Shown here piece after piece: positions 1-32,000 of a DNA stretch of 32,000 nucleotides. A model generated the notes under the pieces. The model saw only the letters and a list, made by a program, of their open reading frames with translations. It did no database searches and was not told the origin of the DNA. The position numbers and the translations under genes were made by a program. The stretch is taken from contig CP001848.1 of assembly GCA_000025185.1 (NCBI GenBank), positions 450,001-482,000 of the forward strand, in the 5' to 3' direction. Numbering within the stretch: position 1 is the first letter of the stretch; each line of letters opens with the position of its first letter. The stretch is from Pirellula staleyi DSM 6068. GTDB lineage: Bacteria; Planctomycetota; Planctomycetia; Pirellulales; Pirellulaceae.

Positions 1-2481
1 CCAATCGTCGACCGGCTCGATGATGCCGCGGCCGATGTAGCGATGCCAAAAACGATTGGCGAGAACTTTAGCAAAACGTGTGTTGTGAGGAGAGGTGATG
101 CGCACGGCTAGTTGCTCGCGCGTGTCGCCCGGAGATTCGAGCAGCTCTTTTTTGAGCTCGCCGACGTAGTGATCGACAAAGGGCCAGCCTGGCTCGATCT
201 TCTCGCCCGGCTTGAGAGTCACCTTCACCACCAGCGACTTCAAGGCGGCGGGATCGCCTGGAATGGTGCTCGTTTTGGGGAGAGTTTGTGTACCACGCCC
301 CAGCATCGCGGCGAGGTTGAAGAGGTCCTTTTGTTTCCACTCGTGGAACGGCGCATCGTGACAGCGAGCGCAGTTGAGATTGATGGCGAGCATCGCACCA
401 GCAAGGACGTGCGCCTTGGCTGCAAGGGGCGCATCGTTTTGACTAGCGACCGCAAAACCACCGGGGCCACCGTAGCGATCGCTCCCTTCCATCAGGATCA
501 GTTCGGTCGTAAACCGATCGAGCGGACGATTGTCGGAAAGCGCTTCGTAGAGCCACCAGCGGAACGGGCCGGTGTTGTTGAGCGTCGGGTTCACGATGTT
601 CGGATTCTCGGCCAGCACATCCTGCCAGTAGCCCATCCAGTGATCGGCCCAGCCTGGTTGCTGGAGCAAGTGATCGATCAGCAGAGAGCGTTTGTTGTCG
701 CGCGTATCGGCCAGGAAACGCTCGACTTCGGCTGCTGTGGGGGTGATGCCCAGGACATCGAGATAGAGGCGCCGCACAAACGATTCGTCACTTGCGCGGG
801 GGGCAGCGGTGAGCTTCGAATCGGTCAGCCGCGAAGCAACCAAGCGATCGATGTCGGTAGACCCTTCCAGAGCTGGAATCGCAATGGGCTCGAGCGACCG
901 CAGATACTCGCGGGCATAGTCGTGACGAGCATCCCAGTATTTCGCATATTCGGCCGATGACTGCTGACGTCGCGTCCGATTGATCGAAGCCAAGAGCCCC
1001 TGCTGTTCAGCTTCAAAGGCCAGGTAGCCTTCGTCGGTGAGTGGAATTTTGCGATCGGCATCCGGGGCGACCACCACAAAATCATCGCTTCCCATCGGCG
1101 CAACTGTGAGGCTTGCTTCCCCCAGCTCGGGACGACGTTTTTTGCCACCCATATGCAGTTGCAGTTGCACGCGATGCGTCCCTTCTTCAAGCTCAACTTC
1201 AAACAATGTTTCGCGATCACCGGGCTGAACCACGCGGATGCTCGGGGAGACTTTGCTTGTGGGTTTTAGGTACGGATGGTGACCATCGTCGCTGGCATGC
1301 GAAAACGGATTTTCGCCCACTAGTTTCCCATCGATGAAGAGCCTCGCGCCACTGCGCGATCGGACGAGTAAACGATGTTTTCCTGCAGTGAAATCGATAT
1401 CGCTCGTCATCCAGGCAACATGTGGATTCCCTCGATCCACACGCACTCCATGTCGGTTGTAGTTGTTGGGCAGAGCAAACGCGGCCATTTGATCGATAGT
1501 AAAGCGCTCGCTGGGACTGGGGTGAATAAAGTCCCAACTGAAGGCGTCGGGAATGCCTTCGAACACTTCCACCAGCACTTTACCTGCCGGGACTGGGACA
1601 TTGGTGAGATAGGGATCGGGCTGCACCATCTGAAAACGGGCTGCAATGCGTTCAGCAGGAAGTTCGCAACGGTAGATCGCCACTTCGTCGATCAAACCGG
1701 TGAAGGAGTTGGAACCAGCGGTCCCTTGCGCGCTGCCGATCCAAAGTTCGTCGTTATCAACGACAGGCCCTTCGGCCGAGGGACCACCGTAGTCCCAGGT
1801 TCCTTTGCTCGGTTTGCCGTCGATATACCCCCGAATGGAATCGGGCTTACCGAAGACATAACTCACCGCCACATGGTGCCACGCCCCAATGGTGAAGTTG
1901 CTGGTGGTGTTCCAGCGATGCCAGTCGTCGGTGGTGCCACGGCGATTGTCGCTGCTACGAAACAGGAACGAGAGACTCGCCCGTCCCGACTCGCCGTTAA
2001 CGCGCAGTCCATAGTTCTGGTTGTCAGCCGCTTGTCCTTCGAGTCCGGTGCGACCTTTACCGACGATGTACGACTGCTGACCATTGGCGAGCTTTTTGAC
2101 GTAAACCCACGCCTCGATGGTGATGGCATCGCCGAGGTCGAAATCGAGGGGGCTCTTGTCACCGGGATCAGCGACCCGAATCGCGCTGGCGGAAAATTCC
2201 GCGGCGGTGTTGTCCGTTGCAAAGAGTGGGAACGTGATCGGGCGGGGACCACTCTCAGCGACGTTCACCTTCCCTTGGGTGGTCGGCTTCGTAAGTTCGG
2301 CAGATCCGCGACTGGCCCAATCGGACATCGAAAACCAAACGACTGGCTCGTCGGCTGCCACAATGTCGGCATAGGTGAGGGGCTTGCTCGGTGCCGATTC
2401 GGAGTCGTTTTGAGCGAGCGCGAGCGACGCAAAACATCCCACCCAAGCGAGTAACGCGATTCCGATCGATCCCCAACGCAT
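1..2481 (-). CDS. PSD1-type secreted protein (signal peptide, LamG-like region, DUF1549 and DUF1553 motifs). The C-terminus runs off the left edge of the window.
   Basis: Missing from the ORF track because it has no in-window stop. The reverse complement from 2481 reads ATG CGT TGG... = MRWGSIGIALLAWVGCFASLALAQNDS (signal peptide). The frame stayed open in every block I translated by hand (2481-2161, 1320-1201, 1080-961, 840-661, 120-1). It contains FVRRLYLDVLGITPTAAEVERFLADTRDNKRSLLIDHLLQ (DUF1549-type) and ends ...LANRFWHRYIGRGIIEPVDDW (DUF1553-type). The + ORFs 112..960 and 1375..2454 are its antisense shadows. Confidence 0.85.
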   Translation of the reverse strand, partial: MRWGSIGIALLAWVGCFASLALAQNDSESAPSKPLTYADIVAADEPVVWFSMSDWASRGSAELTKPTTQGKVNVAESGPRPITFPLFATDNTAAEFSASAIRVADPGDKSPLDFDLGDAITIEAWVYVKKLANGQQSYIVGKGRTGLEGQAADNQNYGLRVNGESGRASLSFLFRSSDNRRGTTDDWHRWNTTSNFTIGAWHHVAVSYVFGKPDSIRGYIDGKPSKGTWDYGGPSAEGPVVDNDELWIGSAQGTAGSNSFTGLIDEVAIYRCELPAERIAARFQMVQPDPYLTNVPVPAGKVLVEVFEGIPDAFSWDFIHPSPSERFTIDQMAAFALPNNYNRHGVRVDRGNPHVAWMTSDIDFTAGKHRLLVRSRSGARLFIDGKLVGENPFSHASDDGHHPYLKPTSKVSPSIRVVQPGDRETLFEVELEEGTHRVQLQLHMGGKKRRPELGEASLTVAPMGSDDFVVVAPDADRKIPLTDEGYLAFEAEQQGLLASINRTRRQQSSAEYAKYWDARHDYAREYLRSLEPIAIPALEGSTDIDRLVASRLTDSKLTAAPRASDESFVRRLYLDVLGITPTAAEVERFLADTRDNKRSLLIDHLLQQPGWADHWMGYWQDVLAENPNIVNPTLNNTGPFRWWLYEALSDNRPLDRFTTELILMEGSDRYGGPGGFAVASQNDAPLAAKAHVLAGAMLAINLNCARCHDAPFHEWKQKDLFNLAAMLGRGTQTLPKTSTIPGDPAALKSLVVKVTLKPGEKIEPGWPFVDHYVGELKKELLESPGDTREQLAVRITSPHNTRFAKVLANRFWHRYIGRGIIEPVDDW

Positions 2482-2852
2482 AGTTCCGTCCCCAAGCCAG
2501 CTAAGAAGCAGTCGGTCGGCACATATCCAGCTTGGAAACTAACCTGTTTTTGCTTGACTCGCAACCATTTCCTGGCTCAAGGGGAAATTCGAATGCCGCA
2601 AAACCGCACACAAGAGCGGTCAACCCTCCACTGCCTCGAATCAACGGCCCACGATGCATGCATGTAACCAACACGACTGTCGGGGTCATAAATTGATTGA
2701 CACGCACCATTTTCGCGGGTCATACTGCCGATCTACAAACTAATGAGCGGCTGTTGATCGATAGCCGTTTTCCTGCCACGACGATCCGCCTTCCTCGCGC
2801 CCCGTACGACTCCCCCACTCGACCTGCCCACCCTTTCCACTGGATTCCTCGT

Positions 2853-4292
2853 ATGTCGCGACGCAAACCCAATGCTGGTAGCCCGTTCTGCTCGGGGCCG
2901 ATGACACGTCGCAGCTGGCTTTCGGCGGGAGCGATGGGGGTCGCAGGGATGGGGCTGAGCGACCTTCTGGCCCTGCGTGCGCAGGCAGCTGAAGCGAGCA
3001 GCGAAGCAGCGGCTCGCAGCGATACGGCGGTGATCTTCCTCTGGCTGCCAGGGGGTCCGCCCCACATGGAAACCTACGATATGAAGCCGGATGCTCCGGC
3101 CGACTATCGTGGCGAGTTCCGACCGATTCACACCAACGTGCCTGGCATCGATGTGTGCGAACTGCTGCCACTGCACGCCAAAATCGCCGACAAATACACC
3201 CTCATTCGTAGCTGTGCCCACGAATTTTCGGACCACGGCGGCGGCCATAAGCGGTTCATGACTGGCCGCGATCCGCTGCAGCCCACAGGATTTGTGAACG
3301 ACTATCCCGCTGTCGGCTCGATGATCGCCCGGATGCGCGAAGGCCAAGGGGACGGCGGCTTGCCGAGCTACGTGCTGGGAGTCGATGGCGGACGCCAAGG
3401 AATCGACACCTTCAGCCTCGGAACTGCTTATCTCGGTCAGGCTTACGCCCCATTCACCGTGCCGGGCGACCCCAGCGATCCGAAGTTCCAGGTACAGAAC
3501 CTGTCGCTGGCGAAAGAAATGGAAAACCGCCTCACCGACCGGACGACGCTCCTTTCGAGCCTCGATCGCATGCAACGCAACGTCGATGCTGCTGGCGACC
3601 TCTCGGCGATGGACAAGTTTTCGCAGCAGGCTTTGCAACTCCTCACGAGCGACAAAGCTCGCAAAGCGTTCGACTTATCGCTCGAGGATGAAAAAACGCG
3701 CGAGCGTTACGGCAAGCATGCCTGGGGGATGCGCGCTTTGATGGCTCGCCGACTTGTGGAAGCGGGCTGTTCGTTCGTCACGATGGTGCTCGAGAACCCG
3801 TATGTCTCGGGCGTCAGCTTTTTGAAGAATGGCACCTACAACTGGGACTCGCACGCTGTCAATTGTCATCTGTTCGACGATGCCCGCGTGCGGTTTCCGA
3901 TCTACGACCAAGTCGTGACCGCCCTGATCGAAGACCTCTATGCACGCGGGCTCGATAAACGCGTCTTGCTGGTGGTGACCGGCGAGTTCGGACGCACTCC
4001 ACGTCTAAGCCAATCGGTCGGCTCGCAAACCGGCGTGATGCAGCCGGGTCGCGATCACTGGCCAGGTGCGATGTCGATGCTGGTTTCCGGCGGCGGCATG
4101 CGTACGGGGCAAGTGGTCGGTAGCACCAACGACAAGGGAGAACATCCCGTCGATCGCCCTCTCTCGCCCAACGACCTCTGGGCCACCGTGATGCGTCACC
4201 TGGGGATCAACTGGGAAGCGACGATTCCCGATCACAGCGGCCGCCCCATGCCCCTCTTGCCCTTTGGAACTCCGATCGCCGAGCTGGTGTAG
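2853..4292 (+). CDS. DUF1501 family (sulfatase-fold) protein with a twin-arginine-type signal
   Basis: ORF 2697..4292. I place the start at ATG 2853 (MSRRKPNAGS...) because the Tat-like signal TRRSWLSAGAMGVAGMGL follows shortly after. Family hallmarks are present: VVTGEFGRTP and GRDHWPGAMSMLVSGGG. This family is the usual partner of PSD1 proteins in Planctomycetota. Confidence 0.85.
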   Translation: MSRRKPNAGSPFCSGPMTRRSWLSAGAMGVAGMGLSDLLALRAQAAEASSEAAARSDTAVIFLWLPGGPPHMETYDMKPDAPADYRGEFRPIHTNVPGIDVCELLPLHAKIADKYTLIRSCAHEFSDHGGGHKRFMTGRDPLQPTGFVNDYPAVGSMIARMREGQGDGGLPSYVLGVDGGRQGIDTFSLGTAYLGQAYAPFTVPGDPSDPKFQVQNLSLAKEMENRLTDRTTLLSSLDRMQRNVDAAGDLSAMDKFSQQALQLLTSDKARKAFDLSLEDEKTRERYGKHAWGMRALMARRLVEAGCSFVTMVLENPYVSGVSFLKNGTYNWDSHAVNCHLFDDARVRFPIYDQVVTALIEDLYARGLDKRVLLVVTGEFGRTPRLSQSVGSQTGVMQPGRDHWPGAMSMLVSGGGMRTGQVVGSTNDKGEHPVDRPLSPNDLWATVMRHLGINWEATIPDHSGRPMPLLPFGTPIAELV

Positions 4293-4345
4293 TGGCTGCA
4301 GAATCGTGGAGCAAAGATCGCTTCGATGGCGATCAGCGAACCCGA

Positions 4346-6001
4346 CTAGAACTCGATCGTTTTGATGGTGTCGCCGCCACTAAGCATGGCACCCGTGAGG
4401 CAGCGATCGGCTGCGGCGAGCAACTGCTCACTCGGGAAGTTTTTGCTCGGCAAGGCGAGGGTCGCAATGCCGATGGATAGCGAAATCGAAGCGGTCGCTA
4501 CGGACGATTTCTCGCCACGATCCGCCGATTCACTCTTGCGTTTCCACTGCGACTGAAGCTGCCTCAAAACGCTCGTGGCAGCCGAGCGCTGATAGTCGAG
4601 CAGCACCACCGCCCATCGCGCTGAAGCGATCTCGATCACGCGTCCTTCACCATGCACGGCTTCGTAGAGCGCCAGCCCCACTTCGTGCATCAAACCAGCA
4701 GCGGCTGAGGTTCCCAGCGTGTAGCAAAGATCGGTCGCCCGATCGATTTCGACAAAAGCGAGGGAGACCGGCACCCGACTGTTGCGTGCTTGAGCAATCG
4801 CCGAAGTCACGAGCCCTGCAAGACCTGGATCGAAGTTCGAAGTGTTTGAGCTGCGCGATTCGCGCGCGACGGAGTGCGGAAGACTGGCTGCTGCTGTAGT
4901 GACAGTTCCACTAGAGGCAACTGCGCTGCTGCTGGTCGATCGCGCGGTGGTGGCGATCTGCTCGCGGAGGGCCAGCGTCGATTCGAGCAACTGCTCCTCG
5001 ACACCGGTGGCGATCATCTCGCGACTCGCTTCAGCCGCCACATCCGAGAGCGCGGCATGCGCTGCGATCAGCAGCTCGGAAGTGGTTTTTCCGCTTGGAA
5101 GTTCGAGATTTAGAACATTGGCGAGTTCGCCAATGCGCTCGTCCATCACCTGCGCAATGGCCTGTACAGTTTCGAGGGAAATGCCGCCGTATGCTTTACC
5201 GGCGAAGAGCAGTTCGTGGAGCGCCGAGCCATAAGGCTGCTCGGTCATGCGCACTAACAGTTCAGCGAGATGCAGCGTCATTGCGATCGGCTTCGCGGGA
5301 CCCGACAGCCGCAAAATGGGCTCGCAATCAGGGCGCGCGGCAATCGCCGTCGTCATCGTTTCAGGCAAGCCCCAACTATCGAGCAAGCGACTACTCACCA
5401 CCAGGTGATCGAAGCCGAGTGCGTCGAGTTCGAGGTCGAGCAGGTTGCCACCATGCTGCGCCACATGATCGAGGAAACGGGTGAAGCTCTCACCGAGATC
5501 TTGCACCATCGCGAGCATGCCGACATCTTGCAGCAACCCCGCGAGGAACGCTTCGTCTCCCGAAATTCGAAACACGCGCGTGGCGAGTTCGCGGCTGGCA
5601 ATCGCTTTCAGAAGCGAGTGCTTCCAGTAACGCGCGAGAACTTGCGCATCGACGCTCGACTGCAAATTGCGAGGCAAACTGAAGCCGAGCACCAGCATCT
5701 TCAGGGGCTTCACTCCCAGCAGCGCAAGAGCCTGATTCAGGTCGGTCACTTGGCGTGATAGGCCGAAGAGCGAGCTGTTGACCACTCGCAAAATGCGGGT
5801 CGTGAGAGCCGGATCGTTCTCGAGACAGAGCTTGATCGAACGGGCATCGACCGTCGGCTCGCTCGTAAGGCGCAGCACTTCGGCTGCCACAGCCGGCAGT
5901 GTATAGAGATGGCGCACGCGGGCCACGTAGGAGGCAAGCGTCGCTGCGCTGTTGGTTTCGTTCATGGCACGCGGGGAGAACGGCATGAGAGAAAGGAACA
6001 T
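4346..6001 (-). CDS. HDOD domain protein with a C-terminal degenerate GGDEF-like domain
   Basis: 551-aa ORF. The N-terminal half is HDOD-like (LPAVAAEVLRLTSEPTVDARSIKLCLENDPALTTRILRVVNSSLFGL...LGVKPLKMLVLGFS). The C-terminal ~165 aa align to the GGDEF fold, but the signature reads IASARWAVVLL instead of RxGGDEFxxLL (also VSLAFVEIDR, ISLSIGIATL, AAADRCLTGAMLSGGDTI). Alternative starts lie at codons 6 and 13. Confidence 0.8.
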   Translation of the reverse strand: MFLSLMPFSPRAMNETNSAATLASYVARVRHLYTLPAVAAEVLRLTSEPTVDARSIKLCLENDPALTTRILRVVNSSLFGLSRQVTDLNQALALLGVKPLKMLVLGFSLPRNLQSSVDAQVLARYWKHSLLKAIASRELATRVFRISGDEAFLAGLLQDVGMLAMVQDLGESFTRFLDHVAQHGGNLLDLELDALGFDHLVVSSRLLDSWGLPETMTTAIAARPDCEPILRLSGPAKPIAMTLHLAELLVRMTEQPYGSALHELLFAGKAYGGISLETVQAIAQVMDERIGELANVLNLELPSGKTTSELLIAAHAALSDVAAEASREMIATGVEEQLLESTLALREQIATTARSTSSSAVASSGTVTTAAASLPHSVARESRSSNTSNFDPGLAGLVTSAIAQARNSRVPVSLAFVEIDRATDLCYTLGTSAAAGLMHEVGLALYEAVHGEGRVIEIASARWAVVLLDYQRSAATSVLRQLQSQWKRKSESADRGEKSSVATASISLSIGIATLALPSKNFPSEQLLAAADRCLTGAMLSGGDTIKTIEF

Positions 6002-6023
6002 CGGGGTAATTTCCCCGAGGCTG

Positions 6024-6200
6024 CTAGCGGCCCATTGCCGTGTTCAGCTTATTACCCGAATCGGTAATGCTGTCGTTGGCTGCCTGGCCAATCAGCACCA
6101 CCCCCGCAATGCAAACCATGATGATCATGGCGAGCATCACCGCGTATTCGACGGCGGTTGGTCCATCTTCTTCGCGGAGAAAGTTGGAGATCCATTGCAT
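6024..6200 (-). CDS. flp: Flp/Fap family type IVb prepilin (58 aa)
   Basis: This is the internal Met of ORF 6024..6413: MQWISNFLREEDGPTAVEYAVMLAMIIMVCIAGVVLIGQAANDSI... It carries the Flp processing motif G-x4-EY followed by a hydrophobic helix. A Shine-Dalgarno-like AGGGAG lies 9 nt upstream of ATG 6200. The upstream 71 codons of the ORF look non-coding. Confidence 0.8.
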   Translation of the reverse strand: MQWISNFLREEDGPTAVEYAVMLAMIIMVCIAGVVLIGQAANDSITDSGNKLNTAMGR

Positions 6201-6448
6201 GACGATCGCTCCCTTTCCAGTGGCTCGCCCATCGAACGGCTGCGGCACCGCACGCAACCCGGCTCGAAACAATGGAGCGGATATCGTGCGCGCAAACCTG
6301 TGGAATGCCCGGTAAGGGAACCGTAGGTCACGAAATAGCACATGGCAAACAGCCACTAAAGAACTGTGCTTTATTTCTGGCTGAGCAAGTGAGGGTGGTA
6401 ACGATCCCCTCAAGCGATACCGAGCCTACTCAGAGATCGCCAAACACT

Positions 6449-6799
6449 CTAACGCAAATTCTCGTAAGGACTTGCGTAGGTCGATGGGAGCTGGCCGGGG
6501 CGGACTGCTGTGCGAGGAGCAGCCGACCGGTTGTAGCTCGAAGGAGCTACTGGAGTGGTGCGAGCTGGCGCCGGCAGAGGTTCCGCACCATGAGTAATGA
6601 CAGCTCCACTGCTGCCACACTGACAAGGTCCCACACACGTGGGGCAACCATTGCGGCTGTGATAGCCGTCGCTCCACCCGAGCCCAAGCGAACGCATCGT
6701 GGCGTTCCACCAACCAGCGTGCGACGTCGAGGCAGTAACGAGCAGCAGCGCGATGCAAACAGCAGCAGGCCAGTGACTTACGACATTTTTTCGCGACAT
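6449..6799 (-). CDS. Small secreted hypothetical protein (116 aa)
   Basis: It has a signal peptide (MSRKNVVSHWPAAVCIALLLVTASTSHA). GGAGG lies 10 nt upstream of the ATG. The mature part has GLGWSDGYHS and CPTCVGPCQC motifs and a Pro/Ala-rich tail. It is co-directional with the flanking genes. I recognise no family. Confidence 0.5.
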   Translation of the reverse strand: MSRKNVVSHWPAAVCIALLLVTASTSHAGWWNATMRSLGLGWSDGYHSRNGCPTCVGPCQCGSSGAVITHGAEPLPAPARTTPVAPSSYNRSAAPRTAVRPGQLPSTYASPYENLR

Positions 6800-6879
6800 A
6801 GTGCCTGCCTCCGTGCAAGGGTGCGGCGGGCGGCTCGAGGCCTCGCCCCGAGCATCCCACCTTCGAAGGCTTATCGCAC

Positions 6880-8133
6880 TTACTGGGGCAGTTGCTCCAG
6901 AGGACCAATCGCGAACGTTGCAGTCCGGTTAAGCGGATAGTTCGCCAAAACCCGCTTAATGTCGGCAGTCGTCACGCGCCGGTAGCGATCAACCACCTCG
7001 CGAACCGTCAGATACTTGCCTCGCTGAACCCAGCCGCCCCCCACCGAGAAAAGCCGATTCGACGGCCGCTCGGCCTGCAGCACCAGATGGGCACAAATTT
7101 TGTTTTTGGCCTGCTCCAGTTCCTCTTCGGTCACCCCATTTTCCTGCACTTCCGCCAGGATATCGGCGAGTTTCGCGAGGTTGGCTCCGGTTTGATCGGG
7201 AACTCCCGACAGGCTCGTAAGGAACAGCCCCGCTCCTTGGAATTCCATGCAGCCAATCGCAGCGTACTCGGCTTCACCGGTGTCGATGAGTTCCCAAAAC
7301 AGTCGACTTCCGGAATCATCGCCGACAATCGTCGCAAGCAAACGAGCCGCGTAACGGTCGTCGTCTCGCGCGTCGGGAGCCATGGCACTTTGAATCACGT
7401 ACTGCTGAGCCGCGAGCGATTTCTGCTCGACCTTGGTCGTCAGCTGCGTTTGAAACGGCGGTGTTTCGCGAGGTGCTGCTTTCGGTTCCCACTTGCCACA
7501 TAGCTGCTCGGCGGTTTTCACCAACGCATCGAAGTCGACATTGCCAGCCGCTGCTAGCACGATGTTTCCGGGGCTATAGCGCTGCTCGAAGTAGGCCATC
7601 ATCTGGTCGCGCGTCAGAGCAGTCACACTCTCAACCGTTCCCAAAATGCTATTCGCCAGGGGATGATTTCCCCAAAAAACACTGACGCATTTTTCGAAGG
7701 CGTTATACGGCGGCTGATCCTCGTACTTTGCGATTTCCTCGAGAATCACCTTCTTTTCGGTGTCAAAATCTTCCTGACGGAGCGCCGGACGCATGATGTC
7801 GGTTAGCAGTTCCACGATCGGCTGCTGATCGTCGGGCAACGTGGTGGCGTAGTACACCGTCTGCTCTTCGCTCGTGTACGCATTACTGCTGCTCGACAAA
7901 TCATCGAGTTCTCGATTCACCTCAAAACTGGTTCGCTTGTCGGTCCCTTTAAAGACCATGTGCTCGAGAAAGTGGCTCACCCCCGCCACTTCGGGTGATT
8001 CGTCGCGAGCACCTGTCTTCACCATGTAGGCATACGCCGCCGAATACGCATCCGGGCTCGTCTCGGCCACAATCTCGAGGCCATTGGCGAGCTTGGCATG
8101 ACGAAACGCGACAGGCGACTTGCTCGATCCCAT
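6880..8133 (-). CDS. M16 (pitrilysin) family zinc peptidase
   Basis: ORF 6880..8220. The inverted zinc motif HFLEHMVFKGT (HxxEH) is present, and the N-terminus AFRHAKLANGLEIV is typical of M16. I prefer ATG 8133 (MGSSKSPVAF...) over the GTG at 8220. Confidence 0.85.
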   Translation of the reverse strand: MGSSKSPVAFRHAKLANGLEIVAETSPDAYSAAYAYMVKTGARDESPEVAGVSHFLEHMVFKGTDKRTSFEVNRELDDLSSSSNAYTSEEQTVYYATTLPDDQQPIVELLTDIMRPALRQEDFDTEKKVILEEIAKYEDQPPYNAFEKCVSVFWGNHPLANSILGTVESVTALTRDQMMAYFEQRYSPGNIVLAAAGNVDFDALVKTAEQLCGKWEPKAAPRETPPFQTQLTTKVEQKSLAAQQYVIQSAMAPDARDDDRYAARLLATIVGDDSGSRLFWELIDTGEAEYAAIGCMEFQGAGLFLTSLSGVPDQTGANLAKLADILAEVQENGVTEEELEQAKNKICAHLVLQAERPSNRLFSVGGGWVQRGKYLTVREVVDRYRRVTTADIKRVLANYPLNRTATFAIGPLEQLPQ

Positions 8134-8315
8134 GCGGGTGAAATCCTTGGAAGAGGTGAACGATCGACGAGCGGGGAAAAAATTCGACCTACGAAAACCG
8201 CTGTCGCCGACCTTATGCACCCATTTTAGCCGATCAGAGCGACGACTACAGGTGCTTACGGCCCCTTAGTTCTTTGGGCGGGTTCGGACCGATAAACTGC
8301 ACCGAGAATCTGCTC

Positions 8316-8343
8316 TTGTCAAACGAATTCCGGCGCGTATATT
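8316..8343 (+). promoter_or_regulatory. Sigma-70-like promoter candidate: TTGTCA-N16-TATATT
   Basis: TTGTCA at 8316-8321 and TATATT at 8338-8343, separated by 16 nt. It lies in the long non-coding region between the M16 peptidase and lptF/G-like genes. The predicted start near 8350 feeds directly into the terminator at 8375-8416. Confidence 0.35.
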
Positions 8344-8374
8344 TTGTCACATTCATACTTCGCTATCGTTATTG

Positions 8375-8416
8375 GCGATCGGTCACATTCATTTCGTGGC
8401 CGATCGCTTTTTCTTT
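8375..8416 (+). terminator. Rho-independent terminator-like hairpin with a T-run
   Basis: GCGATCGG (8375-8382) pairs perfectly with CCGATCGC (8400-8407). Inner CAC/GTG pairs extend the stem. TTTTTCTTT follows immediately at 8408-8416. The T-run exists only for a + strand transcript. Confidence 0.5.
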
Positions 8417-8640
8417 GCGCTCACGCCGCTTCAGCCCAACCTCTAGCGCCACGCTCGCTCGTGAATTCTCCGCGAGCAACTCCCAAACTGAAGTTCGCCC
8501 TCCGCCCCCCTTTTGCTACACTCCTGCTGCCCGATTGCTGCCCGATCCGAGGTCTCGCGACGCTCGATCCCTGCTAGCACGCTTCTTTCTGTTCCCACCT
8601 TGCCTCGCGTTCCTTGCCTCCTCGCTGCAGAGTTCCACTC

Positions 8641-9828
8641 ATGCCAGTAATCGTGCGACAGGTCGTGTGGGACATTCTGCAATGGTTCACCATTGCAATC
8701 GTCTCGCTCACCGTCTTCATGATGCTGGTTTTCGTTGGTCAGCAAGCGCGGCTGTACGGCCTCGGCGCCCTCGCCATCCTGCGGCTGATTCCTTACATCC
8801 TCCCCAACGCCCTCGCGTTTGCTGTTCCCGGGTCGATTCTGTTCACTGTTTGCGTCGTCTATGGCCGGATGTCGAGCGACAACGAAGTGGTCGCCATCAA
8901 GAGCATGGGCATCTCGCCGATGGTTGTCGTTTGGCCCAGTCTCGCGCTCGCGTTTTTGCTGAGCCTGGTCGCTGTGTGGCTCAACGACGTCGCCTTCAGT
9001 TGGGGCGTGACCGGCATGCGCCGCGTGGTGCTGCAATCGGTCGAAGAGATTTGCTACGGGATGCTCCGGACCCAGCGATCGTACAGTGGGCCTACGTTTC
9101 AAATCATTGTGAAGGACGTTGAAGGCCGGAAGCTCATCCGCCCGATCATGACCTTCTCCGAAAATAACGATATGCCCGCCTTCACCCTGCGGGCCACCGA
9201 GGCGGAACTACGCTCGAACCTGCAGCGCAACACGCTGGTGGTGGTGCTCACCGATTGCGAAATCGACTTCTCCAACGGCGCTCGTGTATCGAGCCCCGGC
9301 ATTGTCGAGCGCGAAATCAAACTCGAAGATGCCACGCACAAACGCGTTGGCGGCGATAGTCCGACCAATTTGCCACTCCGTCAAATCAGTAGCGAAGTCG
9401 AGCTACAAGAAATCGAGATCACGAAGCTCGAGCAATCGCTCGCCGCCGAAACTGGCATGAACTTGATGACCGGCAATTTCTTCGAGCTCTCCCCCGACGC
9501 TTGGCAGCCGAAGAAGAAAAAACTCGAAACTGCCCGGACGCGACTCTATCGACTCCGCACCGAGCCATGGCGACGCTGGTCCAACGGATTCGCTTGCCTC
9601 GCCTTCGTCATGATCGGCACACCACTGGCCATCACGCTCCGCAACTCCGATTGGATGAGCACCTTCGGACGCTGCTTTTTGCCGATTTTGATCGGCTACT
9701 ATCCGTTTCTCGCCTTTGCCCTCGAGAAAGCCAAATCGGGCGATCTTCCCCCCTATTCGATTTGGATCGCCAACATCGCATGCGCGGCTGTTGGCTACTG
9801 GCTCATCAAAAAGGTGCTCAAAAACTGA
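8641..9828 (+). CDS. LptF/LptG (YjgP/YjgQ) family permease
   Basis: ORF 8614..9828. I place the start at ATG 8641 (MPVIVRQVVWDILQWFTIAIVSLTVFMMLVF...). The topology fits the family: three N-terminal TM helices, a large periplasmic insert, and three C-terminal TM helices (WSNGFACLAFVMIGTPLAI...IANIACAAVGYWLI). Confidence 0.75.
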   Translation: MPVIVRQVVWDILQWFTIAIVSLTVFMMLVFVGQQARLYGLGALAILRLIPYILPNALAFAVPGSILFTVCVVYGRMSSDNEVVAIKSMGISPMVVVWPSLALAFLLSLVAVWLNDVAFSWGVTGMRRVVLQSVEEICYGMLRTQRSYSGPTFQIIVKDVEGRKLIRPIMTFSENNDMPAFTLRATEAELRSNLQRNTLVVVLTDCEIDFSNGARVSSPGIVEREIKLEDATHKRVGGDSPTNLPLRQISSEVELQEIEITKLEQSLAAETGMNLMTGNFFELSPDAWQPKKKKLETARTRLYRLRTEPWRRWSNGFACLAFVMIGTPLAITLRNSDWMSTFGRCFLPILIGYYPFLAFALEKAKSGDLPPYSIWIANIACAAVGYWLIKKVLKN

Positions 9829-9868
9829 GCCGCTGCCCCCTTATGGTCCCGCGCTCTCGCGGCACCAT

Positions 9869-10297
9869 CTACGACTTCTTCGCCGGGGGCTCTTCGCCGA
9901 ACTCGAGCGACTTTTCTTTCCACTGTTTTTCCATCCGCTCGCGAACCGTCGCCCAAGCGCCGTCCATCAGCGGAATCGCGCAGCCACCCTGCCCTTTGCA
10001 GTCGTTGAGTGCCGGATTTGCTCCGCAGCCACCTTGGCCTTTGCATTCGTTTTGACCACCGCAAGTGTGAGCGGCAATCGTCGCGCAAGTCCCTTGACCA
10101 CGACAGCTGTTTTTGCCATCGCCCCCCAGTCCTTTGCAGTCGTTGAGCCCCCGACATGTGTGTAAATCTTTGGCGGAGGCTGTCCCCTCCGAGGGATTGG
10201 TCGAACAGCCGATCATCGATCCCAGCGCAAGTCCGCCCAGGATGGCTGCTGCTTGCTTCTGAAAATCACGCCGCGAAACTTGCTGAGACTCTCGCAT
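9869..10297 (-). CDS. Cys-rich repeat mini-protein with a Tat-type signal and lipobox (142 aa)
   Basis: MRESQQVSRRDFQKQAAAILGGLALGSMIGC carries a twin-arginine motif and a lipobox-like IGC. It is followed by HTCRGLNDCKGLGG, NSCRGQGTC, HTCGGQNECKGQGGC and LNDCKGQGGC, then a charged C-terminal tail. Confidence 0.7.
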   Translation of the reverse strand: MRESQQVSRRDFQKQAAAILGGLALGSMIGCSTNPSEGTASAKDLHTCRGLNDCKGLGGDGKNSCRGQGTCATIAAHTCGGQNECKGQGGCGANPALNDCKGQGGCAIPLMDGAWATVRERMEKQWKEKSLEFGEEPPAKKS

Positions 10298-10552
10298 CGC
10301 CTGCCGCCATTTCTCGCTGAAGGATTTGCCGGTCGATTGCCAATAACTCTTGCATCAAGTGGCAACCGCATCACGGTAGAGCGATTCACACTAATCTTGT
10401 CCGCGCTTGCCAGCAACGGGACTGAGCTTTCATCGTCGCGAGTCGGCAAATTCGTTCAACGCAGGTGTAGCATCCCGCTCGATGATCCTCGATACTTCGC
10501 TTGCCGGATCCCGCCTCTCACGCTTTTCGACTCGCAAGCCAGGATTCCTCCG

Positions 10553-11626
10553 ATGACGACTTCCTCGTCTCTCGACATGCGTCGTTTCGCGCTTCGTGCC
10601 GCACTCGTGGTTTCGCTTGTCCCGACGCTACTTTTCGCCGCTGACGAGGCGGCTGAAAAACTTCCGCCGGGGGTTTTAGTCTCGGAATTCATCGACAACC
10701 CCACCCCCACGCCCCAATGTCACGCAACCACGATCGCTGAAACACCAGCTGGCTTAGTTGCAGCGTGGTTCGGTGGCACGCGCGAGGGAAATAAGGATGT
10801 GGTGATTTGGGTCGCCCGTCATCGCGAAGGAAAGTGGCAGCCTCCTGTGGAGGTTGCGAGTGGAAAGGTCAGCGACACCGAACGTCATCCCACTTGGAAT
10901 CCGGTTCTCTTTCAAATGCCAGACGGACCTCTGTTATTGTTCTACAAGGTCGGCCCTAGCCCCAGCACCTGGTGGGGGATGTTGACTTCGAGCAGCGACA
11001 ACGGCGACACCTGGGAAGTTCCGACGAAACTCCCCGCTGATATTGCCGGACCGATCAAGAACAAGCCGATCTTGCTCGACAATAAAACGCTACTCTGCCC
11101 CAGTAGCACGGAAGACAACGGGTGGCGTGTTCATATGGAAATGACCACCGATGCTGGCAAAACCTGGACGCGCACCGAGGCGTTGTGCGACGGCAAAAGC
11201 GTGCAGGCGATTCAGCCGACCGTGCTGCGCCACGGCGATAAGCTGCAGATGCTTTGCCGCACGCGGCTGCCGGGCAAGATTGTCGAAAGCTGGTCGGAAG
11301 ATGGTGGCAAAACATGGAGCAAACTCGAGTCGATCGCGCTCGTGAATCCCAACAGCGGCATCGACGGCCTCACGCTGAAATCGGGCGAGCACTTGCTGGT
11401 CTACAACCACACGCTGATTGCCCGCTCGCCACTCAATCTCGCGCTTTCGTCGGATGGTAAAACCTGGAACGACATCCTCGATCTCGAAACAAGTAAAGGG
11501 GAATATTCCTATCCCGCCATCATTCAAACGAGCGATGGTCTGGTGCATATCACCTACACTTGGAAGCGACTCCGCGCCAAACATGTGGTGATCGATCCCT
11601 CGAAACTACGAAGCGTGGCACAGTAG
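10553..11626 (+). CDS. BNR/Asp-box repeat sialidase-like (exo-alpha-sialidase family) secreted protein
   Basis: ORF 10253..11626. I place the start at ATG 10553 (MTTSSSLDMRRFALRAALVVSLVPTLLFA, a signal peptide). Four Asp-box motifs are present: SSDNGDTW, TTDAGKTW, SEDGGKTW and SSDGKTW. Confidence 0.8.
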   Translation: MTTSSSLDMRRFALRAALVVSLVPTLLFAADEAAEKLPPGVLVSEFIDNPTPTPQCHATTIAETPAGLVAAWFGGTREGNKDVVIWVARHREGKWQPPVEVASGKVSDTERHPTWNPVLFQMPDGPLLLFYKVGPSPSTWWGMLTSSSDNGDTWEVPTKLPADIAGPIKNKPILLDNKTLLCPSSTEDNGWRVHMEMTTDAGKTWTRTEALCDGKSVQAIQPTVLRHGDKLQMLCRTRLPGKIVESWSEDGGKTWSKLESIALVNPNSGIDGLTLKSGEHLLVYNHTLIARSPLNLALSSDGKTWNDILDLETSKGEYSYPAIIQTSDGLVHITYTWKRLRAKHVVIDPSKLRSVAQ

Positions 11627-11758
11627 CGCTCCGATTTCGCTGCACACTTTTCCTTGCGAATTCGGCGCACCGCGCGCTACGTAAAGGTTGCACGCGCGCC
11701 AGCGGCAGACGATGCTCAGTAGTAGGGACCACTCGAACTCTTGGGGGAGTTTGTTCGC

Positions 11759-13009
11759 ATGGCATTGTTGCCGATTCGCCCACCACAGCCGCTGGGACTT
11801 GCGCCTAGCTTTGGATTTGGCGATCGCCTCGGACTCGCGACGCTCGGTCATGTCGATGCGATGCGCTCGCACAGCGGACCGATCTTGCCGGTCTTTGCGC
11901 AGCAATCGATGCGCGAGCTCTCGCGAACCGGTCGACGTCCTGCCGATGTCCTTACCGACACCACCTTTGCCCTCGAATCGACAGGCTATACCGGCATCTG
12001 GGGCGCTGATGCCGACCACATCACCACGCAAGAACATCTCAACGCGACGGCGGGAGCTGGCTTCACGCTCTTCACCATCGATCCGACCCATCACGTCGAT
12101 CCGCATGCCGATAGCTATGCCCCTGCCGTTCTCGAGCATCGCTATCGCGACCTGCGCGACGATATCGGCTGGGCCGACGACTATTTTGGTAAGCAGTATG
12201 TTTTTGCGGGGGAGACCGTTGTCTTCGAACCACTCGCCGTGAAACGGGCAGCGGTGAAATTCGGCCTCGCGATAGCGCATGCCATAAAACTCGCCGCGCA
12301 TGTCGATCGGCTGGTCGCCAAAAAAGGTTCGCAGTACGAACTCGAGCTTTGCATCGACGAAACGCCGCAGCGGACCACAGCGCTCGAGCATTTCATCATC
12401 GCCGACCAATGCCTGAAGTCGAGCGTGCGACTCACCAGCATCGCGCTTAACTATGTCGGCGATTTGGAACCGGCCATCGACTACCAAGGCTCGCTTGAAG
12501 AATGGACGGAGGCGCTCCGGCTTCATCGCGCCGTAGCGGTGGCGCTCGGGCCCTACAAACTGAGCCTGCACAACGGCAGCGATAAGTTCTCGCTCTACAA
12601 AATCCTTGCCAACGAGACCCAGGGACAGTTTCACGTCAAAACGGCGGGTACGAGCTACCTCGAAGCGCTGCGTGTCGCCGCGCGTCGCGAACGACGCCTT
12701 TTCCGCCGTATCGTCGACTTCGCTCGCGGACGTTTCGAGGCCGATCGAGCCACCTATCTCGTCAGCAGCCGACTATCGCAAGCCCCTACCGCCGCTGCGA
12801 TCAGCGACGATGCACGCCTCGAGCAACTTTACCTCGACGAACCGGCGGGACGTCAGATTTTGCACGTCACGTTTGGCAGTGTCCTGACCGATAGCGCGCT
12901 CGGTCCCATGCTGCGCGATGTGCTCGTCGAACATCCCGATATTCACCGCGAAGTGCTCGCCGCGCATCTCAAAAAACATCTCGTCTCCCTCGAGAGTGGC
13001 CTCCCTTAG
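11759..13009 (+). CDS. Tagaturonate/fructuronate epimerase (UxaE)-like family protein (family assignment tentative)
   Basis: ORF 11741..13009 (TTG). ATG 11759 has GGGGGAG 10 nt upstream. The N-terminal motifs SFGFGDRLGLATLGHV, FAQQSMRELSRTGR and WGADADH match my recollection of the UxaE family. Not verified by search. Confidence 0.55.
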   Translation: MALLPIRPPQPLGLAPSFGFGDRLGLATLGHVDAMRSHSGPILPVFAQQSMRELSRTGRRPADVLTDTTFALESTGYTGIWGADADHITTQEHLNATAGAGFTLFTIDPTHHVDPHADSYAPAVLEHRYRDLRDDIGWADDYFGKQYVFAGETVVFEPLAVKRAAVKFGLAIAHAIKLAAHVDRLVAKKGSQYELELCIDETPQRTTALEHFIIADQCLKSSVRLTSIALNYVGDLEPAIDYQGSLEEWTEALRLHRAVAVALGPYKLSLHNGSDKFSLYKILANETQGQFHVKTAGTSYLEALRVAARRERRLFRRIVDFARGRFEADRATYLVSSRLSQAPTAAAISDDARLEQLYLDEPAGRQILHVTFGSVLTDSALGPMLRDVLVEHPDIHREVLAAHLKKHLVSLESGLP

Positions 13010-13109
13010 CGGACACCACTGGCCGCTCTCCAATCGGTAGCCCGTTTTGATAAGCCCCGCTATGATGCAAATCTCGTCACCCAATTCCTCGCAATCCTGA
13101 GCGCCGCAG

Positions 13110-14312
13110 ATGTCTTCCTCATCGATCACGCAAACCCAGTTTGCTTCCGCACTCTCGACCCTTTCGAGCACTGCTGATGCCGTCGAGGAAGTGGCCCGTA
13201 AAGCGCTCACAGCACTTCAGTCCTCAGGTCCCCGAACGCCCGATTTGGGGCTTGTCTTTTTCTCCAATCACCACGCCCCCGAGGCTGATTTTCTCGCCAA
13301 AAAACTGTGCGCACTCCTCGGCACCGAGAACCTGATCGGCTGTAGCGGCGAATCAATTGTAGGAACCGGCGTGGAAGTGGAAGGCTCCCCCGCCATCTCG
13401 CTCTGGCTCGCCAGTTTTGCGACCGGCACAGCCACTCCGATGTACCTCCATCTCGAACAAACGGCCGAAGGGGGTGTGATCGATGGCTGGCCCGAAGCGA
13501 TCAGCGGCGAGTGGTCGGGCGACACGTTCCTGCTGCTACTGGGAGAGCCCTACTCCTTTCCAGCTGATCTGCTGCTCGAGCGTTTGAATGAAGACCGCGC
13601 TGGTGTGCCGGTCGTGGGTGGCATGGCAAGTGGCGGAGATAGTCCGGGAGAACATCGACTGATCCTCGGGCCTCAAACCTACGCCGAAGGTGCCGTTGCG
13701 GTGCTGATTCAAAACGCGGCTAAACTCCACACCGTGGTGTCGCAAGGTTGTCGCCCGATCGGTAAGCCGTTCATTGTCACCCGTGCTGAACGGAACGTGA
13801 TTCAAGAACTTGGTGGGCGTCCGGCGCTACTGCAGCTCAAAGAATTATTCGACACCCTGCCGACGCGCGAGCAAGCCCTCGTGCAGCGGAAGCTCCATCT
13901 CGGCCGCGTCGTGAGTGAATATCGCGACCACTTCGAGCAGGGAGACTTTCTCGTACGCAATGTCGTCGGCATCGATCCCCAAGCAGGAGCGATCGCCATC
14001 GGGGACTACATTCGGGTCGGACAGACAGTGCAGTTTCACGTGCGCGATCAAGATGCTGCTGACGCCGAACTCAAGCAGCTGTTAGCCGTTGCCAAAAGTG
14101 GTGCCGCAGGGGTGCCAGTTGGCGCGCTCCTTTTCACCTGCAATGGACGTGGCTCGCGGATGTTCAAAGAACCTCATCACGATGCCGCTTGCATCGCGGA
14201 AAAACTGGGAGACATTCCTCTCGCCGGGTTCTTCGCCGCCGGGGAAATTGGTCCCATCGGCGGTCAGAACTTCGTGCATGGATTTACCGCCAGCATCGTG
14301 ATTTTTGAATAG
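13110..14312 (+). CDS. FIST N/C domain sensor protein
   Basis: 400-aa ORF. The FIST_N-like part reads LVFFSNHH...LIGCSGESIVG. The FIST_C-like end reads GALLFTCNGRGSRMF...IPLAGFFAAGEIGPIGGQNFVHGFTASIVIF. Confidence 0.8.
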   Translation: MSSSSITQTQFASALSTLSSTADAVEEVARKALTALQSSGPRTPDLGLVFFSNHHAPEADFLAKKLCALLGTENLIGCSGESIVGTGVEVEGSPAISLWLASFATGTATPMYLHLEQTAEGGVIDGWPEAISGEWSGDTFLLLLGEPYSFPADLLLERLNEDRAGVPVVGGMASGGDSPGEHRLILGPQTYAEGAVAVLIQNAAKLHTVVSQGCRPIGKPFIVTRAERNVIQELGGRPALLQLKELFDTLPTREQALVQRKLHLGRVVSEYRDHFEQGDFLVRNVVGIDPQAGAIAIGDYIRVGQTVQFHVRDQDAADAELKQLLAVAKSGAAGVPVGALLFTCNGRGSRMFKEPHHDAACIAEKLGDIPLAGFFAAGEIGPIGGQNFVHGFTASIVIFE

Positions 14313-14331
14313 CCTCGCCGTAGTTCACTTT

Positions 14332-15387
14332 TCACTTTGGCTGAACATTCACCGTACAGGTCTGGCCCGACGGGTCGTAGTGTACGTCGACTGAAATCTG
14401 CAAAAACTGCTGGAAAATCGCGATTTGTGACTCACTATGCGGTGTGAGCGTCGTGGTCCGAAAGCATCCGCCGCGCTGCGCATCGCTTGGCTCACTAGCT
14501 GCTGAAAGCGCGAGCAGTAGTAGCAGCTGATCGGCCAAGTGGGGCCCAACCGGCACAGCGGCGCGCAGGTAATGCTGCACCTGACTCACCACCTCTTCAG
14601 CCACTTTTCGAGCACTAGCGCCGAGCCGCCCAAAGCCGATGAATAGCTCGGTGACATGTTCACTTTCGATCGTGGCGTAGATCACGTTGCCTGGCCCTTG
14701 CGCGCGAACTTCTTCCGCGTGACAAACGTCGCGCGGCCAACCGAGCGATTCTTGAAGCTCGGCGAGTTCGCGCAGCGCAATCGACTTCGCTAGATTCGAC
14801 ACCATCGCGACGGCGCATTGCCGCATCACAGCGCCACGCTCGAGCAGATCGAATCCCACAAGCGACTTGGCCGGGGTTACTTCCACAAGCATCTTGCCAC
14901 CCCCTGCAGGATAGAAACCAGGTCGCTCTAGCGTTGCCTTCACGAGTGGCCCCATGCGCTGAACGAGTGGCAGATAGACGCGCTCGAGGAATGGATAGGG
15001 TGGCGCCCATGGATTGTGCGTGCCACCTTCCAGTACCAAGCGCGAAGGAGCAGAGGCTGTCAGTAGTGCGGGAAGAATCGTCTGCAGTACAAGCGTCGCG
15101 CTCCCCGCCGTGCCGACACTGAAGTGATACTCTCCAGCATTCACCGCGTGAGGAGTAAACACTAGCGACTTCGATCCGATCGTAGCTCCCTCGACATCGG
15201 CATTGCAGATTTTTGCTGCAGCTTCTAGCGCCGTGAGATGCTGGCGCAGGAGCCCTGACTTCTCTCGCCGAGCGCGAATGTTTTCAATCACCATCGGCTG
15301 GCCGGTCACCATCGAAAGCGCGAGCGACGTGCGCAGCATCTGCCCGCCCCCCTCTCCCTGCGAACCGTCGATCAGAATCGTCCTCAT
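14332..15387 (-). CDS. rtcA: RNA 3'-terminal phosphate cyclase RtcA
   Basis: ORF 14332..15402 (GTG). ATG 15387 gives MRTILIDGSQGEGGGQMLRTSLALSMVTGQPMVIENIRARREKSGLLRQHL..., collinear with E. coli RtcA (DGAQGEGGGQILR...RAGRAKPGLLRQHL). SVGTAGSATLVLQTILPALL is also conserved. Confidence 0.9.
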   Translation of the reverse strand: MRTILIDGSQGEGGGQMLRTSLALSMVTGQPMVIENIRARREKSGLLRQHLTALEAAAKICNADVEGATIGSKSLVFTPHAVNAGEYHFSVGTAGSATLVLQTILPALLTASAPSRLVLEGGTHNPWAPPYPFLERVYLPLVQRMGPLVKATLERPGFYPAGGGKMLVEVTPAKSLVGFDLLERGAVMRQCAVAMVSNLAKSIALRELAELQESLGWPRDVCHAEEVRAQGPGNVIYATIESEHVTELFIGFGRLGASARKVAEEVVSQVQHYLRAAVPVGPHLADQLLLLLALSAASEPSDAQRGGCFRTTTLTPHSESQIAIFQQFLQISVDVHYDPSGQTCTVNVQPK

Positions 15388-15445
15388 CACCTGCTCACTC
15401 ACACTTCTCAGAGTTGTTTTTCGGGTCTATTTCCAGCGTTTTATG

Positions 15446-15484
15446 AACAAAAGAGCCTCGCGCGGCACATCACCGCGCGAGGCT
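15446..15484 (-). terminator. GC-rich hairpin plus U-tract between rtcB and rtcA (terminator or attenuator candidate)
   Basis: The minus-sense RNA reads AGCCUCGCGCGG-UGAUGUG-CCGCGCGAGGCU, a perfect 12-bp stem (15454-15465 / 15473-15484), followed by CUUUUGUU (15446-15453). Confidence 0.5.
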
Positions 15485-15528
15485 GAGTTTCATCACCTCC
15501 AAGCGTACAACTAGCGCACTTGGCCAAA

Positions 15529-17025
15529 TTAATCGTCGGCTGCATCGCCATCTTTGATCACGAACCGAGCCTTCAGTCGAGCCACTTCAGAAGCAAGTCC
15601 CGCGAGCTTTACGCTGCGCAAAACTTCCTCGAAGTCCTTGTACGCCGCCGGAGCTTCGTCCTTCGGGTACTGCCGACAGTTGGTCAAAATATCGTGATCG
15701 TCGAACGACTTATCAATCGACTGCTGATCGAGCGCTCGAATCGCTGCCTTACGCCCGAGCACACGACCTGCGCCGTGGTTCACGCTAAAGCAGCTCAGCG
15801 CTGCCCCTGCATCGGCCACCATCACTGCCGAACCTGCTTGCGGATTACCCGGGAGCAAGATCGGATGTCCGGTGTTCTCGTAAGGAGTCCCCTTCAAGGC
15901 ATGATGCCCTGCCGGGAATGCGCGCGTCGCACCTTTACGATGCACCCACGCCTTGCGATTCTCAACGACCTCTTCCCGCGCGATGTTGTGACTGATGAAG
16001 TACACCAGATCCCCCTTCACGCCAGGAAACACTTGCTGGAATGCTTCGAGCACTTGCAAGTTGATCACGAGGTGGTTCAGTGTCGCAAAGTTCGCACCGA
16101 GCGACATGTCGTCGATGTACGCATTTCCTTCGTCGGAACCGAGCGGTGCGTAGACCAATTCGCGATCGTTGCCCGGCAGCGGGATATCCCACTTCGCGAA
16201 CTTCGATTGCAGCGTCTTGAACTGATGCATCGCCAGGTTATGGCCGATCCCACGCGATCCGCAGTGCGACAAGAACGCAACGCATCCGTCGCGCAGACCA
16301 AACGTGTCAGCCACACTTCGCGCTCGCGCGTTATTCTCAATCTGCACCACTTCGCACTCACCAAAGTGGTTTCCTCCACCGTACGAACCGATCTGCTGCA
16401 GCTTCGAGCGGAGATCGCGAAACGTCCCGATTTCCTCGTGAAATTCGACCCGTTGGGCCAGCGCTACACTCGTTCCATCGTGCCCCACGTGATGCGAATC
16501 TTCGCACCGCGCGGCCCACTCCGGAGGGATTCCGAGTGCCTGACAAACGTCAGCCGAAGCGCCTTCGGCGAGAAGCGTGCGTCCCACATCGGTGTCCACG
16601 CGACGACCATGCTTCACGCTGCGTGCACCACGTCCCGCACCGGTCGGAATTCGGTTACATACAGCCATGATTAGTTCGCGTCGCACCCGTCGATCCTCGA
16701 TCGCGTCGGCCGGAAGATCCAGCTGCAAGAGACTCATTGAGCACTTGATATCAACCCCCACGGGACCCGGGTAGATATGTGATGGCGAGACCATCACGCA
16801 GCCGATCGGCGCACCGTAACCGAGGTGACCATCAGGATTGAGCACGACATGCGAAACCCCCGGCGCTCGCCGCGAATTGATCGCTTGTCGAATGCAGACT
16901 TCGTCGAACGTGTTGCGGATCGCTTCCGTTCCAATCACAGTCACGGGAGTCACATGGTCGCCAGCTGGCAGGATCGCCGTCGCTTCACCAGTTGCAATGA
17001 TCTGATTCATCGTTTTATTTTTCAT
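15529..17025 (-). CDS. rtcB: RNA ligase RtcB (long ~495-aa form)
   Basis: 498-aa ORF with RtcB hallmarks: NPDGHLGYGAPIG, GVDIKCSM, GGGNHFGECEVV, FLSHCGSRGIGH and VNHGAGRVLGR. An alternative ATG lies at 17010. Confidence 0.9.
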   Translation of the reverse strand: MKNKTMNQIIATGEATAILPAGDHVTPVTVIGTEAIRNTFDEVCIRQAINSRRAPGVSHVVLNPDGHLGYGAPIGCVMVSPSHIYPGPVGVDIKCSMSLLQLDLPADAIEDRRVRRELIMAVCNRIPTGAGRGARSVKHGRRVDTDVGRTLLAEGASADVCQALGIPPEWAARCEDSHHVGHDGTSVALAQRVEFHEEIGTFRDLRSKLQQIGSYGGGNHFGECEVVQIENNARARSVADTFGLRDGCVAFLSHCGSRGIGHNLAMHQFKTLQSKFAKWDIPLPGNDRELVYAPLGSDEGNAYIDDMSLGANFATLNHLVINLQVLEAFQQVFPGVKGDLVYFISHNIAREEVVENRKAWVHRKGATRAFPAGHHALKGTPYENTGHPILLPGNPQAGSAVMVADAGAALSCFSVNHGAGRVLGRKAAIRALDQQSIDKSFDDHDILTNCRQYPKDEAPAAYKDFEEVLRSVKLAGLASEVARLKARFVIKDGDAADD

Positions 17026-17031
17026 GTGATT

Positions 17032-17211
17032 TCAAGGAGAATACTGCCGCCGCGACAAAGTTTTGATGAAATGTTGCGCGCTCTATCCACTGAGCTACGG
17101 CCCTAAGAGTGGTCTCACTCCGCAGTAGAGCCGGTGGGGATCGAACCCACGACCTCGAGGTCCATAGCCTTGTAATTCCACCGGCATTCGCAGCAGCAGT
17201 ATTCTCCCTGA
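17032..17211 (-). ncRNA. yrlA: Y-RNA-like (YrlA-type) RNA: long basal stem plus a circularly permuted, capped tRNA-like core
   Basis: In minus-sense RNA, the 5' arm UCAGGGAGAAUACUGCUGCUGCGA (17211-17188) pairs with the 3' arm UCGCGGCGGCAGUAUUCUCCUUGA (17055-17032). That gives 24 bp, including three G-U pairs. Inside, in order: T-arm GUGGG-UUCGAUC-CCCAC (17150-17134); CGGCUC (17133-17128); a capping hairpin GAGUG-AGAC-CACUC; GGGCCG (17103-17098, pairing with CGGCUC as an acceptor-like stem); and D-arm GCUC-AGUGGAUA-GAGC (17095-17080). The element sits between rsr and rtcB, where YrlA lies in enteric bacteria. Confidence 0.7.
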
Positions 17212-17232
17212 TGATTCTCGTTCCTACCCAAC

Positions 17233-17364
17233 AAAAAAACTGCAAGACATAGGTCGCGACAAGAGTTTGTAGAAAGACTTTTTTGAGATCACTACTCGAG
17301 CAAGTAGCTCGAGCGCTCGATCCTCCAAGGATGTACTTCCTACGGCATTCGCTTCCTACGCTGC
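17233..17364 (-). ncRNA. Second structured RNA module (Y-RNA-like, YrlB-like candidate) ending in a U7 tract
   Basis: The 5' arm GCAGCGUAGGAAGCGA (17364-17349) pairs with the 3' arm UCGCGACCUAUGUCUUGC (17259-17242). That gives 14 bp with a 2x2 internal loop and a 2-nt bulge. AG-UUUUUUU follows (U-run 17239-17233). The apical hairpin is CUCGAGC-UACUU-GCUCGAG (17313-17295), extended by GAUC/GAUC and GAG(G)AUC/GAUCUC pairings. It shares sequence boxes with the YrlA-like element. Confidence 0.45.
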
Positions 17365-17411
17365 TTCCAAACCAACTTATTCACACGCAGCTACACTAGC
17401 TCACCACCCCG

Positions 17412-17465
17412 GCAGCCGGGATCCCCTTCACTGACCAATCAGACCACGTACTGGATCCCGGCTGC
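17412..17465 (-). repeat. Perfect 13-bp inverted repeat (stem-loop) downstream of rsr
   Basis: GCAGCCGGGATCC (17412-17424) and GGATCCCGGCTGC (17453-17465) are exact reverse complements. They enclose a 28-nt loop. The loop's minus-sense sequence contains the direct repeat UGGUCUG / UGGUCAG. Confidence 0.6.
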
Positions 17466-17540
17466 ATCCACTCCCATCACTCATGGCCAGCTCAAAGAGC
17501 TTTTCGAAGGGAGGCTGGTTCACCCGAAACATTGCTGTTT

Positions 17541-19136
17541 TTAGGCTTTTTCCGACGATTGGAGCTCGATTGCATCGATCTGCTTTACGAAGTAATCGGT
17601 TGCTGTACGTCCCTCGGCAATCTCGGCGAGCAGCGTAAAAACGTGATCGCTAAAACCACCGATATGGAAGATTTCACTGCGCTCGATCGCTTGCGTTGTC
17701 TCGCCTGGAACCAGGTCGAGACAGACAAGCTTTGCCTGCGGATTTCGTTTCTGAAACAACTGCCATTGACGCATCGTTTCCGTTGCGCGATGACCTTTCC
17801 ACTGGCTTTGCGAGTCGATCCACGATTCGTTATCCGAAACGTAAATCACCATCGAAGCCTTCAGTTGGCGAGCATTCGCATGCGCTAGCGCCGCACTACA
17901 ATTCGTTCCTACCGAAGGGAGCGAAGCGAGCTGCTGTGCTTGCTTCATCACAGGTTGCTGTCGATCGAGCTTAACCAGGATCACATCGTCCGAGAACGGA
18001 ATCACTTCCGCTTCCGGATTCTTGCGTACGATCGAAGCTGCGATCAGCGCCGCCACATCGATGCAGCGCACTTTCGACGTCGCCGAGCCGCGATTTCCCG
18101 TCGCAGGCGAGCGCATCGAACCCGAGACGTCGACCATCACTAGCACCTTTCCCTCAATGCGAGGCACGTTGCTAATGGCCAGTTCCATCGCCTCCCCCAG
18201 GGCTGCTTTGATCTTGGCCGGCAACGTTTCATTCATGTTTAAATAGGCTGCCATCAGCTGATACGGAAACACGCGTGCTTGCTGAATGGCTCGCGGATTC
18301 CGCAGCCGGTTGGCAATGCATCGCACCAGTTCTTGATCTTGCAGCACCCCATGGCGCTCGAACGTATTTAGGTTCATGCGCGTCGTTTGCCACGAGGCAT
18401 TTCGCGCAATCCGCTTCCAGTCGCTCGGGGTCAGCGGCAAATGGGTGAGCATGGAAAAAGGGACATCGGGGAGCTCATCCTTTCCACGAATCACCTGACG
18501 CTTGATCCGCTCATACTCCTGAACGATTGGCGGCAACGCCCCTTCCTCATACTCACGACCAATCAGCCAGGCATACAACGCCTCGCGCGATGGTGTCCGA
18601 GGGACGGGATGAACCATCTTGACGATATCACCCAGCGAAGGATCGTTTCCTACACTTCCCACAAACAACGCCTGATCACTACGAGCATCGAGCCACTCGC
18701 GCACTAGCCGCTTCGGTCGACTTCCGAGACTCTTGCGCCCCACCACTCCTGAGCGGATGATCTGCACAAAGTTGCGGAGCATCTTGGGCGAATCGATCAC
18801 ACGCTGAAACAGTTCAGAGGTCACCAGTTCGGGCGACTTGACGGTCAGTAGCGCCACCAGCAAGGCCGGTACATCTTTCAAATAGGCTCGATCGCGCGAG
18901 TAGATTGCGGCCCGCGCGATGAACTCCGGCGAAACTTTCTGTGCCAATCGGAGCACCGTAGCGAGGTGCGTTTCCGCATTGGCATAGCACGTGCTACCGA
19001 GCATGCCGGTAGCCACATACTGAGCCAGCGCTTGCTCGGCTGTCCGCGAATAAGCGAGCCCTCCGGCCCGATTGAGCACATCAGCTGCGGCGAAGAACTT
19101 GCCGACGATCGACTGAAACAACGACTTCGATGCCAT
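17541..19136 (-). CDS. rsr: Ro60-related protein Rsr (TROVE domain plus vWA domain)
   Basis: ORF 17541..19457. I start it at ATG 19136 (MASKSLFQSIVGKF...) for three reasons: AGGAG lies 10 nt upstream, a sigma-54 promoter lies at 19195-19211, and the longer ORF would overlap rtcR. The body is TROVE-like (LNRAGGLAYSRTAEQALAQYVATGMLGSTCYA...). The C-terminal vWA has the MIDAS motif VMVDVSGSM. Confidence 0.85.
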   Translation of the reverse strand: MASKSLFQSIVGKFFAAADVLNRAGGLAYSRTAEQALAQYVATGMLGSTCYANAETHLATVLRLAQKVSPEFIARAAIYSRDRAYLKDVPALLVALLTVKSPELVTSELFQRVIDSPKMLRNFVQIIRSGVVGRKSLGSRPKRLVREWLDARSDQALFVGSVGNDPSLGDIVKMVHPVPRTPSREALYAWLIGREYEEGALPPIVQEYERIKRQVIRGKDELPDVPFSMLTHLPLTPSDWKRIARNASWQTTRMNLNTFERHGVLQDQELVRCIANRLRNPRAIQQARVFPYQLMAAYLNMNETLPAKIKAALGEAMELAISNVPRIEGKVLVMVDVSGSMRSPATGNRGSATSKVRCIDVAALIAASIVRKNPEAEVIPFSDDVILVKLDRQQPVMKQAQQLASLPSVGTNCSAALAHANARQLKASMVIYVSDNESWIDSQSQWKGHRATETMRQWQLFQKRNPQAKLVCLDLVPGETTQAIERSEIFHIGGFSDHVFTLLAEIAEGRTATDYFVKQIDAIELQSSEKA

Positions 19137-19194
19137 GATTTGGATTCTCCTGCTGCGGGCCGATTTCTGAGCATGCCCGGGGCGAGAGAACAGA

Positions 19195-19211
19195 ATGCAC
19201 AGCGAGTGCCA
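19195..19211 (-). promoter_or_regulatory. Sigma-54 (-24/-12) promoter of the rsr-Y RNA-rtcBA operon
   Basis: The minus-sense sequence is TGGCAC-TCGCT-GTGCAT. GG and GC have the exact consensus spacing (TGGCAC-N5-TTGCW), with one mismatch. It lies ~60 nt upstream of the rsr ATG and divergent from the sigma-54 activator gene rtcR. Confidence 0.7.
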
Positions 19212-19308
19212 AACTTCAGATATTCCGCCAAACAATTCGCAAACCACTACAGATATTGGGCTTAGAGATATCCGCACCTTTGGTCTACAACGCCAACTTT
19301 CGCCTAAA

Positions 19309-19336
19309 TTGATCTTTAGCGATCGTCTCTTATAAT
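19309..19336 (+). promoter_or_regulatory. Sigma-70-like promoter of rtcR: TTGATC-N16-TATAAT
   Basis: TTGATC at 19309-19314 and a perfect TATAAT at 19331-19336. The rtcR ATG (19344) begins 8 nt after the -10 hexamer, which implies a leaderless or near-leaderless mRNA. Confidence 0.4.
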
Positions 19337-19343
19337 TTTGGAT

Positions 19344-20966
19344 ATGACGAAACAACGAAAACTGGTCGTGGTGGGGATCTTTGGGACGCGGCTGGACGCC
19401 GGGCATGCCAAATCGCGCTGGAACCGCTGGCGCCCCACTGTCTCGGTTTGCCAGCACGAAGATTTGCTCGTCGATAGGCTAGAACTAATTCATCAGCCGG
19501 GCGAAGAAGCTGTCGCCGACACACTGGTTCGGGACATCGCCAGTGTCTCGCCGGAAACGGAAGTCCGTCTCCATCCACTGAAGTTTAACGACGCTTGGGA
19601 TTTCGAAGAGGTCTTTGCCGCCCTCCATCACTGGTCGCGCGGGATGAACTTCCGCCCCGATACGGAAGACTATTTGATCCACATCACCACCGGGTCGCAT
19701 GTCCAGCAAATCTGCCTATTCCTCCTCGCCGAATCGCGGCACATCCCTGGACAACTCCTGCAGTCCTCCCCGCCGCTGCGAGCCGCTGAAGCGACCGGCG
19801 CCTATCGCATCATCGATCTCGATCTCTCGAAGTACGATGCCCTTGCGACCCGCTTTGCCGAAGAACAGCAGGAAGGACTCTCGTTCCTGAAATCGGGAAT
19901 CGAGACCCGCAGCCGCACGTTCAACACCCTCATCGAGCGGATCGAGCGAGTCGCTATTGCCAGCAGCGCGCCACTCTTGATCACCGGTCCCACCGGCGCG
20001 GGCAAATCGCAGCTGGCAGCGCGGATCTTCGAACTCAAGCGACGTCGTGGCCAAGTGCGCGGCAGTTTCGTCGAAGTGAACTGTGCCACTTTGCGCGGCG
20101 ATCAAGCCATGTCATCGCTCTTTGGACATGCCAAAGGGGCATTCACTGGCGCGACGACCCCGCGTGCTGGATTGCTTATGGCCGCTGATCAAGGGATCTT
20201 ATTCCTCGATGAAATCGGCGAGCTTGGGCGCGACGAGCAAGCGACGCTGCTGCGCGCGATCGAAGAAAAACGCTTTCTCCCAGTCGGCTGCGATCGAGAA
20301 ACAGCGAGCGACTTTCAGCTGATTGCAGGAACCAATCGCGATCTTGCAGCGGATGTCCACGCGGGACGCTTTCGCGAAGATTTGCTCGCGCGCATCAACC
20401 TATGGACCTTCCGACTGCCAGCCCTCGCCGAGCGCCGCGAGGATATCGAACCCAACATTCAGTATGAACTCGACCGCTACGCCGCACGGACCGGACAGCA
20501 GGTGACGATCAATAAAGAAGCGCGACAAAAGTTCCTGCAGTTTGCGCAGTCTCCGGCTGCAACATGGTCGGCCAATTTTCGCGACCTCAATGCGGCGATC
20601 ACACGCATGGCGACACTTGCCCCCAGTGGCCGGATCACCACCGACGAAGTGCACGACGAAATCGCTCGCCTCGAAAGTGCCTGGCAATTTTCGGGGAGTG
20701 ATTCAGGCAAGTCATCGCGCGACGATCTGTCGCTGCTCGTCGAACTCCTCGGCGACGAGAAAGTCGCAACGATCGATCTGTTCGATCGCGCGCAGCTCGC
20801 TGCTGTCGTGCGAATCTGCCGCGAAAGCGCGTCACTATCCGATGCTGGCCGGAAACTGTTTGCTATCTCACGGCTAGCCAAATCGCAGCCCAACGATGCC
20901 GATCGACTCCGCAAATTCCTAGCCCGTTTTGAGCTTAGCTGGACCGATTTCGCTGCGTCGCGGTAA
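19344..20966 (+). CDS. rtcR: Sigma-54-dependent transcriptional activator RtcR (N-terminal CARF-like domain, AAA+ domain, C-terminal HTH)
   Basis: ORF 19338..20966 (TTG); ATG at 19344 gives MTKQRKLVVVGIFGTRLDAG... The RtcR-type N-terminus is present. The AAA+ core has Walker A GPTGAGKS, the sigma-54 contact loop GHAKGAFTGA, and Walker B ILFLDEIGEL. Confidence 0.9.
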   Translation: MTKQRKLVVVGIFGTRLDAGHAKSRWNRWRPTVSVCQHEDLLVDRLELIHQPGEEAVADTLVRDIASVSPETEVRLHPLKFNDAWDFEEVFAALHHWSRGMNFRPDTEDYLIHITTGSHVQQICLFLLAESRHIPGQLLQSSPPLRAAEATGAYRIIDLDLSKYDALATRFAEEQQEGLSFLKSGIETRSRTFNTLIERIERVAIASSAPLLITGPTGAGKSQLAARIFELKRRRGQVRGSFVEVNCATLRGDQAMSSLFGHAKGAFTGATTPRAGLLMAADQGILFLDEIGELGRDEQATLLRAIEEKRFLPVGCDRETASDFQLIAGTNRDLAADVHAGRFREDLLARINLWTFRLPALAERREDIEPNIQYELDRYAARTGQQVTINKEARQKFLQFAQSPAATWSANFRDLNAAITRMATLAPSGRITTDEVHDEIARLESAWQFSGSDSGKSSRDDLSLLVELLGDEKVATIDLFDRAQLAAVVRICRESASLSDAGRKLFAISRLAKSQPNDADRLRKFLARFELSWTDFAASR

Positions 20967-20971
20967 ATGGC

Positions 20972-21006
20972 ATTTCATGCTCGGAACAAGCGAGAGAACA
21001 TGAAAT
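20972..21006. terminator. Hairpin between convergent rtcR and the vWA gene (possible bidirectional terminator)
   Basis: ATTTCATG (20972-20979) pairs with CATGAAAT (20999-21006), with an inner CTCG/CGAG stem. It has no clear T-run and is AT-rich relative to its surroundings. Confidence 0.3.
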
Positions 21007-21035
21007 AGTCGCGAAGCATGGTAAGCGGCGCGCTA

Positions 21036-22226
21036 TTACTTTTCCTTGAGCGCGGCGCTGATGCGACTCGCAACTTGAATCAGATTATCTCCTCGCAAAG
21101 CACCCTCGAGCAGTTGCGGCAACAGCTGCGGGGTACAAGCAAAACATGGAATGCCAAGCGCGGTAAGTTTTTTCGCTACAGCTTCATCGTAGCAAGGCTT
21201 GCCACTGTCGCTGAGCGCCAAGAGCACCATCACGCGCACTCCCGCAGCGCGCAGGTCTCCGAGCCGCCGTATCAGCTGCGCCTGATTCCCCCCTTCGAAC
21301 AAATCGGTGATCAACAGAAAAATCGTCTTCGAAGGTTCCTCGATGAATTGCTCGCTGTAGCCCACCGCCTTGTTAATATCGGTACCACCCCCCAACTGAA
21401 TGCCAAACAGCATGTCGACTGGATCGCCTGCACATTGCTCGGTGAGATCAACCACTTCGGTGTCGAACGCCATCACATGCGTTCGGAGCGCGGGGAGACT
21501 GGCAAAAATCGATCCACAAATAGCACCGTAAACCACCGAGTCGGCCATCGAGCCACTTTGATCGAGGTTCACAATCACGGTCCATTTGTGCGACCGCTGT
21601 TGTCGCGAATGAAAGAAGACCCGCTCGGGAATAATCGTCTTCAGACCGACATGATAGTTTTTGAGATTGCGACGAATCGTCGACTTCCAATCGATCGCGG
21701 CAGAGCTTGGAATGGGAGAATGCTCGCGCCGATTCAGGACACCACGCACGACACTTCGAATCGGCTGTTCGAGGGCTAGTTTGATTTTATCGACGACACT
21801 TCTCACCACCTCACGCGCGGTCTCTTTAGTACGCTCCGGTATCTGCCCCTTCAGCGACATCAGGGTCCCGACAAGCTGCACGTTCGGCTGTGCGACCTTC
21901 AGCATCTCGGGCTCGAGAAGGAGCTGTTTTAGTGACTTACGCTCAATCGCATCTTGCTGAATCACGGAGACGACATCTTCCTGGAAATAGGTGCGGATAT
22001 CGCCGAGCCATTTAGCAACGCGTGGTGCCGACGCATTTCGCCCAGCAGATCGTGCCCCCGATAGTCCCGCATCGGTGTCGTCGTAGATTGCGCCGAGCGC
22101 TTCATCCATCTCGAGTTGCTCGCGCGAGAGACCACAGCCCCCTGCACGCATGCGGGAGAGATCTTTATCAGCTTCGGGGCCGAGAATCAGCCGCCACCGC
22201 GCGAGTTGCTCTTGAGTGATGCTCAT
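21036..22226 (-). CDS. CoxE-type von Willebrand factor A (vWA) domain protein
   Basis: ORF 21036..22277 (TTG). I prefer ATG 22226 (MSITQEQLARWRLILG...). The MIDAS motif is intact: VIVNLDQSGSM...FLLITDLFEGG. It is the last gene of the five-gene cassette. Confidence 0.8.
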   Translation of the reverse strand: MSITQEQLARWRLILGPEADKDLSRMRAGGCGLSREQLEMDEALGAIYDDTDAGLSGARSAGRNASAPRVAKWLGDIRTYFQEDVVSVIQQDAIERKSLKQLLLEPEMLKVAQPNVQLVGTLMSLKGQIPERTKETAREVVRSVVDKIKLALEQPIRSVVRGVLNRREHSPIPSSAAIDWKSTIRRNLKNYHVGLKTIIPERVFFHSRQQRSHKWTVIVNLDQSGSMADSVVYGAICGSIFASLPALRTHVMAFDTEVVDLTEQCAGDPVDMLFGIQLGGGTDINKAVGYSEQFIEEPSKTIFLLITDLFEGGNQAQLIRRLGDLRAAGVRVMVLLALSDSGKPCYDEAVAKKLTALGIPCFACTPQLLPQLLEGALRGDNLIQVASRISAALKEK

Positions 22227-22263
22227 GGGAGACACGTTTTCCTTCGAATTCTGCTGAAAATAC

Positions 22264-24657
22264 TCACAAATCGCCAAAGTCGAAATCGTTCAGCGACTCG
22301 AGTTTCTCTTCTTCCATCGGGGTCAAAGGCTGCTCGATCAGCTCACTCACAGCATCGGTCGAGAGCTGCCAGTAGTGACTTAGATTCTCGACAATCTGCC
22401 GTTTGTTCTGGGGAGTGAAGGTGCCGAACACGCGTCGCAGCGAAACGAGCGCGCGTTTGAACTCCTCGTCGTCGAGTGCGCTTATGTAGTCGGCAAGCCG
22501 CTCCCAGAGCGTTTGCCTGGCCAGCAGCGCGTAGCGATTGCGCATCGCCAGTCCTTCGAACCAGCCAGCGCCGAGTTCGGCACTCGCGCCGGGTGATAAA
22601 CGCCGCGATACTTCGCGCGATAGATCGGCGCTCGTCATCCGCTCACGCTCCAGCAATATCGCGGTGGCATAGCCCGACAAGAGCGCGTTTTGTGTATCAG
22701 AACGTGCCAGTCGCTCGAGTGAACTGAGCCAGAGTTCCCCTTCTACAAGGTCGGTGAGCTGCAAATAGACACGATGCTGTTCATCAATGGCCAGCAGCAC
22801 GCTGCGAGCCATCGTGGTGTCGCAGCTCGCAGCATCAAACAGAGCAATCGCTCCTTGCACAAAGAGTTCTTCGATGAGCGGCAGCAGCACTGAAGCATCG
22901 ACTTGGCGCATGTCGCCATACTGCACGACAAACGCAAGTTGCCAAGCTGCTGTCGCCAGCGCACAAAACTCGCTCGACTCGGCCGCGAGCTCCTGCAAGC
23001 GACGGCGGGCATGCTCCATCGCACTGAAGAGCCCACATTCGCAAGCGTGCCGCACGAGCAGCGCTGCTTCGTTGATCGACGAGCACTCCTCGAGCAACTG
23101 TTTGAACTTGGCTTGTGTCGCCAGTTCGATCGTTTCCCCTAGCAACACCGCTTCGACCAGCGCGATCTCTGCTTCAGGAGACCAGCGGAGCACCCATCGC
23201 TCGGTCGGTGAAACATCGCTCGAACGCGAATCGCGATGCGGATTGACAAACGTGATGCCGAGCATCACGAGCCGATGCAGAAACGACGATCGAGCGAGAT
23301 CGAGAAACGCTGCCTCCTCGGATTTCACCTGTCTGTTCTCGCGAAGATCGAGCGTCAGGTCCTGAGCAACCGTGGTGCGATAGCGCTCGAGCTTCAGCCG
23401 CTTGAGCTCGCGCTCGAAGTCACTTTGAATCGACGTACGGCTGGTGCCATCGGGCAAGCTGCCGATTCGGGTTCCGACATCGACCTGGGCAATAGCATGC
23501 TTGATCGACGCAAGTTCTCCATGCCCCAGGAGCGCGACAGCAGCATCGTGCAAATCGGCGAGCGTTGGTGCCAGGCCATCACGAAGGGCCGAGAGTGTTT
23601 TGGCGAGTCGCACGCCGTCGATCACTTCGGCGGTGCTGCGATGCGTACCGCCACTACGAAGCTGGCTAGCGATCGACGACAGATAGTCGGGGGCCAGTTT
23701 CTCGAGTGATTGTTGGAGGGTGCTGAGCGCCGTATTGCGGCGCGGGTACTTCCTGCGCGGCAGGGTATTCCAAAGGAGCTCGAAATAGGCCGGCGCGCGA
23801 TTGCCAGCGCCATAGCCCGACTGCGATGAAAGTTTGAAATAGGAGTAAGGCATGAGGGTCAGCAGCGTTTCGCGGCGCGGGAGCGAAGCGAGCTCACGAT
23901 CGGTCATCGGGGGAAAGCTGCTAGTGAGGACTGGCGCATGAAACGCGCCGACCACCGCGACAATCTTCTCGGGGGGAGTTCCCGAAGCAATCGCTGCTGC
24001 AATTTGCCGGCGCATGTACGCCTCGCGCACCAAGTTTTCAGCGCGCCACGCAGGGGCATCTTCCTCCAGATCGCGGAGCATCCCTCCGAGTTCCAGCGCA
24101 GACTGGCGAAACGAATCACTCGCTAGATTATGCTCGAAATGACGCTCCCAGTAACTCTCGTAGTCGCTCTCTCCCGCGATCGTCGCCACCTGCTGATAGA
24201 TCGTCGCGCGATCAACCTCCACAGCGCTAGGCTCCTGAGCAACAGCCGCAGGCTCTAGCTCCGTATCGACTCCGGCTGTAGTCTCGGCTTCGTCGCGTAG
24301 TTTTTTCTCGAGCAGCAGCGCCTGCTGATCCGCGAGTCCTAAAAAAATATCGCTCGGCAGGTCGATCAATTCGGCTCGGGCACCCTGTTCTTTCGCCCAC
24401 AAGAGCGCCTGGTATTCGGGGCTGTAAATCGCCAGGGGATAGACAATAGTGCGCACTGGCGGCGTGCTGGTGTACGCCAGGAGCGCAACCGGTGGCTCGA
24501 CGGCGGACATCGTGAGTTCGAGCGCGTAGGGGGTGGCGTCGCTCGGTCCTTCGATAAGAACCAGTTCGGGCTGATGCTCGTCGAGAAACTCGCGCAAATG
24601 CCAAGCCGCCATCGGCGAGAGATGCCGGACCCCAAAAACGTTGATCTCGCCGCTCAC
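22264..24657 (-). CDS. DUF5682-like large protein (797 aa)
   Basis: The GTG start at 24657 overlaps the upstream AAA+ stop (GTGA). The N-terminus VFGVRHLSPMAAWHLREFLDEHQPELVLIEGPSD matches my recollection of the DUF5682 N-terminal signature (GxRHxxP...LIEGP). The rest is largely helical. Confidence 0.7.
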   Translation of the reverse strand: MSGEINVFGVRHLSPMAAWHLREFLDEHQPELVLIEGPSDATPYALELTMSAVEPPVALLAYTSTPPVRTIVYPLAIYSPEYQALLWAKEQGARAELIDLPSDIFLGLADQQALLLEKKLRDEAETTAGVDTELEPAAVAQEPSAVEVDRATIYQQVATIAGESDYESYWERHFEHNLASDSFRQSALELGGMLRDLEEDAPAWRAENLVREAYMRRQIAAAIASGTPPEKIVAVVGAFHAPVLTSSFPPMTDRELASLPRRETLLTLMPYSYFKLSSQSGYGAGNRAPAYFELLWNTLPRRKYPRRNTALSTLQQSLEKLAPDYLSSIASQLRSGGTHRSTAEVIDGVRLAKTLSALRDGLAPTLADLHDAAVALLGHGELASIKHAIAQVDVGTRIGSLPDGTSRTSIQSDFERELKRLKLERYRTTVAQDLTLDLRENRQVKSEEAAFLDLARSSFLHRLVMLGITFVNPHRDSRSSDVSPTERWVLRWSPEAEIALVEAVLLGETIELATQAKFKQLLEECSSINEAALLVRHACECGLFSAMEHARRRLQELAAESSEFCALATAAWQLAFVVQYGDMRQVDASVLLPLIEELFVQGAIALFDAASCDTTMARSVLLAIDEQHRVYLQLTDLVEGELWLSSLERLARSDTQNALLSGYATAILLERERMTSADLSREVSRRLSPGASAELGAGWFEGLAMRNRYALLARQTLWERLADYISALDDEEFKRALVSLRRVFGTFTPQNKRQIVENLSHYWQLSTDAVSELIEQPLTPMEEEKLESLNDFDFGDL

Positions 24658-25793
24658 GAGTTATGCTCCGAGCAAGCGTGGTGCAGCTGTTGCCACTCGC
24701 TGTCGCGCTTCTTCATCACGTTCGTGAGGTACTCTTTCCAAACGGCAGCATCTTTCTCTTCGTCCTTGACGATCGCCCCTTGTAGTCCGGCAGCAAGATC
24801 ATCAGGCAAGACTTCGCCCGTTCCAAAATTGGCGGCGAGTGCCATGCTTCCGGCGAGCACTGAAATCGCTTCTGCCGTGCTGAGAACCCCACTGGGGGAC
24901 TTGAGCTTGCTCTTGCCATCGAGCGTTTGCCCCGTTCGAAGCTCGCGGAAAATCGTCACGACACGTTCGACCGCTTCATCGGTCGGAAGTTCGGCGCGCA
25001 GTTCGAGGCTCGTCGCAAGTTCTCGCACTCGTTTACGCACGATCTCCACTTCGGTCGCCAGGGAAGAGGGTGTCGGGAGGACGACAATGTTGAAGCGACG
25101 CTTGAGAGCGGCCGACATGTCGTTGACACCCCGATCGCGCGTGTTGGCGGTAGCGATGATCGAGAATCCTTTTTGCGCAGCCACATCGCGGGCGAGTTCA
25201 GGCACGGCGAGGCGTTTTTCCGAGAGGAGCGAGATCATCGCATCTTGCACTTCGGAAGCGCAGCGCGTGATTTCTTCGAAGCGAGCGAGTGAGCCCTCTT
25301 CCATCGCGCGATAGATCGGACTTTTGATGAGCGACTGCTCACTGGGTCCTTGCGCGATCAGCATCGCGTAGTTCCAGGTGTAGCGGATCTGCTCTTCGGT
25401 CGTACCAGCAGTCCCCTGCACCACTTTGGTGGAATCGCCGTTGATGGCGGCGGCCAGATGCTCCGAGAGCCAACTTTTGGCAGTTCCCGGCTCACCGATG
25501 AGCAGCAGAGCGCGATCGGTCACCAGCGTAGCAATCGCGATTTCCACGAGTCGTGGAAAGCCGATGTATTTAGGGGAAATCTCGCAGCTTCCTGCTTTTC
25601 CGCCACATAAATAAGTGTGCACCGCACGGGCCGACATTTTCCAGCCGGGTGGACGAGGGTGGGTATCGTGAGCGATGAGTGCTTCGATCTCTACGGCGTA
25701 AGGCACCTCCGCTGGCGCGCGAAGTTCGCTCGTTTTCAGTGGCGCAGCTGTGACCTCCGAAGTGGTAATCGAAGCCGTTTGTTTCTTAGCCAT
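24654..25793 (-). CDS. MoxR-type AAA+ ATPase (AAA_5 / YehL-like)
   Basis: Walker A reads LLLIGEPGTAKSWL. The Walker-B region reads SLARFEEITRCASEVQDAMISLLSEKRL. Sensor-1 and the Arg region read FSIIATANTRDRGVNDMSAALKRRF. It has a single AAA+ module and 379 aa. Confidence 0.85.
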   Translation of the reverse strand: MAKKQTASITTSEVTAAPLKTSELRAPAEVPYAVEIEALIAHDTHPRPPGWKMSARAVHTYLCGGKAGSCEISPKYIGFPRLVEIAIATLVTDRALLLIGEPGTAKSWLSEHLAAAINGDSTKVVQGTAGTTEEQIRYTWNYAMLIAQGPSEQSLIKSPIYRAMEEGSLARFEEITRCASEVQDAMISLLSEKRLAVPELARDVAAQKGFSIIATANTRDRGVNDMSAALKRRFNIVVLPTPSSLATEVEIVRKRVRELATSLELRAELPTDEAVERVVTIFRELRTGQTLDGKSKLKSPSGVLSTAEAISVLAGSMALAANFGTGEVLPDDLAAGLQGAIVKDEEKDAAVWKEYLTNVMKKRDSEWQQLHHACSEHNS

Positions 25794-25848
25794 AGCATTT
25801 TCTAGCGAGACAAGTGAAGGGAGGAACGTTGTGCGATCGACGCGAGGT

Positions 25849-27684
25849 TTAGGCCTTGGTCGCTCGCCCCTTGAGGGCGTCGATCGCAGGAATTAGCTCC
25901 CCCAACCATTTATCAGGGAGTTCTTTAGCGATCGCCTCAAACTGTGGTGCCGACTCAGGTGGCAGGAGTGGAATCAGCCGGACGCAATCGGAAAAACCGT
26001 AGGAGCCATAGGATTGGTGCGCCGCTTTCATGAACTCAAGCAGCTTGAGCATCAGTTCGGTGGCGCGAGGATGCTCGGTATAAACGATCGACTGAGCCAG
26101 TTGTCGATAGTCCCACCAGTTTTTGGCAATGGCATGGATTTCGTCGATCTTCCGCGACAGATATTCCATCGCAGCGGAGTTGCCTGGGAGCGCGAGGTAG
26201 AGCACCAGCTCGGTGTTCTCCGACTTCATCGCTTCCTCGATCCAGCGGGGGTCGAAACGTCTGACCGTCGTAAACCATTCCTCACGCGTACTGTGATGGT
26301 TGTGCCCCTGACGAAACTGCAGCTTGATGCCGCTAGAGATCTTGCTGGCTCGATAATTGGCCTTACTTTCGCCTTTGGCGGGGCGCTTCTTTTCGTCGAG
26401 AACGACGGTTAAGTAGTGACTAAATTGGTGGAATAGCTCCGCCGGTGTCAGCAGCTGGAAGCCAGCGAGGAAGGCCTCCTCGAGCATGTCTCCTTGCAAC
26501 TCGGGGTGCAGCTCGAGTAGCGCACGCTGCAGTTTCTCCGAGCCTTGCCGCATCATCCTAGCGATATAGAGCGGGGGCTCTTGGGGGATGGGTGCGCGGA
26601 CAGACTTGAACTTATTGCGACTGGCGAAGATCGCGAGGATCACAGCATCTCCCTGCTCGCTTGGATGAGCGGCGAGAGATTCGAGCAATGCAAAGGCTCG
26701 AGGAGCAATCTTCTCCACCTCTTTGGGATCACTGGCTGCGATTAATTTCTCGAAAGCGGCCTGAGTCTCGTCGGCTAGCAGAGGGGCAAGAAGCGGGCTC
26801 TGAGATAGCTGAATGGTCCGGGCGGAAACGATCACGTCGTCCGACTTGACGACGCGCATCAGCTCGGCATCGGCCGCATCGCCACCGAGATCAACGAGTG
26901 CCGCAAGCGCAGCAGCACGGGTCTCTTTGTTGCGGGATTTGCAGAGTAGCGTTAGTCGCTCTCGATCTTCGCGGGAGCCTCCCAGGCACTCGATAGCAGC
27001 CAGTTTCACCGGGGGCGAACCATCGTCGAGCGACTTCATCACAAGGTCGCGCGCCGCTGTGGGATCGAGTCGATGGAGCACCTTCAGGCGTCGCGCATCG
27101 ACCATGTTTCCCTCGAAATTGAAACTGTTTCGTACGAGCGTGATCATCGAGGGTCCAATCGTGGGGAGAACCTTGTCGGCGATCAAGTCGGCAATCTCGG
27201 GATAGGGATCGCCCACCGCTCGAGCGAGCGCGAGTCGCAGCCGAATATCGCCGAGTAAGTTTCGCTCCAGCGCATCCTTGATCACTTCGATGCGGCCACC
27301 TCCGGTGGTAGTGAGGGCATCGAGGATCGGGACGAGCATCCGCGAGCTCAGCTGTCCAGGTGTACGTGGCGCCTCGAGCACCTCGAGCGGCGCCATGGTC
27401 TCGGTCGGCTTGATCGTCGGAGGCAAGGTATCGCACTGCGTGGCGCGGAGCGCGTGGACCAGGGTACTAAGCTCGTGCAGCGCCGGTGCCGACGACTTTT
27501 CGTCACTCTCGAGAAGCTTAGTAGCAGCAGCCGAAACCTTGGCAAACACCGGTGCCTTTTGGGCGAGCGATTCAATGGCAGGAAGCAGCCTCTGGAGACG
27601 AAAATCCCCCGGCGCGAGATTGCTGCCAGCGGTCGCCAAACGTCGCACTTCCCCGTAAAGTTGCTCGAGAACCGGAAGACTCAT
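25849..27684 (-). CDS. HEAT/ARM-like helical repeat protein (611 aa)
   Basis: Repeats resemble the HEAT_2/PBS-lyase type: MKSLDDGSPPVKLAAIECLGGSRE and CKSRNKETRAAALAALVDLGGDAA. The composition looks all-helical. There is no signal peptide and no TM segment. Confidence 0.6.
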   Translation of the reverse strand: MSLPVLEQLYGEVRRLATAGSNLAPGDFRLQRLLPAIESLAQKAPVFAKVSAAATKLLESDEKSSAPALHELSTLVHALRATQCDTLPPTIKPTETMAPLEVLEAPRTPGQLSSRMLVPILDALTTTGGGRIEVIKDALERNLLGDIRLRLALARAVGDPYPEIADLIADKVLPTIGPSMITLVRNSFNFEGNMVDARRLKVLHRLDPTAARDLVMKSLDDGSPPVKLAAIECLGGSREDRERLTLLCKSRNKETRAAALAALVDLGGDAADAELMRVVKSDDVIVSARTIQLSQSPLLAPLLADETQAAFEKLIAASDPKEVEKIAPRAFALLESLAAHPSEQGDAVILAIFASRNKFKSVRAPIPQEPPLYIARMMRQGSEKLQRALLELHPELQGDMLEEAFLAGFQLLTPAELFHQFSHYLTVVLDEKKRPAKGESKANYRASKISSGIKLQFRQGHNHHSTREEWFTTVRRFDPRWIEEAMKSENTELVLYLALPGNSAAMEYLSRKIDEIHAIAKNWWDYRQLAQSIVYTEHPRATELMLKLLEFMKAAHQSYGSYGFSDCVRLIPLLPPESAPQFEAIAKELPDKWLGELIPAIDALKGRATKA

Positions 27685-27756
27685 CGCGCGGCATCCATGA
27701 TCGAGAGTGTGAGTGGAGTGATCGCCATACCACCGAGGCGCGTGGTAGTAAGGAGG

Positions 27757-29229
27757 CTAAACCGTCAGCCGAATCAGTTCGTCGTGCGTGACGATCGAGA
27801 GTGGCTTGGCGGTGAGCAGTCCCGCGTCGATGTCGTAGGAGAACCGCGCCACGAGGACCTTCCCTTCGAGAGCGGCAGGTGGCAGGAGCGACAGAAGCTC
27901 GCAGCTGGGGGACTCGCTGAGATCGCTTTCGTCGGTAAGTAGGAGCCGATTCTGCTTGGCATCTTCCACAATCAATGCCTCTCCAATCTTGCCAATTCTG
28001 GCAAATTTCAAGGCAAAAACGGGATTGTGATCGGTCAGCGGCTGTCGCAAATGGTTCTTCACCTCTTTGACGACGGCTGAAAAATCGGAGGCCGCCAGCT
28101 CGAAGATGCGCTGATAGTCGCGCGGCTCGACGATGCGCGCCTCGTAAGCTTCCCAGCGGACGCGCGGGTTCATCGTACCGGGATAGACGGCGAGCTCAGC
28201 TACCACGGCAACGCGCGCGAAACTATCGTCGGCCGGAATCATCTTCGCCGCTTTGTAGGGACGAAAATTCTGCGTCACTTGGATCTTCCCACTTGTGAGG
28301 TTAATCCAAGTGCCGACGTCGACAAAAGCCTTCCGCGCTGCGTCGTCGTGTGTGTGAAACGCGAGCTGCATCAGTTCGACGTTGGTCTCGACCAGTCCCA
28401 ACTCTTTGAGTTCGCGCAGCTGCCAGATTTGCCCCGTGAGCATCGCGATGTTCGATTCGGTATCGGGCAGCTTCTCCGGGTTGTCGATGCGGCTTTGCAG
28501 ATAGGCCTTCCCTTGTCGCGCGAGTGCGCCAAGCTTGGTGAGTTGCTCAAGGGCCAGCGTGAAACGGGCATCATCGCTCACTTCCTCGTCCGGTTTCCTC
28601 TTGCGCGAGCGACGCGAAGCACCTGCCGCACTTGTGAAGAGCTGCGCGTAGCGATCGAGCATCACCTGCGCTTCGGGCAGATAGCCGGTGGCGAGCTGCG
28701 GTGAGATTTTGGTTTGCACTTCGTCCGCTGCAGCCTCGGTGACATTCCCAAGCCCTTGGCGCATGTGGTCGAAAGCGAGTCGCTCGAGGATCTCGAGGCC
28801 ATCGATCTGCGCTTGAAACTTTTTGGCAAGCGCCGACTTGTTCACCTTGCGAGGCTTTGTCTCCTCGACCTTTTTCTTCTCCACCCGCTCGGCCACTTTT
28901 TCCCGTTTGGCAGCGATCGTTGCAGGGATCTCAGCCGACGTGAACTTCTCTCCCGCAGCGTAGGCAATCAGTAAACCAATCGAATGCTTGCAAGGAAATT
29001 GACGGCTCGGACAGCTGCAACGGTAGACGGCTGCCGTCGGAAACTGGAAATCGGCGCTGCAGAGGTAAGGCTCCTTGCCACTCCCTTGGCAGTAACCAAA
29101 CAGCAGCGTTTCGTCAGCAGAAATGCAAAGTTCGGTGAACTTCTTTTTCAGGGCCAGAGCACGGCCATTCTTCACGGCGTCGGCATTGGGTGCGGCTGCC
29201 GTGATGAACGCATCGTCGATCGAAATCAT
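27757..29229 (-). CDS. SWIM zinc-finger family protein
   Basis: ORF 27757..29322. I prefer ATG 29229 (MISIDDAFITAAAPNADAVKNGRALA...), which has GAGG 9 nt upstream. The SWIM signature CxCx(n)CxH is present in YRCSCPSRQFPCKHSIGLLIAYA, preceded by LFGYCQGSGKEPY. Confidence 0.8.
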   Translation of the reverse strand: MISIDDAFITAAAPNADAVKNGRALALKKKFTELCISADETLLFGYCQGSGKEPYLCSADFQFPTAAVYRCSCPSRQFPCKHSIGLLIAYAAGEKFTSAEIPATIAAKREKVAERVEKKKVEETKPRKVNKSALAKKFQAQIDGLEILERLAFDHMRQGLGNVTEAAADEVQTKISPQLATGYLPEAQVMLDRYAQLFTSAAGASRRSRKRKPDEEVSDDARFTLALEQLTKLGALARQGKAYLQSRIDNPEKLPDTESNIAMLTGQIWQLRELKELGLVETNVELMQLAFHTHDDAARKAFVDVGTWINLTSGKIQVTQNFRPYKAAKMIPADDSFARVAVVAELAVYPGTMNPRVRWEAYEARIVEPRDYQRIFELAASDFSAVVKEVKNHLRQPLTDHNPVFALKFARIGKIGEALIVEDAKQNRLLLTDESDLSESPSCELLSLLPPAALEGKVLVARFSYDIDAGLLTAKPLSIVTHDELIRLTV

Positions 29230-29345
29230 CCGTGGAACCTCAATCGGGGTGTGATCGAAGCGAACGCTCGGCGCGACAGATCGGAGCGAGGAGCCACTCA
29301 TTATGGGGGAAGCAATTGCCACCTGCCAGTCGACGCGCCGAAGAA

Positions 29346-30269
29346 ATGACGCGCACCAGTTTCACCTTGCTGCGAAGTGCCACGCCCCCCTATATTCGCC
29401 CCATGGAGAAGCGTGGAACGAAGTCCGAACGAGCGAAAGATCGCCCCACCGCAGCCCCGGCTCAGGGGAAGCAGGAGCGACCGCGGCTGATGCCTCCCCC
29501 CGAGGTCTCGCTGGGGCTCGAGGATTTTGCCGCGCCAGCCGATGATCAGGGGCTCAGCCTCGAGGAACTGGGGCAAGCTTATGCGGCGATGCTGCATCAG
29601 GGAGCCGATCCCTACCCACAGCCTGGCGATCCACCAAGCACCCCAGCGACCACGACAACCACCACAGCCGAGGCCGCGCCGACGGAGCTCGAAGAGCCTC
29701 CGCGGGTGATCGATGGGACCGACGACGATGGGTGCGAAATCACCCCCCGCAGCATTTTGGAGGCGATTTTGTTCGTCGGTCATCCGCAAGGAGAGCCACT
29801 CACGAGCACACAAATCGCAGCGCTGATGCGCGGCGTTCGAACTGCCGAAATCGACGAGCTGGTGGTCGAACTGAATGAAAAATACGACGAGCTCGGAACC
29901 GCTTACACCATTGCGTCGATCGGCGCCGGATATCAGTTGCAGTTGCGCAGCGAACTGAGCCCTCTACGCGACAAGTTCTATGGGCGTGTCCGCGAAGCAA
30001 AGCTATCGCAGGTGGCTGTCGATATCCTGGCAGTGGTGGCGTATCACCAGCCGATCTCGCAGGAACAGATCGACAAAATGCGTGCGAAACCTTGCGGCGG
30101 CATGCTTTCGCAGCTAGTGCGGCGCGAACTGTTGCGCGTCGAGCGCGATCCCACGGCGGGACCGAAAGCGAAGCCTAAATACGTGACGACCGATCGATTT
30201 CTCGATCTGTTTGGTCTCGAAAGCCTGGCTGAACTTCCGCGCAGCCACGACCCCGAAAAGTCACTCTGA
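29346..30269 (+). CDS. scpB: SMC-Scp complex subunit ScpB with a long Pro/Thr-rich N-terminal extension
   Basis: ORF 29232..30269; start candidates are ATG 29346 and ATG 29403. The conserved core reads ILEAILFVGHPQGEPLTSTQIA...KLSQVAVDILAVVAYHQPISQEQIDKMRA...GMLSQLVRRELLRVER. Confidence 0.8.
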   Translation: MTRTSFTLLRSATPPYIRPMEKRGTKSERAKDRPTAAPAQGKQERPRLMPPPEVSLGLEDFAAPADDQGLSLEELGQAYAAMLHQGADPYPQPGDPPSTPATTTTTTAEAAPTELEEPPRVIDGTDDDGCEITPRSILEAILFVGHPQGEPLTSTQIAALMRGVRTAEIDELVVELNEKYDELGTAYTIASIGAGYQLQLRSELSPLRDKFYGRVREAKLSQVAVDILAVVAYHQPISQEQIDKMRAKPCGGMLSQLVRRELLRVERDPTAGPKAKPKYVTTDRFLDLFGLESLAELPRSHDPEKSL

Positions 30270-30331
30270 GAAATGCTACGCGGCCGCCCAGTTGCAGTGC
30301 TACCGGGCGTGCTGTTGATCAAAACCATCTT

Positions 30332-30351
30332 GCGATCGATGCACCGATCGC
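30332..30351 (-). terminator. Hairpin downstream of rpsA (weak terminator candidate)
   Basis: GCGATCG (30332-30338) pairs with CGATCGC (30345-30351) around a 6-nt loop. On the minus-sense RNA, a UUUU tract follows only after 8 nt. Confidence 0.25.
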
Positions 30352-30361
30352 TGGCGAGCTT

Positions 30362-31870
30362 CTACCACTTCAGACCGAACGCTTCGCCCCCACCGCCACT
30401 CTTCCCAGCGCCACCCTTGAGAGGTCCCGAGCGTTTGGGAACGACCGGGGCACGTGGTGGTTCGTCGACTTCGGGAGCTGCTTCGGCCTTCGTCTTTTCC
30501 GACTTGGCAGGAGCTTGCAGTGTGGCCTTAAGCGACAGCGAGATCCGCTGATCCTCGGCGCTGACGGTCAAGATCTTCACCTCGACCTCTTGCCCCTCTT
30601 TCACCACGTTTTGCACGGCATACACGCGGTTGTGAGCCAGCTCCGAGATGTGGATCAAGCCTTCGACACCAGGCGACAATTTTACAAACGCGCCGAAAGC
30701 GGCGAGTCGCGAAACGGTCCCCTTGACGATGCTGCCGACCGGAAATTTCTGATCAATTCCGGTCCACGGATGTTCCTGCTGATTCCGGAGCGAAAGTCCG
30801 ATCTTGCCCGTTTCGGGATCGATCTTCTCGATCCGGACGCGCACCTTTTGACCTTCGGTGAGAATCTCGCTCGGATGCTTGATGCGATCCCAGCTCATTT
30901 GGCTGATGTGAATCAGGCCATCGATCCCACCCATATCGACGAACGCGCCGAAGTCTTGGATCTTGCGAACCACACCTTCACGCATGTCGCCAATGGCGAT
31001 CGATGCCATCAGTTCCTTCTTGGCCGATTCCTTCTCACGCTCGAGCACTGCCCGGCGCGAGAGCACCACGTTACCGCGGCGCTCATTGGCTTCGGTGATC
31101 ACGCAGGTGATCCGCTGCCCCACCAAATCGCCGAGGTTCTCGACGCGATAGAGGCCAGCTTGGCTCGCAGGAATAAAGCCGCGCACACCACCGGCGATTT
31201 CGCATTCCAGACCACCGGTGTTGGCGGCGACGATCTTGGCATCGACCAATCCACCTTCGCGGATGTCGGACCAGTTGCCAGCCACCAATTTGCCGCCAGC
31301 GACCGAAACTTCGTAAAGATTGTCTTCTGTGTTGAACGAATTCACGACCACATCGAGCATCGAACCGACTTCCGGAGGAGTCGCGAACGAGCGGAGCGAG
31401 GCGACCCCTTGGTTCTTGCCGCCGAGGGCGAAGAAGACGTTGTCGCCATGAATCTCGACCACTTGCGCCCGATGCTGCGAATCGGTTTCGACGGTGCTCG
31501 CCTTCGTGGCAAGCCCACCATCGCTCACCAGTTCGTTGAGCGAGAGTCCGCCGAGCGCTTCATCGATCTCGGCTTGCAAATCAGCCGACAGAGGTGCGCG
31601 ACGATTGGCAATTTCGATGGCCGGCTTGGGGCCGTAGTTTTGCTTCGCTTTGCGGGCCTGCTTATCGCGGGCAGCATCGTCGGCCACTTCCTGGGCCTGG
31701 GCCGAGAGTTCAGCGTCGCCTGCTGGTTGGTCGGACGAGGAGGCCTCTGATTTGGGTCGGTCGCCCGTTGGCTTACGCTGACCGACCGGAAGAGGACCGC
31801 GCCGCGCGCCCAGCGGACCAGAGGCGGAAGCATCGGAAGCGGAAGAGGAATTCGAGGGATCGGTCGACAT
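30362..31870 (-). CDS. rpsA: 30S ribosomal protein S1
   Basis: ORF 30362..31945. I prefer ATG 31870 (MSTDPSNSSS...). Repeated S1/OB domains are visible: GxVxGxVxxIxxFGAFVDMGGIDGLIHISQMS and GTVSRLAAFGAFVKLSPGVEGLIHISELA. It has a low-complexity N-terminal extension and a Gly-rich tail. Confidence 0.9.
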   Translation of the reverse strand: MSTDPSNSSSASDASASGPLGARRGPLPVGQRKPTGDRPKSEASSSDQPAGDAELSAQAQEVADDAARDKQARKAKQNYGPKPAIEIANRRAPLSADLQAEIDEALGGLSLNELVSDGGLATKASTVETDSQHRAQVVEIHGDNVFFALGGKNQGVASLRSFATPPEVGSMLDVVVNSFNTEDNLYEVSVAGGKLVAGNWSDIREGGLVDAKIVAANTGGLECEIAGGVRGFIPASQAGLYRVENLGDLVGQRITCVITEANERRGNVVLSRRAVLEREKESAKKELMASIAIGDMREGVVRKIQDFGAFVDMGGIDGLIHISQMSWDRIKHPSEILTEGQKVRVRIEKIDPETGKIGLSLRNQQEHPWTGIDQKFPVGSIVKGTVSRLAAFGAFVKLSPGVEGLIHISELAHNRVYAVQNVVKEGQEVEVKILTVSAEDQRISLSLKATLQAPAKSEKTKAEAAPEVDEPPRAPVVPKRSGPLKGGAGKSGGGGEAFGLKW

Positions 31871-32000
31871 ACAGCACACGCAGGAACCTGAGGAATTCAA
31901 AACAGCCCGAAAGGGACGCCTTCCCCGGCAGAAAAATCTGCCCAAGGAAGCCTAGAATCTTAGCATCGATCCCGCCTCGGCGAAAGCTAGAAGCGGTTCG

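Follow-up and report, generated by a model that had tools for sequence, protein, structure and literature searches.

The spacer between rsr and rtcB in the window (the whole 32-kb stretch of DNA analyzed here) very probably contains, on the minus strand at 17032-17211, a gene for a bacterial Y RNA of the YrlA family: an RNA of 180 nt, delimited by a 24-bp basal stem, with a tRNA-like core in which the T arm precedes the D arm and the acceptor helix is closed by a cap. A preliminary description of the same DNA had proposed a YrlA-type Y RNA with such a permuted, capped core, and the proposal is sustained by a match to the Rfam family, a match of 138.9 bits to a covariance model of planctomycete homologs, covarying helices, and gene context.

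The genes at this locus are arranged as rtcR <> rsr-spacer-rtcB-rtcA, with rsr, the spacer RNA, rtcB, and rtcA on one strand. The 531-residue product of rsr (17541..19136, minus strand) is a Ro60 ortholog with Pfam TROVE and vWA (Ro60-vWA) domains, and was 100% identical in a protein search to a TROVE-domain protein of Pirellula staleyi DSM 6068; the YrlA RNA starts downstream, 330 nt past the rsr stop codon (17541). Beyond the RNA on the minus strand are rtcB (15529..17010; Pfam RtcB, 493 residues from an ATG at 17010) and the RNA 3'-phosphate cyclase gene rtcA (14332..15402; assigned by Pfam, with its start at GTG 15402 or ATG 15387). The divergent rtcR (19344..20966, plus strand; Pfam RtcR and Sigma54_activat) encodes a sigma54-dependent activator, and a sigma54-type promoter, TTGGCAC-N5-GTGCA, is located at 19196..19212 on the minus strand, 59 nt upstream of the rsr ATG. 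Six of the 12 planctomycete loci L021-L032 have a similar element 49-65 nt upstream of rsr; in locus L001 the distance is 91 nt. Homologs were gathered by protein search and the DNA of 12 contigs was fetched, the closest being 63% identical in Rsr; a scan for Rsr among genome and metagenome contigs turned up nothing more than 56% identical. The rtcR <> rsr-spacer-rtcB-rtcA layout is present in each of the 12 planctomycete loci. The published definition of YrlA requires that it be encoded on the rsr strand and no more than 4 kb from that gene (Chen et al. 2014, PMC4201824), and the operon of Salmonella is rsr-yrlBA-rtcBA (PMC4201824, PMC7790460), a context that is matched by the location of the RNA between rsr and rtcB, as originally described.

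Folding of 17032-17211, a check suggested at the outset, gave a minimum free energy (MFE) of -86.8 kcal/mol, compared with -58.5 +/- 4.4 kcal/mol for 200 dinucleotide shuffles (z -6.4, 0/200), and recovered the basal stem and the arms. The structure is strand-specific, since the opposite strand folds 15 kcal/mol more weakly. Read on the minus strand, to which all features of the RNA given below belong, the order is T arm, closed acceptor helix, and D arm, carried on the 24-bp basal stem; this permuted order can be read directly from the sequence, and every T-arm, D-arm, acceptor, and cap string quoted in the preliminary description was found on that strand at the coordinates that follow. The stem is formed, as had been proposed, by the distal 5' and 3' ends, UCAGGGAGAAUACUGCUGCUGCGA (17188..17211) pairing with UCGCGGCGGCAGUAUUCUCCUUGA (17032..17055) through 21 Watson-Crick and three G·U pairs. 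A conserved 5' motif, GCGAAUGCCG (17182..17191), is the equivalent of GNCGAAN0-1G, the proposed Rsr (Ro60) contact site, whose presence near the 5' end is part of the definition of YrlA (PMC4201824). Here the site reads UGCGAAUG: the core CGAAUG is present, and U replaces the first G, a position that varies in the planctomycete alignment, and forms a U·G stem pair. CGAAUGC is invariant or nearly so in planctomycete alignments A1 and A3, and the exact 10-mer occurs twice in the window, both times in this spacer and on the minus strand. UUGUCG (17053..17058), the 3'-strand partner in the predicted Rsr-binding module, is likewise conserved in A1 and A3, where the U, G, U, and G of the motif are invariant and its C nearly so.

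The equivalent of the anticodon stem is formed by GGUGGAAU (17175..17182) and AUUUCAUC (17065..17072), a pairing found in the MFE fold and by covariation. Between this stem and the T arm is a 24-nt variable region (17151-17174) with a hairpin in the MFE fold, GACC-UCGA-GGUC (17151..17162), absent from the preliminary description; the variable arm ends in C48, and ACCNCGAGGUC is conserved within the class (alignments A1 and A3). A 'V' stem-loop has been described for many YrlAs (PMC4201824). The T arm GUGGG-UUCGAUC-CCCAC (17134..17150), read from the sequence, corresponds to tRNA positions 49-65, and its string GGTTCGANNCC occurs once in the window. The acceptor helix pairs its 3' strand CGGCUCU (positions 66-72; 17126..17133 including A73 at 17126) with its 5' strand AGGGCCG (positions 1-7; 17098..17104), which is followed by U8 and A9 at 17096-17097. 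The helix was earlier given as CGGCUC/GGGCCG; it is indeed present, but with seven standard pairs including G3·U70, or eight if the possible U(-1)-A73 pair is counted, rather than six. It is closed in the MFE fold by a cap (17105..17125) that consists of CUGC, the hairpin GGAGUG-AGAC-CACUCU, and U(-1), so that the small hairpin GAGUG-AGAC-CACUC does have the closing role first ascribed to it. The D arm, GCUC-AGUGGAUA-GAGC (17080..17095), is preceded by UA and has A14, G15, G18, and G19.

The nucleotides of a tRNA core could be mapped throughout (U8 at 17097, A14 at 17091, G15 at 17090, C48 at 17151, GG at 17087-17088, and UUCGA in the T loop), and the tertiary pairs of YrlA are all possible: U8:A14, the Levitt pair G15:C48, G18:U55, G19:C56, and U54:A58. 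The elbow elements of the preliminary description, the D-loop GG and the T-loop UUCGAUC, are thus retained. YrlAs are further recognized by a T-loop consensus and by a D arm of the form UAGCUCA...GG...AGAGC downstream of the T arm (PMC4201824), and 17032-17211 has a T arm and D arm of this kind together with the closed acceptor helix. By the same definition, YrlA is bound by Rsr and carries pseudouridine 55 made by TruB and dihydrouridine made by DusA (PMC4201824).

These helices are maintained by compensatory change in relatives, as the preliminary description had anticipated for the basal stem and the tRNA-like helices. Among 14 close relatives (alignment A1, 52 pairs tested) 94.8% of cells are paired, compared with 40-48% when the partner strand is slid, and 22 of the 52 pairs show changes on both sides; among 86 distinct Y RNA modules (alignment A4, 40 pairs tested) the corresponding values are 93.7% and 36-53%, and 37 of the 40 pairs covary. 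The basal stem has both-sided changes at 13 of its 24 pairs in A1, with 96% of cells paired. The anticodon-like helix 2, also with 96% of cells paired, has three of eight pairs covarying in A1 and seven of eight in A4, and the acceptor helix 5, 99% paired, four of seven and seven of seven. The T-arm helix 4 is 100% paired and covaries in both alignments, and the D-arm helix 6 has 98-100% of its cells paired. Every helix but that of the variable arm is supported by covariation; the variable-arm hairpin covaries weakly, with 65-76% of cells paired (A1 and A4). Extra helices next to the D arm, of 2 bp in the MFE fold and 4 bp in the Rfam model, were unsupported and were left out of the tested structure.

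The covariance-model search proposed for this RNA gave a match of Rfam YrlA (RF02553) over its full length (model 1-114/114) at 17046-17194, with 52.2 bits and an E-value of 8.7e-11, though below the curated gathering score of 69 bits. Because of this shortfall, default Rfam scans report nothing here: at gathering thresholds the whole window gave no match, and YrlA appears in E-value mode only. The penalties come from inserts of 14 nt at the variable-arm position and 23 nt in the cap. The shortfall is a matter of the cut-off and not a biological feature; nine syntenic planctomycete loci gave 23 YrlA matches, of which 20 likewise fell short of 69 bits. A second covariance model, R1, constructed from 15 planctomycete homologs with the window sequence left out, matched 17043-17200 from end to end (E ~1e-36, model positions 1-169/169), and its only other hit over the 32 kb was the neighboring Y RNA at 17247-17361. 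With a clade-specific model, 33 loci yielded 87 Y RNA modules, every one on the rsr strand; tandem arrays of them reach four or five copies. ARAGORN reported no tRNA and no tmRNA in the window, bearing out the expectation that tRNA finders would miss a permuted RNA. A literature search, which lay outside the 254-species table of Chen et al. 2014, returned nothing on YrlA in Planctomycetes.

The neighboring Y RNA (17247..17361, minus strand), also absent from the preliminary description, is YrlB-like, and was recognized by motif, by fold, and by R1, which matched it through the stem modules only (35 bits, E ~3e-8). It shares with the YrlA RNA the putative Rsr-binding module (GCGAAUGCCG ... UUGUCGC, with the 10-mer at 17343-17352) and the anticodon-like stem, and has a long hairpin with a UACUU loop where YrlA has its tRNA-like core. 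It aligns with modules that precede YrlA in eight planctomycete loci and have a T arm only; the T arm kept in these relatives has been lost in the window copy. The Rsr-binding motif and a position between rsr and YrlA are common to this RNA, the YrlBs of Salmonella and M. smegmatis, and Deinococcus Yrn2, but no sequence homology to Salmonella YrlB could be detected, and Rfam, which has no YrlB family, gave no family match to it. In M. smegmatis, YrlB is processed from the same precursor as YrlA (Chen et al. 2014, PMC4201824).

Several other candidates in the spacer were rejected. A third Y RNA module suggested by a motif script (17369-17474) proved to be a simple hairpin of 13 bp that lacks the CGAAUGC module and is not hit by R1; a terminator call at 17044-17058 belongs to the basal stem; and a 76-residue open reading frame overlapping the RNA (17015-17245) is taken as spurious, since the region evolves by compensatory RNA changes.

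Among these planctomycete RNAs, 16 YrlAs from the 12 loci plus the window constitute a long-cap class with a conserved acceptor end: G3·U70 is present in 15 of 16, A73 in all 16, C74 in 14, and U75 in all 16. The window RNA has G3·U70 and A73, as in alanine tRNA, with A-U rather than G-C as its 1:72 pair. The class acceptor, GGGGC(C/U)G / C(G/A)GCUCC with G3·U70 and A73, is of the kind seen in bacterial tRNA-Ala and tmRNA. Acceptor stems are 83% identical within the long-cap class; the figure for short-loop YrlAs from these loci is 42%, and one in nine of them has A73; G3·U70 is enriched in the class but not exclusive to it, since it also occurs in four of the nine short-loop YrlAs. When all Y RNA modules are considered, pair 3:70 is free to vary (UG 24, CG 23, GC 6, AU 5, UA 5). 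The inserts that follow the acceptor in the relatives measure 14-82 nt, have no sequence relationship to one another, and nearly all form hairpins. These inserts are more stable than shuffles (mean z -3.5, with 14 of 16 at p<=0.05); that of the window (cap plus A73, 22 nt) has a z of -2.5. The alanine-type acceptor of the long-cap class is a new feature at class level, and our literature search returned nothing on such an acceptor in YrlA. After A73 the window RNA reads CUG, not CCA, and in the primary transcript the acceptor is closed by the cap; the earlier statement that the RNA has no free CCA end is right for the primary transcript and may not hold after processing. A gammaproteobacterial class, that of Lysobacteraceae, has a 7-bp acceptor followed by an encoded GCCA (NCCA) and then a hairpin of ~40 nt.

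The start of rtcB bears on the spacing between this gene and the RNA. It is probably ATG 17010 rather than the in-frame ATG 17025, which would give a 498-residue RtcB, because homologs are mostly 493-494 residues long with N-termini of the form M-x2-3-IIPTGEAT. The preliminary description placed the stem 7 nt before ATG 17025, and the adjacency stands; the gap from the last paired base at 17032 is however 6 nt (AAUCAC) to that ATG, and 21 nt to the probable start. No Shine-Dalgarno sequence precedes ATG 17025, as had been stated, nor is there one at ATG 17010. The distance from the end of the last Y RNA to the rtcB start is 16-32 nt in seven of the 12 planctomycete loci and ~57-900 nt in the other five, one of which has an IS200-type transposase gene in between. 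Starts of rtcB without a Shine-Dalgarno sequence were seen in the planctomycete loci whatever the distance to the Y RNA.

Given the conserved acceptor end, it may be that the cap is an intervening segment, with RNase P cutting 5' of +1 (A 17104), the 3' side trimmed to A73-C74, and CCA completed, yielding a two-piece RNA whose free alanine-type acceptor AlaRS could bind or charge. If the RNA were processed in this manner, its 5' half would end ...CGGCUCUAC, then a non-templated CA. We give this reading some weight while considering it unlikely. An acceptor of exactly 7 bp followed by an interruption is what has been invoked to explain why RNase P cleaves M. smegmatis YrlA (PMC4201824), and the near-uniform G3·U70, A73, C74, and U75 ahead of unrelated inserts, the far lower acceptor identity and rarity of A73 in short-loop YrlAs, the freedom of 3:70 to vary among Y RNA modules at large, the encoded GCCA of the Lysobacteraceae class, and weak partial hits of tmRNA models to T arm and acceptor all point in the same direction. 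Against these must be set the unusual stability of the inserts, which suggests selection for a closed or protected end and not a disposable spacer; the single unpaired U between hairpin and acceptor, itself able to pair with A73, so that RNase P would have hardly any single-stranded 5' leader; the CU in place of CCA after A73; the occurrence of G3·U70 among short-loop YrlAs; and the view of the family's authors that most YrlAs are closed (10.1101/312249). Doubtful, and offered tentatively from sequence comparison, is a broader suggestion: that one YrlA per rsr-rtcB spacer in Pirellulales and Planctomycetales, mostly the copy nearest rtcB, keeps a tRNA-Ala/tmRNA-type acceptor end with a structured insert of variable sequence, the window RNA among them, and would either be opened by RNase P and 3' trimming, completed to CCA, and then bound or even alanylated by AlaRS, or in its closed form serve as a decoy, the target being some enzyme or toxin that recognizes the acceptor stem of tRNA-Ala. 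At most, and speculatively, the conservation of the long-cap acceptor hints at processing like that of M. smegmatis or at recognition by AlaRS.

The proximity of the stem to rtcB raises the alternative that the structure is mainly a cis element of the rtcB mRNA, in which cleavage at the base of the stem would make or unmask a short 5' UTR lacking a Shine-Dalgarno sequence and so control translation. At 24 bp, the near-perfect duplex has sufficient length for RNase III to act on it, neither ATG candidate has a Shine-Dalgarno sequence, and the gap is short here and in most of the loci. We nonetheless regard this as improbable: the gap is long or interrupted in five of the 12 loci, the basal stems of relatives are as short as 6-14 bp, the YrlAs of other bacteria are not beside rtcB (that of M. 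smegmatis is upstream of rsr), conservation is found in the Rsr-binding and tRNA-like modules and not at the junction with rtcB, and the lack of a Shine-Dalgarno sequence is independent of Y RNA distance. The support for coupling between Y RNA excision and rtcB translation, as inferred previously, is this proximity and nothing further, and the proximity is not universal. Still less credible, indeed effectively refuted by covariation, is a functionless remnant, whether of a tandem pair of tRNA genes, the first having left its T arm and the second its D arm, or of a permuted tmRNA. The T-then-D order is that of a tRNA dimer, a dimeric-tRNA origin of YrlA has been proposed (10.1101/312249), and the Rfam tmRNA models do hit weakly and partially, with RF04321 at 22.4 bits (gathering score 47) and RF01850 at 20.2 (84), on T arm and acceptor only. 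But helices that include the basal stem, which has no tRNA counterpart, are kept by compensatory changes across the 86 modules, the CGAAUGC / UUGUCG module is conserved, ARAGORN found no tRNA or tmRNA in the window, and the RNA has neither a tag reading frame nor a pseudoknot region.

As a YrlA, the window RNA is an ordinary family member with expected behavior; YrlAs next to rsr, often in rtc operons, have been known since 2013-2014. A close parallel in arrangement is Salmonella Typhimurium, with which it has in common the divergent rtcR, sigma54 control, and rsr, YrlB-like RNA, YrlA, rtcB, and rtcA, as well as the order of T arm, closed acceptor stem, and D arm, the CGAA(U)G near the 5' end, a YUAY (UUAC in the window) opening the variable region, the UA linker ahead of the D arm, and the nucleotides that make the tRNA tertiary interactions. 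It differs in being longer (~158-180 nt versus the 114 positions of the RF02553 model) with a 24-bp basal stem, in having a hairpin in its 24-nt variable region, and at the acceptor, where the Salmonella RNA has a 6-bp stem and small loop and the window RNA 7-8 bp with G3·U70, A73, and a 21-nt, hairpin-containing cap. Compared by description with M. smegmatis YrlA, it shares the 7-bp acceptor and a C encoded after the discriminator. In M. smegmatis, cutting by RNase P and nibbling are followed by addition of CA to the encoded C, a processing route that has been demonstrated (Chen et al. 2014, PMC4201824) and is hypothetical for the window RNA; the M. smegmatis Y RNAs are upstream of rsr and without RtcR control, whereas the window RNA is downstream of rsr. 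Deinococcus radiodurans Yrn1 likewise has a tRNA-like T arm and is encoded next to rsr, is Rsr-bound in Deinococcus, and provides a functional precedent for tethering Rsr to PNPase; it has another arm orientation and no clear D arm, is not in an rtc operon, and is regarded as an independent lineage.

Like two-piece (permuted) tmRNA genes, the window RNA has the 3' acceptor strand before the 5' strand and a segment intervening between them, but it lacks the tag reading frame, pseudoknots, and encoded CCA of tmRNA, and a stem of the Rsr-binding type replaces the tmRNA body. With ARAGORN negative and the tmRNA-model hits below threshold, we rejected a tmRNA assignment, and also that of a canonical tRNA, since Rfam gave no tRNA at gathering score either and the 24-bp stem takes the place of an anticodon loop. 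The permuted tRNA genes of Cyanidioschyzon merolae were reportedly described by Soma et al. in 2007 as encoding the 3' half ahead of the 5' half, with an intervening sequence linking the acceptor ends, and are said to yield true tRNAs with anticodon arms after circularization and processing. The window RNA similarly has its 3' half encoded first and an intervening segment at the acceptor ends; no decoding function is possible for it, because the Ro-binding-type stem replaces the anticodon loop.

From gene order and the Salmonella operon, we infer that rsr, the YrlB-like RNA, YrlA, rtcB, and rtcA would be co-transcribed from the RtcR-controlled sigma54 promoter, with YrlA expressed by excision from the polycistronic transcript. 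Its lower module, the long terminal stem with the CGAAUGC / UUGUCG internal-loop region, is predicted by homology to bind the ring-shaped Rsr (Ro60). The upper module would form a permuted, tRNA-like L-shape (anticodon-stem strand, long variable arm, T arm, capped acceptor, D arm, anticodon-stem strand), as in the YrlA crystal structure, which is a tRNA-like L-shape with a closed acceptor stem (10.1101/312249), and in its sequence keeps U8, A14, G15:C48, G18, G19, U54, U55, C56, and A58. By analogy to Deinococcus and Salmonella, the function of YrlA may be to gate Rsr or to tether it to an effector, for which PNPase is the precedent.

At the Rfam gathering score the window RNA goes undetected, as do ~85% of YrlA copies in the examined planctomycete loci; as a result, these spacers carry either no annotation or small hypothetical open reading frames. 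For the family, the conserved alanine-type acceptor amounts to a concrete hypothesis about what reads the tRNA-like module, the main question for bacterial Y RNAs, and the encoded NCCA of the Lysobacteraceae class carries the same implication. If the suggestion of AlaRS recognition or of a decoy were true, it would point to a candidate partner, long sought, for the tRNA-like module of YrlA.

The interval 17032-17211 (-) is best explained as a closed YrlA, on the combined evidence of sequence and fold, of covariation, and of the family it matches and the operon it lies in. The 180-nt stretch, numbered downwards from 17211 to 17032 in the 5'-to-3' direction, contains all elements named in the preliminary description: a terminal (basal) stem of 24 bp (17188-17211 with 17032-17055; 21 Watson-Crick and three G·U pairs), a T arm GUGGG-UUCGAUC-CCCAC (17134-17150), a D arm GCUC-AGUGGAUA-GAGC (17080-17095), and a hairpin GGAGUG-AGAC-CACUCU that closes the acceptor-like helix. 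That helix, quoted earlier as CGGCUC/GGGCCG, is there but longer, CGGCUCU / AGGGCCG (17127-17133 with 17098-17104), comprising 7 bp, or 8 when U(-1)-A73 is counted. The MFE fold of this spacer RNA (-86.8 kcal/mol) has the same layout, with basal stem and tRNA-like arms, and none of 200 dinucleotide-preserving shuffles was as stable (-58.5 +/- 4.4 kcal/mol, z -6.4). The complementary strand folds worse by 15 kcal/mol, as expected because G·U pairs turn into C·A mismatches. ARAGORN reported no tRNA and no tmRNA over the window, in keeping with the earlier expectation that tRNA finders would miss this RNA.

At gathering thresholds Rfam reported nothing anywhere in the window. In E-value mode, the YrlA model RF02553 matched 17046-17194 (-) over its full length (1-114/114) with 52.2 bits and E 8.7e-11, though below the gathering score of 69; the alignment is penalised at two insertions, one of 14 nt at the variable arm and one of 23 nt against the 2-nt acceptor loop of the model. 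Such sub-threshold scores are typical of the planctomycete clade, with 20 of 23 YrlA matches in nine syntenic planctomycete loci falling below 69 bits. R1, a covariance model built from 15 homologues in 11 other planctomycete loci and excluding the window sequence, matched 17043-17200 (-) at full length with 138.9 bits (E ~1e-36), and its sole further match across the 32 kb was a second RNA of the same rsr-rtcB spacer. In a MAFFT-based alignment that sets the window RNA beside 13 close relatives, 94.8% of cells held standard pairs, versus 40-48% with partners slid by 1-3 columns, and both sides had changed in 22/52 pairs, including 13/24 of the basal stem and 4/7 of the acceptor helix. A larger alignment of 86 distinct R1-recovered Y RNA modules from 33 sources, which is model-fitted and hence biased towards structure, was 93.7% paired (36-53% slid) with 37/40 pairs covarying, and both the slid controls and the MAFFT-based alignment are consistent with it. 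The covariation anticipated for the basal stem and tRNA-like helices is thus borne out; the one weak element is the variable-arm hairpin (17151-17162 (-)), 65-76% paired, whose sequence ACCNCGAGGUC is conserved and does not covary.

Numbered as a tRNA from its sequence, the window YrlA pairs A1-G7 with C66-U72, followed by U8 and A9; its D stem-loop carries A14, G15, G18 and G19, its T arm G53-C61 and the loop nucleotides U54, U55, C56, G57 and A58, and C48 lies immediately 5' of the T stem. Since the required nucleotides are all present, the interactions U8:A14, G15:C48, G18:U55, G19:C56 and U54:A58 are all possible, the same five that the Salmonella YrlA crystal structure shows (10.1101/312249). 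The anticodon-stem equivalent (17175-17182 with 17065-17072) is joined to the basal stem by a conserved internal-loop region, CGAAUGC / UUGUCG, and this region appears to correspond to GNCGAAN0-1G, the proposed Rsr contact motif (PMC4201824). The motif reads UGCGAAUG here, with a single deviation at a stem position that covaries. A further sequence, GGAGA(A/C)A(C)CUG, recurs in the 5' strand of the outer basal stem, in the window and in four of the related loci (L021, L022, L023 and L025); the copies of the window, L021 and L022 are paired and other copies are unpaired.

The window YrlA belongs to a class of 16 long-capped copies from the window and 12 planctomycete loci, in which the acceptor helix is closed by a long insert. 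Pairwise identity of the acceptor stem is 83% in this class versus 42% among short-loop YrlAs of the same loci; G3·U70 occurs in 15/16 versus 4/9 copies and A73 in 16/16 versus 1/9, while C74 (14/16) and U75 (16/16) were counted in the long-cap class only. The acceptor consensus is GGGGC(C/U)G / C(G/A)GCUCC, and the insert of 14-82 nt that follows A73/C74/U75 lacks sequence conservation. In the Y RNA modules as a whole, pair 3:70 is free to vary (UG 24, CG 23, GC 6, AU 5, UA 5). We take the long-cap acceptor end to be that of bacterial tRNA-Ala and tmRNA, a likeness that accounts for weak Rfam tmRNA hits.

This end raises the alternative that the window YrlA is processed to expose an alanine-identity acceptor. 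The only studied YrlA with a 7-bp acceptor, the length also found in the window YrlA and its class, is that of M. smegmatis, which is cut by RNase P and nibbled, its encoded C being completed to CCA (Chen et al., PMC4201824). YrlAs of Lysobacteraceae and other gammaproteobacteria (L003 5650-5823, L004 5626-5800, L005 5642-5815, L006 5627-5800, L009 5645-5818, L015 4691-4867, L016 4679-4855 and L008 near 5776) form a 7-bp acceptor, GCGGCAG / CUGCCGC (L016 carries a compensatory variant), that leads directly into an encoded GCCA and then a ~40-nt hairpin insert, so that discriminator and CCA lie inside a 'closed' acceptor. The tRNA-Ala/tmRNA-type end and the 7-bp helix shared with the RNase P-cut RNA speak for processing in the long-cap class, the window copy included, but we consider it unlikely. 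The long-cap inserts form hairpins significantly more stable than shuffles (mean z -3.5), the window RNA has a single unpaired nucleotide before position +1, and its A73 is followed by CUG; the closed YrlA therefore remains our preferred reading.

The second RNA of the spacer (17247-17361 (-), R1 35 bits) is a YrlB-like Y RNA. It carries the same putative Rsr-binding module as the YrlA (GCGAAUGCCG ... UUGUCGC) and an anticodon-like stem of 8 bp, but where the YrlA has its tRNA-like core it has a long hairpin ending in a UACUU loop. The 10-mer GCGAAUGCCG is identical in both spacer Y RNAs and occurs only twice within the window. The second RNA aligns with, and is homologous to, T-arm-only modules that precede YrlA in eight planctomycete loci, and so matches YrlB by position and type. 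Directly after its extended basal helix lies a run of seven U (17233-17239 (-)), which may act as a partial intrinsic terminator or signal processing between the two Y RNAs; many modules in related loci likewise have a U-rich tail 3' of them. A strong 13-bp hairpin (17412-17465 (-); GCAGCCGGGAUCC ... GGGAUCCCGGCUGC) lies downstream of the rsr stop codon, ahead of the first Y RNA, and was rejected as a Y RNA module for want of the CGAAUGC motif and of an R1 match. A probably spurious 76-aa open reading frame with a TTG start (17015-17245 (-)) covers the entire YrlA. In the related locus L021, a gene caller placed a 68-aa frame (4643-4849) across the 5' portion of the corresponding YrlA; false 'hypothetical proteins' may therefore occur in spacers of this kind.

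In the 12 planctomycete loci (L021-L032), the rsr-rtcB spacers hold between one and five Y RNA modules in tandem (e.g. L024 4658-5445, L029 2419-3139). These are of three types: mini Y RNAs (62-97 nt) that lack both T and D arms, T-arm-only modules, and full YrlAs whose acceptor closure is short or long; the majority lie under the Rfam gathering threshold. In a Phycisphaerales MAG (L001) a tRNA-His gene (6163-6237) sits within the array, between YrlA copies at 5962-6103 and 6247-6397, recalling the tRNA-Asp co-transcribed with Y RNAs in Deinococcus. In L002, a short Akkermansiaceae contig, an Rfam group II intron match (4335-4411 (-), 54 bits) at the contig end immediately adjoins a YrlA.

Pfam names both open reading frames flanking the window spacer, rsr (17541-19136 (-), TROVE and Ro60-vWA) and rtcB (15529-17010 or 17025 (-), RtcB), confirming the position first ascribed to the RNA, and also rtcA (14332-15402 (-), RtcA) and the divergent sigma54 activator gene rtcR (19344-20966 (+), RtcR). 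The arrangement is that of the Salmonella rsr-yrlBA-rtcBA operon (PMC4201824, PMC7790460). The encoded Rsr shares 100% identity with the Pirellula staleyi DSM 6068 TROVE-domain protein. A sigma54-type promoter element TTGGCAC-N5-GTGCA (19196-19212 (-)) precedes the rsr ATG by 59 nt, with similar elements 49-65 nt upstream of rsr in 6/12 planctomycete loci and 91 nt in L001. The rtcR ATG (19344) lies 8 nt beyond the end of a sigma70-like promoter, TTGATC-16-TATAAT (19309-19344 (+), 10/12 matches), so that the rtcR mRNA may have no leader or almost none. The gap between rtcB (stop codon 15529) and the start of rtcA contains a GC-rich hairpin of 14 bp with CUUUUGUUC after it (15454-15484 (-)), which looks like a terminator or attenuator within the operon.

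The preliminary description had started rtcB at ATG 17025, 7 nt from the basal stem, and proposed that Y RNA excision may be coupled to rtcB translation. RtcB homologues are mostly 493-494 aa, most with N-termini M-x2-3-(I/L)IPTGEAT; ATG 17010 gives a fitting MNQIIATGEAT, to which ATG 17025 would prepend MKNKT. The earlier start is accordingly disfavoured, and the stem probably ends 21 nt from the start codon. Both ATGs lack a Shine-Dalgarno sequence, as had been noted for 17025, whereas rsr has AGGAG. The case for coupling is one of proximity alone: the distance from the end of the last Y RNA to rtcB is 16-32 nt in 7/12 planctomycete loci but about 57-900 nt in the remaining five, and in L026 an IS200/IS605-type Y1 transposase gene (5821-6273) is inserted between array and rtcB.

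YrlA is a known kind of RNA, and the window instance, a routine member below Rfam thresholds that may already be listed in a published supplementary table, is of modest importance as such; the literature searched held no mention of YrlA in Planctomycetes or of an alanine-type acceptor. By the named precedents, the window YrlA would be co-transcribed from the RtcR/sigma54 promoter, excised from the polycistron and bound by Rsr at the CGAAUGC / UUGUCG stem region, and may present its tRNA-shaped module to an effector, as precedented by PNPase, the known effector partner in the Deinococcus and Salmonella Y RNA complexes.

Follow-up and report, generated by a model that had tools for sequence, protein, structure and literature searches.

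A conserved five-gene MoxR–vWA cassette in Pirellula staleyi and a putative hydrolase domain in its DUF5682 protein

We analysed a 32,000-nucleotide stretch of Pirellula staleyi DSM 6068 DNA (the window) and found that five adjacent genes in it form a conserved, self-contained unit. The genes encode a SWIM zinc-finger protein, a HEAT-repeat solenoid protein, a MoxR-type AAA+ ATPase, a DUF5682 protein and a vWA protein. There is, in our judgement, an even chance that these five proteins come together as a machine that remodels proteins at the expense of ATP and is coupled to a hydrolase. The N-terminal domain of the DUF5682 protein appears, from conserved sequence motifs and a structural model, to be a previously unnoticed hydrolase domain of the TIKI/TraB/erythromycin-esterase type, protease- or esterase-like. 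The cassette is best read as a known unknown, and not as a new kind of system.

Layout and distribution of the cassette

All five open reading frames lie on the minus strand, at 27757-29322, 25849-27684, 24654-25793, 22264-24657 and 21036-22277, as an earlier sequence-only reading of the window had placed them. They are co-directional in the order SWIM, HEAT, YehL-subfamily MoxR AAA+, DUF5682 and CoxE-type vWA. The reported GTGA overlap between the stop of the AAA+ gene and the start of the DUF5682 gene is seen at 24654-24657, and the remaining gaps, put at about 37-72 nt, measure 72 nt (SWIM–HEAT), 55 nt (HEAT–AAA+) and 37 nt (DUF5682–vWA, counted from a vWA start at ATG 22226). Gene calls also agree that the cassette is bounded by a convergent rtcR and a divergent scpB. 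The motifs quoted in that reading (CSCPSRQFPCKH, GEPGTAKS, FEE and DQSGSM) were each found in the sequence, and the profile search that it had proposed (SWIM, AAA_5, DUF5682, VWA_CoxE and HEAT) recovered every domain, all five reaching or exceeding the Pfam gathering score. An NCBIfam search of the cassette proteins gave nothing informative.

The true start of the SWIM gene is likely ATG 29229, and that of the vWA gene likely ATG 22226, because gene calls and family alignments point to these codons and not to those of the longest frames (GTG 29322 and TTG 22277, respectively). The GTG start of the DUF5682 gene at 24657 is supported, since a later start would lose a conserved G-x-R-H motif. The SWIM gene and scpB are separated by a divergent intergenic region of 260 bp (29230..29489, from gene calls), presumed to hold the promoter of the operon. 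It contains one sigma-70-like match (29329-29300, minus strand), though the numbers of matches in promoter and terminator scans were not above shuffle expectation.

We compared gene neighbourhoods of cassette loci. Order and strand are as in the window in 56 of the 82 loci that we sampled (Planctomycetota, Bacillota, Bacteroidota and Fusobacteriota); since they recur so often and in four phyla, the operon cannot be put down to chance. The proposal that the five genes co-occur as a self-contained operon is thus borne out, the unit being conserved while its flanks vary. The genes flanking the loci belong mostly to ordinary housekeeping families, and a sixth conserved gene was not found, the commonest non-cassette family occurring in 11 of 80 loci. 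We rejected the recurrent neighbours as candidates for such a gene, as they are generic (ABC transporter, response regulator, aldo-keto reductase and ROK families). The five-slot layout, with DUF5691 instead of HEAT in slot 2, was also seen in all distant loci sampled with enough flank. The Pirellula cassette shares this arrangement of slots, 'type 1', with the DUF5691-containing loci, and it is separate from the layout of E. coli.

Counting plasmid and metagenome loci, the cassette is present in at least seven phyla, and the DUF5682 family comprises 2,920 cluster representatives at 50% identity. In Capnocytophaga, DUF5682 is present without the AAA+ or vWA protein, so it can work outside the complex, which counts against the remodelling machine.

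The distribution bears on the possibility of a conflict system, hinted at in the sequence-only reading; this would be an anti-phage or other system of the NTPase–vWA–effector type, in which the MoxR–vWA pair would sense invasion and trigger DUF5682 as a proteolytic effector. The architecture resembles that of the vWA–MoxR–VMAP ternary systems, treated as conflict systems in the literature, in having further large partners beside a MoxR ATPase and a vWA protein, and a candidate hydrolase in DUF5682 (see below) could act as the effector. The patchy distribution, with the nearest relatives outside Planctomycetota being those of Paenibacillus and other Bacillota at ~50% identity, suggests horizontal transfer. 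Some loci have mobile or conflict genes around them (IS elements and HicA, JetD, or SUKH immunity genes), and a Methylosinus plasmid locus is found in an IS6-bracketed segment with toxin–antitoxin genes. Repression of E. coli yehL and yehM by H-NS/StpA would also fit. We nevertheless give this explanation a rather low probability. None of the five proteins has a match in PADLOC-DB 2.0 (E<=0.01), and the bpMoxR match of the AAA+ protein, which covers profile positions 10-62 of 205, falls below the Pfam cut-off (25.8 bits against 27). The system belongs to the E. coli core genome (single-copy and chromosomal in 5,353 of 5,426 genomes), unlike typical accessory defence islands. DUF5682 is rare on plasmids (37 of 72,556, mostly non-mobilisable megaplasmids) and nearly absent from phages (1 of 50,697 records), and the neighbours of most loci are the housekeeping families mentioned above. 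The distribution, therefore, does not support the earlier hint of a conflict system, and the missing PADLOC match, the sub-threshold bpMoxR match and the core-like pattern set the cassette apart from the vWA–MoxR–VMAP systems.

The cassette proteins and the E. coli yeh cluster

The ATPase motifs, the vWA MIDAS and the SWIM finger of the cassette are intact and invariant. The third gene (24654..25793, minus strand) encodes a 379-aa, single-module MoxR AAA+ protein of the YehL subfamily (AAA_5, 2e-38), which is 42% identical to E. coli YehL over its full length (364 aa, E = 1e-87). It has an intact Walker A, sensor-1 Asn and Arg-finger region. The Walker A sequence GEPGTAKS (25473..25496, minus strand) is invariant in 74/74 family members, and ATAN and KRRF are each present in 76/76. 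At the Walker-B position the protein reads F-E-E (25272..25280, minus strand), which had been described as unusual. Within the subfamily it is not: R-x-E-E, with its E-E, is invariant there in 76/76 members, and RFEEI is also found in YehL, so that R-x-E-E-I is a signature of the subfamily. The nearest solved relatives of the protein are the AAA modules of Midasin (E = 7e-12).

The fifth gene (21036..22226, minus strand, 397 aa) encodes a CoxE-type vWA protein (VWA_CoxE, 1.5e-47) with 36% identity to E. coli YehP (6e-78). Its MIDAS motif D-Q-S-G-S (21549..21563, minus strand) follows the pattern DxSGS, invariant in 70/70 members. Downstream of it lie the MIDAS Thr (GGGTD) and Asp (ITDLFEG), both conserved in the family, so the motif that had been called intact from DQSGSM is a complete DxSxS...T...D.

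A single-module MoxR AAA+ gene adjoining a gene for a MIDAS-bearing vWA protein is likewise the arrangement of the known pairs RavA–ViaA, CbbQ–CbbO, NorQ–NorD and CoxD–CoxE. CoxD–CoxE serves CO dehydrogenase, and NorQ–NorD serves nitric-oxide reductase. MoxR systems have been reported to act in the maturation or activation of particular complexes. The cassette might be a chaperone dedicated to maturing the metal centre or cofactor of one specific enzyme, as are CoxD–CoxE, NorQ–NorD and CobS–CobT. The VWA_CoxE assignment, the MoxR ATPase, given the ties of such proteins in the literature to maturation of particular complexes, and the intact MIDAS and ATPase motifs are consistent with this role. 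We nevertheless find it improbable. No candidate client enzyme was conserved beside the cassette in 80 loci. Moreover, for the known maturation pairs the AAA+ and vWA proteins suffice, whereas here three further large proteins (SWIM, solenoid and DUF5682) are strictly co-conserved. The E-E at the Walker-B position is a further difference between the cassette AAA+ protein and these pairs.

The first gene (27757..29229, minus strand) encodes a 490-aa SWIM zinc-finger protein, in which a linker rich in Lys and Glu joins an N-terminal finger to ~300 C-terminal aa of no recognisable family. The Pfam score of the SWIM domain is marginal (21.8 bits against a cut-off of 19.6), but the domain was detected in 20/20 family members, and the Cys and His residues of the finger (C-x-C-x9-C-x-H, CSCPSRQFPCKH; 28984..29019, minus strand) are invariant in 60/60 aligned members. 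Its homology to the protein that fills the first slot of distant loci extends over the full length (hhalign, 99.7%); sequence searches found no relative of the SWIM protein in the PDB.

The second gene (25849..27684, minus strand) encodes a 611-aa HEAT-repeat solenoid protein (Pfam HEAT_2, 2.9e-8). HEAT families were detected in 12/19 members of its family, the profile of which matches alphaRep/HEAT chains in the PDB (down to 7e-24). In other loci this slot holds DUF5691 or, as with YehI of E. coli, DUF4132. Homology between the HEAT protein and DUF5691 was not demonstrated by profile comparison (2-7% probability), though the alignment is collinear. We found no similarity of the HEAT protein to YehI, YehF or YehK, and no DUF4132 match in Pfam.

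We compared the cassette with the uncharacterised E. coli cluster yehI-(yehK)-yehL-yehM-yehP-yehQ, which gives the YehL subfamily of MoxR ATPases its name and the domain set of which (yehLMPQ) the sequence-only reading had equated with that of the window. For the collinear core this is correct, as the AAA+, DUF5682 and vWA proteins are full-length homologues of YehL, YehM and YehP in the same order, and the R-F-E-E-I, Walker A and MIDAS motifs are common to both. The E. coli cluster further contains genes for a large helical protein and for one with a SWIM finger. For the SWIM protein, however, the equation extends to the finger only: the window protein and YehQ both carry one, and neither BLASTP nor hhalign detected homology beyond it. 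The SWIM gene is first in the window and last (yehQ) in E. coli, and the solenoid slot holds a 611-aa HEAT protein in the former and the 1,210-aa DUF4132 protein YehI in the latter. YehI is probably part of the E. coli-type system too, corresponding to the HEAT slot; the layout DUF4132–AAA–DUF5682–vWA–SWIM is also found on a Bacillus mycoides plasmid. In E. coli, yehL and yehM are repressed by H-NS/StpA. Our literature search found no functional characterisation of DUF5682 or yehLMPQ, in agreement with the earlier statement that no member of this type has an assigned function.

The N-terminal domain of DUF5682

The fourth gene (22264..24657, minus strand) encodes a 797-aa protein of the DUF5682/YehM family (DUF5682, 2.9e-143), 25% identical to YehM (1e-27). 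Its AF2 model (pLDDT 92.6, pTM 0.90) shows three parts: an alpha/beta domain at the N terminus, a mixed middle and an alpha-solenoid at the C terminus. The invariant residues of the family are concentrated in the N-terminal 290 aa; the invariant or near-invariant positions of the domain are H12, E36, E81, D99, E175, R211, E212 and H240. Conservation and fold make this domain (aa 1-300; 23758..24657, minus strand) a candidate TIKI/TraB/erythromycin-esterase (Ere)-like hydrolase.

Active enzymes of the TIKI superfamily have a conserved His–Glu pair (PMC6254334). A conserved His–Glu pair and a second His at strand ends are also present in the DUF5682 domain: E36 and H240 are invariant and H12 is near-invariant (invariant in A2 and A3), and the model places them at or just after the ends of strands. 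Four motifs of the domain are collinear with those of the E. coli TraB-family protein YbaP, namely hhGxxH (H12 in DUF5682, H41 in YbaP), hhhE (E36 and E67), R[EN]xx[MW] (R211 and R228) and VGAxH (H240 and H252). The only recurrent non-self Pfam matches of the domain were ChaN ('Tiki superfamily', 0.016) and TraB (0.023), both below their cut-offs.

A Foldseek search of the whole chain against the PDB gave nothing at E<=1e-3 and only weak alpha-solenoid matches, and for this reason we modelled the N-terminal domain alone (pLDDT 89.4). The top six PDB matches of this model were to Bcr135 and a chain of Tetrahymena complex IV, with weak scores that fall short of significance (E from 6e-3 to 8e-2, TM ~0.3), and the match after them was ~10-fold worse. 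The Tetrahymena chain is probably the TraB-family subunit COXTT5, because the chain length fits and the supplement of the structure paper points to it. All six matches would then plausibly belong to the TIKI/TraB/Ere superfamily.

No significant match of the domain to a TIKI/TraB/Ere member family was found with Pfam or hhalign, and its profile found no meaningful match among PDB sequences. Against a YbaP/TraB profile, hhalign gave 3% probability, covering the VGAxH strand only. This profile was shallow (Neff ~2), because only close relatives were returned, and in a search of the PDB it did not recover the Tetrahymena TraB-family chain either.

In its model the domain resembles the TIKI/TraB/PrgY/GumN/Ere/ChaN superfamily as an alpha/beta domain with conserved His and Glu at strand ends. 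It differs in having a helical insertion of ~130 aa between its two halves, and in being fused to ~500 aa of further structure including the solenoid. The spacing from His to Glu is 24 residues in DUF5682, compared with 28 in Bcr135 and RRSP, and the Glu that stands two residues ahead of the first His in the 2His/2Glu motif of RRSP is absent from DUF5682. TIKI-fold proteins that are not enzymes also exist, such as the haem binder ChaN and PMT, which lacks the catalytic motif.

A possible remodelling machine

By analogy with RavA–ViaA, CbbQ–CbbO, NorQ–NorD and CoxD–CoxE, the AAA+ protein of the proposed remodelling machine would act as a hexameric motor, and the vWA protein would be its adaptor, gripping the client via the MIDAS metal site. 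DUF5682 would bring the putative TIKI/TraB/Ere-like hydrolase, with its His–Glu pair and second His, on an alpha-solenoid. The motor might remodel a client and pass it on to this putative hydrolase, a protease or an esterase, or might instead switch DUF5682 on. The client could be selected by the SWIM protein together with the solenoid, an interchangeable part that is HEAT in the window and DUF5691 or DUF4132 in other loci. A precedent for a MoxR–vWA pair joined to a peptidase is found in jumbo phages (PMC7824862).

The surroundings of the cassette in the window suggested another role, namely remodelling in response to damage of RNA or ribonucleoproteins, by a midasin-like machine in split form that acts with RNA-repair enzymes such as RtcB and Rsr. 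The left neighbour of the cassette is a complete rtcR / rsr-YrlA-rtcB-rtcA module. RtcB genes are co-directional and inside or adjoining the cassette in loci L077, L055 and L041, and lie <=4.2 kb away in L013 and L036; Hen1, Pnkp and TROVE genes are found near the distant locus L084. RtcB neighbours occur sporadically, in 6 of 82 loci, where a rough estimate gives fewer than one by chance. The linker of the SWIM protein is highly basic, and the closest solved relatives of the AAA+ protein, the Midasin modules, also fit such a role. The reverse test, however, was negative: among the 80 nearest relatives of the short RtcB that is linked to the cassette, none had a cassette gene within 10 kb (0/39 among loci of at least 8 kb), and we accordingly rejected a general coupling to RtcB. 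Furthermore, the other planctomycete loci have neither RtcB nor Rsr, and E. coli yehI-Q does not adjoin rtcBA. Three of the six RtcB-neighbour loci are from related Paenibacillaceae, and therefore the events are not independent. We therefore find a role in RNA damage improbable.

Midasin/Rea1 is a eukaryotic ribosome-assembly AAA+ protein, a single polypeptide of ~4,900 aa with six AAA modules and a C-terminal MIDAS. Besides providing the closest solved AAA+ relative, it too combines an AAA motor with a long helical linker and a MIDAS domain. In the cassette these parts are separate proteins with one AAA module, and the likeness should be taken as an analogy. In a bolder version of the remodelling machine, which we put forward as speculative and probably wrong, the cassette would encode a new class of five-subunit ATP-dependent hydrolytic machine, in which DUF5682/YehM, as a TIKI-type protease, would be fed or activated by the MoxR motor and its MIDAS adaptor. 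It would be a split, midasin-like prokaryotic system of quality control or processing, unnoticed in the E. coli core genome, with a SWIM-finger subunit and an interchangeable solenoid subunit (HEAT, DUF5691 or DUF4132) setting the choice of client.

The solved relatives of the cassette proteins offer generic AAA+ and HEAT folds only. Our analysis opens the system to experiment. It defines the full five-component unit, the E. coli version of which probably includes YehI, and names H12, E36 and H240 of DUF5682 as candidate catalytic residues. Fewer roles now seem plausible, because the distribution is unlike that of a typical defence island and a client enzyme is not linked to the cassette. If the hydrolase prediction is true, the cassette would represent a new type of AAA+-coupled protease or esterase in bacterial cell biology, and E. 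coli, with these genes under H-NS/StpA repression, would be a ready model.

A conserved five-gene cassette

We analysed five co-directional minus-strand ORFs of the window, encoding a SWIM protein (27757-29322; public gene-call start ATG 29229, 490 aa), a HEAT protein (25849-27684), a MoxR AAA+ protein (24654-25793), a DUF5682 protein (22264-24657, start codon GTG) and a vWA protein (21036-22277; public gene-call start ATG 22226, 397 aa). The sequence-only reading was exact in its coordinates and in the motifs it quoted; the AAA+ stop overlaps the DUF5682 start as GTGA at 24654-24657, and the remaining gaps are 72, 55 and 37 nt (the last counted from the vWA ATG 22226). Independent gene calls on the identical public contig, from which starts and flanking genes were taken, place convergent rtcR on one side and divergent scpB on the other. 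Pfam profiles recovered all five domains: SWIM (21.8 bits against a cut-off of 19.6), HEAT_2 (2.9e-8), AAA_5 (2e-38), DUF5682 in the fourth gene's protein (2.9e-143) and VWA_CoxE (1.5e-47). The DUF5682 protein shares one 90%-identity cluster with Pirellula staleyi Psta_0365.

The DUF5682 family comprises 2,920 representatives (50%-identity clusters, E<=1e-3), and scanning a single genome from each species gave at least 596 confirmed loci, the best 80 of which belong to Planctomycetota, Bacillota, Bacteroidota and Fusobacteriota. As can be seen from a survey of 82 loci with HMMs made from first-round hits, the five genes co-occur across these four phyla, with the one-strand order SWIM-HEAT-AAA-DUF5682-vWA kept in 56/82; loci outside this order are mostly contigs that break off. 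Clustering of the other flanking ORFs revealed no sixth conserved gene, the top non-cassette family being present in at most 11 of 80 loci, and recurrent flanking families were generic transporters and regulators. A second planctomycete genome carries the same five genes among IS elements and unrelated genes. Given the conserved order, the variable flanks and this second copy, the cassette is a self-contained five-gene module.

Several loci depart from the standard arrangement. Within the window's clade, HEAT-slot genes are doubled in tandem in the Clostridia locus L067 (4729-8704), and HEAT and SWIM are swapped in Myroides (L063, 5309-8438). A Pirellulaceae locus (L007, 7261-13665) has AAA-DUF5682-vWA only, with a Wadjet JetD-like gene (JetD_C + DUF3322) directly upstream, in the place expected for SWIM/HEAT. 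Between AAA+ and DUF5682 lie a PDDEXK_3 nuclease-fold gene (132 aa) in a distant locus on a JGI contig (8541-8939), and a gene for a 78-aa hypothetical protein in Deinococcus (L092, 8774-9010). Two Capnocytophaga loci (L032, 9103-12777; L044, 9139-12763) encode a DUF5682 protein, 45% identical to that of the window, without the other four genes, so DUF5682 can exist outside the five-gene system; there it is flanked by a DinB_2 protein and by a protein of ~300 aa that weakly matches RHS repeats.

Across the family the motifs are invariant or almost so. Walker A GEPGTAKS was found in 74/74 AAA+ members, sensor-1 ATAN and KRRF each in 76/76, the MIDAS DxSGS in 70/70 vWA members (the MIDAS Thr and Asp are likewise kept), and the SWIM Cys and His in 60/60. 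The FEE at the Walker-B position, which the sequence-only reading had regarded as unusual, is standard within the subfamily (R-x-E-E in 76/76); as E. coli YehL also reads RFEEI, it marks the subfamily rather than a defect. SWIM was detected in 20/20 first-slot proteins and HEAT repeats in 12/19 second-slot proteins, the second-slot family profile matching alphaRep/HEAT structures down to 7e-24. Midasin modules are the nearest solved relatives of the AAA+ protein; solved sequence relatives were found for none of DUF5682, vWA or SWIM.

Relation to the E. coli yeh cluster

The likeness to yehLMPQ, proposed earlier from the sequence, held for three components. In BLASTP against E. coli K-12, AAA+ matched YehL (42% identity, 1e-87), DUF5682 matched YehM (25%, 1e-27) and vWA matched YehP (36%, 6e-78). 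The SWIM protein, in contrast, has only the finger in common with YehQ, and the HEAT protein matched no yeh-cluster protein.

Loci with a ~30%-identity DUF5682 show the window's layout in a second version, SWIM (~450 aa)-DUF5691-AAA_5-DUF5682-VWA_CoxE, whose first slot holds a homologue of the window SWIM protein along its full length (hhalign 99.7%, 385 columns) with an identical CxCx9CxH pattern; the alignment of the window's second-slot family with DUF5691 of these distant loci was collinear, below significance. A Bacillus mycoides plasmid carries DUF4132-AAA-DUF5682-vWA-SWIM, in agreement with E. coli yehI-(yehK)-yehLMPQ, and thus two layouts exist. Common to both are the invariant AAA-DUF5682-vWA core and a SWIM protein, joined by a large helical protein that varies; YehI probably belongs to the E. 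coli system.

The window system is, then, a variant of the yeh cluster. The earlier observation and its interpretation were upheld: this is a genuine, widespread and functionally uncharacterised five-component MoxR-vWA system. Its proteins are listed in existing catalogues as families without an assigned function, which makes it a 'known unknown' and no new kind of system. YehL is one of seven named MoxR subfamilies, with no function stated. In the literature searched, DUF5682 was not mentioned, and yehL, yehM, yehP and yehQ appeared nowhere but in gene lists, a study of H-NS, a table of Shigella deletions and a paper on frameshift prediction. What is new here is the complete component list, the two layouts, a candidate catalytic domain with its residues, and evidence against defence-island and client-linked chaperone readings. 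The published FSscan bioinformatic screen (PMC2790909) gives yehP (11968-13104 of the K-12 locus) lengthy treatment as a candidate for +1 ribosomal frameshifting.

A candidate hydrolase domain in DUF5682

The AlphaFold2 model of DUF5682 (84-sequence alignment; pLDDT 92.6, pTM 0.90) has an N-terminal alpha/beta domain (~residues 1-290), a mixed middle and a C-terminal alpha-solenoid. Invariant residues cluster in the N-domain, where R11-H12 follow strand 1, E36 closes strand 2 and G237-A-x-H240 follow strand 6; E81, D99, E175 and R211-E212-x-x-M215 also belong to this set. The motifs hhGxxH, hhhE, R[EN]xx[MW] and VGAxH are collinear and similarly spaced in the N-domain and in TraB-family E. coli YbaP. 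Among 18 N-domains, the sole recurrent non-self Pfam matches were those of four members to ChaN ('Tiki superfamily') and of two to TraB, the latter aligned over the R211...H240 block. With an N-domain-only model (pLDDT 89.4), the six best Foldseek PDB matches were Bcr135 (2rad, 3b55), a recognised TIKI/Ere-family structure, and a Tetrahymena complex IV chain of 383-384 residues; the next match was about ten-fold worse in E-value. That complex includes COXTT5, a 'TraB family protein' of 385 aa. Four lines of evidence, from sequence and modelling, thus point to the N-domain as a candidate hydrolase of the TIKI/TraB/erythromycin-esterase superfamily. The fourth of these is the His-Glu pair that active enzymes of the TIKI superfamily conserve at a spacing of 28 residues; the H12-E36 spacing is 24.

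In the most likely mechanism, which we consider to have an even chance of being correct, AAA+ would be an ATP-driven remodelling motor with vWA as its MIDAS adaptor, DUF5682 a TIKI-like putative hydrolase on a solenoid scaffold coupled to the motor, and the SWIM and HEAT subunits would pick the client.

Genomic neighbours and distribution

The cassette's left neighbour is a complete RNA-repair module (14320-20966): rtcR (19344-20966, plus strand), divergent from rsr/Ro60-TROVE-vWA (17541-19136), rtcB (15517-17013) and rtcA (14320-15375), the last three on the minus strand. The Salmonella module is organised identically. The 527-nt rsr-rtcB gap has a far more stable fold than its shuffled versions (z = -5.8) and contains a full-length Rfam match to the Y RNA-like YrlA (17046-17194, minus strand; 52.2 bits, E = 8.7e-11). 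This match falls under Rfam's gathering score of 69 and probably represents a planctomycete Y RNA overlooked at that threshold.

A coupling of the cassette to RNA repair, through RtcB and partners, would fit confirmed RtcB genes inside or adjoining the cassette at three loci from Clostridia and Cohnella (L077, 3499-6839; L055, 5583-8023; L041, 4317-5555 and 13779-16567) and within 4.2 kb at two more (L013, L036), the Hen1, Pnkp and TROVE genes close to the distant locus L084, and a neighbour frequency that we roughly estimate to be above chance. However, the 80 metagenomic relatives closest to the short RtcB linked to the cassette all lacked a nearby cassette gene, and the link is absent at other planctomycete loci. 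We therefore downgraded this explanation; the association is sporadic, with no family-wide coupling. No paper in the literature searched ties RtcB to the cassette. The order in L077 is AAA-DUF5682-RtcB-ankyrin-unknown (466 aa)-vWA-unknown (475 aa), and L041 has RtcB paralogues on both cassette sides, with an AAA ATPase and then a SEC-C-motif protein encoded behind the downstream one.

Several Clostridia loci have Hsp33 (4 loci; L040, 13657-14547) or a ClpB/ClpC-like ATPase (5 loci; L067, 13772-16084) directly after the cassette, or YebC/TACO1 ahead of it (6 loci; L067, 1506-2234). These are protein-homeostasis genes, and lineage synteny alone may explain the pattern.

Some cassette loci do have IS, toxin-antitoxin or immunity genes around them, and H-NS/StpA repress yehL and yehM. 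Distribution argues against a typical accessory defence system: yehL-Q DNA is present, single-copy and chromosomal, in 5,353/5,426 complete E. coli genomes, DUF5682 occurs on 37/72,556 plasmids (28 of these non-mobilisable, most very large) and on 1/50,697 phage records, and PADLOC had no match for any of the five components. The single phage record (MT835988.1, 10533-12755; 44% identity, 99% coverage) is an unannotated 14-kb human-gut metagenomic contig and may be a bacterial contig misfiled as phage. On the Methylosinus trichosporium OB3b plasmid pOB3b3 (L093, 68510-88630), the cassette lies between two copies of one IS6 transposase, together with a Phd/VapC toxin-antitoxin pair, a recombinase, an IS66 element and an Imm26 immunity gene, and the whole may be a composite mobile segment.
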